Source: Acidobacteriota bacterium (GTDB taxonomy: Bacteria; Actinomycetota; Acidimicrobiia; ATN3). Taken from it: a stretch of 64,000 nt of DNA. Position numbers and translations under genes: made by a program. The notes below the pieces were generated by a model. It did not search any database. It worked only from the letters and a program-made list of their open reading frames with translations, and was not told where the DNA came from. Of this stretch, positions 1-64,000 are shown in pieces. Positions within the stretch are counted from its first letter, which is position 1. Each line of letters starts with the position of its first letter. The stretch is from NCBI GenBank assembly GCA_003577105.1, contig QEUQ01000001.1, positions 6,118-70,117 of the forward strand. The letters run 5' to 3'.

Positions 1-383
1 GTCCACTCGACGATTTCGGTCATCGATGCCCCAGGAGTGAAGACCGCCGCCATGCCGCGCTCCTTGAGCTTTTCGGAGTCCCCCGGCGGAATGATTCCGC
101 CCCCGAAGACAACCACATCGCCTAGGCCACGCTCTTTGAGCAGTTCAATCACTCTGGGGAACAGGGTCATGTGCGCGCCCGAAAGGACCGAAAGTCCTAC
201 GGCATCAGCATCTTCCTGGATACAAGCCTCGACGATTTGCTCAGGAGTCTGATGAAGCCCCGTATAAATCACCTCGAAACCCGCGTCCCTCAGCGCGCGG
301 GCTATTACCTTGGCGCCACGGTCGTGGCCATCGAGACCGGGCTTGGCAATCACGACGCGATACCGGCGATCAGTCTGCTCCAA
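1..383 (-). CDS. Methylmalonyl-CoA mutase-type cobalamin (B12)-binding domain protein. The N-terminus is at 383 (TTG); the C-terminus runs off the window edge
   Basis: Reverse-strand translation reads [122 protein letters not shown]. This is the canonical B12-binding domain (DxHxxG...GG). A TAG stop lies upstream, so this is a stand-alone small subunit rather than the tail of a large one. Confidence 0.75.
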
Positions 384-456
384 GATGCCTCCCGTCTGGT
401 GTGCGCCTTTGCAGCCTATGACAGGCCCGAATCCCCATGCCACCCTACGAATCGGA

Positions 457-795
457 TCACGGCGAATTCCCGATCAGTTTCGCCCGGAATTCATTCGCAA
501 GGTCCTCGATTCCCGGCTGCTGCAGCTCGTTTCCCAAAGGATCGGAGAGCCCCTGGCCCTGAAGGGATTGCGCTATCGCCGCGACTTCCTCGGCGGTGAC
601 TGCCCCTATCACCAACGCAAAGAGAACTACCTGGCGGGTTTCGCGGCGAAGTCTGTCTCGCTCCTGGTTCCATGATTGCGCCGGCGGGGTACGACCGTCA
701 TCCTCCAGTTGCCAGGCCTCCTCGAGCGCGCGCATCCCCTCGTGCAAGTACAGTTCGAGCGCCTCGAGCGCCAGGGAGCCTTCACGATCCGTCAT
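457..795 (-). CDS. Hypothetical small protein of about 112 aa ([26 protein letters not shown]...)
   Basis: ORF lying between the B12-domain gene and the acyl-CoA synthetase. It has GC-rich third codon positions and a GGTGAG Shine-Dalgarno-like motif 4-5 nt upstream of the ATG. I recognise no homology. Its 5' end overlaps the synthetase stop by about 14 nt. Confidence 0.3.
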
Positions 796-2383
796 CTGAC
801 TCACCTTCGAAAAGCTGGCGTACTTGATCCTTCTTGACCTTGCGGGTCGATCCTCGCGGGAGCTCCTCGACAAACGCGTACTCAACGGGGCGCTTGTATC
901 CGGCAAGCCGGGAGTCAGCCCACACCCTCAATTCATCAAGATCGATCTTTGCTCCTGCTTCGACCTCAATTGCTGCCGCCACCCGCTCTCCAAGAACGTG
1001 ATCGGCAACCCCGACCACGGCGGCATCGGCCACGCCCGCGAAGCTTCTGAGGGCCTCCTCAACCTCTACCGCGTAGACGGTGTACCCACCCGAGGTGACG
1101 ACATCTTTTGAACGACCGGCAAAGTGATCCGTGACTAGCCCGCGCTTGGCCAGGTCGCCAGTCCGAAGCCATCCGCCCTGAACTGCCTTACCTGTCTCGT
1201 CTTCTCGATTTCGGTAGGAATGAAGCACCTTCCCGCCGCGGATGGCGATCTCGCCCACCTCGCCGCGGCGGACTTCTTTGCCTGACTCGTCGATGATCTT
1301 GATGGAAGTGCCCGGCAAAGGAATTCCAATTGAGCTGGAGAAAGGATCCCAGAACGGCAGCGAGATCTTGACGGTTGCCGCGCCCGAGTACTCGACCATG
1401 CCGTAGGCCTCGACGAATAGCGCTTCCCCGACAGGGCGCCCGCCGAGAGTGAAGGCCGACCCCATTCTCTGAAACTCGCGAGCCAAATCGCGAGGCATTA
1501 CGTCTGCCGCTGACATCCACACTCGCACCGACTTGAGATCTCGATACGCAGCGCCCGCGTCAAGGAGCATTCGGTACATGGCCGGAACGCCAACAAACAT
1601 CGATGCCCCAAAGGATTCAAGCGCGTCAAGAACTCTGACCGGCCTGAAGCGCTCCATTGCGAAGGTGCGAATTCCCGCTAGCAGCGCCCCTGCTAGTACA
1701 AGAAATCCCATTATGTGAGCGGTCGGAAGCGCCTCGACCATGAAATCACTCCGGAAGGGATATGCGCCGGCAAGCGAGATGTCCGAAAACAGTCCCCGGT
1801 GCGTGAGCATTGCGCCCTTCGGATTCCCTGTCGTGCCCGAGGTGTAGAAGATCGCGGCCACCTCGCTGAGATCAGGGCTCGGCCACTTACGGCTCCGGTC
1901 ATGTAAGAGGGACCACCGTGTTTCGACCCTGTCAATGCCGTCGAGGACTGCGGCCTCGGGAGGTGCAATCTCAACGCGAGCACCACAATCGGCGACCACG
2001 TGCTCGAGCTCCTGTGGCGTCAGCTCCGGATTAGCCGGAACCGCCACGGCCCCCGCCCGAGATGCCGCCAATACCGATGCCAGGAACATGACTCCGTTTG
2101 GCCCTCGCACCACAATCCGCGGGAAGGCGGACTCCCCTTCGGCACCGAGCTTGGATGCTATGTCGCTGGCTAGAGCCTCAACCAACGAGTCGAATTCCGC
2201 ATAGGAAATCTCAGTCCTTTTCGGCTCACCTCTCAAGCTCCCCGGAAGAATTTCAAACGCGCTCCGATCACCGTGGTGCTGCGCCGCCATCGATGAGACC
2301 TCGCCGAGCCGTGGAACCGAAAGCCAACGGCCGGTCAACAGGTCAAGCAGTCCCACGCTCAGACCTTGGCCAGTGGTGCCCAT
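782..2383 (-). CDS. AMP-dependent acyl-CoA synthetase/ligase (FadD-like)
   Basis: The AMP-binding signature YTSGTTGNPKGAMLTHRG is present, followed by GYGMVE and the C-terminal ...TGDL...GR.KD... block. Length is about 530 aa. The start is set at the MGTTGQ methionine, because the longer ORF reaching 2482 would overlap the helicase. Confidence 0.85.
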   Translation of the reverse strand: MGTTGQGLSVGLLDLLTGRWLSVPRLGEVSSMAAQHHGDRSAFEILPGSLRGEPKRTEISYAEFDSLVEALASDIASKLGAEGESAFPRIVVRGPNGVMFLASVLAASRAGAVAVPANPELTPQELEHVVADCGARVEIAPPEAAVLDGIDRVETRWSLLHDRSRKWPSPDLSEVAAIFYTSGTTGNPKGAMLTHRGLFSDISLAGAYPFRSDFMVEALPTAHIMGFLVLAGALLAGIRTFAMERFRPVRVLDALESFGASMFVGVPAMYRMLLDAGAAYRDLKSVRVWMSAADVMPRDLAREFQRMGSAFTLGGRPVGEALFVEAYGMVEYSGAATVKISLPFWDPFSSSIGIPLPGTSIKIIDESGKEVRRGEVGEIAIRGGKVLHSYRNREDETGKAVQGGWLRTGDLAKRGLVTDHFAGRSKDVVTSGGYTVYAVEVEEALRSFAGVADAAVVGVADHVLGERVAAAIEVEAGAKIDLDELRVWADSRLAGYKRPVEYAFVEELPRGSTRKVKKDQVRQLFEGESDDGS

Positions 2384-4647
2384 GCGAGAAGGAGGCGCTT
2401 CTCTCCGACCGACGGGAATCGAACCAATGCCTGAGCATCGTCGCCTTCCCCTTCGAGACCGATTACCACGCCCTCGCCCCATTTGTTGTGTACCACGTCG
2501 TCCCCGAGGCTAAGAGATATGGGCGCTGCCCTCTCCGGTTTCCTGGCGATGCGATCCGGTCCGCCTTGAGGTGCTCTACTGATCGCACTCCGAGAAGTCC
2601 TCACGCCGCTGACACTCTCGCTCCAGCGCCCAGGATCCGTTCCTATCTCCCGTGTCAATTCCGACGGGATCTCCGACAGGAAACGACTGGGGGGATTTGA
2701 GCCGTAGGTCCCGAAGAGATTCCGTTCCCAAGCTCGTGTGAGATATAGGCGTTCACCAGCACGCGTTATGCCGACGTAGCAGATCCGGCGTTCTTCCTCT
2801 AGTTCCTCGCGGTCTGCCATCGAGCGTGAATGAGGGAAGATGCCGTCCTCCATGCCAGTGACGAAGACGACCGGGAATTCGAGACCCTTGGCATTGTGCA
2901 GGGTCATCAACGTGACGCTCGATTCCGGATCGGCTAGCGCGTCTACATCCGCGACCAGACCCACCTGCTCGAGAAAACCGGCTAGCCGCCTAGCATTGAC
3001 AGTCAGGCCGCCGCCTGTCGGCTCGACTTCCGGTTCGACCTCGACCATGCCCGCGTCCCATGCTGCGTCGAAATCTGCCGCCACCCCGGTCAGTTCGGCG
3101 AGGTTCTCCAGTCGCCCCGTTGCCTCAATTGACTCCTGCTCCTCGAGATCAGCTCGGTAACCGGTCTGCTCCAACACCGCATCGAGTATTCCGGCAACGC
3201 CTGTGAGGTCATCGAGACCATCTCTCATGCCCATCAGCAGCTCGGCAAACTCTTCAGCCTTCTTCGCTGACCGAGCTGCGAGTGCCGGACATGAGCTTGC
3301 CGAACGCATCGCGTCGAAGAGGCTCATACCCGCCTCCGTCGCATACTCGGTCAGGCGTACCACAGTCGTATCACCGATACCTCGTCTCGGTACGTTGACA
3401 ATTCGCCGCAGAGAGACGGAATCTGCCGGATTGGCAATCAGCCGAAGGTACGCCAGTGCATCGCGGATCTCTCGTCTGTCGTAGAAGCGAGTACCTCCCA
3501 CAACCCTGTATGGAATTGCCGCCGCGGCCAGGGCCTCCTCGATTGAGCGGCTCTGCGCATTCGTGCGATAAAAGACAGCGACCTCGCCGAATCGCGCATC
3601 CCCACCGTCAACTAAGCGCGCGATTTCGTCGGCTACATACCCGGCCTCCGCCCTCTCGTCAGATGCCACAAAGACGGTCACGGGCTCGCCCTCGCCCAGC
3701 TCCGACCAGAGATTCTTGTGGCGCCGGGCAGAGTTGTTTGCTATCACGGCGTTTGCGGCATTGAGAATGGTCGTCGTCGAACGATAGTTCTGCTCAAGCA
3801 TCACGACTCGCGTGCCTGCGATGTCACGCTCGAACGACGCCATGTTTCCGGTATCCGCGCCCCTGAAGCGATAAATCGACTGATCCGAGTCACCAACGCA
3901 GAAGATGTTGCCGTGCTCACCGCCGATCATGCGCACCATCTCCCACTGCACGAGATTCGTGTCCTGAAACTCATCGACGAGTACGTGGGCAAATCGCGCT
4001 CGGTAGTGCTCAAGGATTCCCGGATGAGCCTTGAAAAGTTCAACCGTCTTCAGGAGAAGATCGTCGAAATCCATGGCAGATGCCTCAATTAGCCGCTCGT
4101 TGTATCGCTCGAACACCGCAGCCGTCACCTCGTCGCTGGGTCCCTTGGCGCTTTCAGCAAACTCCGCTGAGGTGACCATTCGATTCTTCAGATGTGAGAT
4201 CTTCGACTTGATTCCCCGAGGGGTGAATTGGCGAGACTCATATCCCAGCTCCTTGAGGCATGCGGCCACCAGGCGTTCTGAATCGGAATCGTCATAGATC
4301 GAGAAACCTTGTCTGTATCCAAGCGCCTCGGCCTCTCTCCTGAGGATGCGCACACAGGCCGAATGAAAAGTGCGAACCCACATGGCCGGTGAGAGCGGAT
4401 GGCCCAGGAGGCCGGAGACCCGCGCAACCATCTCCGAGGCTGCCCGATTTGTGAAGGTGATCGCGAGAATTGAAAAAGGGTCCGCGCCGAACTCCTGTAT
4501 CAAGTAGGCGATGCGATGTGTGAGGACCCGCGTCTTGCCTGATCCGGCACCGGCCACCACCAGAATCGGCCCTTCGCCGTGCATTACCGCTTCGCGCTGG
4601 ACTGGATTTAGTCCTTCAAGCAGGGCCGGAACAGGGTCTTCGGGCAT
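2359..4647 (-). CDS. uvrD: ATP-dependent DNA helicase of the UvrD/PcrA family (superfamily 1)
   Basis: N-terminal LNPVQREAVMHGEGPILVVAGAGSGKTRVLTHRIAYLI contains the Walker A motif. The DEFQDTN motif II, YRSTTTIL and the C-terminal VGITRA helicase motifs are all present. Length is about 763 aa from the MPEDPVP start. Confidence 0.9.
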   Translation of the reverse strand: MPEDPVPALLEGLNPVQREAVMHGEGPILVVAGAGSGKTRVLTHRIAYLIQEFGADPFSILAITFTNRAASEMVARVSGLLGHPLSPAMWVRTFHSACVRILRREAEALGYRQGFSIYDDSDSERLVAACLKELGYESRQFTPRGIKSKISHLKNRMVTSAEFAESAKGPSDEVTAAVFERYNERLIEASAMDFDDLLLKTVELFKAHPGILEHYRARFAHVLVDEFQDTNLVQWEMVRMIGGEHGNIFCVGDSDQSIYRFRGADTGNMASFERDIAGTRVVMLEQNYRSTTTILNAANAVIANNSARRHKNLWSELGEGEPVTVFVASDERAEAGYVADEIARLVDGGDARFGEVAVFYRTNAQSRSIEEALAAAAIPYRVVGGTRFYDRREIRDALAYLRLIANPADSVSLRRIVNVPRRGIGDTTVVRLTEYATEAGMSLFDAMRSASSCPALAARSAKKAEEFAELLMGMRDGLDDLTGVAGILDAVLEQTGYRADLEEQESIEATGRLENLAELTGVAADFDAAWDAGMVEVEPEVEPTGGGLTVNARRLAGFLEQVGLVADVDALADPESSVTLMTLHNAKGLEFPVVFVTGMEDGIFPHSRSMADREELEEERRICYVGITRAGERLYLTRAWERNLFGTYGSNPPSRFLSEIPSELTREIGTDPGRWSESVSGVRTSRSAISRAPQGGPDRIARKPERAAPISLSLGDDVVHNKWGEGVVIGLEGEGDDAQALVRFPSVGEKRLLLAWAPLAKV

Positions 4648-4835
4648 CGTCACGGCGCAAGTGTACCGGCGACGGAAAGTACCCGATAACAAGGTAGGGA
4701 GGCGAGTGCCGGGAGAGGTTCGACCGCGACCCACAACCTCGCGTTATCCATCGACGGAGAAATCCGTCACAATTGGAGGGAGCAGCATCCGGGGATGTCT
4801 GAGCAGAGCGCATCAACGAGGTTTCAAGGCGAGAA

Positions 4836-5375
4836 ATGGCCCCAGTAAAGGTCGTGATAACCGGACCCGAGGGAGTTGGGAAGACTTCCTTCGTCCGCAC
4901 AATCGCGGACATGGTTGTCGCGTCAAACGAGCCTCATCCCAGCGGGGAGGGCCAAGTCACAATTGACTTCGGCCGAATAACGCTAGCCAGAGATCTCGTC
5001 ATTTACTTGTACGGAACGCCGACAAAGGCCGAGCTTCAGCAGCTTTGGGAGACCTGGACTGAGGGAATGCTCGGTTTCATCGTCATGGTTCAGGCTCAGG
5101 ACAAGACCCAGCTCGATGAGGCTGCCGCCTACCTCGAGTACTTTCGCGAAAAGGGTGACTGGCCACATCTCGCTCTCGTGAACATGTGCGGCGATGACAC
5201 CGAGCTTGATTGTCAGATTGTTTCAGAGGTCCTGGGCTTGCCATTCCCCGAGCAGGTTGTTCCAGTCGATGCCCTTGACCGAGAATCAGTCAAAGAGGCT
5301 CTGCTGACCTTCTTGGCGATTGCCATCAATCCAAAGCGAGCCAGAGCACTGGCTCGGGCCAACACGCCCTTCTAG
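4836..5375 (+). CDS. Small Ras-like GTPase / ATP-GTP-binding protein (CvnD / MglA-like)
   Basis: MAPVKVVITGPEGVGKTSFVRT (P-loop) ... VTIDFGRITLARDLVIYLYGTPTK ... VNMCGDD. The pattern matches actinobacterial conservon CvnD-type GTPases. The catalytic Gln that normally follows the GTP(G) motif is absent. Confidence 0.6.
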   Translation: MAPVKVVITGPEGVGKTSFVRTIADMVVASNEPHPSGEGQVTIDFGRITLARDLVIYLYGTPTKAELQQLWETWTEGMLGFIVMVQAQDKTQLDEAAAYLEYFREKGDWPHLALVNMCGDDTELDCQIVSEVLGLPFPEQVVPVDALDRESVKEALLTFLAIAINPKRARALARANTPF

Positions 5376-5382
5376 GAGAGCA

Positions 5383-6237
5383 TTGCCAGCGCGAACCGAT
5401 ATTGAGATTCCCTTTGGCGCCAAGACGCTGCGCGGATGGTTCTACGAGCCGGATGAGCCGCGACCGTGGCCAGTCGTTGTCATGGCACACGGGTTCTCAG
5501 GTGTGAAGGAACAACGACTCGACGCATTTGCGGATGTCTTCGCCGAGAAGGGCATGTCAGTCTGCGTATTCGACTTCCCCAACCTCGGCGCTAGTGGCGG
5601 AGAGCCACGGGGTGATATCGATCCAGCTGAGCAGATCAACGCCTTTCGGACCGCAATCGAATGGGCGGGGGCGCGAGATGGGGTGGATTCCGAGCGGATA
5701 GGAATCTGGGGCACCAGCTACAGCGGAGGTCATGTCCTCTCCCTTGTCTCATCGAGCGAGAACATCAAGTGCGCTGTTGCCCAGGTTCCCTTCGTTGGGC
5801 CTCCGATGGATGAAATCCCAGCACCACTCGAGGCGATGTTCGCGTCGGAGCGAGAACGGACATCTGGATCTCCGTCAATGGTTCCGGTCGTCGGCGACGG
5901 ATTTGCCGCCCTGCCGACCCCAGACGCCAAGGCCTGGGCAGAAGCTTTCGCGCCGCTGGCTCCCAGCTGGAAAAACGAAGTCACCCTTGCAAGCGTCGAT
6001 CGCCTTCTTCATTACCAGCCCGCCGAGAAGATCGAGGATTCATCAGTCCCCCTCCTCGTAGTTCTTGCCCTCAACGACTCGCTCATTCCCGCAACCATGG
6101 TGCGATCGGTCTACGAGCGCGCGGGCGGAGCTAAGCGCCTCGTCGAGATCGAATCAGGCCATTTTGATGTCTACTTGGACCGCTTTGATGAAGCCGCTGA
6201 GCCTGAAGCCGATTGGCTTGCCAAGTACCTGACCTGA
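5383..6237 (+). CDS. Alpha/beta-fold hydrolase (dienelactone-hydrolase / S15-like)
   Basis: VVVMAHGFSGVKEQ...GIWGTSYSGGHV carries the nucleophile elbow (GxSxG-like GTSYSGG). The TTG start at 5383 sits 3-4 nt after an AGGAGA motif, immediately after the GTPase stop, so the two genes are translationally coupled. The longer ORF from 5320 overlaps the GTPase. Confidence 0.7.
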   Translation: MPARTDIEIPFGAKTLRGWFYEPDEPRPWPVVVMAHGFSGVKEQRLDAFADVFAEKGMSVCVFDFPNLGASGGEPRGDIDPAEQINAFRTAIEWAGARDGVDSERIGIWGTSYSGGHVLSLVSSSENIKCAVAQVPFVGPPMDEIPAPLEAMFASERERTSGSPSMVPVVGDGFAALPTPDAKAWAEAFAPLAPSWKNEVTLASVDRLLHYQPAEKIEDSSVPLLVVLALNDSLIPATMVRSVYERAGGAKRLVEIESGHFDVYLDRFDEAAEPEADWLAKYLT

Positions 6238-6250
6238 GTTCGCAGTTGAG

Positions 6251-6904
6251 CTAGCCCGCGAGCGCGGACAAGCGCTTGACTAGTTTCTCAATCCCCTCTG
6301 CGATTTCGGGCAAAGGCGCGTCACACATGTAGGCCGGGGTCGAGAGGACTCTTTGCTCGGAATCTTCGACAAAGTCGTTGGCCGGGCACTCGATGTGCTC
6401 AGCGCCCATCTCTTCGAGCGCCGCTGCCGTTCCGGGATCGCTTCCGATCGTCAACTTCACTCCGGGAAGTAGCCGGGCTGCAATTGCAGGGGAGATACAG
6501 ATGAAGCCAATTGGCTTTCCCGCCGAATGCACCTCCTGGACGAACTGCGCCACAGATGGCTCGACCTCACTCGAGGTTCCTTCCGTCGCGAAATTGCTCA
6601 GATTCTTGGCAGCCCCGTATCCGCCTGGAAAGACCAGCGCGTCGAAGTCCTTAGCGCTCACATCTCCGAGTGCCTTGATGTCGCCTCGCGCTATCCTCGC
6701 TGCCTCTTTCAGCACGTTACGAGTCTCTCCGGCTGCCGGCTCGCCCGCCACATGATCGACAACGTGCATTTGGTCGATATCGGGTGCGAGGCACTGATAG
6801 CTGGCCCCGCTCTTCTGCAGGGCCAGAAGTGTGAGGACTGCTTCGTGGATCTCTGAACCGTCAAGGAATCCGCAGCCTGACAAGACAACACCAACCTGAG
6901 CCAT
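6251..6904 (-). CDS. elbB: DJ-1/PfpI-family isoprenoid-biosynthesis protein ElbB (glyoxalase ElbB-like)
   Basis: MAQVGVVLSGCGFLDGSEIHEAVLTLLAL...ALVFPGGYGAAKNL...GFICISPA is a typical ElbB/DJ-1 class I glutamine-amidotransferase-like fold with the conserved Cys. Confidence 0.8.
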   Translation of the reverse strand: MAQVGVVLSGCGFLDGSEIHEAVLTLLALQKSGASYQCLAPDIDQMHVVDHVAGEPAAGETRNVLKEAARIARGDIKALGDVSAKDFDALVFPGGYGAAKNLSNFATEGTSSEVEPSVAQFVQEVHSAGKPIGFICISPAIAARLLPGVKLTIGSDPGTAAALEEMGAEHIECPANDFVEDSEQRVLSTPAYMCDAPLPEIAEGIEKLVKRLSALAG

Positions 6905-6948
6905 TTGGAACTCCTTCACCTTTTCCGAGCTCTCGGGGACGCGCTGCG

Positions 6949-7467
6949 CTATCCCCCGTTGGATTCCGATTCTGCCGAATATCCACCTTTGCGCGCAGCC
7001 GACATGCCCACCGGGCCAGGAAGCACCGCTTCCAAGTCGAGTAGATATGCAGTCTCTTCACCATGCCGGGCGAGTGCGATCAGGCACGCCTCTCCCCTGC
7101 GCAGAGTCTGAGGCAATGGAGCCCGCGTGGCAGAGACAACTCCGCGTGCCTCATCGACAACGAAACCCACCAAACCTTTGCCCGAGTTGTAGACAAGGAC
7201 GTGCTCGGGGTGATCGGCCTCATGCAAACCAAGAACCTTTGCCAGATTCACAACGGGTACCGCCTCGTCAAGAACTTCGATCATGCCGATCACGTCCTCG
7301 GGAGCCTGCGGTAACGGCCGTATGTCCTCGGCGCGCTGCACCAGACGAATTCGATCCAGCGCAACTGCATGAGGCTCGCCGCCGAGCACAAATGCCAGAA
7401 CTTGCTCAGGCCTTCCCTCGAGAGAAAGATCGCCCTCCGCCGAAACCTGAGGCGTGGCATCGGTCAA
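6949..7467 (-). CDS. cheW: CheW-like coupling protein (second CheW of the operon)
   Basis: A CheW domain is present: EQVLAFVLGGEPHAVALDRIRLVQRAEDIRPLP...VIGMIEVLDEAVPVVNLAKVLGL. The gene overlaps the CheR stop by 4 nt. Confidence 0.85.
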   Translation of the reverse strand: MTDATPQVSAEGDLSLEGRPEQVLAFVLGGEPHAVALDRIRLVQRAEDIRPLPQAPEDVIGMIEVLDEAVPVVNLAKVLGLHEADHPEHVLVYNSGKGLVGFVVDEARGVVSATRAPLPQTLRRGEACLIALARHGEETAYLLDLEAVLPGPVGMSAARKGGYSAESESNGG

Positions 7468-9089
7468 CGTAAGGTGCCGCCTTCAAGCAGGCCCACCTTG
7501 TCGGCACAGAGCTGAATAAGTGCATCGTGACTCATGGACTCAAGATACCCGTCCCACTTGCCCTCATGATCGGCCTCGAGATATCGAAGCGCATTCTTGT
7601 AGTCGATCAGCGACTGATCCCTTTCGCCGAGTGCCTCTAGCAGAGTGGCTCGATAGAAGTACGCAAGAGAAAACTGCGGGTCGCAGTAGACAGCCCGCCC
7701 AAAGGAAGCGAGGGCATCATCATCTGCTCCTAGACGCTGTTGTGCCGAGCCTAGAAGGAAGTGCAACGAGGCTTCTGTCGGAGCCCGCTCGATCGCAGCT
7801 GCGACCAGACTGACGACCTCGTCAACCTGCCCTCGCTCAAGATGACCCTGCGCCGTCGCAACCACCTCCGACAATTCACCGTGCTCGAGCGGAAGATTGC
7901 TTGCCCTCAACGAGGCGACCTCTTCCTCGGCTGACTCGAAATCGTCTCCCGCCGGAGAGCTTGTCTCAAGCGCGCCGGCGCCGATCGCGCCGACCCCGCG
8001 CCCTGAAGCACCCGGACTTGAAGCAATTGCAGGAGTCTCAAGCGGTCTCACTGCCGGAGGCGTGATCGCTTCAATCCCCATCGCCGGAATCTCCGAGCTC
8101 TTAGTAGGTGCTGCGGCGATCGAAGACGTCGGTGCCGCATTGGCGATCGCATAGCTCCGGCTGGAGGCCGCCGGGAGGACTGAATCCGGCACACGTCCCT
8201 CGTACGGCTTCCGATAGACAAAGGAGGTTCCCAGATCTACCAGTTCGAGGCTGTGGGGCTGCCGCCAGAGGCTCTCGGAGTGCCCCAAGAAGAGGTAGCC
8301 CCCGGGGCGCAGGGCAGCCTCGAGTGAGCGGATCGCACGATGAAGCGCATCCTTTGAGAAATAGATGGTCACATTGCAGCAGAAGACGATGTCGCTTATT
8401 CCAGCTGCCGGCGGCTGATCTGCGGACAAATTGTGGGGTGAGAATGTCACAAGCTCAGCAACCTGAGGAATGACGCAATAGGCATCCCTGTCCCGCACAA
8501 ACCACCTTCGCCTGAGCAGATCGGGCACACCTGCGAGATGCCGCTCGTCATATCGCCCACTTCGGGCCCGTTCGAGGATGTCGGTCGAGATATCGGTCGC
8601 CATCACCCTCACCCGCCAACTCGACGCCTCATCACCAAGTGCCTCAAGAACTGAAATGGCGAGCGAGTACGGCTCCTCGCCAGACGAACACCCCGCAGAC
8701 CAGAGTGTCAGCTCCTTTCGCGAAGCGGCATTACGAATCACCTCGGGAAGTACGTTTCTGCGCAGACCTTCGTACTGTGGACGATTTCTGAAGAACTCGG
8801 TTTGATGGATCGCGACCTGGTTCCAGAGTGCCTGAAGTTCACTCGGGTCTGAAGTGGCCAGATCCACATAATCTGCAAACGTCGCGCACCCTACCGCCAG
8901 CGCCCTATCACGCAGGTGAAGCCTGAGGACCTCGCGGCGCTTCTCGTCATAGACCATGCCCGCAGACTCGCTGAGCAGCTTTCGAACACGGGAATACTCG
9001 TCATCGCCAAGGACGGCAAAGGATCCGTCTGCACGCTCCCGCAGGAGCTTGCTCAGCTTGCCTTGCGGAGGTGGTGCTCCCCCGATCAT
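7464..9089 (-). CDS. cheR: CheR protein-glutamate O-methyltransferase with C-terminal TPR repeats (FrzF-like)
   Basis: The CheR N-terminal and SAM-methyltransferase motifs are present (FFRNRPQYEGL, LTLWSAGCSSGEEPYSLAI, FCCNVTIYF). After a low-complexity linker come TPR-like repeats (LHFLLGSAQQRLGADDDALASFGRAVYCDPQFSLAYFYRATLLEALGERDQSLIDYKNALRY). The start is chosen at MIGG (9089), 4 nt after the upstream gene's stop. The ORF is open up to 9158. Confidence 0.8.
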   Translation of the reverse strand: MIGGAPPPQGKLSKLLRERADGSFAVLGDDEYSRVRKLLSESAGMVYDEKRREVLRLHLRDRALAVGCATFADYVDLATSDPSELQALWNQVAIHQTEFFRNRPQYEGLRRNVLPEVIRNAASRKELTLWSAGCSSGEEPYSLAISVLEALGDEASSWRVRVMATDISTDILERARSGRYDERHLAGVPDLLRRRWFVRDRDAYCVIPQVAELVTFSPHNLSADQPPAAGISDIVFCCNVTIYFSKDALHRAIRSLEAALRPGGYLFLGHSESLWRQPHSLELVDLGTSFVYRKPYEGRVPDSVLPAASSRSYAIANAAPTSSIAAAPTKSSEIPAMGIEAITPPAVRPLETPAIASSPGASGRGVGAIGAGALETSSPAGDDFESAEEEVASLRASNLPLEHGELSEVVATAQGHLERGQVDEVVSLVAAAIERAPTEASLHFLLGSAQQRLGADDDALASFGRAVYCDPQFSLAYFYRATLLEALGERDQSLIDYKNALRYLEADHEGKWDGYLESMSHDALIQLCADKVGLLEGGTLR

Positions 9090-9093
9090 CGGG

Positions 9094-10077
9094 TCAGTCC
9101 GTTCGAGTGCGGTCGTAGAGCCTCGCATTGTCGACAACAATGGCCACCGCCGGCTCAATCAGCCGCATGATTGAGAGTTCCTTTTCGGAAAAGGCATTTG
9201 CAACCGGAGCGCTGAGCGCGAGCAGCGCAACAATCTGATTCTGGGCCCTGAGCGGCATGCAGACGAAGGTAGCCAACGGATCCTCGTCTACTTCACCCTG
9301 CCCCATGTTGCCGTCAGGATCGACCATCCAGATATTTACGTCGTCGACATGTACGGGCTCGGCCGCGTAAGCCCCCATGTTCTCGGTGACGTGACTCCCC
9401 ATGGTCTCGAAATCTTCAAAGAGCACCGGCTTGTTGACAAAGATGCCAATGCTCTTCTCCTCGATGAGCGCGACTGCACCCATTGCGAAGTCCACGAAGG
9501 ATCCGATCAGCCCGAGCACCGACGCGATCAGCTCCCCGTAGTCGGAGGACTGTGTCGCCAAAGTTGAAATCTCATTTACAAGCGTCGCCTCGTACAGCTT
9601 TCGATCGAGCATGTCGCTGACGCGCGACAGAATCTCGGCGTCAGTCATCTCCGCCCGCTCTTCGTCCTCCTCACCTGGCCCCTCAGATGGCTCAGCGTTC
9701 TCCAGTGCCTCCCCCACTGCCTCCACAAGCATGGACGCATCGAAATCCTTTGAAAGGTACGCCGTCGCCCCAGTCTTGATGCCTCGATAGCGGTCGGATG
9801 CGGCGTCTTGCGAGGTGAGCATGATGAACGGAATCGCCTCGGCCGACCAGTCCTCTTTGAGAAGCCTGCACACCAGGTAGCCGTTCATCTTGGGCATCAA
9901 GATGTCGCAAATAACCAGGTCAGGGCGCTCAGAGTAGAACTTGCGGATTGCCTCGACCCCATCGTCAGCGAGTACGACGTCGTAGCCCTGCTGAGTCAGA
10001 ACGCTCTTGACGACGCGCTGAAGCGTCACCGAATCGTCTGCGATCAGTATCTTGGCACTACCCAACCGGACTAACAC
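9094..10077 (-). CDS. Response-regulator receiver domain fused to a GAF-like domain
   Basis: The N-terminal REC domain reads KILIADDSVTLQRVV...DLVICDILMPKMNGYLVCRLLK...IPFIMLTS (phospho-acceptor Asp, conserved Lys). The C-terminal ~170 aa have a GAF-like fold (VALIEEKSIGIFVNKP ... ALLALSAPVANAFSEKELSIMRLIEPAVAIVVDNARLY). The gene sits inside the che operon. Confidence 0.75.
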   Translation of the reverse strand: MLVRLGSAKILIADDSVTLQRVVKSVLTQQGYDVVLADDGVEAIRKFYSERPDLVICDILMPKMNGYLVCRLLKEDWSAEAIPFIMLTSQDAASDRYRGIKTGATAYLSKDFDASMLVEAVGEALENAEPSEGPGEEDEERAEMTDAEILSRVSDMLDRKLYEATLVNEISTLATQSSDYGELIASVLGLIGSFVDFAMGAVALIEEKSIGIFVNKPVLFEDFETMGSHVTENMGAYAAEPVHVDDVNIWMVDPDGNMGQGEVDEDPLATFVCMPLRAQNQIVALLALSAPVANAFSEKELSIMRLIEPAVAIVVDNARLYDRTRTD

Positions 10078-11167
10078 CTCTCATCTTCGACAGCACGGTC
10101 GCCGCCATCGCTCCGAGCGGAATGACCGCATCGACCGCCCCTGAATCCAACGCCGCCTTGGGCATGCCGAAAACTGCACAGCTGGCTTCATCCTGGACCC
10201 ACGTCGTGCCGCCTGAATCATGGATGGCTCGCATGCCCGTTGCACCGTCACGCCCCATGCCGGTCAGGATAACGGCAAGCACCGCCTTTCCATAAGCCGA
10301 CGCAAGGCTTTCGAACATGACATCAGCAGAAGGGCAGTGCCCGCCCACCGGCTCATTGCCCTCGAGTGCGACCCGTCCGTTGCGGACGATCATGTGCCGC
10401 CCCTCAGGTGCCACATAAACAACACCGCCCTCTATTACTTCTCCATCATCGGCAAGCTTGACCACAAGGTGAATAGACGCGGACAACCATTGGGCGAATC
10501 CCTCCGTGAACCCCTTGGCTATGTGCTGCACTACAAGAGTCGGCTTGGTGAAGTCAGCGGGCAGGCCGGCGAGAAACTGCCGCAGTGCCTGGGGCCCACC
10601 CGTCGATGCCGCTATCGCGAGGACATCGGCCTCAATCGATGGAGGCTTGATCTGCGAGCCCTCCGGCGGAATTGAGCTTCGCGCGGGGCCCACTGGCTCG
10701 ACTGGTGGTGGCGCAGCACTGGCTGGCGGTGGCCTCTCGTCACTTTGCAGTCGGCCTCGCAGATGCCGGATCACCTTCGCCCTGGCGACGATCCGGATCA
10801 GTGCCGTCAACTCCTTCGCTGCGGCCTCGAAGTCTTCAAGAGCGTTCAGCTCGGGCTTGGGGCTGACGTCAACGGCGCCGCTGGCGAGGGCCTCCATTGC
10901 GACCTCGGAACGCCCCGCCTGATCAGAGATCACAAGAATAGGCAGCGGATTGACCGCCATCAGTTCGTCGATGACCGATATTCCAGACCGACCTGGAAGA
11001 TGAATATCCATGGTCAGGACATCGGGCTCAAGGTCGGGGATCATGTCGACGACCTCCTCACCCGAGCCTGCTATTCCGACAACCTCGATGTCATCGGCGG
11101 TGCGGATCATGCGGCCTAGCAGCTCGCGGTCGGGCTTGGAGTCCTCACATATGACGACCCGTATCAA
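10058..11167 (-). CDS. cheB: CheB protein-glutamate methylesterase (REC + CheB_methylest)
   Basis: REC domain: MIRVVICEDSKPDRELL...VLTMDIHLPGRSG. Methylesterase domain: STGGPQAL...LVVQHIAKGFTEGFAQWL...LTGMGRDGATGM...VQDEASCAVFGMP. The catalytic Ser, His and Asp context is present. Confidence 0.9.
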   Translation of the reverse strand: MIRVVICEDSKPDRELLGRMIRTADDIEVVGIAGSGEEVVDMIPDLEPDVLTMDIHLPGRSGISVIDELMAVNPLPILVISDQAGRSEVAMEALASGAVDVSPKPELNALEDFEAAAKELTALIRIVARAKVIRHLRGRLQSDERPPPASAAPPPVEPVGPARSSIPPEGSQIKPPSIEADVLAIAASTGGPQALRQFLAGLPADFTKPTLVVQHIAKGFTEGFAQWLSASIHLVVKLADDGEVIEGGVVYVAPEGRHMIVRNGRVALEGNEPVGGHCPSADVMFESLASAYGKAVLAVILTGMGRDGATGMRAIHDSGGTTWVQDEASCAVFGMPKAALDSGAVDAVIPLGAMAATVLSKMRGVSPVG

Positions 11168-11170
11168 CGC

Positions 11171-13636
11171 CTATCTCCCAACAAGGCTTCGAAGCGTCTC
11201 GAGAAGCGTGGATTGGTCAAATGATGACTTGACTATGTATGCGTTCGCACCGACCTCGAGCCCGCGCCGCCGGTGCTCCTCTTTGGCAAGACTCGTGACC
11301 ATGATCACAGGGAGGTTCTCATTCTCCGAACGGGATCTGATCCCCTCGACGAGTCCAAACCCGTCTAAACGCGGCATCTCCACATCGGTAATCACGCCAT
11401 CAAACTTCTGCTGTCTGACCTTGGTCAACCCATCTGCGCCGTCGACAGCAACTTCGACCGAGTAGCCGGCTGCCTCAAAAATCGACCGCAACATTTCTCT
11501 GATTGCGAGGGAGTCATCCACAACCAGGATCCGTGCCGGGCGGGCCCCAGCTGCGCTGAGGCCGGTGCGCCGCTGTACCGGCGCAGCTGAGCTGCCGAGT
11601 GGTCGCCGGGCAGTGTCGATCAGTTCATAGGGATCGAGCACAAGGATTACCCGACCGTCTCCAAGAATCGATGCGCCGGCCACATGGCGCATTCGAGGGA
11701 GAAACGATCCAAGTCCCTTGATTACCACTTCCTGCTGGCCGATCAGCTCACCGACCCGGAATGCGACTCGGCGAGTCGCCGTTGCGATCACCACCACCGG
11801 CCCGTCCGGTATCTCATCTTCAGGCAAGGACAGGACCTTGTGGAGCGGAACAAGCGAGGTTGTCTGGTCTCGCAGTACCACGGCCTCGCGCCCGCCGACG
11901 TTCTGTACGTCGTGCTCGGGGACACCGACAACTTCCTCAACGGCCGAGACCGGGATCGCGAACTCCTGCCCTCCGATATTCACCAAGATTGCTTCGATGA
12001 TTGCGAGAGTTATCGGGAGGGTGATCGAAAAGACGGTCCCGTCGCCGGGAACCGAATCGATGTCAACAGTTCCCTTGAGCCGATCAACTGCCTCCTTGAC
12101 CACATCGAGCCCGACGCCGCGCCCTGACGTGTCGGTGACAATTCCAGCAGTGGAGAACCCGGCCTTGAAGAGAAGTGCAAGAGCCTCCTGGTTGGATAGC
12201 TCATCCCCCTCGTCGATCAGTCCCTTCCTAACCGCGCTCGCCTTGACGGCCTCCGGCGAAATTCCGCGGCCGTCATCGCGCACCTCGATCACTACCTGCC
12301 TGCCCTGTTGACGAGCAGTAACAGTGAGCGAGCCTCGTCGGGGCTTGCCGGAAGCCTCGCGCTCTTCAGGCGGCTCAATGCCGTGATCAACGGCGTTGAT
12401 CAGGAGATGCCGGATCGGGTCAACGATCTGTTCGAGTACTTGCTTGTCGAGTTCTGTCCCCCCGCCGTCGAGTTGGAGATCGACTTCCTTGCCCAACTCA
12501 CGACAGAGATTCCGGATCAGACGAGGGAATGGAGCAAATATGGATGCCGTCGGGAGCATCGCGAGGCGCATCGACTGCTCCTGGAGACGATCAAGGCCGC
12601 GGCTTTGACCGCGAAGTGTCTCGGCCAACTGGGCAGACAAGACTCCGACCCGCTCTCGCAGTTCGTCGAGGATCCCGACAAGCTCCGGATCGCCCTCTTT
12701 GTGCCTCATCCGGCGAAGCCGGCCCTCGAGCGAGCGCATTGTTTCCGTCAGACCCTTGGAGACCTCCTCAAGGCGGACCTCACCGATTACAACCTCACCG
12801 ACCTGATCGATCAGCTCATAGAGCTTCCCGGCCTCAATCCTGATTGACTGCCCGATCGGGTTGACGAAGCCCTCGTTTCTCGCTCCGGCAGGTCCGGCCG
12901 GAGCCTCTTCGGCCTCCGCCGCGAGCACCTCTATTGCGCTGTCGGCCGGAACCTCGATCTCAGCCGAGTCGCTAGGCGAAACCACATCGTCGTCGTGGGA
13001 GACAGCTCGTCGTTCTCCGGAAATCCTTGCTGCCCCAAGGAGCGATGCTCCCTGCTCGCCTCCGCCACCCTTGGCATCTGAAATGTCGCCGGAAGCAGGC
13101 GTGGTCGCGCTCTCCTCGCTCGAAGACGACTGCTTTCGCATGAGACGCCCTGGGCTAGTTGGGATTTCGCGCGGCGGAGATTTCTCTTTCGTCGTTGAAG
13201 GTGGGGCTGGCTTGGGAGCGGTAGTAGGGGGCGGCTGGAATCCCGCACCAGGTCTCGCCGCCTCGAGGCGGCCGAGCAGCGCCTCTGCAGCCGGAGGCAA
13301 GGTGGAAGGGTCTTCGCCATCGTCGAGCAGACCGAGAATTGCGTCTGAGGATTCGAGGAGAAGGTCGGCGAGATCGCCGGTCAGGGGGAGCTGCCCTTCC
13401 TTGACGTCACCGAGAACATCCTCCATGCGGTGAGCAACCTCTTTGACGGCCCCGAAGCCCATCATCTTCGCCGAGCCCTTGATCGTGTGGGCATCACGGA
13501 ATATCGCGTTCATCACATCGATGTTGTCAGGCTGGGATTCGAGCTGAAGCAGGCCTGACTGCAGCGAGGAGAGGCGCTCACCCACCTCGGTCTTGAACGT
13601 CGCGAGAAGTCCCTCGTCCTGAATCCAGGTGCTCAT
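11171..13636 (-). CDS. cheA: CheA histidine kinase fused to a C-terminal receiver (FrzE-type CheA-CheY hybrid)
   Basis: Hpt domain (IFRDAHTIKGSAKMMGF), a long Pro/Ser/Ala-rich linker, dimerisation plus HATPase_c (LINAVDHGIE...DDGRGIS...GRGVGLDVV), a CheW-like domain, then a REC domain (ARILVVDDSLAIREMLRSIF...VITDVEMPRLDGFGLV...IMVTSLAKEE...AYIVKS). Confidence 0.9.
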   Translation of the reverse strand: MSTWIQDEGLLATFKTEVGERLSSLQSGLLQLESQPDNIDVMNAIFRDAHTIKGSAKMMGFGAVKEVAHRMEDVLGDVKEGQLPLTGDLADLLLESSDAILGLLDDGEDPSTLPPAAEALLGRLEAARPGAGFQPPPTTAPKPAPPSTTKEKSPPREIPTSPGRLMRKQSSSSEESATTPASGDISDAKGGGGEQGASLLGAARISGERRAVSHDDDVVSPSDSAEIEVPADSAIEVLAAEAEEAPAGPAGARNEGFVNPIGQSIRIEAGKLYELIDQVGEVVIGEVRLEEVSKGLTETMRSLEGRLRRMRHKEGDPELVGILDELRERVGVLSAQLAETLRGQSRGLDRLQEQSMRLAMLPTASIFAPFPRLIRNLCRELGKEVDLQLDGGGTELDKQVLEQIVDPIRHLLINAVDHGIEPPEEREASGKPRRGSLTVTARQQGRQVVIEVRDDGRGISPEAVKASAVRKGLIDEGDELSNQEALALLFKAGFSTAGIVTDTSGRGVGLDVVKEAVDRLKGTVDIDSVPGDGTVFSITLPITLAIIEAILVNIGGQEFAIPVSAVEEVVGVPEHDVQNVGGREAVVLRDQTTSLVPLHKVLSLPEDEIPDGPVVVIATATRRVAFRVGELIGQQEVVIKGLGSFLPRMRHVAGASILGDGRVILVLDPYELIDTARRPLGSSAAPVQRRTGLSAAGARPARILVVDDSLAIREMLRSIFEAAGYSVEVAVDGADGLTKVRQQKFDGVITDVEMPRLDGFGLVEGIRSRSENENLPVIMVTSLAKEEHRRRGLEVGANAYIVKSSFDQSTLLETLRSLVGR

Positions 13637-13646
13637 GGAGATCCGA

Positions 13647-14120
13647 TCATGCGACTGCCTCTTCGAGGCGGGTTCTGAGCGAAATCAGAATCGCGGGATC
13701 GATGATCGCTATCACCGAGTCGTCGCTCCTCAAGTGACCGACCAGGTACGGGCGGAGTCCTTCAGGCAGTCCGGCAAGCGGCGGATCCAGGCCCTCTTCG
13801 CCAAGTGGTACCACGCCTTCGACGGCGTCTACGAGAAGTCCGGCGAGCATGTCATCGTGAGAGAGGATCAGCATTCGGTGACCGGAAAGAACTTCGTCAC
13901 CGCCCTCTAGATCAAACAGTGCGTGCAGATCGAGCAGAGCGACGATGTTGCCCCGCAAACTGCAGACACCGACGACGAAGCGGTCCGTCCCCGGTATGGG
14001 GGTAACCGGCGGCACACGTCCGATCTCACGCACTGCATCGAGAGAAATGCCATATCGCTCACCCCCGAGTTTGAAGACGACGAAGCCTGATGGCATTTCT
14101 TCTGAGATCTCCCCTGACAC
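13647..14120 (-). CDS. cheW: CheW-like coupling protein (first gene of the che operon)
   Basis: CheW domain: FVVFKLGGERYGISLDAVREIGRVPPVTPIPGTDRFVVGVCSLRGNIVALLDLHALF. Confidence 0.85.
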   Translation of the reverse strand: MSGEISEEMPSGFVVFKLGGERYGISLDAVREIGRVPPVTPIPGTDRFVVGVCSLRGNIVALLDLHALFDLEGGDEVLSGHRMLILSHDDMLAGLLVDAVEGVVPLGEEGLDPPLAGLPEGLRPYLVGHLRSDDSVIAIIDPAILISLRTRLEEAVA

Positions 14121-14143
14121 TGCTGACAGACCTACCTAGTATC

Positions 14144-14160
14144 GGCCCGCGAGAGCGGGC
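14144..14160 (-). terminator. GC hairpin (GGCCCGC-gaga-GCGGGC) between the guaA stop and the cheW start. Possibly a terminator or attenuator without a U-tract
   Basis: A perfect 6-7 bp stem with a 4-nt loop lies in the 58-bp gap downstream of guaA on the minus strand. No T-run follows it. Confidence 0.3.
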
Positions 14161-14178
14161 TGTTGAGAGTCACAATCT

Positions 14179-15750
14179 TCATTCCCACTCAATAGTCGCT
14201 GGCGGCTTTGAGCTTATGTCGTAGGCCACGCGGTTCACACCCGGCACTTCGTTGATTATTCGCGATGAGACCTTCTCCAGCAGCTCATACGGGAGCCTGG
14301 CCCAGTCCGCCGTCATCGCGTCATCACTGGTTACAGCCCTGATGATGATCGGATAGGCGTAAGTGCGCTCGTCTCCCATGACCCCAACCGACTTGATCGC
14401 CGGGAGTACGGCAAAGCTCTGCCAAAGCTCCCGGTATAGCCCCGCGGTCCTCACCTCCTCGAGCAAGACCGCGTCGGCGTGCCTGAGAATTTCGAGCCGC
14501 TCATGGGTCACGTCGCCGATGATTCTCACCGCTAGTCCGGGGCCGGGAAATGGCTGGCGCCAGACGATTTCCTCTGGAAGGCCGAGCTCCTCGCCCACGA
14601 CCCGCACCTCATCTTTGAAGAGGTCTCGCAGCGGCTCGACCAACTCGAATTTCATATCGTCGGGAAGCCCCCCAACGTTGTGGTGGCTCTTGATCTTTGC
14701 GGCGTCCTTCGTACCAGACTCGATGATGTCTGGATACAGGGTGCCCTGTACGAGAAATGGCGCTGTGTCGAGCGCTTCTCCATCAGGGCCGAGTGATGCG
14801 TCGTGTGCTACTTCTTCAAAGACTCTGATGAAGGTCTCGCCGATGATCTTGCGCTTGGCTTCGGGATCGGTCACGCCCGCGAGTCTCTCGAGAAACCGGT
14901 CTGCGGACTTCGCTTCGACAAGGTTGAAGCCCATCCGATTTCGGAATGTGTCAACGACCTTCTCAGGTTCGTCTCGGCGCATCAGACCGTGGTCGACAAA
15001 GACGCAGGTCAGCTGCTCGCCGACTGCCTTGTGCACAAGCGCGGCCGCGACGGCGGAATCGACCCCGCCCGATAGTCCGCAGATGATCCTGTCCCCGCCA
15101 ACACGAGCTCGAATTTCGGCGATGGACTGCTCGATCACCGATACCATCGTCCAAGTGGGCTGGGCTCCGCATACATCAAACAGAAATCGCTTGAGGATCT
15201 CTTGCCCTCGTTCGGAGTGCGCAACCTCGGGGTGAAATTGAACGCCGAAAAAGCCACGCTCGCGATCTTCGAACGCTGCCACCGGTACTGCCGCGGTCGT
15301 GGCAGTTACATCGAAACCTGGTGGCACCTCGACTATCGAATCTCCGTGGCTCATCCAAACAACCTGTTGGCCCGGAAGCTCACGAAAGAGAGGGGAGCTC
15401 GACGTCACATCGATCTCGGTGCGCCCGTATTCTCCTGTACCTGTTCGAGAAACGGATCCACCAAGATCTCTGGCCATCAGCTGTGCGCCATAGCAAATTC
15501 CCAAGATCGGCACACCTGTGTCAAATACAGCATTGTCAACCGACGGAGCCCCCTCGACATGAACGGACTTGGGACCTCCGGAGAAGATGACTCCCTTGGG
15601 CCTGACTGCGCGGATCCGCTCCGCAAGGCCTTCGCGAGGAACGATCTCGGAGTAGACCTTGGCCTCTCGCACGCGCCTGGCAATCAGCTGTGCGTACTGC
15701 GCACCGAAATCGACAACGAGAATGGTGTCGAATTCAGCGGACTTGGCCAC
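14179..15750 (-). CDS. guaA: GMP synthase (glutamine-hydrolysing)
   Basis: N-terminal class I GATase ([20 protein letters not shown]...[10 protein letters not shown]), an ATP-PPase SGGVDS motif, and the C-terminal dimerisation domain ending ...PPATIEWE. Confidence 0.95.
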
Positions 15751-15782
15751 AGAGCACGCCTTCCCTACCGCAACATCTGCCG

Positions 15783-15813
15783 CCCGAATCGGATGATCCG
15801 GATCGGATTCGGG
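15783..15813. promoter_or_regulatory. Inverted repeat CCCGAATC-N15-GATTCGGG with a nested palindrome GATCCGGATC, upstream of guaA
   Basis: An 8-bp perfect stem flanks a 15-nt loop that itself holds a 10-bp perfect palindrome. It lies in the 123-bp gap between the YVTN gene stop and the guaA start. Confidence 0.3.
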
Positions 15814-15873
15814 TCAACCTCGGACTATGACCAAGACTACTCTCTAGCGCGTCTTGGGTTTCAATGCAGCGGG

Positions 15874-17727
15874 CTAGCCCGGGTATCCAGTCACGGCGGT
15901 GTCGAGCAGGAATGCCGGATAGACCATGCCGGAGGCACGATTCACGCCGACTTCTACCGGCAGTAGTCCGGCAATTGATCCGACCTGGGTGAAGCCAGTT
16001 GTCTCGTAGACGAAGACTGCTCCATCTTGGTGAGATGAGACATAGATCTTCGAGCCATCGTTGCTGACTTTGACCGAAACGACCTCTCTTCCGATTGGCA
16101 CGCTTGCGATCAAGCTTGACGTGGCGAGATCCACAACTGAGAGATCTCCGGATTCGAGGTTGGATGTGTATAGACGGCCCGTTCCGGGGTGTACGGCAAC
16201 CTCGAGTGGGCTCTGCCCAACCGAAATCGTGTTGACCACCGAATTGGTGGCTCCGTCAAAGACAACCACCTGATCCTGGTTCTCGTCAGTGATATAGACC
16301 AAATTGTTTGCCTCGTCAACGGTTACGTCGGCCGGCGCCCACCCGACTGGGTATTCCCCGATGACGGCATTTGTTACCCCGTCGATTACCCCCAGACTTC
16401 CGCCAAAGGTCTTCGCGAAGTAAACCCGGTTGGTGTTCCGATTCACGTCAAGCCCTCTTGGGAGGGCAAAGCCGAGATCTATCTGGGTGATCATGGCGTT
16501 GCTTGCCGCGTCGATGACGCTGATCTTGCTCTCCTCAAATTGCGACGCGTAGACACGCCCAGTTGTCTCATTGGAGGCAATTCCCCAAGGGAATGTCTTG
16601 CCGACTGCATGGTCCGCGACCTTCACACCTGTCGAAAGGCTCACTATCGGCAACGTCGGTGTTGGGAGACCGGGGAAGCCCCACCTTCCGACATACATCT
16701 TGCCCAGCGCGTTGTTCACGTTGACTGCAATTGGGAATTCGCCAACCGAATATGTTGGATTGGCCGCGCCTGAGCCATCGAGCGTCGAAACCGTGTTCGA
16801 TCCCGTATTCGCCACATAGACACGATTGAGAAGAGTGTCGATGCTCACTCCCCAAGGTGAGTTCTCGACGGCAACGGTGCTCGAGACCGTAAGCGTGGCA
16901 CCATCTATCACGGTCACGTTGTTTGAGCCCGAATTCGTGACGTACGCGTACCCGGTGAGCGAGTTCACTGCTACCCCCGCCGGGCTCGTGCCGACTGGGA
17001 TCGTGGCAACCACCGCGTTCGTGACCCCATCGATCACCGAGACCGTGTTACTTGCCACGTTGGCTACGTAGATCCGATTCGCAACCATGTCGGCTGCGAC
17101 ACCTCGCGGATTCGATCCCACGACTACGGTAGCCAATGTCGCGTACGTGTCCCCGTCGATGACCGTGACTTGGTTCTGCTGGTGGCTCGACGCGTAGACC
17201 CGTCCGGTCGCCGAATTCACCCCGATGCCGCGGGGTCGCCGCCCCGCGGTGATCGAAGCAATCAGCGTGTCGGTGGCGCCGTCGATTACACCCACGTTGT
17301 CCGACTGAAAATTGGCCGTGTAGATCTTATTTCTCGACTCATCGACCGCCACCCCCCAGGGCTGCTTGCCAACTTCGAAAGTCTTCGAAACGGTCCAGGT
17401 ATCGCCATCAACCACCGCCAATGAATCCATCGATCGGAGTGCGATGTAGTACTTGTTGGTCACGGTGTTGACGGCGACAGAAGCCGGAGCCGCCGGCAGC
17501 GCAATCGTGGCCACTACCGTGTGTGTCTGAATGTCAATCACCGACGCGGAAGTCTCGCCGCTATTCGCCGCGAGGGCGTATCGGGTGTTAGGGTTTGCCG
17601 CGACTCCTTCTGGTGCCACCCCGACGGGGATGCTCACGGCGGCGTTGGCAACGGTCGGCCACAAGCCGAGTAGAAGGATCGTCACAGCGAGCAGAGCCGC
17701 GACGGCTCTCGCCTCGCGCACGACCAA
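15874..17727 (-). CDS. Secreted YVTN-family beta-propeller repeat protein (about 12 repeats of ~40 aa)
   Basis: Many repeats of the form ...N.VYVAN.GSNTVSVID..T..VVATI.VG..P.GVAV.... A signal peptide (RAVAALLAVTILLLGLWPTVANA, AxA cleavage site) follows a TTG start at 17727. The longest ORF extends to 17862. Confidence 0.75.
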   Translation of the reverse strand: MVVREARAVAALLAVTILLLGLWPTVANAAVSIPVGVAPEGVAANPNTRYALAANSGETSASVIDIQTHTVVATIALPAAPASVAVNTVTNKYYIALRSMDSLAVVDGDTWTVSKTFEVGKQPWGVAVDESRNKIYTANFQSDNVGVIDGATDTLIASITAGRRPRGIGVNSATGRVYASSHQQNQVTVIDGDTYATLATVVVGSNPRGVAADMVANRIYVANVASNTVSVIDGVTNAVVATIPVGTSPAGVAVNSLTGYAYVTNSGSNNVTVIDGATLTVSSTVAVENSPWGVSIDTLLNRVYVANTGSNTVSTLDGSGAANPTYSVGEFPIAVNVNNALGKMYVGRWGFPGLPTPTLPIVSLSTGVKVADHAVGKTFPWGIASNETTGRVYASQFEESKISVIDAASNAMITQIDLGFALPRGLDVNRNTNRVYFAKTFGGSLGVIDGVTNAVIGEYPVGWAPADVTVDEANNLVYITDENQDQVVVFDGATNSVVNTISVGQSPLEVAVHPGTGRLYTSNLESGDLSVVDLATSSLIASVPIGREVVSVKVSNDGSKIYVSSHQDGAVFVYETTGFTQVGSIAGLLPVEVGVNRASGMVYPAFLLDTAVTGYPG

Positions 17728-18030
17728 AGCCTGGCGGAGACTAAGTGTCAACGCATATGTTCGGCGCCGGTCCCCTGCCACAGCTGATCGTCTCAGCTCT
17801 AAATCGCTCGCTGCTTGTGGCACTCGCTCGCTACCCCTTGTTGTAACTGCCCGGCATCGCACAGAAATGTGCTGAAAACTTCATGGTTCCATCGACTCCG
17901 AACACCGGCACTTAAGTACAGATTCCCTGGTACCGGTAGATCTGGACGTACCCAAACTGATGGGTAATACCGTGAGCTGGGATTTCGCGGGCACACGGTA
18001 CCGAAGTACCATGAAAAAGGTCCTAAAGGA

Positions 18031-18810
18031 CTAGTCCGCGAATTGCCCCTTGAGCGGGGTCAACTCGGGGGAATTCGCGCCGGACGGCGGGCCCCATTGG
18101 TCGCGCAGATCGCTTGAATCGCTTGAGTGCTGTGGCGACATTCCATATTCAGGTTGGTCCGAATAAGTCCGGTTCAACGGCAACGATGGAGCAGCCAGCC
18201 TGGCGCTATCAGATTGCGAATCGTCCGGACCTGTCGAAATCGCATAAATGTCAACTTGCAGCTCCCGAGATGCCTTCCAGCTCCAGCCAATCCAGCCGGC
18301 GACTCCGACCACAACACCGATAGTCAATGCCGTGAGAACAATCGGCAGGAGGTCCGATGCCGAGTACCAGCCATCACGGGCCATAAACATTGGGTAGCTG
18401 ATCCGCTGAAACCCCGGGTTTGACCGAAGCGTCAGCGGTACCGCGACGACCCAAAACGCCAGGCTCGCCCAGAAGGCCCCAGCGACCGACCAGAAGAGGC
18501 GCGCCATGCCCTCGAGTCGCCGCTGTGCAAGAGCGGCTGCGAACGCAATTCCCAACGCGAACGCGGCACTGTAGAGGGGTCGCAACATGCGATCTAGGTA
18601 ATCGGATGTCAACCAGAGCATCGCAATACCGATCTGAGTGAGGACACCGATCAGAAGCACCTCGATTACCCGGCCGCGGGTGGGGCGCTCCCTCCGGGGA
18701 ATCCGCAGTCGCTTGCCCATGGCCTTGCCCGAGGCCAGAGGCGCGTCATCTGTCGCACCAGGAGTTTGGCCGGACCCGAACGGCTGCGACTCGATTGCTG
18801 AGGTGGGCAT
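18031..18810 (-). CDS. Hypothetical integral membrane protein (about 4 TM helices, Pro/Gly-rich cytoplasmic N-terminus)
   Basis: The hydrophobic segments IEVLLIGVLTQIGIAMLWL, LYSAAFALGIAFAAAL, FWSVAGAFWASLAFWVVAVPL and LLPIVLTALTIGVVVGVAGWIGW look like TM helices. I recognise no known domain. Its start overlaps the guaB3-like gene's stop. Confidence 0.5.
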   Translation of the reverse strand: MPTSAIESQPFGSGQTPGATDDAPLASGKAMGKRLRIPRRERPTRGRVIEVLLIGVLTQIGIAMLWLTSDYLDRMLRPLYSAAFALGIAFAAALAQRRLEGMARLFWSVAGAFWASLAFWVVAVPLTLRSNPGFQRISYPMFMARDGWYSASDLLPIVLTALTIGVVVGVAGWIGWSWKASRELQVDIYAISTGPDDSQSDSARLAAPSLPLNRTYSDQPEYGMSPQHSSDSSDLRDQWGPPSGANSPELTPLKGQFAD

Positions 18811-19967
18811 CAGCCCATCCCGACGCCCTGTGAACGCTGCAGCGACTTGCCTTCGGTCTGAAGAGCTGGCGCCACCATGATCTCAGCCTTCTGGAACTCC
18901 TTGAGGTTTTGATAGCCACATGTGGCCATCGAGGTGCGTAGAGCTCCAAACAAATTGAGGGTGCCATCGTTTTCGTGAGCAGGGCCGACCAGGATCTCCT
19001 CGAGCGTTCCTCGAGCGCCTGCCGCGACCCTGGTCCCTCTCGGTAGAGTCGGGTGAAATGTAGCCATGCCCCAGTGATAACCCCTGCCGGGTGCTCCCGA
19101 AGCCGCGGCAAGGGGCGAGCCAAGCATGACCGCGTCTGCGCCGCAGGCAATCGCCTTCGCCACGTCGCCGCCCGTTCGCATGCCGCCATCCGCGATGACG
19201 TGCACGTACCGACCGGTCTCGTCGAGATGGCGAATTCGCGCGCCGGCGGCGTCGGCAATCGCGGTTGCCTGGGGTACACCGATGCCGAGCACACCACGCG
19301 TTGTACATGCGTGCCCCGGGCCGACACCGACCAGAACTCCAACCGCGCCAGTGCGCATGAGATGAAGAGCTGTGGAATACGAGGCGCACCCACCCACGAT
19401 CACCGGAATCTCAAATTTCCTGATGAATTCCTTGAGGTTGAGCGGCTCTGCCTGAGTGGAGACATGCTCGGCCGAGACGACTGTCCCCTGGATGACTAGG
19501 ATGTCGAGTTCGGCGTCGAGAACTGTCTTCGCGAATTGCTGAACCCGCTGCGGCGTCAGTGAAGCGACCGCTGTTACGCCTCCACCCTTGACCTCTTGGA
19601 TTCGCTTGAAGATCAGGTCTTCCTTTACCGGCTCGAGGTAGATCTCCTGAAGGCGGCGCGTAGCCGTCTCACTGGGAAGTGCCGCAATCTCGTCGAGAAC
19701 AGGTTCGGGGTCTTCGTAGCGAGTCCACAGTCCCTCGAGGTTCAGACAGCCCGCTCCTCCGAGCCTTCCCAGCTCAACCGCCGAGGCGGGACTGACAACG
19801 CCGTCCATTGCAGACGCGATCAAGGGGAGCTCGAACTTGAAGGCGTCAATCTCCCAGGAGATGTCGATGTCATCGGGATCGCGCGTTCGGCGACTGGGCA
19901 CGACTGCGACGTCGTCGAAGCCGTAGGCCCTCCTGCCAGACTTGCCTATTCCAATCTCGATCTCCAC
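18810..19967 (-). CDS. guaB3: IMP dehydrogenase-family protein without a CBS subdomain (GuaB3-like)
   Basis: IMPDH TIM-barrel motifs are present: GFDDVAVVPS, LPLIASAMDGVV, GVGPGHACTTRGVLGIGVPQ, GGMRTGGDVAKAIACGADAVMLG. At 385 aa there is no Bateman insert. Confidence 0.8.
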   Translation of the reverse strand: MEIEIGIGKSGRRAYGFDDVAVVPSRRTRDPDDIDISWEIDAFKFELPLIASAMDGVVSPASAVELGRLGGAGCLNLEGLWTRYEDPEPVLDEIAALPSETATRRLQEIYLEPVKEDLIFKRIQEVKGGGVTAVASLTPQRVQQFAKTVLDAELDILVIQGTVVSAEHVSTQAEPLNLKEFIRKFEIPVIVGGCASYSTALHLMRTGAVGVLVGVGPGHACTTRGVLGIGVPQATAIADAAGARIRHLDETGRYVHVIADGGMRTGGDVAKAIACGADAVMLGSPLAAASGAPGRGYHWGMATFHPTLPRGTRVAAGARGTLEEILVGPAHENDGTLNLFGALRTSMATCGYQNLKEFQKAEIMVAPALQTEGKSLQRSQGVGMG

Positions 19968-20061
19968 CTAGTAACCCTTCTTTGAGACCGTCATTGAGAC
20001 CCTGCTCTGAAACCTCGCCCTAGTATCTCGCCGTTCGACCCTGCATTGGAACCTTGAACTC

Positions 20062-20087
20062 AGATACTGCTTCGAGATACTGCTTCG
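20062..20087. repeat. Perfect tandem direct repeat (AGATACTGCTTCG x2) in the divergent guaB3-like / metG promoter region
   Basis: agatactgcttcg-agatactgcttcg read directly from the sequence. It sits inside a 320-bp intergenic region. Confidence 0.4.
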
Positions 20088-20288
20088 ATCATGCAGCATC
20101 GCGGCATCGAAGCCGGCTTTCCCTGACTCTATCGCGCCCATATGACATCTGCCGCACCTCGCGAAATCAATCGGTCTCACCTGATCGTGATCGCTAGGAT
20201 CGTGACCCCGAAACATGGCCGGATGCCCTCAGGCTGCACCTGCGAGCCATCCCGGAATTAGTTGCCAAGTCGAGAAAGCGGTGACTAG

Positions 20289-21959
20289 GTGCAAGAGACA
20301 ATCCTTGTAGCAGTGGCTTGGCCATACGCGTCCGGATGGCCCCACCTCGGCCACGTCGCCGGTGTCTATCTCCCCGCGGACATCTTCGCGAGGTACCACA
20401 GGCTGAAGGGCAACCGCGTACTAATGGTCTCAGGCTCGGACGAACACGGAACTCCGATTACCGTGCGAGCTGATCAGGAGGGCGTCACCCCCCAGGAGAT
20501 CGCCGACCGGTACCACGAGGTCCTCGTCTCATGCTGGGAACGGCTCGGCATCAGCTGGGATCTGTATACGAGAACGGGAACCCCAAACCACAGAGAAGTC
20601 GCGCAGGAGATGTTCGCCGACCTCTTCGAAAAGGGGTACATCGAATCTGCGACGACAGACCATCTCTTTTGCGAGACCGATGAGCGGTTTCTCCCCGATC
20701 GGTATGTCGAAGGAATTTGCCCCAACTGTGGATTTGATAAGGCGCGCGGCGACCAATGCGACAACTGCGGAAGACCGCTCGACGCTCTCGAACTCGCCAA
20801 TCCGGTGTGCCGCCTGTGCGGAGCGACCCCGGTAGTGCGCGCATCCGAACACTTCTTCCTCAGGCTGCAGGACTTCGAGGAACAGCTCCGCGAATGGGTT
20901 GAGAGCCGAACGAACTGGCGGCCCAACGTCCGCAATTTCACCCTCGGTCTCCTCGATGAGGGACTTCGATCACGCCCGATAACTAGAGATATCAGCTGGG
21001 GAGTACCGATCCCACTTGACGGATATGACGAGAAGCGGATCTACGTTTGGTTCGAGGCCGTTTGCGGATACCTCTCCGCGTCAATCGAATGGGCCGCATC
21101 GACAGGCGACCCCGAGGCATGGCGGCGATGGTGGGACTCCGACGGTGATTCGAAGCCTTTCTACTTCCTGGGCAAGGACAACATTCCGTTTCACACCATC
21201 ATTTGGCCGGCAATCCTGATGGGCCGAGGCGGTCTGCGCCTCCCTTATGACATTCCGGCGACCGAATACCTGAACTTCAAAGGTGAGCAGTTCAGCCGGG
21301 GTCGCAACTGGGCGGTTTGGCTCCCCGACTACCTTGACCGGCATCGGGCTGATCCGCTCCGCTTCGTCCTTTGCTCGGAGATGCCAGAGACGCAAGACAA
21401 TGACTTCTCATGGGAGACATATCAGCAGCGAATCAATACCGAACTGGTCGCAACCTACGGAAACCTTGTGCATCGAGTACTGACCTTCGCGGCCAAGAAT
21501 TTCAATGGTGCGGTCCCCGAGCCGGGCGAACTCGGCGACCTCGAGCGCGAGCTCCTCGATCAGCTTCAGCCGGCATTCGAGGAAGTCGGTTCGGAAATCG
21601 AACGGTGCCGCTTTCGAGCAGCGCTCAAGGCCGCTCTTAAGCTCTGCCAACAAGCAAACGGGTACCTAAATGAGCGAGCGCCCTGGAACCAGCTAAAGGA
21701 GGACCGGGCGGCAGCTGCCACGACCATTTGGACCGCGATTCAGGTCATTGAATCGCTGCGCCGGCTCTTCTGGCCGATCTTGCCGTTCTCTTCACAGGAA
21801 CTCGGAACCTTCTATGGAGAAGCTGAGGTGCCCGCTAGCTGGGCACCGGGCCAGATCCCGGCTGGCAGGTCAATAGCCGGAGTCAAACCCCTCTTCGCGA
21901 GGGTCGACGACGAGCTGGTCGAGGAGGAGAACTCCCGAATCGGCACCGTCAGCGGATGA
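20289..21959 (+). CDS. metG: Methionyl-tRNA synthetase (class I, zinc knuckle present)
   Basis: WPYASGWPHLGHVAGVYLPADIFARYHRLKGNRVLMVSGSDEHGTPI carries the HIGH-like motif. The zinc knuckle is CPNCGFDKARGDQCDNCGR. The anticodon-binding domain follows. The gene starts with GTG. Confidence 0.9.
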   Translation: MQETILVAVAWPYASGWPHLGHVAGVYLPADIFARYHRLKGNRVLMVSGSDEHGTPITVRADQEGVTPQEIADRYHEVLVSCWERLGISWDLYTRTGTPNHREVAQEMFADLFEKGYIESATTDHLFCETDERFLPDRYVEGICPNCGFDKARGDQCDNCGRPLDALELANPVCRLCGATPVVRASEHFFLRLQDFEEQLREWVESRTNWRPNVRNFTLGLLDEGLRSRPITRDISWGVPIPLDGYDEKRIYVWFEAVCGYLSASIEWAASTGDPEAWRRWWDSDGDSKPFYFLGKDNIPFHTIIWPAILMGRGGLRLPYDIPATEYLNFKGEQFSRGRNWAVWLPDYLDRHRADPLRFVLCSEMPETQDNDFSWETYQQRINTELVATYGNLVHRVLTFAAKNFNGAVPEPGELGDLERELLDQLQPAFEEVGSEIERCRFRAALKAALKLCQQANGYLNERAPWNQLKEDRAAAATTIWTAIQVIESLRRLFWPILPFSSQELGTFYGEAEVPASWAPGQIPAGRSIAGVKPLFARVDDELVEEENSRIGTVSG

Positions 21960-22626
21960 GGACTATTTCAAGAAGCCGATACAGAATGCGCGCCGTCGCA
22001 CCCCAGATGATGTCGTCTTCATCGAGAGTAAAGAAATAGATCTCCCGCTCCTCTCCATCGGGCCAAGGCCAAATCTCTTCCGTAAAGACTCCCGGCTCCA
22101 GTAGCCGAGCTATGGAGATCGAAAGCACCCGATCAACCTCGTCACTCGAAGACGCAATGCGAGCTTGCGGATCGACAACCCCCGCGAAAGGCGTGAGCAC
22201 GAAACGACTGCCAACTGTTACGAGCGTATCCAGCTCTGAAAGGAGTCCGACCATATCCTCGGCAAGACCGATTTCCTCTCGGGCCTCGCGCCTCGCTGTC
22301 GCCCACAGGTCAACATCAGTGTCATCGCGCCCGCCGCCAGGAAAGGCCAACTCCCCCCTGTGGCTCGGCATGTGACCTGGCCTCTTGGTAATGAGAATCT
22401 CGGGGCCCGAGTCCCTCTCAACAAACGGAACCAGAACAGCCGCCTCTCGCATGTGCGGACCGATCAGCGAGGCGTCAGGGGGGACCGGCACATATGCGTC
22501 AAGTGCCGCCGTCAGCTCGTCGATCGCCGATGGTGCCGCACTCAGCTCCCAAGGCGCGGGTCCTCCGGGTCTCGCTCCACTAGGGCGCGGGATGACAATC
22601 GGATGCTCACCGTTTTGAAGAGGCAT
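21949..22626 (-). CDS. NUDIX hydrolase (CoA pyrophosphatase-like)
   Basis: The Nudix box is GELAFPGGGRDDTDVDLWATARREAREEIGL. The stop overlaps the convergent metG end by 11 nt. Confidence 0.7.
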   Translation of the reverse strand: MPLQNGEHPIVIPRPSGARPGGPAPWELSAAPSAIDELTAALDAYVPVPPDASLIGPHMREAAVLVPFVERDSGPEILITKRPGHMPSHRGELAFPGGGRDDTDVDLWATARREAREEIGLAEDMVGLLSELDTLVTVGSRFVLTPFAGVVDPQARIASSSDEVDRVLSISIARLLEPGVFTEEIWPWPDGEEREIYFFTLDEDDIIWGATARILYRLLEIVLIR

Positions 22627-22644
22627 GACTGCGAGGCTAGCAAA

Positions 22645-22677
22645 TGAAAAGGCCGGTTCTCCCCAGCGGAACCGGCC
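22645..22677 (-). terminator. Canonical intrinsic terminator downstream of groEL
   Basis: On the minus strand the sequence reads GGCCGGTTC-cgctgggga-GAACCGGCC followed by TTTTCATTTG: a 9-bp GC stem, a 9-nt loop and a U-tract. It lies about 170 bp after the groEL stop and about 25 bp before the nudix start. Confidence 0.65.
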
Positions 22678-22794
22678 AATCGTTCGCGACTCATCAACTT
22701 GAATACTCGCAATCGTCCCCTAGCTATCGACATCGCCAAGGCCAACTTGACGGAAAATTGGCGATTTACTTCTCGGGGTGCCGATTAAATGCCG

Positions 22795-22818
22795 AAGCGG
22801 GGCCGTAGCCCCGCTTCA
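22795..22818 (-). terminator. Second hairpin (GAAGCGGGGC-cgta-GCCCCGCTTC) immediately downstream of the groEL stop
   Basis: A perfect 10-bp stem with a 4-nt loop, followed on the minus strand by a partly U-rich GGCAUUUAAU. Confidence 0.45.
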
Positions 22819-22844
22819 AGCTTCGAGACGGTATGACTGATGGG

Positions 22845-24524
<1,680 letters not shown>

Positions 24525-24812
24525 CTACTTCTGGACCTTGGCCAAGATGTCGCGTGCGGTGAGGATGAGAAGCTCCTCGCCGTCAACCTTGATCTCGGTG
24601 CCGCCATACTTCGAGTAGACGACCGTGTCGCCTACCGCAACATCGAGAGGTACGCGCTGCCCGTCCTGATAGGCGCCAGGCCCAACTGCAAGGACCTCGC
24701 CCTCTTGGGGCTTTTCCTTTGCGGTGTCGGGAATTACGAGACCTGAAACTGTTGTCTCCTCTGCCTCGCTCGGGCGCACGACAACCCGATCCTCAAGGGG
24801 CTGAAGGTTCAT
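24525..24812 (-). CDS. groES: Co-chaperonin GroES (Cpn10)
   Basis: [46 protein letters not shown]... A GGAGG motif lies 6 nt upstream of the ATG at 24812. Confidence 0.95.
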
Positions 24813-24900
24813 GTACGTCCTCCGGTAACTCGAGCCGTCCACTTATGGAAATAGCGCCTCTTGGCGCGTGTCCGGGACAGACTTCACTGATTGGTGGGAT

Positions 24901-24927
24901 TTAGCACTCGAACTCAGCGAGTGCTAA
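24901..24927. promoter_or_regulatory. CIRCE operator (HrcA binding site) upstream of groES-groEL
   Basis: TTAGCACTC-gaactcagc-GAGTGCTAA is a perfect match to the CIRCE consensus TTAGCACTC-N9-GAGTGCTAA, about 90 bp upstream of groES. Confidence 0.9.
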
Positions 24928-25088
24928 CCCCGATAGTAGGTAGCGCAATCTCTGCTGTCAAACGGAGTCGCCTTGGCATCGGCGCCGCCGCCCCCCTAAG
25001 GCCTCGTCGATCCCGGTTTTAGCAGGTGCCGCGGGGTCCGTTGACATCGTCCCAAAAAGGCGCGACAACTCTGTAAGCACCCTGCCAG

Positions 25089-25113
25089 TCATTCGCATCT
25101 CTTCAATGCGAAT
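25089..25113. promoter_or_regulatory. Perfect 9-7-9 inverted repeat CATTCGCAT-ctcttca-ATGCGAATG in the leader of a small ORF
   Basis: Read directly from the sequence. It lies about 30 bp upstream of the ATG at 25145. Confidence 0.4.
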
Positions 25114-25144
25114 GAGCGGTCCAGCCGGTACCAGGAGGCGGCAA

Positions 25145-25354
25145 ATGCGACGTGAGACGGTCCCCACAGTTTCACAGCGCGACGACGTCCTCACCGAGCT
25201 CGATCGCCGCGCCTTTCTTTTTGACTCACCCGGCGATTATCGAGCCGGCGTTCGCGACACGCTCGCGAGGATTTCCCTCGAGCAAGAGCAAACGGAGCAA
25301 CGAGCGAAATCCGATGCGCATCGCGACATGAATTCGGAGAAGGCTCAAGGCTAG
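25145..25354 (+). CDS. Hypothetical small protein of 69 aa (MRRETVPTVSQRDDVLTELDRRAFLFDSPGDYRAGVRDTLARISLEQEQTEQ...)
   Basis: A perfect AGGAGG Shine-Dalgarno motif lies 6 nt upstream of the ATG at 25145, and the 9-7-9 palindrome precedes it. The gene is convergent with tsaD and lies between the groES promoter and the tsaD end. No recognised domain. Confidence 0.45.
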   Translation: MRRETVPTVSQRDDVLTELDRRAFLFDSPGDYRAGVRDTLARISLEQEQTEQRAKSDAHRDMNSEKAQG

Positions 25355-25428
25355 GTGTGAGCCGGCAGGCGAAGTGGTGCGCAGAGACTTGGCGACGTCC
25401 AGCCGGCACCGCTCCGCCTGCTGGTTCC

Positions 25429-26514
25429 TTATTCGCGAGATCCGCGAGCAGCCCGTGACTCCTGCGCAAGGACGAAGGGGGCTCTGAGACTTGGGGCTGC
25501 TCCAGTCGAGAGAGGCGATGCGCCGCTTTTCGCCAGGCGGAATGCCCCTGCCGACGCAATCATGGCTGCGTTGTCAGTACACAGCTCCCGCGGAGATACC
25601 AAGATGCGAACCCCCGCTTCCTCGCCTGCCTCCGTCAATCGGCTTCGCAGCCGGCCGTTTGCCGCAACACCGCCGCCGACAAGAACGTTGGTCGATCCAA
25701 AATCCACCGCAGCCTTGATTGCCTTCACAGCTAGAACCTCGATCACAGCCTCTTGGAACGACGCCGCCATGTCCGGCACCGAGAGAGCGTCGCCCGACGA
25801 GTTTTGTGCTTCGACCGCATTGACTACCGCGGTCTTCAGGCCCGAAAAGCTGAAGTCGTAGCCGTCTCGCAGCATCGCTCTCGGAAGGTCATATGCAGCA
25901 GGGTTACCGTCGCAAGCTGCCTTCTCCATGGCGGGCCCTCCCGGAAATCCCAGATCCAGATAGCGCCCTACCTTGTCAAACGCCTCTCCCGCCGCGTCGT
26001 CGAGTGTGGAGCCGACTACCAAATAGTCGCCCCAGTCCCTTATTACGACCAGCATCGTGTGACCGCCGGAGACCAGAAGTGCGATCGCGGGCAGCTCGAC
26101 CTCTTGGCCGCTGAGCAGAGATGCAAAGAGGTGGCCCTCCAGATGATTCACGGCCACCATCGGGACGTCAATCGCCAGAGCGAGCGCCTTGGCCCCGGCT
26201 ATGCCTACGAGCAGCGCTCCGGCGAGCCCCGGTCCATTAGTAACTGCGACTGCATCGACATCGCGCATTTCTATCCCGGCTTGGCCAAGTGCGCCGCGAA
26301 TCACTGGCTGGAGATTCTCTAGATGGGCCCTGCTGGCTATCTCGGGAACTACCCCGCCAAAACGAGCGTGCTCATCGATCTGTGATGAGACGACGACCGA
26401 AAGAAGATCGAGGCCGTTTCTCACGACAGCAGCAGAGGTCTCGTCGCAGGAGGTCTCCACCCCGAGAACAAGCCCGTCGAAGAACTCGGGAGACTTCGCC
26501 ACCGTCGCCGTCAA
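25429..26514 (-). CDS. tsaD: tRNA N6-adenosine threonylcarbamoyltransferase TsaD (Kae1/Gcp)
   Basis: VLGVETSCDETSAAVV... carries the ASKHA-fold metal-binding His context (VNHLEGHL). The gene overlaps rimI by 4 nt. Confidence 0.9.
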   Translation of the reverse strand: MTATVAKSPEFFDGLVLGVETSCDETSAAVVRNGLDLLSVVVSSQIDEHARFGGVVPEIASRAHLENLQPVIRGALGQAGIEMRDVDAVAVTNGPGLAGALLVGIAGAKALALAIDVPMVAVNHLEGHLFASLLSGQEVELPAIALLVSGGHTMLVVIRDWGDYLVVGSTLDDAAGEAFDKVGRYLDLGFPGGPAMEKAACDGNPAAYDLPRAMLRDGYDFSFSGLKTAVVNAVEAQNSSGDALSVPDMAASFQEAVIEVLAVKAIKAAVDFGSTNVLVGGGVAANGRLRSRLTEAGEEAGVRILVSPRELCTDNAAMIASAGAFRLAKSGASPLSTGAAPSLRAPFVLAQESRAARGSRE

Positions 26515-27059
26515 TTGATGCCTGCCGATAGGTCGCCAATCTCGCTCCTGATGGTCTCAAGCAACTCCCTGTAAGCCGGCCGGTTGACCTTGCGAACCCA
26601 CATCACCAACGCGTCTTCTCGCGTCTCGACGTAGTAGTTCTTCCGAACGCCCACTGCCTCAAAACCGAATCGCTCATATAGTCGCTGACCAGCCACGTTG
26701 CCCTCCCTCACCTCGAGGGTTATCGACCGCGCTCCTCTAGTAATCGCCTCATCAATGACGGCCAGAACAATGTGTTTGGCTATGCCTCTCCCCTGCCAAA
26801 GCGGATCCACCGAGATATTGGTTATGTGGCACTCATCGCCCGCCATCATCATGCCGCCGAAACCAACGATCTCCGAGCCCAGGTTGGCTACGAAGTAGGC
26901 GCGCGTGGCAGGCATCGCCAACTCACTCAAGAAGAGAGACTTGCTCCATGGCCTCGGAAAGCAAGCACACTCAATCTCGATCACCCTGTCGAGATGCGTA
27001 CGAAGCATCGGCTCGATCCTAATCAACTGCCTCTGATCGTTTGCCGGCTCAACCGTCAT
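26511..27059 (-). CDS. rimI: Ribosomal-protein-alanine N-acetyltransferase RimI (GNAT)
   Basis: The GNAT motifs WQGRGIAKHIV and GNVAGQRLYERFGFEAVGVRKNYY are present, and the gene sits in the conserved tsaB-rimI-tsaD arrangement. Confidence 0.85.
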   Translation of the reverse strand: MTVEPANDQRQLIRIEPMLRTHLDRVIEIECACFPRPWSKSLFLSELAMPATRAYFVANLGSEIVGFGGMMMAGDECHITNISVDPLWQGRGIAKHIVLAVIDEAITRGARSITLEVREGNVAGQRLYERFGFEAVGVRKNYYVETREDALVMWVRKVNRPAYRELLETIRSEIGDLSAGIN

Positions 27060-27769
27060 GACGCTGCCTCGGTCACCGCTCCGATTCGCTCCGCACGAAT
27101 CCAGTTGATCTCGGCATCTGGCTCACGCAAGTAGATGGGCTTGGCCGGCGCTTGCCTCCCCCCCTCGAGAATCGTCGCAGCCTCCTCGGTGAGCGTCTCC
27201 GCCATCGGGAATGCCGTCGCCGGCGGGGCGAATCGGCTAACACCTTCCGCAACGAATTCATCTCTGTGCTCGATTGCACCGTTGCCAGCAAAGATGGGTG
27301 AATCCACGAGTTCTCTGGCTCTCCGCGCGCACTCCGCCGGGCTCGACAGAGACATCTCCCCCAGCCGCGCAGGGCCCGACTCGTCAACTTGGTAGCACGC
27401 CCAGAAGACCTCATTGCGTCGGGCGTCAACAACAGCCACAACCGGATCGGGTGCGACGCCTGCCTGGCGTGCAATCAGATCCAGACTCGAGACACCAACG
27501 ACTGGGATCTCCAACGCGTACGCCATGAGTTCACCCGTAATGACTCCAACTCTCATCCCAGTGAAGAGGCCCGGCCCAATCCCGACTGCAATTGCATCAA
27601 GTTCGGAGACCTCGATCTGAACTTGATCAAGAAGAAAGTCAATCGCCGGCGATGTGAACTCCGCGTGGCCCCGCCCAACTCCGAGAGCTGCGGATGCAAG
27701 AAGCCGGCCATCTCGGCTCAGCGCGACTCCGGCGCGCTGGGTCGAAGTTTCAATCCCGAGAATTAGCAG
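27056..27769 (-). CDS. tsaB: tRNA threonylcarbamoyladenosine biosynthesis protein TsaB (YeaZ). The start is probably a CTG
   Basis: The reading frame upstream of the annotated ATG (27556) continues as ...TTLLIGLIETSTQRAGVALSRDGRLLASAALGVGRGHAEFTSPAIDFLLDQVQIEVSELDAIAVGIGPGLFTGMRVGVITG, which is clearly the TsaB N-terminus (MLILGIDTS-type). No ATG, GTG or TTG is available there. CTG at 27769-27767 gives M-LIGLIETS. Confidence 0.75.
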   Translation of the reverse strand: MLILGIETSTQRAGVALSRDGRLLASAALGVGRGHAEFTSPAIDFLLDQVQIEVSELDAIAVGIGPGLFTGMRVGVITGELMAYALEIPVVGVSSLDLIARQAGVAPDPVVAVVDARRNEVFWACYQVDESGPARLGEMSLSSPAECARRARELVDSPIFAGNGAIEHRDEFVAEGVSRFAPPATAFPMAETLTEEAATILEGGRQAPAKPIYLREPDAEINWIRAERIGAVTEAAS

Positions 27770-28310
27770 TGTCGTCTCCGATGGTCGTATTGAGAGGTTG
27801 CGCGTATTGCACCAAGATCGCTTCCAATGCCCCCCGCCGTTCTTTCCATTCTCCCCCGAACGCGCGGAGGCGGATTTCGCGCCCGGTCATGCCGGCTCCG
27901 TAATCGATCTCAATGCTCAAACACGCCGCAACCATCTCTATTGCCGGCAGGCCCCACTCAATCAAGGTCACCCAATGCTGGTCGAAGAGCTCCTCAATGC
28001 CAAGCTCGGCAATCTCCCTCGTAGATTCAAGGCGATAGAGATCGGCGTGGCGCAACGGTATGCGACCTTCGTATTCCTGAAGAAGCACAAAAGTCGGACT
28101 CGTCACCTGTTCCTCAACGCCGAGCCCGGCGGCAATCCCCTGAGCCAAGGTTGTCTTTCCTGCTCCGAGCTTGCCCGAGAGGAGGATTACATCTCCAGGC
28201 CTCAGCAAGGCGGCTAGTCGCCAGCCGAATGCTCGCATCGAGTCGGCTGAGCTGAGCCTTGCTGCCAAGACAGTTTGGTTCCCACTCGTCGGCGAGTCCT
28301 GCTCATCCAT
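27750..28310 (-). CDS. tsaE: tRNA threonylcarbamoyladenosine biosynthesis ATPase TsaE (YjeE)
   Basis: P-loop ILLSGKLGAGKTTLAQGIAAGL and the C-terminal TsaE fold. The 3' end overlaps the tsaB start by about 20 nt. Confidence 0.85.
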   Translation of the reverse strand: MDEQDSPTSGNQTVLAARLSSADSMRAFGWRLAALLRPGDVILLSGKLGAGKTTLAQGIAAGLGVEEQVTSPTFVLLQEYEGRIPLRHADLYRLESTREIAELGIEELFDQHWVTLIEWGLPAIEMVAACLSIEIDYGAGMTGREIRLRAFGGEWKERRGALEAILVQYAQPLNTTIGDDTANSRD

Positions 28311-28316
28311 CTCAGG

Positions 28317-28949
28317 CTAGAAGAGCTCCATCTGCGTTGCAGACTCGTCGTTGTCGGTGGAATCACCTTCCATGGCGGATGCGGCTATTTCAGCGATGAG
28401 GGCGAAGTCCGATCGTGATTCGGCCATCAGATTTGTCCGACCGCCTCGCAGTAACGCCGCGGGGTGATAGGTGGGAATGAGAACACTGCCCCCCCTGAAC
28501 GGAAACTGCTGCCCTCTGAGGCGAGTTATCCCCACCTGCCTCTTGAGAAGCAACTGGGTCGCGAAATTCCCCAAAGTACAAATGACTCGGGGCTCAATCA
28601 CATCGATTTGGCCGCGCAGAAAATGACCGCACGATTCGATTTCGTCGGGACGCGGGTCGCGGTTGTTAGGGGGTCGGCACTTGAGGACATTGGCAATGTA
28701 GACGTCTTGGCGGGCAAGTCCGACCTCACCGAGCAAGGTATCGAGGAGCTTTCCCGCTCGGCCAACGAAAGGTACGCCTTGCTCGTCTTCGTGCATACCC
28801 GGTGCCTCACCGACGAACATCACTCTCGAATGTGGGTTACCCGAGCCAAAGACCACCTGAGTTCGAGTCTCGGCGAGGCCGCAGGCGGTGCATCCCGATG
28901 CCTCGGCAGCGAGCCGGGCAAGCTCGTCCCCGCTCGTCAATTCCGTCAC
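28317..28949 (-). CDS. udg: Uracil-DNA glycosylase, family 4
   Basis: Motif A is GEAPG and motif B is [12 protein letters not shown], the expected family-4 spacing. There is also a C-terminal HPAALLR-type motif (YHPAALLRG). Confidence 0.85.
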
Positions 28950-30076
28950 ATGTACACCCGAGGTACGCGCTTGCCGATGCGAGCAAGCACCTCATAGGAA
29001 ATGGTGCCCGCCCTCTCGGCGAGTTCCGTCGCGGTGATCTCTTCATTGCCCTGCCTGCCGAGAAGCACGACCTCGTCTCCTGGATCGACATGCGCCTCGC
29101 CAAGATCAACGGTGATGTTGTCCATCGATACGGCACCGGCTACAGGGAAGCGCTTCCCGCCAATCAGCACCTCCGCGCGATTGCCCAGCGATCTGAAATA
29201 TCCGTCGGCGTAACCTACTGGGATTGTGGCAACGCGCCCACTTGCCGGCATGCGGTAGGTGAGGCCGTATCCAACCGGCGCCCCCGCAGGAAGCTGCTTG
29301 GCATAGGCGACCTTGGCCTTCCAAGCGAGCGCCGGTTGGAGCGTCAGCCCTGCAGGCAATCGCCTCCCGGGCGATGGCGGTACCCCATATATCGAGATGC
29401 CGACGCGGACCAAGGAGTAGCGAGCGTCGGCATGGTAAATCGCCCCGGCCGAGTTCGCGGCGTGGCGAAGCGCCGATGGCGCGTTGATCGCGTTGAGCAC
29501 GCGCTCGAAGCCATGCACCTGGTCAATTGTGTAGGGGTTCTCGACTTCATCCGACGCTGCGAGGTGGGTCCAAACACCGCTGAGCTCGACGTTGCGAGTC
29601 GCCGCTATCTTCTCGGCCAATTCCAGTGCCCGCTCCGGGCTTGCCCCAAGCCGGTGCATGCCGGTATCGACTTTCAGGTGGACCGAGATACCGGCATCTC
29701 CAGCCGCCTTCGAAAGTGCGGCGAGCATGGTCTCGGTATAGATGGCCGGCGTCAGTCCGGCCGCGACGATCTCGGGGGCCGACTCCGGGGGAGGCTCTGC
29801 GAGGAGAAGTATCGGTACGCCGATACCTGCATCACGCAGCGTGCGCCCCTCTTCGAGCAGGGCAACTGCGAGCCAAGCCGCACCGCCCTCGATAGCGGCG
29901 CGGGCGACCTCCACTGATCCATGGCCGTAGCCGTCGGCCTTTACGACGGCGGCAATCGGAACTCCACAGAACTCGTTGAGAGCCTTGATGTTGGCGGCGA
30001 TCGCGGTGAGATCGACCTCGACCCAGCACGGACGAGAGCCCGGCCGTGGCGGAGTCTCCTTCGCCGATACCGTCAA
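28946..30076 (-). CDS. alr: Alanine racemase
   Basis: The PLP-lysine motif AVVKADGYGHG is present and the fold-type III barrel is full length, with the C-terminal beta domain. Confidence 0.9.
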   Translation of the reverse strand: MTVSAKETPPRPGSRPCWVEVDLTAIAANIKALNEFCGVPIAAVVKADGYGHGSVEVARAAIEGGAAWLAVALLEEGRTLRDAGIGVPILLLAEPPPESAPEIVAAGLTPAIYTETMLAALSKAAGDAGISVHLKVDTGMHRLGASPERALELAEKIAATRNVELSGVWTHLAASDEVENPYTIDQVHGFERVLNAINAPSALRHAANSAGAIYHADARYSLVRVGISIYGVPPSPGRRLPAGLTLQPALAWKAKVAYAKQLPAGAPVGYGLTYRMPASGRVATIPVGYADGYFRSLGNRAEVLIGGKRFPVAGAVSMDNITVDLGEAHVDPGDEVVLLGRQGNEEITATELAERAGTISYEVLARIGKRVPRVYM

Positions 30077-30546
30077 TCTGAGTCCCGTGCGAGGGCTGCG
30101 ACAACGTCGTGACGCGAGACGATTCCAATCACGCGATCGCCGTCAACCACCGGAACCCTGCTCAAGTGGTGATCCTTGATCAGAGTTGCCACGTCTTCGA
30201 GGGTCGCCGAGGCATCAACCATGTATGGCTTGTCATCCATGATTTCTCCGACAGTGGTCAATCCCGCCGAGGCGCGAATCTCGTCTTCGAAGCGCCTGAC
30301 CGAGCCGGGAATTGGAATCGCACCACCGAAGATCTGGATGTAGGTCGGAAAGTGGACCCGCGCATCCTCAATTACAAGATCGTCGTCCTCAATCAATCCA
30401 AGGAGCTTGCCATCGGCATCCACGACCGGCGCGCCACTGATATCTCGCTCAATGAAGACTCTCGCCGCGTCCTCGATCGTCATGTCCGAGCTAACTGACA
30501 CAACGGGCTTCGACATGATTTCTGTGACGGGCAGTTCACGAGGCAA
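30073..30546 (-). CDS. CBS-pair domain protein
   Basis: Two tandem CBS motifs (IMSKPVVSVSSDMTIEDAARVF..., ...EIMDDKPYMVDASATLEDVATLIKDHHLSRVPVVD). Confidence 0.8.
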   Translation of the reverse strand: MPRELPVTEIMSKPVVSVSSDMTIEDAARVFIERDISGAPVVDADGKLLGLIEDDDLVIEDARVHFPTYIQIFGGAIPIPGSVRRFEDEIRASAGLTTVGEIMDDKPYMVDASATLEDVATLIKDHHLSRVPVVDGDRVIGIVSRHDVVAALARDSD

Positions 30547-30653
30547 GACGGGCTCCTGTCTTCTGAATCGGGATGCGCAGTTCCACCGCGCCGCAGCCGT
30601 CAGAGCGAGTGCGACGACTGACCGTTGTTGTGCTGAACCCTATAGCGGAGCGC

Positions 30654-32201
30654 TCAATCAGTCAGGCCGCCTTGGCGAATCGCGTCGATCGCGTCAGGCA
30701 CCGCCCCAGCCACCGCGAGCGCGGTCACGCCAGCTCCGCCTGATCGACTGCCCGCAATGCTCCCCGCAAGGCCATGCACAAATGCAGCTGCAGCTCCTGC
30801 TTGGTTTGGAGGCACCGACTGCGCAACAAGTCCGGCGACGATCCCCGTCAACACGTCGCCTGAGCCGGCCGTGGCGAGTTCTGGGCCCCCGGTCGGATTC
30901 ACGGCGATGGGAACGTCTGGCGCCGCAATAAGTGTGCGCGAACCTTTGAGCACGACAACACATCCCCACTTCCCCGCTACGGTCGCCGCCAAATCGAGCC
31001 TCTCCGCCTCGACGTCTGATGTCGTCGCTCCGAGCATCCGAGCTAATTCGCCCGGATGTGGCGTGATGACGGTTGGCGCGCTTCGCCTCCCGATAACCGA
31101 AGCAGCGGTAGTGCCTAGCAAGTTGAGCCCGTCGGCATCGACCACGATGGGCTTTTCGACTCCCCTCAAGACGCCGGTTACGAACTTGCCCGTTGACGGA
31201 TCTCTGCCTAACCCTGGTCCAATTGCAACGACTCCGAAGCGATCTGAATTGGCAACGACTTGCTCAAGTGCCTCTTCATCGATGGTGCCATCCGCTGTCT
31301 CAGGCAGACCCAACGTCATGATCTCCGGCGACGTTGCTGCTAAAGCGGGCTGGATCGATTTGGGTACGCAGGCTGTGACGATTCCAGCCCCGCTGATCAA
31401 GGCGGAACGTGCAGCCATGATTGCAGCCCCCGACATCCCGCGAGATCCTGCAACGATCAGAACGGAGCCTGCGCTCCACTTGTGCGCTACGACCGAACGC
31501 CTCGGAAGTATGCGGTTGATGTCCTCGTACTCAAACACAACAGCCGATGGCTCAAGACCCTCCGTCGATATGCCTATTGGCGCAATCTCGATACGCCCGG
31601 CATAAACCGGCCCCGCTCCTGCGATTAGACCCGTCTTCACCGCCTCGATCGCGACCGTCAGATCAGCTCGGATTGCGGGGCCTGAGACCTCACCTGAACT
31701 CCCGTTGACGCCTGAAGGCACGTCGATTGAAATCACCGGCCGCCCTGAGGTCCCAACAGCTCTCACCCATTCGGCAGCGGCGCCGCTGAGACTGCCGTGA
31801 AAGCCGGTTCCAAAGAGCGCGTCGACGATTAAGTCAGATTCGCCGCATGCGTCAACCAAGAGCGACGCCGCAGGACTTCCGACCGCGACTCGCAACGGAA
31901 CCAACCTCTCGTACATGGCAAGCGGGTCACCGCTGAGATCTCCAGCTGGCGTCAGCAGCGCGACCTTGACGAGAGCCCCAGCCCTCTGCAGCTTTCGAGC
32001 GACGACAAGTCCGTCGCCGCCGTTGTTGCCGCTCCCGGCGAGGACTGTGACTCGCTTTCCATACGCTCCACCAAGCATGCGTTGAGCATGGACCGCTACA
32101 GCCGAACCGGCACGCTCCATGAGGACAATCCCTGGAGTACCTCCGGCAATTGCGCGACGGTCGCACTCGGCCATCTGCTGCGGGGTCAAGACTTCCAACA
32201 T
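30654..32201 (-). CDS. nnr: Bifunctional NAD(P)H-hydrate repair enzyme Nnr (epimerase plus ADP-dependent dehydratase)
   Basis: N-terminal YjeF_N domain (MERAGSAVAVHA...VLAGSGNNGGDGLVVAR) and C-terminal carbohydrate-kinase-like domain (GLLAQ..AAAAFVHGLAG). Confidence 0.9.
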   Translation of the reverse strand: MLEVLTPQQMAECDRRAIAGGTPGIVLMERAGSAVAVHAQRMLGGAYGKRVTVLAGSGNNGGDGLVVARKLQRAGALVKVALLTPAGDLSGDPLAMYERLVPLRVAVGSPAASLLVDACGESDLIVDALFGTGFHGSLSGAAAEWVRAVGTSGRPVISIDVPSGVNGSSGEVSGPAIRADLTVAIEAVKTGLIAGAGPVYAGRIEIAPIGISTEGLEPSAVVFEYEDINRILPRRSVVAHKWSAGSVLIVAGSRGMSGAAIMAARSALISGAGIVTACVPKSIQPALAATSPEIMTLGLPETADGTIDEEALEQVVANSDRFGVVAIGPGLGRDPSTGKFVTGVLRGVEKPIVVDADGLNLLGTTAASVIGRRSAPTVITPHPGELARMLGATTSDVEAERLDLAATVAGKWGCVVVLKGSRTLIAAPDVPIAVNPTGGPELATAGSGDVLTGIVAGLVAQSVPPNQAGAAAAFVHGLAGSIAGSRSGGAGVTALAVAGAVPDAIDAIRQGGLTD

Positions 32202-32222
32202 AGGCCTGATGCTAACGCTGAC

Positions 32223-32636
32223 TCACGGAGAAAGCGCGGCCGCTACGGCGAGGGCAAGTTCACGAGAGTGCGTGAGTGAGATCTCGATGCGCGCAATCCC
32301 GAGAACTTGTGCTCGTCGGGCCGCGCTACCGGTCAGAAGCACACCGGGTTTTCCGTCGCCGGTCACGCAAATCTCCCTCCAGGCAACTTGCCCCAGCCCA
32401 ATTCCCATCGCCTTCATCACAGCCTCTTTCGCGGCAAAACGAACTGCAAAGTGCTTCGCCGTATTGACTCTTGCCTCGCAGTATTGGCGCTCCTCCGGTG
32501 CGAAGACACGCTCGACAAATCGAGGTCTCTTCGCAATCGCGGCGCCAATCCTTTCGATCTCAATTGCATCAATCCCGAGTCCGATCACTGACGAAGGACC
32601 GCTGGAGTCACCGAGGATCGTGTCTGTCTGCGTCAT
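32223..32636 (-). CDS. acpS: Holo-[acyl-carrier-protein] synthase (4'-phosphopantetheinyl transferase)
   Basis: VIGLGIDAIEIERI ... the typical AcpS core of 120-137 aa. The true start may be the internal GTG at about 32588. Confidence 0.85.
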   Translation of the reverse strand: MTQTDTILGDSSGPSSVIGLGIDAIEIERIGAAIAKRPRFVERVFAPEERQYCEARVNTAKHFAVRFAAKEAVMKAMGIGLGQVAWREICVTGDGKPGVLLTGSAARRAQVLGIARIEISLTHSRELALAVAAALSP

Positions 32637-34474
32637 TCGACGGTCACCGTCTTCGCGAGATTCCTCGGCTTATCCACGTCGAGCCCGCGGCTGAGAGCAA
32701 TTTCATACGCGAACAGTTGGCAAGGAACGACATCAATAAGCGGGCTCAGCATCTCGCTCACTTCAGGCACAGTGAATGCGAAATCGGCCTCCTCAATTGC
32801 CGCGTCATCGCCATCATTTGCAATCACGAGCACCGTTGCTCCTCGCGCCTTCATCTCCTGCATGTTCGAGAGCACTTTTGCCTTCACATGCCCCGAGGTA
32901 GCAATGACAACCACGACCACGCCCGGCTCGACGAGCGCTATTGGGCCATGCTTCATCTCACCGGCGGCATACCCCTCGGCGTGGAGGTACGAGATCTCCT
33001 TGAGCTTCAGAGCGCCCTCCATTGCTACGGGATACCCGACCCCTCGCCCCAGAAAGAAGAAGTCTTTCGATCTGCCTACCGACTGCGACGCCCGTTTCGC
33101 CTGCTCGCTCCAGCTCTCGAGGTTGGCATCGACGAGGCCGGGAATTCGACCCAACTCGGTTGCGATCTCGCCAATCTCGTGTGACGAGAGCGACTCCCTC
33201 ACCTGAGCCAGATATAAGGCGAGCAGCTCCATGGCAGCCATCTGAGCCGTAAAGGTCTTAGTCGCTGCGACACCAACCTCGGGTCCGGCACGCGTGTAAA
33301 GCACGGCGTCTGCCTCGCGCGCCATCGACGAATCGACGACGTTGCAGACTGCCACGACCCTCGCTCCAAGGCTCTTTGCATACCTACAGGCAGCCACCGT
33401 ATCTGCGGTCTCGCCCGACTGCGACACGGCTACGACCAGTGCCTTGTCATCGAGAACTGGATCGCGGTATCGAAACTCTGAGGCCAGATCGATCTCGACC
33501 GGAATCCGCGCCCAATGCTCGATGGCGTATTTGGCCACCATTCCCGCATGAAATGACGTTCCGCATGCGACAACGACGATCTTGTTGATGTTTCTGAGAA
33601 AACCCTCGTCGCCGTGGACCTCATCGAGACGGAGCTTTCCATCTTCGAATCGGCCCCGGATCGTGTCTCTGATCGCGCTCGGCTGCTCGTGAATTTCCTT
33701 GAGCATGAAGTCCGGATAGCCGGCCTTCTCCGGCGACTGCAGATCCCAGTTGATCTCCTTGGGCTCGACCGCGACTTTGGCCCCGTCGGATGCGAAGACC
33801 GTGATCTCACCTGGACCAACCTCTGCCACTTGCCCATCGGACATGACCACGACTCGCCGCGTGTGCTCAAGGATTGCAGGAATGTCCGATGCCACAACGG
33901 CCGAGTCGCTCCCTATACCGACTAGCAAGGGCGAATCGCGCCTGACTGCGACAAGGCGGCCGGGATCGTCTCTGTCGATTGTCACCATCGCCACGGACCC
34001 TTCCACCTCCCCGAGCACTTCAAGAGCAGCTTCAGACAGCGACCTACCCTCAGAAAGCCCTTCTTCGAGAAGGTGGGCTAGGAGTTCAGAGTCGGTAGCG
34101 GACTTGAGATCATGGCCTCGCTCTCTTAGTGCAGCAGCGAGTGAGCGGTGGTTTTCGATGATTCCGTTGTGCACGATCGCGATTCGGCCCGTGCAGTCAG
34201 AGTGAGGATGAGCGTTGATACCTGTAGGTGCTCCGTGCGTAGCCCATCTGGTGTGACCAATGCCGAGCGTCGCAGCCCTGGCCGCGATTCCCGAATCATC
34301 GACCCTCGAAGCGAGATCCCCGACCTTGCCTGCGCACTTCTCGATCTCGATCGCACCATCACCGACAACTGCAACGCCGGCCGAGTCATAACCTCGATAT
34401 TCGAGTCGGTGCAGTCCATCAACTAGAACACCAAGGGCAGCCTCGGAGCCGACGTAACCCACAATTCCACACAT
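32633..34474 (-). CDS. glmS: Glutamine--fructose-6-phosphate aminotransferase (isomerising)
   Basis: MCGIVGYVG provides the N-terminal Cys nucleophile. Two SIS domains and the C-terminal ...TVTVE follow. Confidence 0.95.
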   Translation of the reverse strand: MCGIVGYVGSEAALGVLVDGLHRLEYRGYDSAGVAVVGDGAIEIEKCAGKVGDLASRVDDSGIAARAATLGIGHTRWATHGAPTGINAHPHSDCTGRIAIVHNGIIENHRSLAAALRERGHDLKSATDSELLAHLLEEGLSEGRSLSEAALEVLGEVEGSVAMVTIDRDDPGRLVAVRRDSPLLVGIGSDSAVVASDIPAILEHTRRVVVMSDGQVAEVGPGEITVFASDGAKVAVEPKEINWDLQSPEKAGYPDFMLKEIHEQPSAIRDTIRGRFEDGKLRLDEVHGDEGFLRNINKIVVVACGTSFHAGMVAKYAIEHWARIPVEIDLASEFRYRDPVLDDKALVVAVSQSGETADTVAACRYAKSLGARVVAVCNVVDSSMAREADAVLYTRAGPEVGVAATKTFTAQMAAMELLALYLAQVRESLSSHEIGEIATELGRIPGLVDANLESWSEQAKRASQSVGRSKDFFFLGRGVGYPVAMEGALKLKEISYLHAEGYAAGEMKHGPIALVEPGVVVVVIATSGHVKAKVLSNMQEMKARGATVLVIANDGDDAAIEEADFAFTVPEVSEMLSPLIDVVPCQLFAYEIALSRGLDVDKPRNLAKTVTVE

Positions 34475-34527
34475 CTAAGTCCCTCCGGATCAGGGAATAC
34501 GGAAATGCGGAATGCGGCAATCTCGCG

Positions 34528-34546
34528 CGTTCAACAGATTCCGGCG
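34528..34546. promoter_or_regulatory. 9-1-9 perfect palindrome ATTCCGGCG-T-CGCCGGAAT, 54 bp upstream of the glmS start
   Basis: Read directly from the sequence. It lies inside the 535-bp glmS/whiB intergenic region. A tandem AATGCGG-AATGCGG repeat lies 15 bp away. Confidence 0.3.
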
Positions 34547-34960
34547 TCGCCGGAATTGTCCACTCCAGCTGTGCCTCTGTCGCCGGCGTTTCCGCCGGGT
34601 TTTCTTCACAACTGTCACGACTGTGGTCGCCGAGGGGTACCCGCCGAGTGTTTCGATAACCGGTGTTGGACTCGCTTCAATTCAAGTCACCCTCTGCTGG
34701 AATATGCAGAGCGCCGATTCAAACCCCTACCTCGTCACCCTTGACGTCCCCCGGGATTCCAGAACCGGGGGCCCCGCCGGCATAGCCGCCGGGGGTCAAG
34801 GGCCAGGCGCTTCGATATTCGATTTTGCATCGCCCGGACCCGATCAGAAATTGAATCAATCGAGTCCAAGACGCCTTCGTGCTGCATTCCGCAACTGATC
34901 AAGTCTAGTGCCGAAATCAGCGGCAGACACTCAAATTGCGCCCGTCCGGTCAAGTCCCAC

Positions 34961-34988
34961 TTGCATCTCACGGCCGAATCCGTAAAAT
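34961..34988 (+). promoter_or_regulatory. Candidate sigma-A type promoter for whiB (TTGCAT-16 nt-TAAAAT)
   Basis: A near-consensus -35 (TTGCAT) and -10 (TAAAAT) with a 16-nt spacer. It is followed by the AT-rich direct repeat AATTACAC-N6-AATTACAC (34986-35007). Confidence 0.45.
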
Positions 34989-35069
34989 TACACAATCGTA
35001 ATTACACGGATGGCTTTTCCGGGGACTCGGGCGATTATGGGGAAGCCGCAGACCCAAAGGGTGGGGCTG

Positions 35070-35351
35070 ATGCAATCAACGGCACATGTCTGGATCGAAG
35101 AAGAAGTTGCCGGCTGGCAGGAGCACGCCAACTGCTTGGGTGTGGACCCAGATCTCTTCTTCCCCGAAAGGGGCGCGTCCACGCGAGAAGCTAAGGCGGT
35201 CTGCGCTGTGTGCACCGTCCGAGTCGAATGTCTCGAGTACGCGCTCGGCAATGCGGAGAAGTTCGGCATCTGGGGCGGAATGAGCGAAAGGGAGCGCCGC
35301 AGGATTAGGCGCCTTCGCCAGCAACAGGCGCGTGCCCAACGGGCTGTCTGA
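35070..35351 (+). CDS. whiB: WhiB-family [4Fe-4S] transcriptional regulator
   Basis: Four Cys in a C-X(n)-C-X2-C-X5-C arrangement (ANCLG...CAVCTVRVEC), the GIWGG turn and a basic C-terminal tail (RERRRIRRLRQQ). The start is chosen at MQSTAHVW because an AAAGGGTGGGG ribosome-binding site precedes it. The ORF is open from 35010. Confidence 0.85.
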   Translation: MQSTAHVWIEEEVAGWQEHANCLGVDPDLFFPERGASTREAKAVCAVCTVRVECLEYALGNAEKFGIWGGMSERERRRIRRLRQQQARAQRAV

Positions 35352-35395
35352 GCCGGCACCAAGGGCGGGATTCAACTTGAAGACAGCTGAGGCGC

Positions 35396-36304
35396 TTACG
35401 CGATCCGGTTCTCGAGAACTTGTTCCCCACCGATCCCGCACGCCTCAAGGACCTCTTCGCTGCATCCGGCCAAGGCGATCGCCGGAGCCAGCCCGACGAG
35501 CTCCCCGCCCCGGACGCCCACGCCGCGCCGTACCGCAGCGCGCTGCACCGCCTCGAAAGCCTCCCCGACCCCTGCTCGTTCCGGCTCCGTAAGGTTCATC
35601 GATACCTGAGCCAATGAACGCGAGGGAAGAAATAGCCCAAGCGCTCGAACTCCAGGAAGCCCGCCACCTCGCTCCCGAACCTCCGCGGCGACTTCTGACA
35701 CAATCCTCGCCAGTTCATCGTGATCGCGCTCGCCTGCTGAATCCTCTATCCAAACGTTGAACGCGACCATCGACGGTCTAGCTCCGACCGCCACAGCTCC
35801 TGCCGTTGGATGCGGTCGCGGATCGCCGAAATCGGGCGGGTACTCGGCCATATGTCGTCCGAGCTTCTCGAACGGGACTCGGATCGCCGGCAACTCCGAT
35901 CCGCTCATTCGCATTGACGCATCACCGTAGAGATATACCGGTACCCCAAACCGCTCCCAGAGGGCCGCTCCCGATTCACGAGCACAGGCAACTGCCTCGG
36001 CCATCGACGACTGTCCGAGCGGCACGAAGGGCACCACGTCAAGTGCTCCCATTCGTGGATGCACGCCGACGTGAGCGTTGAGGTCAATGGAGTCGGCGCA
36101 GTAGCCTCCGAGGCTCAGAACCGCATTCCGGATTTCGTCGCTAGAGCCTGCCAGGGTGAATACGGACCTATTGTGATCTGCATCGCGGTGCACATCGAGC
36201 AGGCCCGGAGAGGCGGGAGCGCTACTGACCGCAGCTGCCGCTCCGTCGATCACCTCGCCCCGCGCACCTTCGGAGATGTTGGGTACTGCCTCAATGAGCT
36301 TCAT
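35396..36304 (-). CDS. ftcD: Glutamate formimidoyltransferase (FtcD N-terminal formiminotransferase domain, stand-alone)
   Basis: MKLIEAVPNISEGARGEVID... is a formiminotransferase N-subdomain match. At about 300 aa it has no cyclodeaminase domain. The long N-terminal extension of the ORF (to 36754) is non-homologous. Confidence 0.75.
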   Translation of the reverse strand: MKLIEAVPNISEGARGEVIDGAAAAVSSAPASPGLLDVHRDADHNRSVFTLAGSSDEIRNAVLSLGGYCADSIDLNAHVGVHPRMGALDVVPFVPLGQSSMAEAVACARESGAALWERFGVPVYLYGDASMRMSGSELPAIRVPFEKLGRHMAEYPPDFGDPRPHPTAGAVAVGARPSMVAFNVWIEDSAGERDHDELARIVSEVAAEVRERGGGLPGVRALGLFLPSRSLAQVSMNLTEPERAGVGEAFEAVQRAAVRRGVGVRGGELVGLAPAIALAGCSEEVLEACGIGGEQVLENRIA

Positions 36305-37145
36305 AATTCGCGAGGCTATCCGGTATGCGGACACCCGCGGGAGGAATCTGATCTCAACTAGCTTCGCACTAGGAGTCGTCTCGACGGCACTTGTGACTCT
36401 CGGCTTCCTGGCCCTGGCAGGACAGCTGCATTCCCGCAAGGTTCGGGCTCGCGAGTCACACCCCAGCAGCCGCGCCTTGCCCTTCGAAGCTCCCGCGGGG
36501 CCAATCGCTTCCGGGGCCCCAATCGCGCAGCCAGGGCCAGAACCAACAGGTGCCCACGAGGAAGGGGCCCCCGCCCCTTCCTCGGGCGAAGCGGTGCATC
36601 GAAAGGGCCGGATTCGCCACATTGAGGCCCATCGCGGAATACCCGAGTTGATCCATGCGCTCGGCCGTGAAGATGAAAGGCTCCTGACTTCCGACGAGAC
36701 AATGCTGCCAATCGCAGAGGCGTTTGCCCTCCCTTCTCGTTTCGACCGCCACATTTCAGATGCGGGTTATCTCGATCTCGAGACCCTCCTCGTGGAGGTG
36801 CTCGAGGAGACCGGGTACAACGTCCGTCCTGAAAGAGGCGACTTGATCGCAACAAGGGGCGACGACCGACTCGTCCTCCGCGTGCTTCCATGGGATGGCA
36901 CCTTCTCCACCGTCGGGCGACGCAGTGTGGAGCGCTTTGCTGACGACTTCCTCAAGTCGGGAGCTACTGATGGGATCTGCCTTTCCGAAGCGGCAATGCC
37001 GAAAGCGGCAATGGAGCTCGAATCGGAGACGGCCGGGCTTTGGTTTGTAGGAAGGAGTCGCCTCGCGCGATTCCTGGAGTCAATCGACGGGGCAATGGCA
37101 TTTGGCAGCAAACGTCAAGTTGACGGCTCAGTCGGTGGCCAGTGA
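36276..37145 (+). CDS. Membrane-anchored protein with a C-terminal restriction-endonuclease-like (Mrr_cat-like) domain
   Basis: An N-terminal TM helix (LGVVSTALVTLGFLALAGQL), a Pro/Ala-rich linker, then LETLLVEVLEETGYNV...GDLIATRGDDRLVLRVLPWDGT..VGRRSVERFADDF...GICLS, which resembles the Mrr catalytic fold. An Arg replaces the usual QCK lysine. The start is uncertain (ATG 36276 or 36294, or CTG 36348). The first two options overlap the divergent ftcD start. Confidence 0.45.
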   Translation: MLGTASMSFIIREAIRYADTRGRNLISTSFALGVVSTALVTLGFLALAGQLHSRKVRARESHPSSRALPFEAPAGPIASGAPIAQPGPEPTGAHEEGAPAPSSGEAVHRKGRIRHIEAHRGIPELIHALGREDERLLTSDETMLPIAEAFALPSRFDRHISDAGYLDLETLLVEVLEETGYNVRPERGDLIATRGDDRLVLRVLPWDGTFSTVGRRSVERFADDFLKSGATDGICLSEAAMPKAAMELESETAGLWFVGRSRLARFLESIDGAMAFGSKRQVDGSVGGQ

Positions 37146-38095
37146 AGTTCGGTCTTGCCCTCCCCCACTACGACTTCTCACTTCCAGGCAAGACCCCGCT
37201 CACATTTGAGGCGATTAGAGACATTGCCTCGCGGGCTGAGGACCTTGGCTTCGAATCGGTCTGGGTGAGTGACCACCTCAGATTCGACCTCGCGAAGTAC
37301 GGCTTCGACTCAACCATGCGCGAGTGCTTCGAATGGTCCACGCTCCTCGGTGCTCTGTCATCTGAGGTTCGGGCGGCCCGCCTCGGAGTTCTGGTTGTTT
37401 GCCTGCCAATACGTCCGCCACTTGTCGTTGCGCGAAGCGCGATCACTCTTCACAATCTGACCGATTCACGATTTGAACTCGGTCTTGGCGCGGGCTGGTA
37501 TCAGCCCGACTTCGAACTTGCCGGTGTCCCGTTTGGCACTCCGTCATCGCGAATTGGTCGGCTCATTGATGGCGCCCGGGAAATCGTTGCCCTCATGGAG
37601 CTCTCAACCGGCAATAACGCTCCAGAGTCCGAGCTTGGTCCCAGACGCCCGGCCGTGACCATTGGAGGTAAAGGGGGACCAAAGCTGCTAGACGCAGTTG
37701 CCCAGATCGCGGAGAAGTGGAATATCTCGTGGGCTGTGACACCAGAGCGCCTTCGAGAGCTTCTCGCTCGACTGCGCGATGCATGCGACGCCGCTGACAG
37801 AGATCCCAGTTCAGTTGAGATAACCGTCGGCCTCACATCCCTCGTTGCGGCAAGCGAGCACGAACTGAACCGGCACTATGAGCGCTTCGCCGACGCAGCT
37901 CCGGTGAAGCCCCTCTCACTTGGCGAGCTCAGACGCGAGCGCCTCGTCGGGACTCGAGCTGAAGTCGTAGAGAAGATCGGGCAGTTTGAGGCACTTGGCG
38001 TTGAAGAAATCATCTGCTCATTTGGCCCGGTGCCCTTCAGTGTGGCGAGCGAGGACGAAGTGGAGGCCTTCGCTGACCTGGTAATCCGCTCGTGA
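37142..38095 (+). CDS. LLM-class (luciferase-like) flavin/F420-dependent oxidoreductase
   Basis: MKFGLALPHYDF...GFESVWVSDHL...LGLGAGW is the typical LLM TIM-barrel signature. Confidence 0.8.
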   Translation: MKFGLALPHYDFSLPGKTPLTFEAIRDIASRAEDLGFESVWVSDHLRFDLAKYGFDSTMRECFEWSTLLGALSSEVRAARLGVLVVCLPIRPPLVVARSAITLHNLTDSRFELGLGAGWYQPDFELAGVPFGTPSSRIGRLIDGAREIVALMELSTGNNAPESELGPRRPAVTIGGKGGPKLLDAVAQIAEKWNISWAVTPERLRELLARLRDACDAADRDPSSVEITVGLTSLVAASEHELNRHYERFADAAPVKPLSLGELRRERLVGTRAEVVEKIGQFEALGVEEIICSFGPVPFSVASEDEVEAFADLVIRS

Positions 38096-38233
38096 ACCAA
38101 TGAACGGCGATTGAGTATCGCCGGGCAACGCTCTGCCGGCCGCCCAACGCCAACTATGGCCACAGAGCGCGTGCGGCTACAATTGAGAGCCGCGGTTCAA
38201 GAACCACCCCGCCCCACTAAGGAGTTGGTCGAC

Positions 38234-38470
38234 GTGCCAAGTTTGGGCTTTCCCGAGCTCATGATAATTCTCGTTGTAATCGCCCTGCTTTTCGGGGCCA
38301 GCCGGCTTCCCAAGCTCGCCAGGTCAGTTGGGCAGTCCGCAAAGGAATTCCGCAAGGGCCTCGAAGGCGTCGAGGACGAAGACGACGAGGATCAGCCGAA
38401 ATCCAAGAAAGAGAAGAAGGCCAAGGCTTCGGTTTCCCGCGAATCCGAGCCGCCCGATGACTACGAGTAG
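38234..38470 (+). CDS. tatA: Twin-arginine translocase subunit TatA/E
   Basis: The GTG start is preceded by AAGGAG at 9 nt. (M)PSLGFPELMIILVVIALLFGASRLPKLARSVGQSAKEFRKG has the TM helix, the FG hinge, an amphipathic helix and an acidic/lysine-rich tail. Confidence 0.8.
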   Translation: MPSLGFPELMIILVVIALLFGASRLPKLARSVGQSAKEFRKGLEGVEDEDDEDQPKSKKEKKAKASVSRESEPPDDYE

Positions 38471-38488
38471 CGTCGCTGCCTTCTTCGC

Positions 38489-39352
38489 CTAGAGAGGCAC
38501 ACCCGTAGCGGCCTTAGGGTAGGCCTCCTTGAACTCCTCGAACGAGGTGACCTTTTCCTGACGCGGAACGCGAAAGGTGAGGTCGGCGTTGTGGTCCGTA
38601 ATGTTCGCCTTGATGTCAACCCTCACAGCGCCGCCAAAACGAGCCGGTCCAAACAGAACGAAATGCAGCTGGCGCACCAAGTCGTCTACGCCTACCCAAA
38701 TCTCGCCCCCTCCCGCCTCGAAGTTCCCATGGCGACCCATCGCGGCCGAGTCTGTGAGCTTCTCGCCATCGAACTGAAACTTATAGTGCGATACGTAGTT
38801 CAGGGCCTTCTTCTCAATAGCGGTGTGATCTGGCCTGTTGATGCTCTCCGAGGCATCGTGAAGAAGTGACAGCGTCTGTGTGATGTCCTGTGCTTCACGC
38901 GGAAACAGCCCCAGAAATCTGCTGCGCTCCAGCTCGTCCACCTTGCCTGCGAGCCACTCGCGGGTCCCCGGCAGCAGAATTCTGACCTCATCTGGGATTC
39001 TCAGGTAGTACCCCTTTCCGAATCTGATCACGGTGAAACTCGTGCGCACATCTGGGCCCACATGAGTCGTGATGTCAGTCCAGACCCTGTCGGGATAGAC
39101 GTACTTGCCGGTCATCTCGTATGTGACCGGCAGGAAATCCGGATAGATGACCTCCTGGGTCATTTCAAAGCTGAATGTGTTGAGCCGCGGGGCCTTGGTC
39201 GCCGCGGCAGCAACTGCTTCTTGGCGCCCACGAGCAGTGCCGCACGCCGCGAGCAGGCATAGCGCCAATCCAATAACGGCTACGTGAAAGGCCGAGATTC
39301 GCCGGGACCGAAATCTCTGAGCCACTGTTGTGTCAGTCCTATCTATCTGCAA
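38489..39352 (-). CDS. Putative lipoprotein (signal peptide with LAAC lipobox). Function unknown
   Basis: ...VIGLALCLLAACGTARG carries the lipobox. The mature part has no recognised catalytic motif. The gene overlaps the MprF-like gene's end by 14 nt, so they are probably co-transcribed. Confidence 0.55.
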   Translation of the reverse strand: MQIDRTDTTVAQRFRSRRISAFHVAVIGLALCLLAACGTARGRQEAVAAAATKAPRLNTFSFEMTQEVIYPDFLPVTYEMTGKYVYPDRVWTDITTHVGPDVRTSFTVIRFGKGYYLRIPDEVRILLPGTREWLAGKVDELERSRFLGLFPREAQDITQTLSLLHDASESINRPDHTAIEKKALNYVSHYKFQFDGEKLTDSAAMGRHGNFEAGGGEIWVGVDDLVRQLHFVLFGPARFGGAVRVDIKANITDHNADLTFRVPRQEKVTSFEEFKEAYPKAATGVPL

Positions 39353-41141
39353 GATCCAAATGCGGTATCAGGCCACGGCGAATCAGGCCGAGGCGCAGAA
39401 ATGCTTCGATCTCAAGATACGCCAGTGCCACCCGTACGAGGTTCACACCTTCTTCGTAATAGATACAGCGCGCTACCCAGTCCGGAAAGAACTTGGAGTT
39501 GAAATTGAGGAGTGACTCAATCTGGAAGTAGGGATTGGCTCGCCGCACGATCCAACGCTGAACCTTCTCCCAGAGCGTCAGCTTCATCTCCCCCGACATG
39601 AGTCTGGCAAACGCCGCGAAGTTCAGACTGAAACGGCGATAGCCGAGATCCCGCAGCCCTTGGCACGCCATGACGACCATGAATTCGGTGAGGCCATTTG
39701 GGGTGTCTGGCTCCCGCCTCATCTCGTCGAGCGAATAGCCCGGAAAACTCCCATAGAAGGGAACCATGCGGAGGTACCCTCGCGCTCGCCCTTCCGCATC
39801 GCGGGCGACGAGGACTATGCAGTCCTCGTCGCCTATTGCAAGAGGCCTCCCAAGTGCCATGGAGAAGCCACGCTCGGGAGCCTTCCCTCGCCACCTGCGC
39901 GTAATCCGCTCCATGTCGCCTCGCAGCTCGGGAGTGACTTCCTTTCCCCTCAGCATCTCGATGCAGTATCCGGCCTTGTTGAGTCTGTGGCACGACTGTC
40001 TGACCTTGCGTATCTTTCGCCCTTCAAGTGTGAATGTGTCGAGATTGACGATTGCCTCATCCCCCAGGTACTGACACTTCATGCCAAGGGGCTCATACAG
40101 AGAGCGATGATCTTCTCGCCCCGCGAGAACAGCCACCTTCCATCCACGTTCGTGCGCAACTCGGCGAAAATCACGCAATAGCTCTGGAATGGCATCAGGA
40201 TCGCCCACCGGATCGCCTGAAATGCACGCAATGCCATTTAGATAGCGATAGGCGACGACGGCTTCGCCACCGCGCGAAAAGAAGTAGTTCTTGTCATCCC
40301 TGAGAGTGAAATACGCCAAGCTGTCACTCCCCCACTCCCTAACGAGGGACCTGACCCGCTCGCGCTCCTGCGCGTGGCTCGAATAGCCTTCGAGTACCGG
40401 GCGAAAGAACAGATATGCCGCAGCTATCACGCCTATCAGCGTGAGCGTACTCATCGATACCAAGAAAAACCGCTGGTATATCGCGTTGCTGACCTCGAGT
40501 GGGCCTGGCAGGCCGACCATCGCTCTGAATACGGTCGCCACAACGTCCGCTGTGCTCGCCTCTGCATCGAGAGAGCGGCGGTTCAGCATGAGTTCCAAGA
40601 CACCAAGGGCAAAGACCCCAACCGCGTACACAGGTACAAACCGAACGAACTGAGCAATTGACGGGGGGTCGCTCTTAGCGTCGAACTGACGGCGTCCGAC
40701 AACCAGCAGTATCAGGAGCGCGAGGTGAGCTGCCGCCTCCTCAAGGTCAAATCCTTTGAGGGTGTGAGCACCGACCAAGATCGCCGATGCGACAGTTGCA
40801 GCCAGCCAAGCGCGGTGCTTCCGGCGATGTAGCTGTCTTGCAAGCATCAACAGCAACAAGCCAATCAAGGCGGCAACGAATCTTGCGCCGAGCCTGGCGT
40901 CGAGCGGAACGATTGTCTCGATTATCGTCAGGCGGCCTCTAAATGGCCTTGTTGCCGCCGAAACAAGCGTGATCACGCCCGCCACGGCTGCTAGCCAAGC
41001 CGTAATTGCCGGAATACGAGACCGCCAATCGCCCTTTTCTTCAGGGGGATGTGCGGGAAACGCCGGTACTGTTTGCTCTTCAGCCGCCGTCTCCGGCGCC
41101 GCCACGACCGTCATGATGCCAATCATAGTTGCGGGGCCCAA
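39339..41141 (-). CDS. mprF: MprF/LysX-type aminoacyl-phosphatidylglycerol synthase domain protein (TM region plus DUF2156)
   Basis: About 6 N-terminal TM helices, then the C-terminal lysyl-PG synthase-like region (FSRGGEAVVAYRYLNGIACISGDPVGDP...VAVLAGRE...LNFAAFARL...). There is no fused LysRS. Confidence 0.75.
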   Translation of the reverse strand: MGPATMIGIMTVVAAPETAAEEQTVPAFPAHPPEEKGDWRSRIPAITAWLAAVAGVITLVSAATRPFRGRLTIIETIVPLDARLGARFVAALIGLLLLMLARQLHRRKHRAWLAATVASAILVGAHTLKGFDLEEAAAHLALLILLVVGRRQFDAKSDPPSIAQFVRFVPVYAVGVFALGVLELMLNRRSLDAEASTADVVATVFRAMVGLPGPLEVSNAIYQRFFLVSMSTLTLIGVIAAAYLFFRPVLEGYSSHAQERERVRSLVREWGSDSLAYFTLRDDKNYFFSRGGEAVVAYRYLNGIACISGDPVGDPDAIPELLRDFRRVAHERGWKVAVLAGREDHRSLYEPLGMKCQYLGDEAIVNLDTFTLEGRKIRKVRQSCHRLNKAGYCIEMLRGKEVTPELRGDMERITRRWRGKAPERGFSMALGRPLAIGDEDCIVLVARDAEGRARGYLRMVPFYGSFPGYSLDEMRREPDTPNGLTEFMVVMACQGLRDLGYRRFSLNFAAFARLMSGEMKLTLWEKVQRWIVRRANPYFQIESLLNFNSKFFPDWVARCIYYEEGVNLVRVALAYLEIEAFLRLGLIRRGLIPHLDLADR

Positions 41142-41279
41142 CTACCAAGACATTGGGCTTGGCAGAATCGAAAGGGTTGTCATTGCGCGGCTACGATGTG
41201 CGCTTGCGCACACAAGGCTGAGACAATGTGCGGCCTCCGGAGAGAGGTGCCGACACCACCAGCCACCCTCAATTCATCA

Positions 41280-42356
41280 ATGGCCACACCAAGGACTTCC
41301 CAACAAATGCGACGACTCATCAATAAGGCAGCCCAGCTCACACTCGCGCTGAGCGCGGCAATCCTCATTGCCAGCCCGGCGGGCGCTGCTGAGAAGCCGT
41401 TTGAGCCGATCTTCGAGGTGAACCCAGCGACCCCTTCGGCCGATGCGCCAGTGCAGATCCAAATTCTCTTCGAGCTTCCGGAAGGGCATTCGTTCATAAA
41501 GAGCGCCTCGTTTCGCATTCCCGCCGCATACCAGATTCCCAACAGCGACGACATTCCCAACGGAGACGTGATTGGCGACGGCACTCTGGCGCTGAAGGTC
41601 GGTGCCCTCGGAGCCATGAACGTTGGTCTTTGCGCGGCCAATCACGCTCCGAACTCGCCGGGGGCACATGCGACCATCGACATTGCAGTCCAGATTGGAG
41701 GAGGGGACCCAGGCTCGTGCACGGGCTTGCTGAACCTGACGCTCACGATCAAGAAGTTTCCCGACGGCCAATACGGTTTTGATTTCTCACTCCCCCGAGA
41801 CGTTGTTGGTCAGCAGCTCGACACTCCCCTTCAGCTGATCGTCAACCTGTTCAGCGTCACCAAGCCGAACTCCAACGTCAATCCACCGACACCCGGTGGT
41901 GCAACGGTCATCAGGAATCCAAAGGAGCCGGGAAACTATCAGTGGACACTCAAGGTTGAGGACATCGAGGGACGGGTGAAGAATCTCACCGCTCCGACGA
42001 GGGTCGACGCATCGAAGGGCCAGAAGAAGGAGAGCTCGGGACTGAAGATCCCCCCGGCAGCTTTTGTCGGCGGTGGAGTGGTCCTCGCACTCATCATCGG
42101 TGCAGCGGTAATGATGCTTCGTCGCAAGAAGAGTCCCGCCTGGGAGGGTGGCGACTCAGGACATGACTACTACTACGACGAGCACTACGAGGGTGCAGGC
42201 TACGACCACGACTACTCCGGCGAGGGCCATTCGGGTGGGGAGTGGGGACACGGCAGCGGCCAGCCGGAGGCCCAGCAGGGTCCAACGGGTGGCTATGCCC
42301 CGCCATCGGGTTCGGCTGGTGGCTACGACCCCAACGCTCACGACCACGGATCCTGA
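41280..42356 (+). CDS. Type I membrane / cell-surface protein with a His/Tyr/Asp/Gly-rich cytoplasmic tail
   Basis: Signal peptide (MATPRTSQQMRRLINKAAQLTLALSAAILIASPAGAAEK), a ~280-aa ectodomain, a TM helix (GGVVLALIIGAAVMMLRRKK), and a tail reading GHDYYYDEHYEGAGYDHDYSGEGHSGGEWGHGSG...GYDPNAHDHGS. Confidence 0.55.
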   Translation: MATPRTSQQMRRLINKAAQLTLALSAAILIASPAGAAEKPFEPIFEVNPATPSADAPVQIQILFELPEGHSFIKSASFRIPAAYQIPNSDDIPNGDVIGDGTLALKVGALGAMNVGLCAANHAPNSPGAHATIDIAVQIGGGDPGSCTGLLNLTLTIKKFPDGQYGFDFSLPRDVVGQQLDTPLQLIVNLFSVTKPNSNVNPPTPGGATVIRNPKEPGNYQWTLKVEDIEGRVKNLTAPTRVDASKGQKKESSGLKIPPAAFVGGGVVLALIIGAAVMMLRRKKSPAWEGGDSGHDYYYDEHYEGAGYDHDYSGEGHSGGEWGHGSGQPEAQQGPTGGYAPPSGSAGGYDPNAHDHGS

Positions 42357-42374
42357 CTCCGTGAGCGCAGGAGG

Positions 42375-43256
42375 CTAGGGGGCCAAGGCCACCTCCCCAC
42401 GCCCGCTCGATCGCGCGAGATCTAGGGCAGAGCGTGCGCGCGTAAGCAGCGACTCTGGGGTGTCGTCTGACCGGAACTCAGCGACGCCGGCGGAAACGCT
42501 TACACGCCTTTCGCCGGCAACCGGACTCCGACGCACTGCCGTGACTATCCGCTCGGCGGCGATCAGGCCGCCTTCTGCAGTTGTTCCCGCGAGCAGCAGA
42601 ACGAATTCCTCACCGCCGTAGCGAAAGACGACGTCGCTCCTTCGACAAGCCGCCTTCAAGAGGCGCGCGATTTCAGCAATCGCACGATCGCCGGCGTCTA
42701 TTCCGACCTCAGCGTTCAGCTCCCCGAGATCGTCTATGTCCACGAACACGAGCGACGATGGCCCGAGCCCGCGCTGGTTTCTAAAGCACTCCTCGGCGAG
42801 GCGGATCTCCATGGCTCGCCGATTCGGCAAACCGGTTGCCGGATCGAGAGCCCTCTCGGCCTCCAATTCTTCGACTAGCGCTCGGTTCAGCACCTGAGCC
42901 TCATGGACACGGGCTGCGGCCCTTACTCGAGCCTGCAATTCCTCTGCCTCAAACGGCTTCGTGACGTAATCAAAGGCCCCCGAATCAAGCGCCTCGACCT
43001 TGTCCCGCGACGTGACGAGAGCAGAGAGCACAACGATCGGGACCTCCGGATCATGTGCGCGGATCTCCCTGAGGAGGTCCATGCCGTCGAACTCGGGTAG
43101 GACCAAGTCGAGTATTACAACCTCAACTCCGCCTAACGCGTCGATGACACCGGTTGCGGAACCAACCTCGCGAATTGAGTGCCCATCGCGCTCAAGACTA
43201 AGTCGAACAAGCTCCCGAACTTCCGGCTCATCTTCGATTACGAGTATCTCTGCCAC
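42375..43256 (-). CDS. Response regulator with a GGDEF output (PleD-like diguanylate cyclase)
   Basis: REC domain (ILVIEDEPEVRELV...VVILDLVLPEFDGMDLL...VVLSALVTS) and a GGDEF domain with an intact RYGGEEF active-site motif. Confidence 0.85.
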   Translation of the reverse strand: MAEILVIEDEPEVRELVRLSLERDGHSIREVGSATGVIDALGGVEVVILDLVLPEFDGMDLLREIRAHDPEVPIVVLSALVTSRDKVEALDSGAFDYVTKPFEAEELQARVRAAARVHEAQVLNRALVEELEAERALDPATGLPNRRAMEIRLAEECFRNQRGLGPSSLVFVDIDDLGELNAEVGIDAGDRAIAEIARLLKAACRRSDVVFRYGGEEFVLLLAGTTAEGGLIAAERIVTAVRRSPVAGERRVSVSAGVAEFRSDDTPESLLTRARSALDLARSSGRGEVALAP

Positions 43257-43277
43257 CTGATCCCCCGGTAAGGCAAA

Positions 43278-44051
43278 TCAGCCGAATCTTCCCGTCACAT
43301 AGGCTTCAGTACGCTCATCGCCGGGATTGGTGAAAATCTTGGACGTCTCATCCATCTCGATCAAGCGCCCAGGCTCCCCGGCCCCTGCGATCGTGAAGAA
43401 TGCTGTCACATCACTTACACGCGCTGCTTGTTGCATGTTGTGGGTCACGATCACGATCGTGTAGCGCTCCTTCAGCTCATGGATCAAGTCCTCGATCTTC
43501 AGGGTCGATATCGGATCGAGCGCTGAGCACGGCTCATCCATGAGCAATACAGCAGGCTCCACTGCAATAGCTCGGGCGATACAAAGCCGCTGCTGCTGTC
43601 CACCTGAGAGGCCACCACCCGGGTTGTTCAACCGGCTGCTGACTTCATCCCACAGTCCGGCAAGCTTCAGGGACCGCTCGACTGCGGAATCCAAGGTGTC
43701 CTTGTTCTTGACCCGATTGAGCCTGAGGCCCGAAGCGACGTTGTCATAGATCGACATCGTCGGGAACGGGTTCGGCCTCTGGAAGACCATTCCTATCTGT
43801 CGGCGCACCAATACCGGATCGATGCTTTCTCCGTATATGTCAATTTCGTCAAGGTGGACTGTGCCTTCAATTCGCGCACCCGGTACCACCTCATGTAAGC
43901 GGTTGATCGTGCGAATGAGGGTCGACTTTCCACACCCTGACGGCCCGATGAGTGCTGTTACCCGGGCAGGCTCGATCACCATTGAGACGTCTTCAACGGC
44001 CTTGTGAGCGCCAAAGTACGCACTCACGGCGTCAACTGAAACCCTTTTCAC
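43278..44051 (-). CDS. pstB: Phosphate ABC transporter ATP-binding protein
   Basis: Walker A (GPSGCGKST), the [14 protein letters not shown] signature and Walker B ([11 protein letters not shown]). The length matches PstB. Confidence 0.95.
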
Positions 44052-44100
44052 TACTCGATTCCCTGATGTTCGGGGCGCATGATGAATCCTTCGATGAGCT

Positions 44101-45012
44101 TCACTTGACCGCTCCCCCCATTGTGCGTTCGCGCCGGCCGGAGAGCCACCTCGAGACCAGCGTCAAGCTCAAAATCATGATTATCAGCACTAGGGCACCC
44201 GCCCACGCTCGAGCCTGAGCCGGCTTGAACCCCGTCGTCGCGTTGTGAAATATCAACAATGAGAGCGTCGACATGCGGTGAAGCGGGTTGTACTCGGTGA
44301 AAAGGTCATTGCCGAGAGCCGTGAGTATCAGCGGCGCTGTCTCTCCGGCGGCACGGGCGACAGCAAGCATCATTCCCGTGAGAATTCCGTTGCGGGCAGT
44401 CGGGAGCGTGATCCGGAGCGTCGTCTTCCATTTCGGGACTCCGAGGGCATAGCTGGCCTCCCTCAGATCCCGAGGCACAAGAAGGATCACCTCCTCGGCG
44501 GAGCGGATGATCAGCGGCAGCATCACGATCGACAGCGAAAGGGCTCCGGCGAGTCCCGAGAAGCCGAAATTCAGGACCCAGGTTGCGTATATGAATGCAC
44601 CGACGACGATGCTGGGAACTCCCACCAGCACGTCGGCTAGGAACCGAACGGTTGCCGCAGTGCGGCCGCGGCCATACTCAACCAAGTAGACCGCCACCAA
44701 GACTCCGACGGGAGCTGCAACTACGAAAGCGATCCCCACGATGATGACCGTGCCGATGATTCCGTTGTAAAAGCCACCTCCGCCCTTAGCCGGGCTCCCA
44801 GGGGGCGTCTTAATGAGGAATCCGACGTTCAGGTACTTGAATCCCTGCAAAGCGACGTAAATGAGCACCCACGCCAGCGCGCCTATGGTCACTGCTAGCG
44901 CCGCCAGCATGAGGGCGGTCATGACGGCATTCTTGATCCGGCGGGCTCGGTAGTTAGAGTCAGCCGCCCACTCCGCCACTACCGCTGATCCGCTCGGCGT
45001 CGGCGATGTCAT
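44101..45012 (-). CDS. pstA: Phosphate ABC transporter permease PstA
   Basis: A 6-TM permease with an EAA-like loop (...[10 protein letters not shown]...). Its position next to pstB and pstC supports the call. Confidence 0.9.
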
Positions 45013-46055
45013 GACGCCCTTCCTGTCGCGGCGCCCATCCGAGCGACGATGACTCTGGCAATCACGTTGACAACAAGCGTCAGGATCATCAGCGCGAACC
45101 CGGCGACGAAGAGGCTTTCAATGTGAAATGGCTGATTCGCTTCGGTGAATTCGTTGGCGATAACGCTGGCCAGAGTCGCTCCCTGCCCGAGAATCGACCA
45201 ACTGATCCCCAAGACGCTGTTGCCGATCACCATGGTCACCGCAATCGTCTCGCCCAACGCTCTCCCCAGCCCTAGAAAGGATGCGCCGACAACCCCGCTT
45301 CGGGAATAGGGCAGCACTGCGGTGCGAATGACCTCCCATCGGGTGCCCCCAAGCGCAATTGCTGCCTCTCGATGATCCCGCGGTACCGTCGAAAAGACCT
45401 CGCGGCTAATCGCAATCACCGTCGGCAGAACCATGATTGAAAGGACAACCGATGCGGCCAAGATACTGAAGCCGAAGAACGGTCCCTCGAAGAATCCACC
45501 TACTCCAGGAATCTTTGCGAGTGTGTTCTCCATGAATCCAGCCGCCGGCCGGAGCGCAGGAACCAGAACGGCAATTCCCCAGAACCCGTAAACAACGCTC
45601 GGAACCGCAGCCAGCAATTCGGTAAGTGTGGTCAGAGTCTTCTTGAGCTTCTTTGGGCACACTTCGGAAATGAAGAGCGCCACCCCGACGCCAACAGGCA
45701 CCGAAATGACCATGGCAATGATTGAGACGATGGCCGTTCCGTAGATGAACTGGACAATTCCGTATGGATTCGGTGAGGACGACGCGAGACTCGCCTCACT
45801 CGGCGCCCATCTAGTGTGGAAGAAGCTGAAGATCCCGTAGTGTCGAAGCGAGGGGGTCGCTTCGCTCAGGACAAACCAGATCATCGCGATTAGCAGCGCT
45901 ATCACCGCAATACCCGATGCCCGATTCAGATTCGCAAAGATCGCATCACCAGTAATGCGACGCTTCTTCGACAGCTGCAGCGCTAGTGAAGACGTCTCCG
46001 CCCGCGCCACTTCCTTCGCCTTCCCTTTGGGCATGGTCATCTTCCCGATACCCAA
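45009..46055 (-). CDS. pstC: Phosphate ABC transporter permease PstC
   Basis: Permease with an EAA motif (DHREAAIALGGTRWEV). It overlaps pstA by 4 nt. Confidence 0.9.
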   Translation of the reverse strand: MGIGKMTMPKGKAKEVARAETSSLALQLSKKRRITGDAIFANLNRASGIAVIALLIAMIWFVLSEATPSLRHYGIFSFFHTRWAPSEASLASSSPNPYGIVQFIYGTAIVSIIAMVISVPVGVGVALFISEVCPKKLKKTLTTLTELLAAVPSVVYGFWGIAVLVPALRPAAGFMENTLAKIPGVGGFFEGPFFGFSILAASVVLSIMVLPTVIAISREVFSTVPRDHREAAIALGGTRWEVIRTAVLPYSRSGVVGASFLGLGRALGETIAVTMVIGNSVLGISWSILGQGATLASVIANEFTEANQPFHIESLFVAGFALMILTLVVNVIARVIVARMGAATGRAS

Positions 46056-46168
46056 CTACATGTGCGTCGCAGAGGCTACACAAAGTCGCGACGAATTTGT
46101 GAACGCGCCTCCGCTACCGGAGTGCTGTGGCAAACTCCGGCGGCGGGGCGGGGGAGCCGGGTCGAGAC

Positions 46169-47374
46169 TCAAGCCGCTACTGGCGCGCCGTTGAGCTTGA
46201 TTCCCTTGATCTTCGCGACAGCCTTGTCTCTGAGAGCCGTCGAAATTGGCGCATAGTTCAAGGTGGAAGCCGTCATCTCGCCCTCATCCATGATCCACGC
46301 AAGGAAGTTCACAAGGGTCTTGGCCTTCGCTTCGTCGGTCTGATTCTCATACACGAGCAGCCAGGTTGCGCCACTCACTGGATACGCGTCCGGTCCATCT
46401 GCATCGACAATGCTGAACCGAAGGTCGTCGGGGATCTTGGCGCCCTGAGCCGCAGCCGTGACAGTTGCAATGCATGGCTGAACGAACTTCCCGGCACGGT
46501 TCTTCACCCATCCGACAGAAAGCCGTTGCTCGATTGCGAAACTCAGTTCGACGTATCCGATAGCTCCTTCGGTCTGCCCGACTGCGGCGGACACGCCCTC
46601 GTTGCCCTTGCCTCCAATTCCGACAGGCCAAGCGACCTCCTTGCCGGCGGACTTGTCATTGCCCCCAAGGGCCGCCACCCAACTCGGACTGGCGGCCGTC
46701 AGGTAGTTGGTCCAGATATCGGTCGTACCGGAGCCGTCTGACCTGTGTACAACTGCAATTGGCAGGGATGGGAGAATCGCGTCTGGGTTGAGGTCCACGA
46801 TTTCCTTGTCATCCCAGCGGGTGATCTGACCCGCAAAAATCTTGCCAAGAACCTCGCCGGTGAACTTCAAGCCAGACCCATGCCCCTTCAGTTTGTAGGT
46901 CGGCACCACCGCGCCGAGAACAGTCGGAATGTGAAGAACAGGGCCGCCCTTGGCCTTGCTCAGCTCGGTGTCTTTCATCGGCGCGTCGCTGGCGCCGAAA
47001 TCAACAGTTTGCTCGCTGATCTGCTTCACGCCGCCGCCTGAACCAATGCTCTGGTACGCGACCTCAACTCCAGTCGCCTTCTTGTATTCACTTGCCCAAA
47101 GCGAATAAATGGGGGCGGGGAAAGTCGCTCCTGCACCGCTCAGCGAATTGGAGCCGCCATCGAGCTTCTCTATGCCTGAAGGAGCAAAGCTTGGCGACGA
47201 GTTCAAGCCACAAATCTGGCCCTCGCCCGCCTCGATTCCGGTCTGGCTTCCATCTGATAAGCCGTCAATCTGGCCGCAGGCGGCCATCAACAACACGACG
47301 ACCATCAGGAGCGGCGTCACCAATCGAACGCGTGTCACAAGACTCCCTCCACGCTTCCCCGAATTGACTGCCAA
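46169..47374 (-). CDS. pstS: Phosphate-binding lipoprotein PstS
   Basis: Lipobox LLMAACGQ. The periplasmic phosphate-binding fold is present (SGAGATFPAPIY...GSGGG...). Confidence 0.9.
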   Translation of the reverse strand: MAVNSGKRGGSLVTRVRLVTPLLMVVVLLMAACGQIDGLSDGSQTGIEAGEGQICGLNSSPSFAPSGIEKLDGGSNSLSGAGATFPAPIYSLWASEYKKATGVEVAYQSIGSGGGVKQISEQTVDFGASDAPMKDTELSKAKGGPVLHIPTVLGAVVPTYKLKGHGSGLKFTGEVLGKIFAGQITRWDDKEIVDLNPDAILPSLPIAVVHRSDGSGTTDIWTNYLTAASPSWVAALGGNDKSAGKEVAWPVGIGGKGNEGVSAAVGQTEGAIGYVELSFAIEQRLSVGWVKNRAGKFVQPCIATVTAAAQGAKIPDDLRFSIVDADGPDAYPVSGATWLLVYENQTDEAKAKTLVNFLAWIMDEGEMTASTLNYAPISTALRDKAVAKIKGIKLNGAPVAA

Positions 47375-47429
47375 CAGCGAAGAGTCCGCCCGATCACCAG
47401 AGTCAGTCGCTAAATATCTTCAACCTACA

Positions 47430-47470
47430 CACGCCAGTCAACGTGGGCGTTGCCACCGGGTTAACAAGAG
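47430..47470 (-). promoter_or_regulatory. PHO-box-like direct repeats upstream of pstS
   Basis: On the minus strand the sequence reads GTTAACCcggtGGCAACGcccacGTTGACTggc: 11-nt-phased units resembling the actinobacterial PHO box (GTTCACC), 50-90 bp upstream of the pstS ATG. Confidence 0.3.
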
Positions 47471-47521
47471 GTAAACGTTCTCTGCATCTAGGTTGACTGC
47501 CCGTGCGGACCCGTCGGAGGC

Positions 47522-48190
47522 TCAGCTATCGCCCGCTGAAGTGAGACCGGGGATCTCGCCCGTGACCGTGTAGATCACCCTCTCACCGATGTTTACGGCG
47601 TGATCCGCGATGCGCTCATAGAAGCGACCGACCAGCGCGACCCGGATCGACACCTCAAGGTGCTCCTCGCCAGCCGAGAGAATCTGGCGGAGTAGATCAC
47701 GCTGATAGTCGTCGATCACATCATCCATTTCCTCGAGGGCCTTCGCCTTGTCGGTGTCCCTACTGACGAGGGCCTCAACCGCCGAGGCAAAAGTCCGGTG
47801 CGCCTGATTGCCCATGTCACGGATGATTCCGCGCAGTTTTGGATCGATCTGTTGCGAGTACAGCTTGCGCCCCATCTTTGCGATGTTGACCATCAGGTCA
47901 CCGGAGCGCTCAATCTCGTGAATGATTCTGAGCATCGATACGAGTGTTCTGAGGTCCCCCGCCATGGGCTGCTGCATGGCCATGAGCGCGTAAGTTCGCT
48001 CCTCGATGTCATGACAAATCGCGTCGATTTCCCTGTCGGACTCAATGAGATCCTCAATGGCCTTCAAGTCTTCATCGAGGAATGCCGCCGTTCCCCTGAG
48101 GATGTTTTCGGTCACCAGTCCGGCCATGCGGACCAGTTCGCCTTGGAGCGCCTCGAGTTCTTCGTGATAGCTGCGGCGTATCTCGTTCAT
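47522..48190 (-). CDS. phoU: Phosphate-signalling regulator PhoU (two PhoU repeats)
   Basis: MNEIRRSYHEELEALQGELVRMAG...ERSGDLMVNIAK...ADHAVNIGERVIY. It is divergent from senX3. Confidence 0.85.
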   Translation of the reverse strand: MNEIRRSYHEELEALQGELVRMAGLVTENILRGTAAFLDEDLKAIEDLIESDREIDAICHDIEERTYALMAMQQPMAGDLRTLVSMLRIIHEIERSGDLMVNIAKMGRKLYSQQIDPKLRGIIRDMGNQAHRTFASAVEALVSRDTDKAKALEEMDDVIDDYQRDLLRQILSAGEEHLEVSIRVALVGRFYERIADHAVNIGERVIYTVTGEIPGLTSAGDS

Positions 48191-48276
48191 CTCTGCAAGA
48201 TACAACCTGTGTCGAGGTTCCGCTAACGCCCGAGGCTGCGCACACATCAAGGAGTCACACGCTAAACTCATTTCCC

Positions 48277-49596
48277 ATGAATACAACCGTTGCCATTGGT
48301 ATAGGGGCAGCGGGGCTCGGGGCAGGGCTGTTCACTTCAATCTTGATCGCTTGGCGGTCCGCGCGCGCTCGGCGAGAAGTCCGCCGCAAGATCGCGGCAC
48401 TTGTCACTCGGCTGGATTCGGCTGAGGCCGGCGCGGCTATCGAGCGCAAGCTTCCGATCCGAGATGCACTCGAGCATCTTGAGAGTGCAATTGAGTCGAT
48501 GACCATAGGCGGCGATGTCGGACGATCCGATATCGAACGGATCTCCCAGGGTCTCGAACACCTCACCCTCGGGCTGATGATTGTCGATGAAAACAGCGAC
48601 CTCGTCGTTGTCAACGCACCAGCTCGTGAGTACGTCGAAGCACGAGCTGACAATGCGAAGGCCTACAGCAAGATTCAGGAGCTACTTGATTCCGCGCTCC
48701 GAGGCGGTCACGCCTCAGGCGAGGTCGAGCTGCTTGGCCCTCCAAGGAAGAACCTTCGACTTCGGGCATGGCCCCTAGATGACGGCAGGCGTCACATCGG
48801 AGCAGCGATAGTAATCGAAGACATAACCGAAGTTAGGCGCATGGAAGTGATGCGTCAGGACTTCGTTGCCAACGTCAGCCATGAACTCAAGACCCCCGTA
48901 GGCGCTGTGGCCCTTTCGGCGGAAATCCTCGCTGACGAGAGCGATCCGGCCGTCGCCCGGCGGCTGGCCGCGCGCATCCGAGATGAGTCAACCAGGCTTG
49001 CGCGGGTGATCGAAGATCTCCTCGATCTATCAAGGCTCGAAGCGGGCTTCCTGCCTCCGCGCGAACCGGTTTCTCTCGGCCTCGTCATGGCCGAGGCAAT
49101 TGAGCGAGTCAAGGGTTCGGCTGAACACAGATCGGTTCGTGTCACAGCATGGGAGCCGGAGCCCGTTGCCGTCTACGGCGACCGGCGGCACCTGGTCTCA
49201 GCGGCCCAGAATTTGCTCGAAAACGCCGTCCACTACTCGCCTGAGGGGAGCGTCGTCGAAATCGGCGCCGCCCCGTCTGTATCAGGGGTGGACTTGTGGG
49301 TTGCCGACGAAGGGATCGGTATACCCGAGCCCGATCTGGAAAGGATTTTTGAGCGCTTCTACCGGGTTGATCGCGGACGTGGCAGAGAGAGCGGCGGTAC
49401 AGGACTCGGACTGGCAATAGTAAGACACGTCGCCCAAAGCCACGGAGCAAACGTCGAAGTCGTGAGTCGAGAAGGGCATGGAAGTCGCTTCACAGTGAAG
49501 TTTTCAGAACGCGCGGAGATGCCTCCCGGACCACAGTTGGTCAAGGGCTCAGCAGAGCTGGAGATGGGCGAGCCCGAGGGGCAGGCGACTGCCTGA
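48277..49596 (+). CDS. senX3: Sensor histidine kinase (SenX3/PhoR type)
   Basis: An N-terminal TM segment, the HisKA H-box (VSHELKTPVGAV) and HATPase_c (N-box LLENAVHYS, G-boxes DEGIGIP and GGTGLGLAIV). Confidence 0.85.
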   Translation: MNTTVAIGIGAAGLGAGLFTSILIAWRSARARREVRRKIAALVTRLDSAEAGAAIERKLPIRDALEHLESAIESMTIGGDVGRSDIERISQGLEHLTLGLMIVDENSDLVVVNAPAREYVEARADNAKAYSKIQELLDSALRGGHASGEVELLGPPRKNLRLRAWPLDDGRRHIGAAIVIEDITEVRRMEVMRQDFVANVSHELKTPVGAVALSAEILADESDPAVARRLAARIRDESTRLARVIEDLLDLSRLEAGFLPPREPVSLGLVMAEAIERVKGSAEHRSVRVTAWEPEPVAVYGDRRHLVSAAQNLLENAVHYSPEGSVVEIGAAPSVSGVDLWVADEGIGIPEPDLERIFERFYRVDRGRGRESGGTGLGLAIVRHVAQSHGANVEVVSREGHGSRFTVKFSERAEMPPGPQLVKGSAELEMGEPEGQATA

Positions 49597-49662
49597 GAAG
49601 TTGCATTCGGGGGCATACCATGGGGGCGCGATGCCTCAAGTCCCCCGTAAACTCGCGAATCC

Positions 49663-50352
49663 ATGAGAACGATCCTGCTCGTCGAGGACGAACCCGCCTT
49701 CTCGGATGCGATCTCGCTCGGCCTTCAGCGTGAGGGATACTCCGTGGTGACCGCGGTCAATGGATCTGAGGCGCTCGCGGCCTTCAAGAGCTGCCGACCC
49801 GACATGGTCCTCCTGGACCTGATGCTCCCAGGCCGAATGTCCGGAATCGACGTATGCCGCGAGATTCGACGCGATTCAGATGTCCCGATAATCGTTGTGA
49901 CCGCTCGAGGCTCCGAGGTTGACAGCGTGGTATTGCTAGAGATCGGCGCTGATGATTTCGTGCGAAAGCCCTTTGGAATGCGTGAATTGATCGCGCGAAT
50001 TCGGGCCGTACTTCGCCGAGCTCCGACGGGTGCCGTTGCTGAAGCTCACGAGGTAATGGGATCTGGCGACGTGATCGTCGATACTGCCGCGCACAAGGTG
50101 ACGGTGAGCGGGGAAGCAGTGCAGCTGCCTCGCAAGGAATTCGATCTCCTATGCGCGCTGGTCGAAAACGCTGGGAGAGTCATGACGCGCCAAGGTCTGA
50201 TTGACCGGGTATGGGGATATGACTATGTGGGAGACACCAAGACTCTTGACGTCCACATAAAGCGGCTCCGAGCCAAGATCGAGAAGAACCCCGCTGAGCC
50301 CGCGCGGATCACAACAGTTAGAGGTGTGGGCTACAAGTTCGAGCCCGCCTAG
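49663..50352 (+). CDS. regX3: OmpR-family response regulator (RegX3/PhoP type)
   Basis: REC domain (TILLVEDEPAFSDAI...MVLLDLMLPGRMSGIDVC...IIVVTARGSE) and a winged-helix output (TLDVHIKRLRAKIE...ITTVRGVGYKFEP). Confidence 0.9.
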   Translation: MRTILLVEDEPAFSDAISLGLQREGYSVVTAVNGSEALAAFKSCRPDMVLLDLMLPGRMSGIDVCREIRRDSDVPIIVVTARGSEVDSVVLLEIGADDFVRKPFGMRELIARIRAVLRRAPTGAVAEAHEVMGSGDVIVDTAAHKVTVSGEAVQLPRKEFDLLCALVENAGRVMTRQGLIDRVWGYDYVGDTKTLDVHIKRLRAKIEKNPAEPARITTVRGVGYKFEPA

Positions 50353-51746
50353 CGGCCGAACTTGACCGGGAGTCGAGGCGGCGGGGAAGGGTCGATGCCG
50401 GCTCTCATCGAATCGGGCGTATGGGCGCCGAGACCTTGGATGATTCTGGAGACCGCTCTGGTCAGCGGAGCAAGGCTCTCGGTGTGAATCATCTCGATCG
50501 TATCCCCCGGATCGAAGAGGTACCGGGGCGCGGAAAGCAAGTTGACGAGGGGCACTCCCTCGAGATGGAAGTAGCCGCCGTCGGTTGTGGGGTGAGTGCC
50601 GAAGATCTCCGGATGCATGAGGAGCGACCGGTCGATCTTCTCGGCCTTCAGAGAGTCGACGACTAATCCTTGGAGCGCAGGGTTTGGTGAGGTGAACCAC
50701 CATCTGACCTCGGGCGGATCAAGTGGGATGAGCCGCCCCTCCTCCACCCTCGATGCCTTCGCAACGTGCTCAAGATGAACCTCGCAAACGACCGACTGCA
50801 ATTGGTCTCGATGCTCGCCTATGAAGGCCGCCGTGCCGGCACCGCCCGCCATGTGAGCCGCGGTTGCTACAAAAAGGAGATTGTGCGGGCGCGCATCTTG
50901 AGGAACGGCAGCCCAGGCAGCTGCCTGAGCGAGCAACATGGCGATGCCCGACGCGTCTTCGACGGCTGAGGCCCAGGGCGCATCGTGGTGGGTGCCGATG
51001 ACGATCCAATCATCCGAAGCCCCGGGCAGAATTCCCACTACATTTGCCGACTCCCCCATTGTCATGCCCGCCTCGACAGTCAGCTTGGCAGTCACCGCAC
51101 CCGAGTGGGCCATCTCCAAGAACCTCGCCCCGTCAGATGGGCTGATCCAGATTCCCGGGATCTGCCTTGGCACAGCGTCATATGGCACGTAGTACTGGTT
51201 CGTATCCCAGAAGCCATCGTTGAGAATCCCGACGAAGCCAACCGCGCCTTGCTCTGCAATTGGACCGAGGAGGTCAATCGCTCTGGAGCTGAACGGATAA
51301 GTCTGGGTGAGCACATCAAACGATTCATCGGGATCAACCGCTTCACTTGCCAGCGCTCGCATCACCGGGCCAGGCAGCGTAATGAGATCGACTTCCTCCC
51401 ACGCTATGGCCCCGTCAACGGGTTGCCTGTCGAGTTGCGCAATTGATGCCGTGACTCCGCGAGTCGGACTGCAATATGGAAGTGCGAATCCCTCGATGAA
51501 CTGCGTGGTTGCGGGATCGTCGCTCCGCCTCAGTTCCAGGCCTGCGGATTCACAGGACCAGAGCAGAACGTCGAGGGGCTCGAGGTGCACATCCTGAAGG
51601 CCGAAGCTCTCGAACTTTGCCGCTATCCACTCAATGGCGGTCTCGTCGGCGGGCGTACACGGTCTTCTCACTCCCCACGACACGATCTCTTCTATCCAGC
51701 CAAGAAGCGTCGCCGTATCCGGATGCGATGTGACCGGTGAGATCAC
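50349..51746 (-). CDS. Putative M28-family metallopeptidase
   Basis: VIGTHHDAPW...EDASGIAMLLA...GTHPTTDGGYFHLEGVP resembles M28 metal-ligand blocks, though the Glu-Glu motif is not obvious. The gene overlaps the convergent regX3 end by 4 nt. Confidence 0.5.
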   Translation of the reverse strand: MISPVTSHPDTATLLGWIEEIVSWGVRRPCTPADETAIEWIAAKFESFGLQDVHLEPLDVLLWSCESAGLELRRSDDPATTQFIEGFALPYCSPTRGVTASIAQLDRQPVDGAIAWEEVDLITLPGPVMRALASEAVDPDESFDVLTQTYPFSSRAIDLLGPIAEQGAVGFVGILNDGFWDTNQYYVPYDAVPRQIPGIWISPSDGARFLEMAHSGAVTAKLTVEAGMTMGESANVVGILPGASDDWIVIGTHHDAPWASAVEDASGIAMLLAQAAAWAAVPQDARPHNLLFVATAAHMAGGAGTAAFIGEHRDQLQSVVCEVHLEHVAKASRVEEGRLIPLDPPEVRWWFTSPNPALQGLVVDSLKAEKIDRSLLMHPEIFGTHPTTDGGYFHLEGVPLVNLLSAPRYLFDPGDTIEMIHTESLAPLTRAVSRIIQGLGAHTPDSMRAGIDPSPPPRLPVKFGR

Positions 51747-51915
51747 CGGATCTCTCCCTTACAGTTTCCGACTCGATGCCGCGCGAGCGCTCGATTGAAG
51801 CGGTACTTTGCTGAGGGTATCGCACAGCCCGAGGATCATGTTGGTGGGGCGTGTGGCCGCACTCGCGTGTGCTCCCTTTTCGGGGATGTGCCCGAGGAGG
51901 GATGGGCGATGATGC

Positions 51916-53271
51916 CTAGCCGATTTCCGATGCCACAACGCGGGCAACACGGTCAGCTTGCTGGTGGGCTGTTTCTTCATCACCTGCTTCGACCATCACC
52001 CTGACCAACGGTTCCGTCCCCGATGGTCGAAGGAGAATTCTGCCTTGGTCACCCAAGCTCTTCTCGGCTTCAGCTACCGCGGACCAAACCGACTCGGCCT
52101 CGCCCAGGAGTGACTTGTCGCGAACTTTGACATTGATCAGTACCTGGGGAAAGCGGGTCATCACCGATGCAAGCTCCTTGAGGCTACGACCGGTCTTGGC
52201 CATGATTTCCATGAGCTTCAAACCTGTCAGCAGGCCGTCACCTGTAGTCGAGCTATCGGCGAAAATTATGTGCCCCGACTGCTCGCCGCCGAGGGCTACT
52301 GATTCTCGCCTCATGGTTTCGATCACGTATCGATCACCGACGGGGCACTCGAGTACTTCGATTCCGCTTGCTTCCATCGCCTTGCGAAAACCGAGATTCG
52401 CCATGACAGTCGCGACGACCCTCGATGTCGCGCGGTCTGTCCCTAGTCCTCCTGTCGCGGCGATTGCGAGAATCTGATCGCCATCGACGACTGAACCCGC
52501 TGCATCAACTGCGAGAACACGGTCGGCATCACCGTCAAAGGCAAGACCGAGGTCCGCACCCGCCTCAACCACGGCACTCTGCAGTTGCGTGGTGTCGGTC
52601 GAACCACATCCTGCGTTGATGTTGTCTCCGTCGGGCGCGTCAAACAGTGAGTCGACCGTTGCACCGGCCGCTGCGAAGGCGTGCGGCGCTGACTCAAACG
52701 CGGCTCCGTTGGCGCAATCAAGGATCACCTTTAGGCCGCAAAGGGCTCCTTCGCCGACGGTCGAGACAAGGTGGGCTTCGTAGATTGCAGCGAGGACCGG
52801 CGCGGAGATGACGGTCCCGATTTCGTCGGCGCGGGCCACGCTGGCCTCACTGGAATCATCGACGAGAGATTCGATCCTTGCCTCGACCTCGTCGGTGAGC
52901 TTGTAGCCGTCAGGACCGAAGAACTTGATGCCGTTATCGGAGGCAGGGTTGTGCGAAGCCGAAACGACGGCGCCCGCCGCAGCGCCTTGCTCGACCGTGA
53001 GGAAGGCGACACCCGGAGTCGGCACAACTCCGACATCTATCACATCTGCACCAGCTGAGCACAAGCCCGCGCTAAGGGCTGCGGAGATCATCGTTCCGGA
53101 GCGACGAGTGTCGCGACCGATGAGGACCTTGCTTCGCTCGCTTGCATCCCGTGACGACCTGCGAACGAGGACCGATCCAGCGGCTCGCCCCAGCGCCACC
53201 GAAAGCCCTGGCGTCAGAGCATCGTTGGCGGATCCACGAACTCCATCAGTGCCAAATAGGCGGCGCTTCAC
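51916..53271 (-). CDS. glmM: Phosphoglucosamine mutase
   Basis: MKRRLFGTDGVRGSAN..., the active-site SASHNPASDNGIKFF (phosphoserine loop), and the four-domain length. Confidence 0.95.
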   Translation of the reverse strand: MKRRLFGTDGVRGSANDALTPGLSVALGRAAGSVLVRRSSRDASERSKVLIGRDTRRSGTMISAALSAGLCSAGADVIDVGVVPTPGVAFLTVEQGAAAGAVVSASHNPASDNGIKFFGPDGYKLTDEVEARIESLVDDSSEASVARADEIGTVISAPVLAAIYEAHLVSTVGEGALCGLKVILDCANGAAFESAPHAFAAAGATVDSLFDAPDGDNINAGCGSTDTTQLQSAVVEAGADLGLAFDGDADRVLAVDAAGSVVDGDQILAIAATGGLGTDRATSRVVATVMANLGFRKAMEASGIEVLECPVGDRYVIETMRRESVALGGEQSGHIIFADSSTTGDGLLTGLKLMEIMAKTGRSLKELASVMTRFPQVLINVKVRDKSLLGEAESVWSAVAEAEKSLGDQGRILLRPSGTEPLVRVMVEAGDEETAHQQADRVARVVASEIG

Positions 53272-53317
53272 GCCTTTCTCTCCCGACTACTTGTGCCGAG
53301 CCACGAGGCGAGTCGAA

Positions 53318-53710
53318 TCAGCGCTTGGAGTACTGAGGTGCCTTGCGCGCCTTCTTGAGGCCGTACTTCTTTCGTTCTTTCTCGCGCGCATCCCTCGTGA
53401 GCATGCCGGCCTTCTTGAGCTTCGGACGAAACTCATCGTCTTCGCCGCACAACGCCCGGGCGATCCCCAGACGGACGGCGCCGGCCTGTCCCGTTATGCC
53501 TCCACCCCTGACGTTGGCATCAACGTCGTATCGATCAGCTGTCTCGGTTAGGCGCAGCGGGGAGGTGACGACCATTCGGTGGGTCTGGCTCGGGAAAAAA
53601 TCCTCGAGTGCACGTCCATTGACCGTGATTCGCCCTATTCCCGGACGCATCCGTACACGTGCAACGGCCTCTTTTCTTCGACCAGTGAATATCTGCGCGA
53701 TTTCAGGCAT
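53318..53710 (-). CDS. rpsI: 30S ribosomal protein S9
   Basis: The ...[19 protein letters not shown]... core and the C-terminal ...[18 protein letters not shown]. Confidence 0.95.
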
Positions 53711-54174
53711 CAGTCGCCTTCCTCGGTCCTGGCGCGAGCACGGCGATCGAGCTCAAATGGCTTAGGGGCCTGCGCGTCGTTCTTGTGCTCTGACTCTGCA
53801 TAGACGTGAAGCTTCTTGATCATTTGGCGCCCAAGGCGGTTCTTGGGAAGCATGCCCTTCACCGCAGCCATGACCGCCTCAGTAGGGTCATCGGCTAGCA
53901 AATCTGAAAGTGACTTCTCACGTAGAGATCCCGGATATCCCGTGTGGCGGTAGTAACGCTTCTTGGCGGCCTTGTCCGAGGTGACCGCAATCTTTGATGC
54001 GTTCACGACCACGACGTGGTCGCCCATGTCTATGTGGGGTGCGTAGCTCGCTTTGTGCTTGCCGCGAAGCAAGACGGCCACCTCAGATGCAAGGCGCCCG
54101 AGAATGGCCCCCTCGGCATCGATCAGATGCCAATCTCGCTGTATTCCCTTGGCGCTCGGGGAGTAAGTCTTCAA
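53710..54174 (-). CDS. rplM: 50S ribosomal protein L13
   Basis: (M)[40 protein letters not shown]...VVVVNASKI... The TTG start at 54174 gives about 154 aa. The ORF is open to 54285. Confidence 0.9.
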
Positions 54175-54338
54175 GGCGCGCTTTCTCGTCTCGGCGTAGC
54201 AAACGGTGACTGCGCATGCGGCCCTCGGTAAGTGGATAGCGCATGCAGGACCTGCAAGGATATCGGCCCAGCACAGGCCAGTCAAAGGGCGGCTGGTGCC
54301 CGGACTGAATTTCGAACACTGAAAGATTCAGAAGTCAA

Positions 54339-54845
54339 TTGAGAGTCACGCTAGAACAAGTCGATCGCAAAGCGCTGAAGGAACTCCTCGTCAAGAACTG
54401 GATGACGCACGACGCCATGTGGTTCATGAACGCAGTCGGAACCATGGGTATCGAGACCGCGAATTCGATGAACCGAAGCTCGGTGCGAATGATGGCCGGG
54501 GTCGAAGCCAAGCGAATTCGAAAGCTCATGGGCGTTGACTCGGTCGGCGACATCTCCACTCTCAGGGACTTCTTCGAAACTGCGCGCGAGCTGGTCATCG
54601 GTGACTTCATCGACTTCACTTGGGAATGGCACGCGAGCTCGTTCGATTTTGAGATCACCAAGTGTTTCGCGTTCGACGGCGTAAGCAAACTCGGTGTTGC
54701 CGGCGAATACGAATGTGGCATCTACGAGCGGATCTATGGTTGGCTCGAAGCGCTCGGAGTCGAATACGAGGTCTCGCCCCAAGTCGACCACTGCACGATG
54801 TTCCACGGCGGCGAGTGCAAGCGTACGTTCAGAGTCAGTTTCTAG
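54339..54845 (+). CDS. Hypothetical cytoplasmic protein (168 aa, Trp/Cys-containing). Function unknown
   Basis: The TTG start is embedded in a TCAATTGA palindrome, and a CTGAAagaTTCAG palindrome lies at 54319-54331. No recognised motif. It is the first of four same-strand genes. Confidence 0.45.
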   Translation: MRVTLEQVDRKALKELLVKNWMTHDAMWFMNAVGTMGIETANSMNRSSVRMMAGVEAKRIRKLMGVDSVGDISTLRDFFETARELVIGDFIDFTWEWHASSFDFEITKCFAFDGVSKLGVAGEYECGIYERIYGWLEALGVEYEVSPQVDHCTMFHGGECKRTFRVSF

Positions 54846-54861
54846 TTCAAGCGCGTTCAAC
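54845..54861 (+). promoter_or_regulatory. PHO-box-like direct repeat GTTCAAG-N3-GTTCAAC upstream of the phosphodiesterase gene
   Basis: GTTCAAgcgcGTTCAAccc: two GTTCAA units spaced 10 nt start to start, 32-48 bp upstream of the start at 54893. They resemble the actinobacterial PHO-box unit GTTCACC. Confidence 0.35.
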
Positions 54862-54892
54862 CCGAATCGCGCATCCACATACAATCTGAGCG

Positions 54893-56479
54893 TTGGGCTG
54901 GCCAATCCCAACCGGCCAAGACGAGGAGACGGGAATGCCAGGAGACAACGACATCACGGTGCAAATAGAGCAGGCCAGGGAGATCCTCTCCTCTGACGAG
55001 CTTGCGCCCATTTGCGAAATGGTCTTCTGGCGAGACGATCTCAACGGGACGCCCGCCTACGTGGTCGCTAATTCGATTGGGACTGTGCGCTACGCAAGGC
55101 ATGAAGAGGACGGCACTCATCGCTTTGAGGTCATCGACGTCGAGGGGGAGAATTTCCTTGAGAAGCAGGACCAAGGTGCGTTCAGCCCAGTCCACGATGA
55201 GCGATCCAGCCTTTTTCCAACCGCATCGGAGAACCACTACCCACATGCCTACGAATCGATCGCACAGATTTTCGACGATCCGAACGCACCCGACATGGCA
55301 GCCGTCCACACCGCCGCACACAACTGGGAAGATGAGGGCGGGCACCGAGGAGAGCACGGGTCACTTGACGTAATTCAGGCTCGGGCACCATTTATCGCAG
55401 CGGGAAAGGGAATCGCAGCCCTTGGCGAGGTCAACAGAGGCATCCGCTTGATTGACATCGCCCCCACAATCCTCCATGCGCTCGGAGCGAAGGCGACTGA
55501 CGGTGGTAGGTCGGCAACGGGAGAGGTGGCCGGACCTACGCTCCTGAAGCGCCAAGACGGCGTGGCCGCCACCGACATCGTCGACGAGGGCGACAGACCA
55601 GAGCGGGCAGTCACATTCCTCCTCGACGGATGCAACAACAACGTGCTTCACGACATGGCTGCGCGAGGTGAGATTCCCAACATCGCGCGCCTCATGGAGA
55701 TGGGCACCACCTTCTCTCATGGGGCAGCATCGAGCTTTCCTACGGTGACACTTGCTAACCACACCGCTATCGCTACGGGTACGCATCCGGGGCATCACAA
55801 CGTGCTGCATAACTCCTTCTGGGACAGAAGCGAAAAAAAGCGGATCGACACCAACCACCCGGCAACATGGCACCTCTGGAGCCAGTGGGTATCCAGTGAA
55901 GTTGAGACGATCCACGACGCCATCCACCGATCCTTCCCGGGCGAGTTCACGGCTTCGATCGATGAACCGGCCGACGGTGGGGCTGACTACTCGACCTTCG
56001 GGATGTTCAGGAAGGGCAGGGGCACCGGTTTCCCCGAGAGCCCGCACGAACTCCCCCACGCCAGCGCGCAGTTCGTAAGGCCCTTCAAGGACTACGAATG
56101 GTCGACGGCCGTCGATCACATGGGGCTCGAGCAGGCCACGGGGATTTGGAGTGGCCATTTCAAGGGCGATGACTATCCGCTTCCGAAGTTCATGTGGGTC
56201 AACTTCACCCTGACGGACTCGGCAATGCATCGAGGAGGGCCGCACTCAGACATATCAGAGGCGAGCCTTCGAGATACCGACGGAAGGATCGGGGAAATCA
56301 TCGCCTCGATTGAAAAGGCGGGGGCCTTTGAAGAAACCGCGTTCTTCCTGTTTGCAGATCACGGCATGGAGGAGTCAAATCCAGAAGTCACGGGGAACTG
56401 GGGAAAGATCCTGCGCGACGAGGGCATTAGCTTTCGTGATGAGGGCTACGGCTTCATATACGTAGGCGTCGAGGACTAG
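54893..56479 (+). CDS. Alkaline-phosphatase-superfamily type I phosphodiesterase / nucleotide pyrophosphatase
   Basis: Core: FLLDGCNNNVLHDMAARGEIPNI...SFPTVTLANHTAIATGTHPGHHNV (metal-ligand Thr nucleophile context) ... FFLFADHGME. A ~190-aa N-terminal extension is present. Confidence 0.75.
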   Translation: MGWPIPTGQDEETGMPGDNDITVQIEQAREILSSDELAPICEMVFWRDDLNGTPAYVVANSIGTVRYARHEEDGTHRFEVIDVEGENFLEKQDQGAFSPVHDERSSLFPTASENHYPHAYESIAQIFDDPNAPDMAAVHTAAHNWEDEGGHRGEHGSLDVIQARAPFIAAGKGIAALGEVNRGIRLIDIAPTILHALGAKATDGGRSATGEVAGPTLLKRQDGVAATDIVDEGDRPERAVTFLLDGCNNNVLHDMAARGEIPNIARLMEMGTTFSHGAASSFPTVTLANHTAIATGTHPGHHNVLHNSFWDRSEKKRIDTNHPATWHLWSQWVSSEVETIHDAIHRSFPGEFTASIDEPADGGADYSTFGMFRKGRGTGFPESPHELPHASAQFVRPFKDYEWSTAVDHMGLEQATGIWSGHFKGDDYPLPKFMWVNFTLTDSAMHRGGPHSDISEASLRDTDGRIGEIIASIEKAGAFEETAFFLFADHGMEESNPEVTGNWGKILRDEGISFRDEGYGFIYVGVED

Positions 56480-56527
56480 GCTCCCGAACTTACTTCGAAA
56501 TCGGCCAATGCTAAGACCGAGGACCTG

Positions 56528-57019
56528 ATGCTCAATATTGGAAAGCTTGACCACGTCGCGGTTGCCGTACCTCGCATTCGCGACGTACTGCCGCTATATC
56601 AAGACTTGCTTGGCGGCCAATACATCTACGGTGGCGATCATCTCGATCAGGGTTACCGGTGGATCCAGTTTCTCTACCCGGGACCCTTCAAGATCGAACT
56701 GATGGAGCCTCTTTCCGATGATGGCTTCTTGCAGAGGTTCTTGGATACTCGCGGGCCGGGGATGCATCACGTGCTGTTTTACGTCGATGACATGGAGGCG
56801 TCGATTGCCGAGGCCGAAGCAGCCGGATATGACGTGGTGAACGCGCATCTTGATCCGACAGGGTGGAGCGAGGCGTTCTTGCATCCAAAGTCGACAAGCG
56901 GCGTCCTGATTGAGCTCGGAAAGATCCCTGAAGGTAGCAAGGAACCCGAGGTGCCCGGTGAATTTGCGCACTCACTCGAGGAGCTCCTCGACGGGGTGAT
57001 GGGCGGCAGGCGTAATTGA
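56528..57019 (+). CDS. VOC-family (glyoxalase / methylmalonyl-CoA epimerase-like) protein
   Basis: LDHVAVAVPRIRDVLPLYQDLLGG...GMHHVLFYVDDMEASIAEAEAAGY has paired beta-alpha-beta-beta-beta modules with metal ligands at H, E, H and E. Confidence 0.7.
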   Translation: MLNIGKLDHVAVAVPRIRDVLPLYQDLLGGQYIYGGDHLDQGYRWIQFLYPGPFKIELMEPLSDDGFLQRFLDTRGPGMHHVLFYVDDMEASIAEAEAAGYDVVNAHLDPTGWSEAFLHPKSTSGVLIELGKIPEGSKEPEVPGEFAHSLEELLDGVMGGRRN

Positions 57020-59289
57020 AGCACCTGGATCGGACACTTTCGTTCGAAGAGAGGGCTGCCGCGCTACTCGGCGAGATGACCATCGATGAAAAGGCGGCAC
57101 AGCTGACATCTGTTTGGCTCAGCTTCGATCCTGACAGCGGCGACTTCGCTCCCAACACAATGGCCGGCCCCTTCGCTCAGGGGACTGACCCGGAAGCGAT
57201 CATGGCCCACGGCATCGGCCAGATAACCCGCCCGCTCGGCTCCAAGCCGATCGATCCGGCCCAAGGCGTCGAAATGATCAACGACCTCCAGCGCCGCCTT
57301 GTGGAGGGAACGCGCCTCGGTATCCCTGCCATTTGTCACGAGGAATGCCTCAGCGGCTTGATGGCTCAGGGCGCGACATCGTTTCCCTCACCGCTGAACT
57401 TCGCGTCTACGTGGGATCCTGAACTTGTCGAGAGGGCCAGCCGTGCCATTGGGCGCCAGATGCGCTCCGTTGGAGTTCACCAGGGCCTCGCCCCCGTTGC
57501 AGACGTGGCCCGCGACCCCCGATGGGGGCGGATTGAAGAGACGCTCGGAGAAGATCCCTATCTTGTCGGATCGATGGTCACCGCATATGTCAGGGGCTTG
57601 CAGGGAGACTCGCTTGAGAGCGGTGTAATAGCGACACTCAAACACTTCTGTGGCTATTCGTTTAGCGAGGGCGGTCGAAATTTCGCTCCAGCACACGTTG
57701 GACGGCGGGAACTTGCCGACGTATTCCTGCTCCCGTTTGAGATGGCAGTGCGTGATGGCGGTGCATATTCGGTAATGAATGCCTACCAAGAGATCGATGG
57801 CGAAGCACCAGCAGCCTCACGCTGGCTTCTCACCGAGGTACTAAGGGATGCATGGGGCTTCGAGGGATTTGTCGTAGCCGACTACGGAGCAGTCTCATTC
57901 CTTCACCTGATGCACAGGGTCGCCCGCGACGGCACCGAGGCCGCGGCAATGGCAATCCGGGCGGGTCTCGACCTCGAGCTACCCAGCCCAGCTGAGTACC
58001 CAACGGGGATTCCTGATGCGCTGGGCCGGGGCTTGCTGAGCATGGATGACGTTGACCGGTCGGTAACGCGGGTGTTGATCGCCAAGCTGAAGCTCGGGCT
58101 TTTTGAAAACCCGTACGTCGATGCGGAGCGGATCGATTTGGACAGCGCGACTGATCAAGAACTCGCTTCGGAAATTGCCACAAAATCGGTAACGCTACTG
58201 ACCAATGATGGCCTCCTCCCCCTTGATGCAAGCGGCAACTCGCTAGGCAAAATCGCTGTCATCGGGCCCAATGCTGACGATGTCATGGCGCTCTTCGGTA
58301 ACTACTCCTACGAGAACCATGTGGTCTCCACTCACTTCCCCGAAGCAGCAAGTGAGATTGATGCGCCAACCGTAAGGAATGCACTTGCCACCCTCGCAGG
58401 TGAGGAGCGCATCGTCTATGCAAAGGGCTGCGATGTCATGGGCACGGATACCTCGAACATCGAAGAAGCCGTAGCGGCGGCCTCGGACGCCGAAGTGGCA
58501 ATAGTCGTCGTCGGCGACAAAGCCGGGCACTTCAAGCTCGGCACAGTAGGCGAAGGAACCGACCGCGCCGACATCGATCTGCCCGGGGTTCAGGGTGAGC
58601 TTGTAAGGCGGGTGATCGAGACCCGCACTCCAACTGTTGTGGTTCTCCTAAATGGCAGGCCATTTGCCCTCGGCGGGATCGCTCGAGATGCGGCAGCCAT
58701 CATTGAGGCATGGTTTCCGGGCCAAGGCGGCGGATTGGCCATTGCGGAGGCGATCTTCGGGGTCGCCTCGCCCGCCGGGCGCACGCCGGTGACTTTCGCC
58801 CCAAAGGCAGGCGTCGAGCCCATGTACTACAACCATAAGTACCTAGCTCCAGGCTTCCCTCGCCAAGATGACTTCCGGCCGGTGTTCCCCTTCGGTCACG
58901 GGCTTTCTTACACGACCTTTGAGTACTCGAACCTGACGATCTCATCGCCCGAGGCCGACGCCGGAGAGACAGTTGGCATCAGCTGCACTGTCACGAATAC
59001 AGGAGGGCGAGCGAGCGACGAGGTCGTACAGCTCTATGTGAAAGATGAATACGCCAGCGTGACTCGCCCGGTAATCGAACTCAAGGGTTTCACGCGAATC
59101 CACCTGGCCCCAGGCGAGTCGGCCGAGGTGAACTTTTCACTCGGCCCTCGGCAATTGCGCTTCACCGGAATCGACGGTCGGCGCATCGTCGAGCCTGGAG
59201 ATTTCAAGGTGATGGTCGGTGCCTCCTCCGCTGATATCAGGCTCGACGGCGGCTTCAGACTCACCGGGGATGTGATCGAGGTCCCTTAG
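57016..59289 (+). CDS. bglX: Glycoside hydrolase family 3 beta-glucosidase (BglX-like)
   Basis: GH3 N-terminal domain with the catalytic Asp context (GFEGFVVADYGAV), an alpha/beta sandwich and a C-terminal Fn3-like domain. The gene overlaps the VOC gene by 4 nt. Confidence 0.9.
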   Translation: MKHLDRTLSFEERAAALLGEMTIDEKAAQLTSVWLSFDPDSGDFAPNTMAGPFAQGTDPEAIMAHGIGQITRPLGSKPIDPAQGVEMINDLQRRLVEGTRLGIPAICHEECLSGLMAQGATSFPSPLNFASTWDPELVERASRAIGRQMRSVGVHQGLAPVADVARDPRWGRIEETLGEDPYLVGSMVTAYVRGLQGDSLESGVIATLKHFCGYSFSEGGRNFAPAHVGRRELADVFLLPFEMAVRDGGAYSVMNAYQEIDGEAPAASRWLLTEVLRDAWGFEGFVVADYGAVSFLHLMHRVARDGTEAAAMAIRAGLDLELPSPAEYPTGIPDALGRGLLSMDDVDRSVTRVLIAKLKLGLFENPYVDAERIDLDSATDQELASEIATKSVTLLTNDGLLPLDASGNSLGKIAVIGPNADDVMALFGNYSYENHVVSTHFPEAASEIDAPTVRNALATLAGEERIVYAKGCDVMGTDTSNIEEAVAAASDAEVAIVVVGDKAGHFKLGTVGEGTDRADIDLPGVQGELVRRVIETRTPTVVVLLNGRPFALGGIARDAAAIIEAWFPGQGGGLAIAEAIFGVASPAGRTPVTFAPKAGVEPMYYNHKYLAPGFPRQDDFRPVFPFGHGLSYTTFEYSNLTISSPEADAGETVGISCTVTNTGGRASDEVVQLYVKDEYASVTRPVIELKGFTRIHLAPGESAEVNFSLGPRQLRFTGIDGRRIVEPGDFKVMVGASSADIRLDGGFRLTGDVIEVP

Positions 59290-59292
59290 GTC

Positions 59293-59640
59293 CTAGAAGA
59301 CGAGCACCTTGCCGGCCCATTCGGTCCAATCTGTCAACTCATCGAGAGTTGACCGCCGGGCAGGGCTGATAAGCATCTCGTCACTTATTCCCCTGGCATC
59401 CATGCACGTTCCGCAACAGGCAATCTCGCCCTTTCGGCTGGCAGCGCGAAGCATCCGGCCGAGGTTGTAGTAGCCATCGGGAGTTTGCTGGTTGTCGAGC
59501 GCGCAGCTGACGGCGTCGCCAAGCAAGAAGATTCGGATTTCTGCGGAGTCCCGTTTGGCCAAGTTGATGGCTAGGCGAATTCCGTTGTAGCTCCGCTCGC
59601 TCCCGTATCCGGCATCGTTGAGTATGAACAAGTACTTCAC
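59293..59640 (-). CDS. DsrE/DsrF/TusD-like sulfur-relay family protein
   Basis: (M)KYLFILNDAGYGSERSYNGIRLAINLAK...IACCGTCMDARGI carries the conserved Cys...RG of the DsrE fold. The GTG start is preceded by GAAAGGGG. Confidence 0.7.
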   Translation of the reverse strand: MKYLFILNDAGYGSERSYNGIRLAINLAKRDSAEIRIFLLGDAVSCALDNQQTPDGYYNLGRMLRAASRKGEIACCGTCMDARGISDEMLISPARRSTLDELTDWTEWAGKVLVF

Positions 59641-59697
59641 TACGGCCCCTTTCGCCCGTTGACTTAGGTAGATCTGCAAGTTGATGTTATTATTCTA

Positions 59698-59713
59698 ACA
59701 TTCTTAGGAATGT
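59698..59713. promoter_or_regulatory. AT-rich 6-4-6 palindrome ACATTC-TTAG-GAATGT in the divergent dsrE-like / arsR promoter region. Candidate ArsR-family operator
   Basis: The only AT-rich stretch in this part of the window. It lies 24 bp upstream of the ArsR-rhodanese start and 58 bp upstream of the DsrE-like start. Confidence 0.4.
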
Positions 59714-59736
59714 ACGACTAATGCCGGACAGAGTGA

Positions 59737-60429
59737 TTGGGGCTCGCGAAGTTGAATCCGCGTCAAGCCAAAGACGATCTCTACGAACAATTCGCCAGGA
59801 TCGGCAAGGTCATTTCGCACCCCAAACGTTTGGAGATTCTCGACTTGCTGCGCCAAAGCGAGCGAAGCGTCGACGAGATCGCAGGGCTCACAGGCGTCAC
59901 AGTCACATCGGCGTCAGCTCAACTCCAAGTGCTGCGCCAAGGTCGTCTGGTCCAGGCGCGGCGCAGTGGGCGGCAGGTGATCTATTCCCTCGCAGACGAG
60001 GCTGTCGCCAGACTCGTCGAGGCGCTCCAGGAAACTGCTCGAAATCGGCTGGCCGAAGTCGGCGAACTCCTGCGGGATGCATTCGACTCAGACGCCCTCG
60101 CGCCGATCAGACAGCAAGACCTTGCCGCTCGCCTCGAGGACCCCAACGTGATCGTCATAGATGTTCGCCCGGCAAAGGAGTACTTGGCCGGTCACATCGC
60201 CGGCGCGATTTCGATGCCGATTGACGACCTTGTCACTCGCCTCCATGAGCTGCCGCGTGGCGCAGAGATCGTCGCATACTGCCGAGGTCCCTATTGCGTC
60301 CTTGCCCCGCAGGCCGTCGAAGCGATCAGAAATGCCGGTCACGACAGCGTGAGGCGGCTCGAGACCGGTCTGCCGCAGTGGCGAGCCGCAGGCTTGCCGA
60401 TTGATACAACCGTTCCGAACTCAGCATGA
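59737..60429 (+). CDS. ArsR/SmtB-family transcriptional regulator fused to a C-terminal rhodanese domain
   Basis: Winged HTH (ISHPKRLEILDLLRQSERSVDEIAGLTGVTVTSASAQLQVLRQGRLVQARRSGRQVIYSL) plus rhodanese (VIVIDVRPAKEYLAGHIAGAISMP...IVAYCRGPYC with an active-site Cys). Confidence 0.8.
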   Translation: MGLAKLNPRQAKDDLYEQFARIGKVISHPKRLEILDLLRQSERSVDEIAGLTGVTVTSASAQLQVLRQGRLVQARRSGRQVIYSLADEAVARLVEALQETARNRLAEVGELLRDAFDSDALAPIRQQDLAARLEDPNVIVIDVRPAKEYLAGHIAGAISMPIDDLVTRLHELPRGAEIVAYCRGPYCVLAPQAVEAIRNAGHDSVRRLETGLPQWRAAGLPIDTTVPNSA

Positions 60430-61085
60430 CAACGCTCGTCTCAGACGCTGCTCGGTACGACTCGTGGTTCGATACGAGCTGGGGCAGGTACGCGGCAGAA
60501 GTCGAATACTCACTGGTTCTCCGGGCCCTCAAGCCAGAACCGCTTGAGCGGATTCTCGACGCGGGGTGCGGGACTGGTCGATTCTCCGAGCGCCTCGGCG
60601 AATATGGCGCAACCGTAATCGGCGTCGACCACGATCCGAACATGCTCGAGCTAGCCAAGGCAAGAAGCCGAGGCGTTGCGTTGGCCGATGCCCACCGTCT
60701 TCCATTTGAGAGCGGGGTGTTCGACGCGACGCTCGCCGTGACGCTATGCGAGTTCTCCGGCGATCCCGGCGGAGTTGTCGACGAGCTTGCACGGGTAACG
60801 CGCCCTGGTGGCCGAGTTGTCATCGGGTTGTTGAATCGAAACAGTCCCTGGGGGTGGCTCAGGCGAAAACGGCTGAAGCGCCCACCGTGGAGCGACGCCG
60901 TCTTCGTTGATGCTCAAACGCTTCGCTCTAAAGTTGGCACCTACGGAACCACATCTCTCACCTCGGGTCTCTTCTCCCCGGGCACGGCACTGCCGTGGTC
61001 ACTCACCCGGCTGATTGAGTCAGCTGGCAGACGATTAGTCCCGAAGCGGGGTGCCTTCCAGGTGATCGCGATGGTGCGTCAATGA
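60426..61085 (+). CDS. Class I SAM-dependent methyltransferase
   Basis: Motif I is ILDAGCGTGRFS, followed by post-I D and the Methyltransf_11 pattern. It overlaps the upstream gene by 4 nt. Confidence 0.8.
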   Translation: MTTLVSDAARYDSWFDTSWGRYAAEVEYSLVLRALKPEPLERILDAGCGTGRFSERLGEYGATVIGVDHDPNMLELAKARSRGVALADAHRLPFESGVFDATLAVTLCEFSGDPGGVVDELARVTRPGGRVVIGLLNRNSPWGWLRRKRLKRPPWSDAVFVDAQTLRSKVGTYGTTSLTSGLFSPGTALPWSLTRLIESAGRRLVPKRGAFQVIAMVRQ

Positions 61086-61618
61086 ATCGCTCGACCTTCA
61101 TGGCGATGAAACGCATTGCAGCCATCACCGCGCATCCCGACGACGAATCGTTTGGACTAGGAGGGGTTATTAGCGCGCTTGTTGAAGGTGGCACCGAAGT
61201 AACTCTCACCTGCCTCACCCATGGCGAAGCTACGACGCTGGGAAGCGCCGAAGATATCGGCCGTCTGCGCTGCCGAGAACTCGAGCAAGCCGCCGCCGCC
61301 CTTGACGCTGCAACTCGACGCGATCTCACGGTTTTTGCATGGTGCCTGAACTCCGATGTGGCGCGACGCCTCAATTCCGAGCTGAATACCTCATTTCAAG
61401 GTATTCCGAGCGAGGCGACGGAGCTGGAGCTTACGGTTGACAGAAACAAGCAGATTGAGGCGATGAACTGTCATGCAAGCCAGCTTCAGGCGAACCCGGT
61501 CCCCTTTCGGCGCCTTGAACTCCAGGGTAGCCGTGAGTACCTCCGCTTACTTCGCGCATCCCACAACGGGACCGATCCATCTCATCTAAGACCGAGCTAT
61601 CGACTGGAGCATCAATGA
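61082..61618 (+). CDS. PIG-L / LmbE-family deacetylase (short form)
   Basis: ITAHPDDESFGLGG is the signature AHPDDE metal-binding motif. It overlaps the upstream gene by 4 nt. Confidence 0.7.
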   Translation: MNRSTFMAMKRIAAITAHPDDESFGLGGVISALVEGGTEVTLTCLTHGEATTLGSAEDIGRLRCRELEQAAAALDAATRRDLTVFAWCLNSDVARRLNSELNTSFQGIPSEATELELTVDRNKQIEAMNCHASQLQANPVPFRRLELQGSREYLRLLRASHNGTDPSHLRPSYRLEHQ

Positions 61619-62769
61619 CAGGTAAGACCATTGCAGTCCTGGGCGGAGGTATCGGCGGGTTCCTCGCGGCCCGCCGGCTGCGCAAGGAGCTTCCATCCCG
61701 TGATCGTGTGTTGCTGATCGAGCGAGATAGAGAGCACGCGTTTCAGCCGTCGCTCCCCTTTGTCTTGAGCGGCAGACGAGATCCTGCAGCGATTGAACGG
61801 CCGGTAGCCGGCATCGCGAAGCTAGGAGTCGATGTCGTTCAGGCGGATGTCACAGCGATAGATATCAGCAGCCAAACTGTGCTCGCCGGTGGCGAGAAGC
61901 ACGACTACGACTATCTGGTCATCGCGCTCGGAGCACAACTGGACCCCGAAGCCATGCCGGGATTTGAGGAGTCAGCCATCAATGTCTTCACACCCGACGG
62001 CGCAGCGATCGCACGTGACGAGCTGCGCACATTGAAAGGTGGCCGGGTCGCGGTTGTCGTCTCACGCCTGCCCTACAAGTGCCCGGCAGCACCGTACGAG
62101 TTCGCATTCATTGCCGACGCGCTACTTCGCAAGACTGACGCGAGGTCTCGGACAAGCGTCGATGTGTATACCCCCGAACCGCTGCCGATGCCGACAACAG
62201 GACCGGCGATCGGTCACGCAGTCGCGTCCATGCTCGCGGCTCGCAAAATCGGCTTCCACCCGAATACACAACTCCAACGAATTGATCCGGCAAACAGGCG
62301 CCTGAAGTTCGAAGACGGATCAGACGCCGAATACGACCTCATACTCGGAATTCCGCCACACCGCGCCCCTGACGCGGTCAGCTCCTGCGATCTCGCTGGA
62401 CCGACAGGCTTCGTGCCGGTGGACAAGGCAACACTTGAGACGACGGCAGATGGCGTCTACGCGATAGGTGATGTCGCGTCTATCGGCCTTGCTGACGGCA
62501 AGTTCCTGCCCAAGGCCGGCGTATTCGCACACTCGCAAGCTGATGTTGTCGCGTCGCGCATCGCAGACGAGCTCGCGGGCCGGTCGCCGTCCAGGGTCTT
62601 TGACGGGAGTGGCTCGTGCTTCCTTGAACTCGGAAACGGCAAAGCCGGATACGCGAAGGGCAACTTCTACGGTGAATCTGGACCCGAAGTGAGAATGCGA
62701 CGCGAGGGATACCACTGGCACATCGGCAAAGTTGCATTCGAGGAGTACTGGCTCAGGTTCCGCTGGTAG
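61615..62769 (+). CDS. sqr: Sulfide:quinone oxidoreductase-like FAD-dependent pyridine-nucleotide-disulfide oxidoreductase
   Basis: FAD-binding motif TIAVLGGGIGGFLAA. Cys sit in PYKCPAAPYEF and GSGSCFLELG, with a GDVAS FAD motif. This Cys pattern is SQR-like. Confidence 0.7.
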   Translation: MTGKTIAVLGGGIGGFLAARRLRKELPSRDRVLLIERDREHAFQPSLPFVLSGRRDPAAIERPVAGIAKLGVDVVQADVTAIDISSQTVLAGGEKHDYDYLVIALGAQLDPEAMPGFEESAINVFTPDGAAIARDELRTLKGGRVAVVVSRLPYKCPAAPYEFAFIADALLRKTDARSRTSVDVYTPEPLPMPTTGPAIGHAVASMLAARKIGFHPNTQLQRIDPANRRLKFEDGSDAEYDLILGIPPHRAPDAVSSCDLAGPTGFVPVDKATLETTADGVYAIGDVASIGLADGKFLPKAGVFAHSQADVVASRIADELAGRSPSRVFDGSGSCFLELGNGKAGYAKGNFYGESGPEVRMRREGYHWHIGKVAFEEYWLRFRW

Positions 62770-62773
62770 TCGA

Positions 62774-63538
62774 TCAGTACTTCACGGCCACGAGATAGAG
62801 ACCCTGGGGGGGTGCGGGTGCACATCCGAGAACATCGACCTCTTCCGGCGCTAAGACATCGCACTTGCCCCGAGCTACAGCTACGCAACGTCCGACGATG
62901 CGTCTGACCATTTGGTGACAGAAGGCGTTCGCCTCGATCTCGAAGCAGATCTCGTCGCCAACCAATGGGCTGTCTGGAGCGAACCATTGAGCCTCGATCA
63001 CATCTCTGACGGTCGACTCACCCGGAGCCGGGCTCTTGCAGAAGGCTCGGAAGTCATGCGTTCCAACAAGAAGCTCAGCAGCGCGATTGAGATCCTCGGT
63101 CTTGATTGGCCCCGTCCACCAAGTGTTGTGGCGCATCGTTGGGTCGGGAATCTCTGACGCTCCAATGCGATACCGATAACGGCGCGAGATAGCGGAATGC
63201 CTTGCGTGGAAACCGACGTGCGCATCTTTCACCGACGCGACCGCAATGTCGGGCGGAAGCATCTTGATCAAGGACTTGTGCAGCTTCTCGCATGCTCGAT
63301 CAGATTCGGTGTGCACTGAGACAACCTGACTGAGCGCGTGCACTCCGGCGTCGGTGCGACCCGCTACCGCCGTCTCGAACGCAGCGCCGAGTACTTGACC
63401 CAAGACGGACTCAAGCTCCTCCTGGACAGTCCGCCGGCCCGGCTGTTTCGCATAACCCGAGAACTCCGAACCGTCATATGCAAGATCGATTCGGATCGCC
63501 CGGCGACCATCGCCGACCGGCTCCTCGAACTTGGTCAG
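62774..63538 (-). CDS. truA: tRNA pseudouridine(38-40) synthase TruA. The start is probably a CTG overlapping the rplQ stop
   Basis: The catalytic RTDAGVHA motif is present. The frame upstream of the annotated TTG (63403) continues as (L)TKFEEPVGDGRRAIRIDLAYDGSFESGYAKQPGRRTVQEELESV, the TruA N-terminus. The only start-like codon there is CTG, forming a CTGA overlap with the rplQ stop. Confidence 0.8.
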   Translation of the reverse strand: MTKFEEPVGDGRRAIRIDLAYDGSEFSGYAKQPGRRTVQEELESVLGQVLGAAFETAVAGRTDAGVHALSQVVSVHTESDRACEKLHKSLIKMLPPDIAVASVKDAHVGFHARHSAISRRYRYRIGASEIPDPTMRHNTWWTGPIKTEDLNRAAELLVGTHDFRAFCKSPAPGESTVRDVIEAQWFAPDSPLVGDEICFEIEANAFCHQMVRRIVGRCVAVARGKCDVLAPEEVDVLGCAPAPPQGLYLVAVKY

Positions 63539-63912
63539 ACAAGCTCCAGATATGCCATGGGAGCCCCGTCACCCTTGCGAGGGCCGATCTTGACTACGCG
63601 GGTATATCCGCCATCTCGGTCCTCGTAACGGGTCGCGACATTGGAAAAGAGCCAGTGGACAACATCGCGGTCTTCGATCTGCTTGAGAACCTGGCGCCTG
63701 TCGTGAACCGTTCCGCTCTTGGCCTTGGTGATCATCCGTTCAGCGATAGCTCTCGCGGCCTTGGCTCTCGCTTCTGTCGTCTTGACACGGCCGGGCTTGC
63801 CACCTGCATGTCGCGCGTCGTCAACAAAGAGCGAACGCGCGATGTTTGCAAGCATCGCCTTCTCGTGAGCCGGGGAACTCGCAAGGCGAGGTCCCTTGCG
63901 TGGAGCTGGCAC
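63535..63912 (-). CDS. rplQ: 50S ribosomal protein L17
   Basis: (M)PAPRKGPRLASSPAHEKAMLANIARSLF...ARAKAARAIAERMITKAK. It starts with GTG. Confidence 0.95.
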   Translation of the reverse strand: MPAPRKGPRLASSPAHEKAMLANIARSLFVDDARHAGGKPGRVKTTEARAKAARAIAERMITKAKSGTVHDRRQVLKQIEDRDVVHWLFSNVATRYEDRDGGYTRVVKIGPRKGDGAPMAYLELV

Positions 63913-63914
63913 TG

Positions 63915-64000
63915 TTACTCCTCCATCCGTTGTGACGACGTCGCCAGGGAAAGGCCAAGTTCATCGAGCTTGACTATGACTTCGTCAAGCGACTTCTGTC
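63915..64000 (-). CDS. rpoA: DNA-directed RNA polymerase alpha subunit, C-terminal end only (partial at the window edge)
   Basis: The reverse-strand translation ends ...QKSLDEVIVKLDELGLSLATSSQRMEE*, matching the alpha-CTD tail (KKSLxEIKxxLxxxGLSLG...). Confidence 0.7.
   Translation of the reverse strand, partial: QKSLDEVIVKLDELGLSLATSSQRMEE

What the first reader, a model, noticed from the sequence alone, without database searches (positions are those of the whole stretch)
6949..14120. Six-gene chemosensory operon with Frz-like architecture but no receptor (MCP) and no stand-alone CheY
The operon reads CheW, then a CheA-REC hybrid, CheB, a REC-GAF protein, CheR fused to TPR repeats, and a second CheW. 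The genes are tightly packed on the minus strand with gaps or overlaps of 10 nt or less (about 65 nt at the cheR 5' end if the longest ORF is used). A hybrid CheA with a C-terminal receiver and a Pro-rich linker, a CheR with C-terminal TPR repeats and two CheW proteins are the hallmarks of the Myxococcus Frz system, which controls a Ras-like GTPase rather than flagella. Yet nowhere in the 64 kb is there a methyl-accepting chemotaxis protein, a separate CheY, or any flagellar or pilus gene. CheB and CheR are present but their usual substrate, an MCP, is absent. So the input must come from elsewhere in the genome or through the embedded REC-GAF protein. The operon sits in otherwise conserved housekeeping sequence, directly downstream of guaA.
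Basis: partly seen in the sequence, partly recalled or inferred. Interest (0 to 1): 0.8.

Follow-up and report, generated by a model that had tools for sequence, protein, structure and literature searches.

The report
Wsp-like chemosensory operon, receptor encoded elsewhere
This is a real six-gene signalling operon of the non-motility ("alternative function") chemosensory type that is common in Actinobacteria-like bacteria; its missing receptor gene sits at another conserved site in close relatives, and the job of its receiver-GAF output protein is still unknown.

Summary
On the minus strand, right after guaA, lie cheW, cheA-REC, cheB, REC-GAF, cheR-TPR and cheW, packed within 10 nt. A profile search finds no MCP in the 64 kb, and there is no single-domain CheY and no flagellar or pilus gene.

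The Frz reading is only partly right. A hybrid CheA, a CheR-TPR and two CheWs are general marks of ACF-class pathways. The closest relative found is a Wsp-like cluster, CheW-MCP-CheA/REC-CheB-REC/GAF/GGDEF-CheR/TPR. Its regulator aligns with the window's REC-GAF over the full length (39% identity). REC-GAF therefore looks like the output regulator, a GGDEF-less relative of a WspR-like cyclase, not the input.

About 70 actinobacterial loci keep CheA/REC next to REC-GAF with an MCP directly upstream. Only the window's lineage (five loci) lacks it there. That lineage has an orphan 40H, multi-transmembrane MCP at a conserved dxs-melibiase-MCP-dnaE site. In a sister MAG it is in the same assembly as the operon. 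In closer relatives its contigs match the window's tetranucleotide signature (r = 0.96). I did not find it in the window's own MAG.

Verdict: a new variant of a known kind, a split ACF system whose output function is unknown. Interest is moderate.

The parts
14179..15750 (-). guaA (GMP synthase). It is the conserved gene immediately upstream and may be co-transcribed with the operon.
   Evidence: Pfam GATase plus GMP_synt_C. guaA precedes cheW in all five loci of the window lineage, with a gap of only 3 nt in L003, L088 and L089 and 20 nt in L004. It also lies upstream of the Acidimicrobiia cluster L007. The scan found no terminator-like site in the 58-nt spacer, and its hairpin is not significant (z = 0.85).
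13647..14120 (-). cheW1, the coupling protein just upstream of cheA.
   Evidence: Pfam CheW, 111 bits. It is 36% identical to the CheW of L007 and to that of L092.
11171..13636 (-). cheA-REC hybrid kinase: P1 (His50 in HTIKGS), a Pro-rich linker with no P2, P3, P4, P5 and a C-terminal receiver (Asp751).
   Evidence: Pfam domains and motifs read from the translation. This is RIK11350.1, locus tag DCC49_00095. It is 41% identical to the CheA-REC of the Wsp-like cluster L092 and 46% to that of Acidimicrobiia L007. Some source databases name its homologues WspE or FrzE.
10058..11167 (-). cheB, the REC-methylesterase that removes receptor methyl groups.
   Evidence: Pfam CheB_methylest, 216 bits, and above the NCBIfam CheB cut-off. 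Asp54, Ser188, His215 and Asp307 are invariant across the lineage and in L092 (alignment A4).
9094..10065 (-). REC-GAF response regulator, the proposed dedicated output of the pathway.
   Evidence: Pfam REC, 94 bits, plus weak GAF hits. A GAF-only profile matches the GAF domains of PtsP (E = 5e-6), NifA and DevS. Asp10/11, Asp54, Thr84 and Lys106 are invariant (alignment A1). An orthologue sits directly after cheA in about 70 actinobacterial loci. It is 39% identical over residues 6-321 to the REC-GAF part of a REC-GAF-GGDEF protein at the same position in L092.
7464..9089 (-). cheR-TPR, a methyltransferase with a C-terminal TPR domain.
   Evidence: Pfam CheR at 179 bits, with TPR_17 and TPR_2 just above their cut-offs. 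The SAM-binding motif WSAGCSSGEEPY, NVTIYF and the C-terminal TPR block are conserved in the lineage, in L092 and in L007 (alignment A5).
6949..7467 (-). cheW2, a second and more divergent coupling protein.
   Evidence: Pfam CheW, 69 bits. It is present in the four window-lineage loci that extend this far (window, L003, L004, L089) and absent from L007, L092 and the four-gene actinomycete clusters.
4836..5375 (+). Small Ras-superfamily (MglA/CvnD-like) P-loop protein. It is a conserved neighbour of the cluster, and its link to the pathway is only positional.
   Evidence: It is homologous (phmmer E = 5e-36) to the Ras/Rab-like GTPase that abuts cheR in L007 and L011. The G1 motif is intact, but G3 (LYGTPTK against FGTPGQ) and G4 (VNMCG against ANKTG) are degenerate in the window lineage (alignment A2).

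Best explanation
The operon encodes the cytoplasmic core of an ACF-class (alternative cellular function), Wsp-like chemosensory pathway. The pathway was inherited vertically in an Actinomycetota-like lineage, and its receptor gene has moved to another chromosomal site.

Proposed mechanism. Steps marked S are shown by sequence or comparison here; steps marked I are inferred.
- (I) A 40H-class MCP with an N-terminal block of several transmembrane helices and no recognisable sensor domain forms a complex with CheW1/CheW2 and the P5 domain of CheA. This MCP is encoded near dxs and dnaE in relatives.
- (S) CheA has an intact P1 histidine and kinase core. (I) It passes phosphate to three intact receivers: its own C-terminal REC, CheB, and the REC-GAF protein.
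- (S) CheR-TPR and CheB have intact catalytic residues. (I) They adapt the pathway by methylating and demethylating the MCP.
- (S) REC-GAF is the conserved partner gene of CheA-REC across the family and is homologous to REC-GAF-GGDEF cyclases. (I) Lacking the cyclase domain, the phosphorylated protein most likely acts by GAF-mediated dimerisation or partner binding, possibly on c-di-GMP or cell-envelope functions.

The system does not control flagella or pili.
For: - Domains and intact catalytic or phospho-acceptor residues.
- The same six-gene operon follows guaA in L003, L004 and L089. L088 is cut off inside the gene after cheA. CheA identity among these loci is 55-100%.
- The syntenic Acidimicrobiia locus reads guaA-(2 genes)-MCP-x-MCP-CheW-CheA/REC-REC/GAF-CheR/TPR-GTPase.
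- A scan of GTDB species representatives with the REC-GAF alignment hit 276 loci, nearly all Actinomycetota. Wherever the upstream flank is visible, the order is CheW-MCP(-MCP)-CheA/REC-REC/GAF.
- The Wsp-like cluster L092 has the same gene order and a REC-GAF-GGDEF with intact GGEEF and RxxD motifs. Every window protein has a homologue there at 33-41% identity.
- Orphan MCP: P0134 lies on another contig of the assembly that holds the L003 operon. Its orthologue family splits into two clades that mirror the two CheA clades. The site dxs-melibiase-MCP-HisKA-dnaE is conserved.
- The contigs carrying the window-clade MCP match the window's tetranucleotide signature at r = 0.96, against 0.94 for a same-assembly control, and share its GC content of 0.596.
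- Orphan and in-cluster MCPs align without gaps across the signalling domain. Both show the two symmetric 14-residue insertions relative to Tsr that are expected of class 40H, the class linked with ACF systems (PMC10746217).
- CheR-TPR genes mark ACF clusters with multi-domain regulators (PMC3447774).
Against: - The MCP was not found in the window's own organism. No member of the orthologue clusters comes from the NCBI MAG or from runs SRR7051044/5. Its presence there rests on relatives.
- The same-assembly link for the sister species is a MAG bin and could be a binning error.
- ACF class was not assigned with the MiST class models.
- Nothing shows what REC-GAF does. The single-sequence structure model was too poor to use (pLDDT 53, with the GAF part below 50).
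- Phosphotransfer and methylation are inferred from conserved residues only.
Confidence: 0.68

Rival explanations
1. The system truly has no receptor in this organism. The MCP has been lost, and CheA-REC, CheB and CheR have been repurposed, for example with input through the GAF domain or the CheA receiver and with a substrate for CheR/CheB that is not an MCP.
For: No MCP in the 64 kb. No orthologue sourced from the NCBI MAG or from SRR7051044/5 appears among the best hits or cluster members. GAF domains are typical ligand sensors.
Against: The catalytic residues of CheB and CheR and both CheWs are conserved across the lineage. The orphan MCP is conserved, with a near-invariant hairpin region, in both subclades, including organisms whose tetranucleotide signature matches the window at r = 0.96. 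MAGs and short-read assemblies are often incomplete. CheR and CheB have no established substrate other than MCPs (general knowledge).
Confidence: 0.12
2. It is a Frz-type polarity or motility pathway whose output is the neighbouring MglA-family small GTPase.
For: The architecture fits: CheA-REC, CheR-TPR and two CheWs. A Ras-superfamily GTPase stays within about 3 kb of the 3' end of the cluster in the Acidimicrobiia loci and in the four window-lineage loci that extend that far, and abuts cheR in L007 and L011. CvnD-type GTPases of Actinobacteria belong to the MglA family (PMC4316618).
Against: There is no FrzZ-like dual receiver. There is no cytoplasmic FrzCD-type receptor; the lineage's MCP has several transmembrane helices. 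No MglB/Roadblock gene and no gliding or pilus gene lies nearby. G3 and G4 of the GTPase are degenerate in exactly this lineage. The roughly 70 actinomycete loci have no such GTPase within 10 kb. The flanking housekeeping genes are syntenic as well, so proximity may carry no functional meaning.
Confidence: 0.08
3. The output is c-di-GMP, produced in trans. The GGDEF-less REC-GAF controls a separate diguanylate cyclase, for example the REC-GGDEF at 42375-43256, or competes with it for phosphate from CheA.
For: REC-GAF is homologous over its full length to the regulatory half of a REC-GAF-GGDEF with an intact active site, found in a related cluster. REC-GAF-GGDEF-sized relatives (505-506 aa) also occur among the library representatives. 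A REC-GGDEF gene lies 30 kb away in the window.
Against: The window's REC-GGDEF sits beside the pst/phoU genes and is only generically similar to the L092 protein: 33% in the GGDEF domain and 29% in REC. There is no linkage or co-occurrence evidence.
Confidence: 0.1
4. It is an ordinary flagellar chemotaxis operon that happens to be separated from its receptors and its CheY.
For: Orphan MCP genes are common in motile bacteria (general knowledge).
Against: The CheA is a hybrid without a P2 domain, CheR carries TPR repeats, and the regulator is multi-domain. The MCP is class 40H. The conserved neighbours across about 90 related loci include no flagellar genes; they are FtsH-like, VanW/PG-binding and GH123-like.
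Confidence: 0.02

Closest known systems
Wsp system of Pseudomonas (WspA-F, WspR)
   Same: Two CheW proteins (WspB/D), a CheR-TPR (WspC), a hybrid CheA-REC (WspE), a CheB (WspF) and a multi-domain receiver protein as output. The sub-order CheW-CheA/REC-CheB-regulator matches wspD-E-F-R. A related cluster (L092) has a REC-GAF-GGDEF cyclase at the regulator position.
   Different: No MCP in the operon. The regulator has a GAF domain and no GGDEF domain, so it cannot make c-di-GMP itself. cheR and the second cheW lie after the regulator. The lineage's MCP has a multi-transmembrane N-terminus rather than a periplasmic domain. The host is Actinomycetota-like, and CheR-TPR was reported as nearly absent from Gram-positives (PMC3447774).
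Frz system of Myxococcus xanthus (FrzA, B, CD, E, F, G, Z)
   Same: A CheA-CheY hybrid with a Pro-rich linker (FrzE), a CheR-TPR (FrzF), a CheB (FrzG) and two CheWs (FrzA/B). An MglA-family-like GTPase gene is nearby.
   Different: No FrzZ dual-receiver output and no cytoplasmic FrzCD receptor. No MglB, gliding or type IV pilus genes. The GTPase is CvnD-like and degenerate. Sequence relatives lead to Wsp-like and actinobacterial clusters, not to myxobacteria.
Actinobacterial CheW-MCP-CheA/REC-REC/GAF four-gene clusters (Frankiales, Mycobacteriales, Acidothermaceae, Sporichthyaceae; uncharacterised)
   Same: Orthologous CheA-REC (38-46% identity) and REC-GAF (39-44%), adjacent and in the same order. 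The MCPs are 40H with multiple transmembrane helices.
   Different: Those clusters keep the MCP in place and lack CheB, CheR-TPR and the second CheW. The window's version keeps the adaptation enzymes and has moved the MCP elsewhere.
Conservon / actinobacterial G-protein systems (CvnA-D, MfpB)
   Same: The neighbouring small GTPase shares the CvnD-like DFGRI...LYLFGTPGQ pattern. I recognised this pattern from memory. The MglA-family membership of CvnD is from PMC4316618.
   Different: It stands alone, with no CvnA, CvnB or CvnC genes nearby, and its motifs are degenerate in the window lineage. Any link to the che operon is positional only.

Membership tests
Chemosensory pathway, ACF class (Wuichet-Zhulin / MiST) | The CheA-CheW core, with CheB and CheR | tested here: met
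   Pfam and NCBIfam hits and intact catalytic residues.
Chemosensory pathway, ACF class (Wuichet-Zhulin / MiST) | A cognate MCP, typically class 40H | tested here: inconclusive
   Absent from the window. An orthologous orphan MCP with the 40H pattern is present in the sister assembly and in near relatives. It was not found for the window's own MAG.
Chemosensory pathway, ACF class (Wuichet-Zhulin / MiST) | A multi-domain response regulator instead of CheY, a CheR-TPR, and no linkage to flagellar or pilus genes | tested here: met
   REC-GAF and CheR-TPR. No motility genes in the window or among the conserved neighbours of relatives. The criteria are taken from PMC3447774.
Chemosensory pathway, ACF class (Wuichet-Zhulin / MiST) | Assignment by class-specific CheA/CheB/CheR/CheW profile HMMs | not testable with these tools
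   The MiST class models are not available here. Only source-given names of homologues (WspE, FrzE) were seen.
Frz system | A FrzE-like CheA-REC, a FrzF-like CheR-TPR, FrzG, and two CheWs | tested here: met
   Domain architecture. The match is by architecture only; no orthology to the myxobacterial proteins was shown.
Frz system | A FrzCD-type cytoplasmic MCP encoded in the cluster | tested here: not met
   No MCP in the operon. The lineage's MCP has 3-6 predicted transmembrane segments.
Frz system | A FrzZ dual-receiver output | tested here: not met
   The only stand-alone regulator in the operon is REC-GAF.
Frz system | Coupling to the MglA/MglB module and to gliding or type IV pilus machinery | tested here: inconclusive
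   An MglA-family-like GTPase is nearby but degenerate. No MglB or motility genes lie within 64 kb. A functional link cannot be tested here.
Wsp system | WspB/D, WspC (CheR-TPR), WspE (CheA-REC) and WspF (CheB) | tested here: met
   plus homologues at 33-41% identity in the Wsp-like cluster L092. Orthology to the Pseudomonas proteins was not tested.
Wsp system | A WspR-type output in which REC is fused to an active GGDEF cyclase | tested here: not met
   The protein ends after the GAF domain (323 aa) with no GGDEF hit. The homologue in L092 does carry GGEEF.
Wsp system | A membrane MCP (WspA) encoded at the head of the operon | tested here: not met
   guaA is followed directly by cheW, with a 58-nt spacer.
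Actinobacterial CheA/REC + REC-GAF module (operational family defined here) | Orthologous REC-GAF encoded downstream of an orthologous hybrid CheA | tested here: met
   Alignment A1 with invariant phospho-acceptor residues. 276 loci, of which 80 were inspected. In the window, cheB is inserted between the two genes.

The most novel reading that the evidence does not exclude
REC-GAF is a new kind of chemosensory output. When phosphorylated it would act through its GAF domain on the conserved neighbouring MglA/CvnD-family small GTPase, or on envelope and c-di-GMP enzymes. That would give largely non-motile Actinomycetota a Frz/MglA-like or Wsp-like surface or envelope-sensing circuit. In the window's lineage the circuit would be further rewired: receptor relocated, GTPase motifs degenerate, adaptation enzymes retained. 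The more extreme version is that this organism has lost the MCP altogether and runs a receptor-free Che core.
Probability: 0.12. Interest if true: 0.75.

Novelty: new variant of a known kind. Interest (0 to 1): 0.42.

Why it matters
ACF chemosensory pathways are numerous, but only a few (Wsp, Frz, Che3 and the like) have a known output. This operon belongs to a family found in at least 276 species-level genomes, almost all of them Actinomycetota MAGs. In that family the regulator paired with CheA is a REC-GAF protein with no enzymatic or DNA-binding domain. The loci compared here look like a reductive series:
- a Wsp-like form with a REC-GAF-GGDEF regulator;
- the window's type, with GGDEF lost and the MCP relocated;
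- the Acidimicrobiia type, with CheB also lost;
- the four-gene actinomycete type, with CheR also lost.

The order of that series was not tested phylogenetically. If it holds, it gives a natural framework for asking how a chemosensory output can work without an effector domain, and what such systems sense in mostly non-motile bacteria. For genome annotation, the practical lesson is that a missing MCP in a che operon should be checked against the whole genome before it is called receptor-less.

Tried and rejected
- Structure of REC-GAF. Only a single-sequence AlphaFold run was allowed, because locus-derived homologues are not accepted as input. It gave pLDDT 53, with the GAF domain below 50, so I ran no fold search.
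- Finding the MCP of the window's own organism. The L007 MCP and then P0134 were used as queries. I inspected cluster members and looked up P0245, P0356 and P0246. All came from other sequencing runs. Look-ups and homologue searches are now exhausted; P0247 and P0248 remain unchecked.
- The genome-contig scan did not return the window's lineage at all; the best REC-GAF identity was 44%. The organism is therefore apparently not among the GTDB representatives, or its locus is masked there.
- The GAF-only search of 1.84 billion representatives was swamped by giant multi-GAF proteins and gave only a rough view of architectures.
- A terminator or attenuator between guaA and cheW1: the hairpin is no better than shuffled sequence and the scan found no terminator there.
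- A literature search for a described CheA/REC-GAF system in Actinobacteria found none. One paper notes rare ACF classes in Actinobacteria (PMC10746217).
- The first all-against-all neighbour clustering timed out. I repeated it with a reduced ORF set. Spurious antisense ORFs in these GC-rich loci limit its resolution.
- I considered whether the window's REC-GGDEF is the detached cyclase half of the regulator and rejected it. The similarity is only generic and the gene sits in a pst context.


Full report
**Observation**

The six minus-strand genes are exactly as described. In order they are:
- CheW (13647-14120);
- a CheA with Hpt, dimerisation, ATPase, P5 and a C-terminal receiver (11171-13636);
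- CheB (10058-11167);
- a REC-GAF protein (9094-10065);
- CheR with C-terminal TPR repeats (7464-9089);
- a second CheW (6949-7467).

With the gene starts called on independent Logan contigs, the spacings are 10, 3, -8, 4 and -4 nt. The 65-nt overlap arises only if the longest CheR ORF is used. guaA ends 58 nt upstream. The CheA linker (about residues 125-260) is Pro/Ser/Ala-rich and no P2 domain is detected.

Functional residues are intact. CheA has His50 in HTIKGS, the N, G1, F and G2 boxes, and Asp751. CheB has Asp54 and the Ser188/His215/Asp307 triad. CheR has WSAGCSSGEEPY and NVTIYF. REC-GAF has Asp10/11, Asp54, Thr84 and Lys106.

The window holds no MCP. An HMM built from 95 MCPs of related loci, run without filters on every six-frame ORF of 30 aa or more, gives a best E-value of 2.5. 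The remaining genes I scanned are housekeeping: groEL, metG, tsaBDE, alr, glmS, glmM, rplM, truA, pstSCAB-phoU and others. None is a flagellar or pilus gene.

**Source organism**

The CheA is RIK11350.1 (DCC49_00095) from a MAG that NCBI labels Acidobacteria. All relatives of the che proteins, the gene order around the operon, and the best solved GroEL match (M. tuberculosis GroEL2) point instead to an Actinomycetota-like lineage. One sister-clade protein is labelled Acidimicrobiia.

**What the operon belongs to**

The same six genes directly follow guaA in L003, L004 and L089. L088 begins the same way but is cut off inside the gene after cheA. CheA identity to the window in these four further loci is 55-65%, and none has an MCP within the sequence held.

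In an Acidimicrobiia MAG the syntenic locus reads IMPDH-x-guaA-x-MCP-x-MCP-CheW-CheA/REC-REC/GAF-CheR/TPR, followed by a Ras-like GTPase, an AMP-binding enzyme and, further on, UvrD.

A scan of GTDB species representatives with a REC-GAF alignment found 276 loci. The 80 best are nearly all Actinomycetota (Frankiales, Mycobacteriales, Acidothermaceae, Sporichthyaceae, Acidimicrobiia). Wherever the upstream flank is visible, the order is CheW-MCP(-MCP)-CheA/REC-REC/GAF, usually without CheB or CheR.

So CheA-REC plus REC-GAF is a conserved module whose receptor is normally adjacent. The window's lineage is the exception.

**The closest architecture is Wsp-like**

A probable Thermoleophilia-related MAG (L092) encodes CheW, an MCP (Mcp40H-20 sensor, HAMP), CheA/REC, CheB, REC-GAF-GGDEF and CheR/TPR. 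The window's REC-GAF aligns with that regulator over residues 6-321 (39% identity, E = 2e-73), including the linker and the end of the GAF domain. The L092 protein then continues into a GGDEF domain with intact GGEEF and RxxD motifs. CheA, CheB, CheR and CheW are 41, 40, 33 and 36% identical between the two clusters.

Two Frz-defining parts, FrzZ and a cytoplasmic in-cluster FrzCD, were tested and are absent. The Wsp-defining REC-GGDEF output is also absent. The operon therefore works like these systems but is a member of neither.

The GAF domain is genuine. A GAF-only profile matches the GAF domains of PtsP (5e-6), NifA and DevS.

**Where the receptor is**

Using the Acidimicrobiia in-cluster MCP as query, I found P0134. 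It is a 545-aa protein with only an MCPsignal Pfam domain, on contig VAPR01000603.1 of GCA_006214125.1. That is the same assembly that carries the MCP-less operon L003 on VAPR01000113.1.

Searching with P0134 returned a tight orthologue family with two clades. One (about 70% identity to P0134) includes a protein labelled Acidimicrobiia. The other comprises P0245/P0356, P0246, P0248 and P0247. The two clades are about 50% identical to each other, which mirrors the two CheA clades at 60-65%.

Every locus I examined has the MCP at a conserved site downstream of dxs and a melibiase-family gene, near a HisKA-only gene and dnaE.

The contigs carrying P0245/P0356 have the window's GC content (0.596). 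Their tetranucleotide signature correlates with the window's (bases 20001-64000) at r = 0.96. The same-assembly control gives 0.94, the P0246 contig L103 gives 0.89, and loci of other lineages give 0.55-0.80.

The orphan MCPs have an N-terminal block of several hydrophobic helices and no recognised sensor or HAMP domain, like the in-cluster MCPs of L007 and L006. In the signalling domain, the orphan MCPs and the in-cluster MCPs L007b, L006b and P0136 align with each other without gaps; L007a diverges. Apart from L007a/b, whose tip motif was not matched, they end 142-144 residues after the hairpin tip. The gaplessly aligned MCPs show two symmetric 14-residue insertions relative to Tsr. This is the pattern expected of class 40H, the class associated with ACF systems (PMC10746217).

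Caveat: none of the orthologue clusters contains a sequence from the NCBI MAG or from runs SRR7051044/5. For the window's own genome the MCP is inferred, not shown.

**Mechanism proposed**

- A relocated 40H multi-transmembrane MCP would couple through CheW1/CheW2 to CheA.
- CheA~P would feed its own receiver, CheB and REC-GAF.
- CheR-TPR and CheB would provide adaptation.
- Phosphorylated REC-GAF would be the output.
- Because REC-GAF is the regulatory half of a cyclase-type regulator without the cyclase, it most plausibly acts by dimerisation or partner binding.

The conserved neighbours in actinomycete loci are an FtsH-like protease upstream and VanW/PG-binding and GH123-like proteins downstream. 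L092 has sortase, Wzy, CpsB and MMPL genes around the cluster. Together with the sensor-less membrane receptor, these hint at an envelope-related role. That hint is weak.

Co-transcription with guaA is possible, with a 3-nt gap in L003, L088 and L089 and no convincing terminator in the window, but it is untested.

A 179-aa P-loop protein at 4836-5375 is homologous (E = 5e-36) to a Ras/Rab-like small GTPase that abuts cheR in the Acidimicrobiia loci. That GTPase resembles MglA and has CvnD-like motifs (using sequences from memory; family context from PMC4316618). In the window lineage the G3 and G4 motifs are degenerate. The four-gene actinomycete clusters lack any such neighbour. The link to the che operon is positional only.

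**Verdict**

The operon is real, conserved and apparently functional. The missing receptor is best explained by relocation. The Frz label should be replaced by "ACF-class, Wsp-like, with a GGDEF-less REC-GAF output". The family has not been characterised experimentally, as far as the searchable literature shows. That, rather than the absence of an MCP, is what makes it moderately interesting.

Noticed in passing
window 4836-5375 (+): A small Ras-superfamily (MglA/CvnD-like) P-loop protein. Its homologue abuts cheR in Acidimicrobiia loci. In the window lineage the G1 motif is kept but G3 (GQ lost) and G4 (NK lost) are degenerate, so it may be a pseudo-GTPase.
   Followed up: partly
window 42375-43256 (-): A REC-GGDEF (WspR/PleD-like architecture, RYGGEEF motif intact) sits next to pstB/A/C/S and phoU (43278-48286) and a HisKA kinase / OmpR-type regulator pair (48277-50352). 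It is only generically similar to the REC-GAF-GGDEF of L092.
   Followed up: partly
window 34557-34822 (-): A glmS ribozyme (Rfam RF00234, 62.9 bits) lies upstream of glmS (32633-34474). The match spans 266 nt for a 167-position model, so it carries an insertion.
   Followed up: no
whole window: The source MAG is labelled Acidobacteria at NCBI (RIK11350.1, DCC49_00095). Synteny (guaB-guaA, pcrA, groEL, tsaBDE-alr, rplM-glmM), the che-protein relatives and the best solved GroEL match (M. tuberculosis GroEL2) all suggest an Actinomycetota-like lineage. The lineage was not detected among the GTDB species representatives.
   Followed up: partly
window 6251-6904 (-): A DJ-1/PfpI family gene lies 44 nt after cheW2 on the same strand and may be co-transcribed. 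It is present only in the window's subclade; the sister clade has an ABC1/UbiB gene on the opposite strand there.
   Followed up: no
window 15874-17862 (-) and 18031-18810 (-): An NHL-repeat beta-propeller protein (662 aa) and a 259-aa protein with no Pfam hit lie between the IMPDH-like gene and guaA. They are replaced by other genes (NAPRTase and a small ORF) in the sister clade.
   Followed up: no
L090 13702-14724; L095 7083-8141; L101 11630-12688: A 340-352-aa protein with only a HisKA domain on record (no ATPase domain listed) is conserved next to or near the orphan MCP and dnaE in both MCP clades.
   Followed up: no
L092 4372-12882 (also L093, L094): A complete Wsp-like cluster in a probable Thermoleophilia-related MAG: CheW, a 40H MCP with an Mcp40H-20 sensor domain, CheA/REC, CheB, REC-GAF-GGDEF and CheR/TPR. 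It is flanked by Wzy, sortase and CpsB genes on one side and an MMPL gene on the other.
   Followed up: partly
L008-L087 (for example L006 3767-7237, L012 11437-13761, L043 17783-20356): The four-gene actinomycete clusters have conserved neighbours: an FtsH-like AAA/M41 protease upstream (38 loci), and a VanW/PG_binding_4 protein (26 loci) and a GH123-like protein (45 loci) downstream.
   Followed up: partly
L082, L083: Two loci with typical actinomycete-type CheA/REC-REC/GAF modules come from MAGs labelled Spirochaetaceae and Acidobacteria. Mis-binning or mislabelling is the likely cause.
   Followed up: no

Follow-up and report, generated by a model that had tools for sequence, protein, structure and literature searches.

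Gene content of the locus

The locus lies within a stretch of 64,000 nucleotides (the window) and comprises four plus-strand genes, for an ArsR/SmtB-rhodanese regulator, a methyltransferase, a PIG-L-family remnant and a flavoprotein, together with a divergently transcribed DsrE-like gene (Table 1). All five domain calls of the first-pass annotation are recovered by Pfam or NCBIfam profile matches, and the ATGA overlaps that it reported are present at all three gene junctions of the plus-strand operon. The DsrE-like gene on the minus strand, also described there, is supported by comparative evidence. Among 96 related loci compared, the conserved core consists of the YchN-type DsrE sulfur carrier, the 384-aa SQR-fold flavoprotein with both redox cysteines, and the ArsR winged-helix (wHTH)-rhodanese regulator.

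Table 1. Features of the locus, in window coordinates
Feature	Position	Strand	Remarks
YchN-type DsrE-family small sulfur-carrier protein	59293..59640	-	115 aa, GTG start, Pfam DsrE 72 bits
Divergent control region, DsrE-like gene to regulator operon	59641..59751		low GC, conserved ~30-nt block
Candidate operator ATTCTA-AC-ATTC-TTAG-GAAT-GT	59692..59713		matrix score 29.4 bits, cross-lineage conservation
ArsR/SmtB winged-HTH with C-terminal rhodanese	59752..60429	+	225 aa; alternative TTG start 59737
Class I SAM-dependent methyltransferase	60426..61085	+	219 aa, Methyltransf_11 79.7 bits
PIG-L/LmbE-family remnant	61082..61618	+	178 aa, PIG-L 53.6 bits, in-frame 59-aa internal deletion
SQR-fold flavoprotein, type II/III-like SQR candidate	61615..62769	+	384 aa, Pyr_redox_2; type III SQR model 229.8 bits

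The regulator

The regulator contains the Pfam domains HTH_5 (35.5 bits) and Rhodanese (66.3 bits). It passes the NCBIfam ArsR/SmtB subfamily model (75.2 bits, cut-off 55) and reaches 54 bits with the BigR model (cut-off 155). Translation most likely starts at TTG 59752 rather than TTG 59737, because the resulting length matches the public copy and an ATG aligns there in L007, a 68%-identical relative. With this start the divergent spacer measures 111 bp, so the shared AT-rich promoter region described earlier stands but its length of 96 bp does not.

Only two cysteines are present, C177 and C182, both in the rhodanese loop AYCRGPYC. The CRGPYC motif, cited before as a retained catalytic Cys, is there, and its cysteine pair is invariant in the 36 regulator sequences aligned. 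No Cys or His sensing or metal site was found in the wHTH sequence, and no transmembrane segment is apparent in the protein. The predicted structure (pLDDT 81) has a wHTH at residues 1-80, a long helix at 83-112 and a rhodanese domain at 117-215; with a pTM of 0.48, the mutual orientation of the domains is uncertain.

Among solved structures, the wHTH is closest to the 2kko/3gw2 fragment (E 2.3e-20; 93 residues at ~50% identity), whose annotation is that of a possible ArsR-family regulator and which we take to be M. bovis Mb0332, the orthologue of Rv0324. The mycobacterial link drawn in the first-pass annotation is supported in part, for the wHTH, the half that was compared. The family has more than 7,700 homologues, with at least 593 hits in species-level genomes spread over many phyla. 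A literature search found no characterised ArsR-rhodanese fusion; the family is widespread yet unstudied, and the rhodanese domain is its likely built-in sensor.

The divergent control region

GC content drops to 0.44-0.46 between 59600 and 59750 while the flanks are at about 0.6, in agreement with the AT-rich intergenic stretch noted previously. The 6-4-6 palindrome ACATTC-TTAG-GAATGT, also reported before, is located at 59698-59713 and is the sole match in 64 kb, even with two mismatches allowed. About 16 palindromes of any 6-4-6 sequence are expected by chance per 64 kb (about 0.02 in this spacer), so that a lone one is weak evidence. Its significance comes from conservation across four lineages with regulators 68-76% identical, where the arms stay constant and the 4-nt spacer changes (L001, L004 and L007). 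TATTATTCTAACATTC-N4-GAATGT, a block of about 30 nt, hardly differs among the four lineages, and the remainder of the intergenic region diverges.

The palindrome sits inside the longer candidate operator of Table 1, which fits a motif found across phyla, ATTCAA-N8-TTGAAT, frequently enclosing ATTC-N4-GAAT. We scored sites with a matrix built from related ones, and the runner-up on that strand of the 64 kb reaches 9.9 bits. Across 716 kb of distant loci ATTC-N4-GAAT occurs 16 times, and for 11 of the 16 the regulator gene is no more than 200 nt away (binomial P 1.4e-11). At a threshold of 18 bits, 36 of the 68 independent test loci (those kept out of matrix training) have a motif site no more than 250 nt from the regulator, with 3 site clusters elsewhere in 673 kb. 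Across the family these sites are enriched beside the regulator gene or ahead of a TauE or PDO-like (persulfide-dioxygenase-like) gene downstream of it. The operator first placed at the palindrome is thus backed by comparison as a predicted site, though the predicted element is longer.

A scan found no consensus sigma-70 promoter in the control region, a point against our main reading. By eye, we picked TATTAT (plus strand, 59689-59694) and TAGAAT (minus strand, complement of 59692-59697) as candidate -10 elements.

The flavoprotein and the DsrE-like protein

The flavoprotein matches the NCBIfam type III SQR model (5.2e-68), whose cut-off of 525 bits is set for the selenoprotein subtype. Its score lies below this cut-off, the sole one available for SQR in NCBIfam, a point against our main reading of the locus. 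By sequence, the closest solved relatives are human SQOR (3e-28) and bacterial SQRs. The predicted structure (pLDDT 93, pTM 0.91) gives TM-scores of 0.86-0.88 against SQRs, 0.78-0.81 against flavocytochrome c sulfide dehydrogenases and 0.76-0.78 against NDH-2. Together with the retained redox cysteines, this fold agrees with the earlier choice of SQR rather than NDH-2. Both cysteine motifs on which that choice drew, KCPAAPYE and GSGSCF, are found; C156 and C335, which line up with the cysteines of KCAGAPQ and TSC in human SQOR, do not vary among 36 homologues. A second GxGxxG motif is absent from the sequence.

Members of the family differ little in length (377-397 aa, mostly 383-386). In the predicted structure the protein ends in a single C-terminal helix, amphipathic and rich in aromatics, with W368, H369 and W379 invariant. 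Classical SQRs have two membrane-anchoring C-terminal helices, and the coupling of this candidate SQR to membrane and quinone is therefore less secure.

Among solved structures, the DsrE-like protein is most similar to E. coli YchN (1jx7, E 1.5e-19, full length), and its relatives are annotated at 115 aa. Cys79, within a C-G-x-C-x-x-A-R motif, is invariant in 32 homologues. With the TusD/DsrE equivalog models the protein stays far under the cut-offs (18.6 bits against 89).

Methyltransferase and PIG-L genes

From their distribution, both genes are add-ons to the core, with the PIG-L gene broken in this window. The methyltransferase reaches no NCBIfam model at its cut-off (ArsM, 30.5 against 263), and its best solved relative is the uncharacterised TT1324. 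The gene is missing from L007. Methyltransferases 34-43% identical to it share operons with regulators of this family in L054 (Sulfuriferula) and L070 (Thermomicrobiaceae), and in 11 of 80 distant loci a methyltransferase gene lies within 3.5 kb of the regulator. Judged by this recurrence it is an accessory gene, whose product may S-methylate H2S, methanethiol or another thiol.

The PIG-L protein matches only profile positions 2-69 of 129. Relatives have 226 and 235 aa, and the 120 matches listed about 214-389 aa. It was described before as a short LmbE-like deacetylase; the family is right, but its shortness is due to the internal deletion, which in the alignment takes out the ...FPDG...GHxDH... 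segment, aligned with the HPDH motif of TT1542. The AHPDDE motif and the C-terminal HASQ region are kept, and neither the frame nor the ATGA overlap with the SQR gene is disturbed. The gene is absent from L007 and from all 80 distant loci, being confined to the closest relatives, and the protein scores far beneath the MshB and BshB cut-offs. With the zinc-ligand motif lost as well, the idea that the locus handles an acetylated or mycothiol-type low-molecular-weight thiol is not supported. The gene is a lineage-specific passenger, probably inactive here, and its open frame may be retained through translational coupling to the SQR gene.

Neighbourhood and alternative readings

The arrangement of divergent DsrE and regulator...SQR operon is kept in four lineages, one of them without methyltransferase and PIG-L. 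Of the 80 distant loci, which span many phyla, 22 have DsrE no more than 3 kb from the regulator, 12 have SQR there and 11 have both; several gene orders occur. Persulfide-dioxygenase-like genes, whose products best match the S. aureus 3r2u protein, are near the regulator in 23 of the 80 and TauE in 6. At least one of these four is beside the regulator in about 45 of 80, by manual tally from the locus listings.

Gene content, conserved cysteines, SQR fold, operator conservation and this cross-phylum neighbourhood are direct observations. We consider it fairly probable, on these sequence comparisons, that the locus is a small gene cluster for sulfide/persulfide (reactive-sulfur) detoxification, controlled by a repressor from an ArsR subfamily not yet characterised. 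Such a module with an ArsR-rhodanese regulator had been proposed in the first-pass annotation, and the comparative evidence favours it. The regulator is likely of the persulfide-responsive SqrR/BigR kind, with its own sulfur-transferase domain as sensor.

It is unlikely, but conceivable, that the regulator is a general thiol-oxidation sensor (disulfide or peroxide stress) acting through a CxxxxC disulfide, in a module for redox homeostasis rather than for sulfide detoxification specifically. A disulfide could arise between the two cysteines, which are five residues apart, with no sulfane sulfur involved. On Lactiplantibacillus plasmids, a 37%-identical regulator precedes a thioredoxin/TrxB/DsbA/TrxA operon, a context as compatible with a general thiol-redox sensor as with a persulfide sensor. 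Some neighbours also lack an obvious sulfur link (MMPL/RND in 6 loci, fatty-acid hydroxylase in 8), which counts against the sulfide reading. Against general thiol sensing, the cysteine concerned occupies the catalytic position of a fold specialised for sulfane-sulfur transfer, and sulfur genes accompany the regulator in the roughly 45 distant loci.

Quite unlikely, in our estimate, is a second alternative, where the flavoprotein would work with the YchN-like protein to mobilise sulfur for biosynthesis or another acceptor, rather than as a quinone-linked detoxification enzyme, and the fused rhodanese would be mainly catalytic, part of a bifunctional protein, and no sensor. In three of three independent SQR-centred loci DsrE lies directly upstream of SQR, a pairing that speaks for the module, but without the ArsR-rhodanese regulator, which counts against the regulated module; the conserved unit is YchN-like DsrE plus SQR, and the regulator joins in a subset of loci. 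This pairing, the single C-terminal helix and NifS-like cysteine desulfurase genes in 4 loci fit sulfur mobilisation too. However, by its fold and its two redox cysteines the flavoprotein is closer to SQRs than to any other class, and the amphipathic helix with its invariant residues also opposes this reading. With no other sensing site in the wHTH, the regulator would moreover be an unregulated DNA-binding protein, which would be odd.

Lastly, an arsenic or metal(loid) resistance unit, in which the regulator would be an ArsR metalloregulator with a rhodanese/Cdc25-like arsenate reductase domain and the methyltransferase would be ArsM-like, is disfavoured and very improbable: the RefSeq family name "metalloregulator ArsR/SmtB", the methyltransferase gene directly after the regulator gene and the inclusion of Acr2-type arsenate reductases among rhodanese folds suggest it, but the wHTH lacks metal-site residues, the loop CRGPYCV lacks the Arg of the CX5R phosphatase/reductase motif, the ArsM score is far too low, and domain calls around the locus include no arsenic transporter.

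Proposed mechanism

For the detoxification reading we infer a mechanism, including DNA binding, signal, cysteine chemistry and enzyme activities. When the signal is absent, a dimer of the regulator would occupy the candidate operator and silence both the YchN-like gene and the regulator-methyltransferase-(PIG-L remnant)-SQR operon; both units would be shut off because the likely -10 elements of the two promoters overlap with this site. As sulfide rises, residual SQR would produce sulfane sulfur on the Cys156/Cys335 pair, to be passed to low-molecular-weight acceptors, the YchN-like carrier (Cys79), or both. C177, the catalytic cysteine of the rhodanese loop, would then be persulfidated, and C182 could close a di-, tri- or polysulfide bridge. 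This change might be relayed through the long alpha-5 helix to the wHTH, with weaker DNA affinity and derepression as the outcome.

Comparison with known systems

The persulfide-sensing repressors SqrR (Rhodobacter capsulatus), BigR (Xylella, Agrobacterium) and YgaV (E. coli) are built on the same ArsR wHTH scaffold as the regulator, and they too are genomically linked to genes for SQR, persulfide dioxygenase and a sulfite exporter. In SqrR and BigR the sensing cysteines form a pair within the wHTH dimer, whereas the regulator has no wHTH cysteine and carries a C-terminal rhodanese with a CxxxxC loop. The SqrR "sqr box" has ATTC/GAAT half-sites, as ATTC-N8-GAAT (bioRxiv 10.64898/2026.05.15.721447). 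The same half-sites occur in the operator described here, but with N4 and N12 spacing (or ATTCAA-N8-TTGAAT), a difference that leaves the binding geometry of the predicted operator uncertain and counts against it.

The E. coli ygaVP operon (ArsR-type YgaV and membrane rhodanese YgaP) also encodes an ArsR-type regulator with a rhodanese, and the halves of our regulator are related to its solved proteins, 3cuo (E 2.8e-9) and 5hbl (E 1.1e-3). Unlike ygaVP, the present protein is one polypeptide, with no apparent transmembrane segment and with a second cysteine in the rhodanese loop. Mycobacterium Rv0324/Mb0332 provides the nearest solved wHTH, in a structure covering residues 1-100 only. Rv0324, reported to regulate bedaquiline tolerance, is described as an ArsR-family regulator whose signal is not known (PMC9480834). 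The literature search found no paper connecting Rv0324 with rhodanese.

E. coli YchN resembles the DsrE-like protein in size, over its full length and in a conserved C-x-x-C-x-x-x-R-G region. We know of no established function for YchN, and the link to SQR is a neighbourhood observation made here. In S. aureus, the persulfide-responsive repressor CstR controls the cst operon, with SQR, a persulfide dioxygenase-rhodanese fusion and a sulfur-transferase. The regulatory logic is alike, and the PDO-like neighbours have their best match in that species; CstR differs in belonging to the CsoR family, not ArsR, and in having no enzyme-like sensor domain.

Finally, the flavoprotein shares its fold, the N-terminal FAD motif and two redox cysteines with SQRs (human SQOR, type II, and type III enzymes). 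It is about 25-45 residues shorter than the solved SQRs and has one C-terminal helix, and it is always paired with a YchN-like gene in the loci examined.

Gene content and genomic context

The locus is best read as a detoxification module that sulfide or persulfide would induce and an ArsR-rhodanese protein would repress. Its five genes (see the table) lie where the first-pass annotation had placed them, and the Pfam and NCBIfam profiles agree with its domain calls. An operon had been proposed from ATGA overlaps, and all three junctions are indeed ATGA. The regulator start is taken as TTG 59752, because the public copy, on a 147.7-kb contig labelled 'MAG: Acidobacteria bacterium', has 225 aa and this codon aligns with an ATG in a relative. 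The spacer to the DsrE-like gene is therefore 111 bp.

Features of the locus and of related loci (positions count along the window unless a locus handle is given)
Feature	Position	Strand	Score or remark
DsrE family gene	59293-59640	-	Pfam DsrE 72 bits
TATTAT, possible -10 element	59689-59694	+	under the operator
TAGAAT, possible -10 element	complement of 59692-59697		under the operator
Candidate operator, full site	59692-59713		29.4 bits
Inner palindrome ACATTC-TTAG-GAATGT	59698-59713		sole match in the window
ArsR HTH_5 + Rhodanese gene (regulator)	59752-60429	+	Pfam HTH_5 35.5 bits (cut-off 22) and Rhodanese 66.3 bits; NCBIfam ArsR/SmtB NF033788 75.2 (cut-off 55)
Class I methyltransferase gene	60426-61085	+	Methyltransf_11 79.7 bits
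PIG-L gene	61082-61618	+	53.6 bits; profile positions 2-69 of 129 only
Flavoprotein gene (SQR gene)	61615-62769	+	best NCBIfam match type III SQR, 5.2e-68
Gap filled by the module and three neighbours	54339-63912
613-aa ORF, presumably glmS	32633-34474	-
glmS ribozyme	34557-34822	-	Rfam RF00234 62.9 bits (gathering score 37)
PIG-L homologue locus	L089 380-1843		53% identical, full length
Transposase genes (rve / DDE_Tnp_IS240)	L093 2766-3485 and 8547-8906		flank a DsrE-SQR pair
ArsR-rhodanese operon on plasmid NZ_CP151094.1	L097 3483-7618		regulator 37% identical
PDO-MFS operons	L054 6262-8331; L056 6666-9987; L070 2279-5367
PDO-MFS operons, further loci (L018, L028, L030, L077, L087)
Best betaproteobacterial sites	L023 5821; L028 4286; L034 6724; L043 1611; L047 6767; L054 6205		ATTCAA-GC/AT-ATTC-N4-GAAT-AT

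In two close relatives (L001 and L004, with regulators 76% and 75% identical) the five-gene set is complete and sits at the same spot, with a GH3 glycosidase gene on one side and truA-rplQ-rpoA on the other. In a third (L007, regulator 68% identical), the DsrE gene is divergent from the regulator gene, which is followed by the SQR gene with nothing between.

In the window, the module fills a gap together with genes for a GH3 glycosidase, a glyoxalase-fold protein and a phosphodiesterase-family protein. Across the window and these three relatives, this gap runs from truA-rplQ-rpoA to rplM (rplM being on the relatives' contigs), a ribosomal-protein neighbourhood. The SQR and truA genes are convergent, with stop codons 4 nt apart. 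Elsewhere in the window, a glmS ribozyme lies directly upstream of an ORF on the same strand.

The flavoprotein and the DsrE-family carrier

The flavoprotein had been called SQR-like, and this description holds: it has two dinucleotide folds and the two redox cysteines of SQRs, and it lacks a motif for NAD(P)H. Its best solved relatives by sequence are human SQOR (3e-28), then Aquifex SQR, the flavocytochrome c sulfide dehydrogenases and, after these, the SQR of Acidithiobacillus; NDH-2 and CoA-disulfide reductases are weaker matches, at 1e-9 or worse. The structure model (pLDDT 93, pTM 0.91) is closest to SQRs, with TM scores of 0.86-0.88, against 0.78-0.81 for flavocytochrome c sulfide dehydrogenase and 0.76-0.78 for NDH-2. 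In the alignment with human SQOR, C156 (KCPAAPYE) and C335 (GSGSCF) match its catalytic cysteines, and neither varies in either of two sets of homologues (19 and 36 sequences). The GGGIGG motif is found at residues 10-15, with no second GxGxxG in the protein. An NDH-2 identity was rejected on three grounds: the redox cysteines, the lack of an NAD(P)H motif and the order of the structural matches.

Against its best NCBIfam model the flavoprotein scores 229.8 bits, with a cut-off of 525; that model describes the type III selenoprotein subtype and is the only NCBIfam SQR model to match. Family members are uniformly about 384 aa long. Classical SQRs have two C-terminal helices, and here one amphipathic, aromatic-rich helix (366-383) is predicted. 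Quinone coupling appears likely.

As for the divergent gene, described at first as a DsrE/TusD-like sulfur carrier, it is indeed of the DsrE family, but it is not a TusD or DsrE subunit in the strict sense: it scores 18.6 bits against an equivalog cut-off of 89. The protein is of YchN type (closest to 1jx7, E 1.5e-19), and its Cys79 is invariant among homologues.

The DsrE-SQR pair is the tightest unit of the module. In three SQR-centred loci that were chosen regardless of the regulator, the SQR gene is preceded, at a distance of 12-28 nt, by a DsrE gene of 110-116 aa. One SQR-centred locus (L093) has the pair flanked by transposase genes, which hints that it moves as a unit.

The regulator and its family

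The fusion to a rhodanese domain with a catalytic cysteine, proposed from the sequence, was recovered. The stretch AYCRGPYC (IVAYC-RGPYC) is invariant in an alignment of 36 regulators, loop cysteine included. The only cysteines of the protein, C177 and C182, are both in this domain; C177 occupies the catalytic position of the six-residue rhodanese loop and C182 lies five residues further. An arsenate reductase reading of the domain was rejected on scores and motifs, the loop having no Arg to complete the CX5R of phosphatases and arsenate reductases.

The winged helix-turn-helix (wHTH) domain passes the curated ArsR/SmtB thresholds. Residues 1-170 are free of Cys, alpha-5 has no cluster of His, and neither residue figures among the wHTH columns that are invariant in the 36-sequence alignment. 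The metal(loid) sensors of the ArsR/SmtB family have sets of Cys or His/Asp/Glu ligands in alpha-3(N) or alpha-5. Lacking these ligand sets, the regulator falls outside their class. RefSeq plasmid records (L094-L098) name the family 'metalloregulator ArsR/SmtB family transcription factor', a label that is probably misleading given a wHTH without metal-ligand residues. BigR and SqrR carry in the wHTH core an intradomain cysteine pair that becomes linked by a polysulfide bridge. The window regulator does not, and so it is not placed in their sensor class; its score against the BigR equivalog model is 54.2 bits (cut-off 155).

In the structure model a wHTH (1-80) is joined by a 30-residue helix (83-112) to the rhodanese domain (117-215), with a pTM of 0.48 and an uncertain domain orientation. 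The closest solved match to the wHTH is a fragment in 2kko/3gw2 (E 2.3e-20), which we take to be M. bovis Mb0332, the Rv0324 orthologue. Near Rv0324 in M. tuberculosis there are presumably Rv0323c (PIG-L family), Rv0329c (perhaps a methyltransferase) and Rv0331 (SQR-like). For Rv0324 itself, the one known role is that of an ArsR-family regulator in bedaquiline tolerance (PMC9480834). In the open-access literature, where a report in a subscription journal could be missed, we found no characterised ArsR-rhodanese fusion.

The family is very large: of the candidates scored, at least 7,770 proteins fall at E <= 1e-10. Species-level genomes gave at least 593 matches, in Chloroflexota, Actinomycetota, Acidobacteriota, Pseudomonadota, Gemmatimonadota, Ignavibacteria and others. 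Members are also present on 198 plasmids, including 45 from Lactiplantibacillus and 32 from Leuconostoc.

Neighbours of the regulator were tallied at 80 distant loci from many phyla. Within 3 kb, a YchN-like DsrE gene was found at 22, an SQR homologue at 12 and both at 11, in varying gene orders that include the divergent arrangement of the window. An MBL-fold gene is present at 23 and a TauE/SafE gene at 6, while 33 have an MFS transporter, usually after the MBL-fold gene. Pfam and PDB searches describe the MBL-fold protein as persulfide-dioxygenase-like (PDO-like), sometimes with its own rhodanese domain; its best solved relatives are 3r2u, 3tp9, 4ysb, BpPRF and ETHE1. Altogether, about 45 of the 80 loci, many on short contigs, have one or more genes of the SQR, DsrE, PDO-like and TauE kinds. 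Other neighbours have a less evident connection: MMPL/RND transporters at 6 loci and proteins of the fatty-acid-hydroxylase family at 8.

A second operon type recurs among these loci, made of a PDO-like MBL-fold gene, then an MFS transporter and sometimes a class I methyltransferase related to that of the window.

A broader but less probable reading takes the family as thiol-redox sensors. It draws on the member on a Lactiplantibacillus plantarum plasmid (L097), which stands first in an operon encoding TrxB, DsbA, TrxA, a further protein of the thioredoxin family and a flavoprotein.

The control region

The spacer is AT-rich as reported, with GC falling to 0.44-0.46, and the palindrome noted there has no other exact match in the window. 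With two mismatches allowed, the window holds 1 match against 1.5 expected, which is uninformative as a chance test, so we used conservation as evidence instead. The TATTATTCTAACATTC-N4-GAATGT block is nearly invariant in the four close lineages (the window and the three relatives), while its flanks vary; the 4-nt spacers differ (TTAG, GCAA, TTGC and GTTT).

We then searched the pattern ATTC-N4-GAAT, derived from the window lineage only, in 716 kb of the 80 distant loci. Of the 16 matches, 11 fall no more than 200 nt from either end of a regulator gene, a zone that makes up about 5% of those 716 kb (binomial P 1.4e-11). The sites share a longer oriented pattern, ATTC(A/T)A-NN-ATTC-N4-GAAT-(A/G)N, and a matrix made from them reveals the family consensus ATTCAA-N8-TTGAAT, typically 35-60 nt upstream of the regulator start codon. 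At 18 bits or more, a site lies within 250 nt of the regulator at 36 of 68 loci outside the matrix training, and the other 673 kb contain only 3 clusters of sites. On the strand of the window site, the runner-up in 64 kb reaches 9.9 bits.

The palindrome put forward as operator is real and conserved, but it forms the inner dyad within a longer element, which has three half-sites of the ATTC/GAAT kind. The 'sqr box' of SqrR is ATTC-N8-GAAT (bioRxiv 10.64898/2026.05.15.721447); the half-sites of the window candidate are the same, whereas its spacing differs (ATTC-N4-ATTC-N4-GAAT).

In several Betaproteobacteria the site is just downstream of the regulator, before a TauE or PDO-like gene. Their best downstream copies have the orientation of sites found upstream of the regulator elsewhere.

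A sigma-70 consensus scan found no promoter. Two hexamers that the operator overlaps, TATTAT and TAGAAT, are possible -10 elements.

The methyltransferase and PIG-L genes

The first-pass annotation took these two genes as a sign that a methylated or acetylated thiol, perhaps mycothiol-like, is handled. The PIG-L protein has a clean in-frame gap of 59 aa against those of L001 (226 aa) and L004 (235 aa), which removes FPDG...GHxDH; among the 120 homologues listed, lengths are about 214-389 aa. The counterpart of the lost segment in TT1542, a homologue of solved structure, is the HPDH region. The AHPDDE zinc motif is kept and the downstream HxDH is gone, so only one of the two motifs is left. The deletion left the reading frame intact, and the SQR gene is still joined by an ATGA overlap. 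The window copy is probably inactive.

Scores are far under the cut-offs for BshB1 (43 bits, cut-off 182) and MshB (23 bits, cut-off 224), and none of the 80 distant regulator loci has a PIG-L gene. Because the gene is deleted in part, absent from L007 and from those loci and below threshold, the acetylated, mycothiol-like thiol finds no support. Nor was a consistent partner of PIG-L found at the two loci of its homologues (thioredoxin and DUF302 at one, AidB and MatE at the other). At the first of these (L089), a full-length homologue follows the thioredoxin and DUF302 genes, a possibly thiol-related context that the other does not share.

The methyltransferase reaches no cut-off among curated models, and an ArsM identity was rejected (30.5 bits, cut-off 263). 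Its closest solved relative is an uncharacterised Thermus protein. Since it is missing from L007, it is not part of the core. Its presence is not random: a class I methyltransferase lies within 3.5 kb of the regulator at 11 of the 80 distant loci, and regulator-PDO-MFS operons of a Thermomicrobiaceae and a Sulfuriferula locus contain methyltransferases 43% and 34% identical to it. MddM1/MddH, which act on H2S and methanethiol, are cytoplasmic, H2S-induced methyltransferases of the UbiG/UbiE type with a length of about 210 aa, and such enzymes are reported in Actinomycetota, Acidobacteriota and Chloroflexota (PMC12904073). By this description, the window protein would belong to the same broad class.

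Discussion

The proposed sulfide/persulfide module stands on its genes, residues, fold, synteny and motif statistics, and loses its thiol-handling part. From these we infer DNA binding, the signal, the cysteine chemistry and the enzyme activities. The rhodanese cysteine pair of the regulator would act as the sensor, and one operator would control both divergent promoters.

A more detailed scheme, to which we give a low probability, has the SQR loading the YchN-like carrier, which persulfidates the catalytic cysteine of the regulator; a Cys-Sn-Cys bridge within the loop then frees the DNA. The cell would so gauge its own sulfide-oxidation flux rather than free persulfide, and thousands of bacteria, including those with Rv0324, would do the same.

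Control of SQR by an ArsR-family repressor is already established. New here are the candidate operator and a candidate regulon of SQR, YchN-like carrier, persulfide dioxygenase, TauE, MFS transporter and methyltransferase. The kinship with Mb0332 would suggest a candidate signal for Rv0324. The module gains significance from the size of the family and from this proposed link to a regulator of drug tolerance in mycobacteria.

Known persulfide-sensing repressors (SqrR/BigR, CstR and others) have their cysteine pairs inside the DNA-binding scaffold, and how they tell sulfane sulfur from other oxidants is debated. If the rhodanese active site is a borrowed sensor, it would be a different solution to this specificity. 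In overall logic, the module may work like SqrR/BigR and like CstR with the cst operon. Lastly, the regulator resembles a fusion of both members of the E. coli pair YgaV and YgaP.
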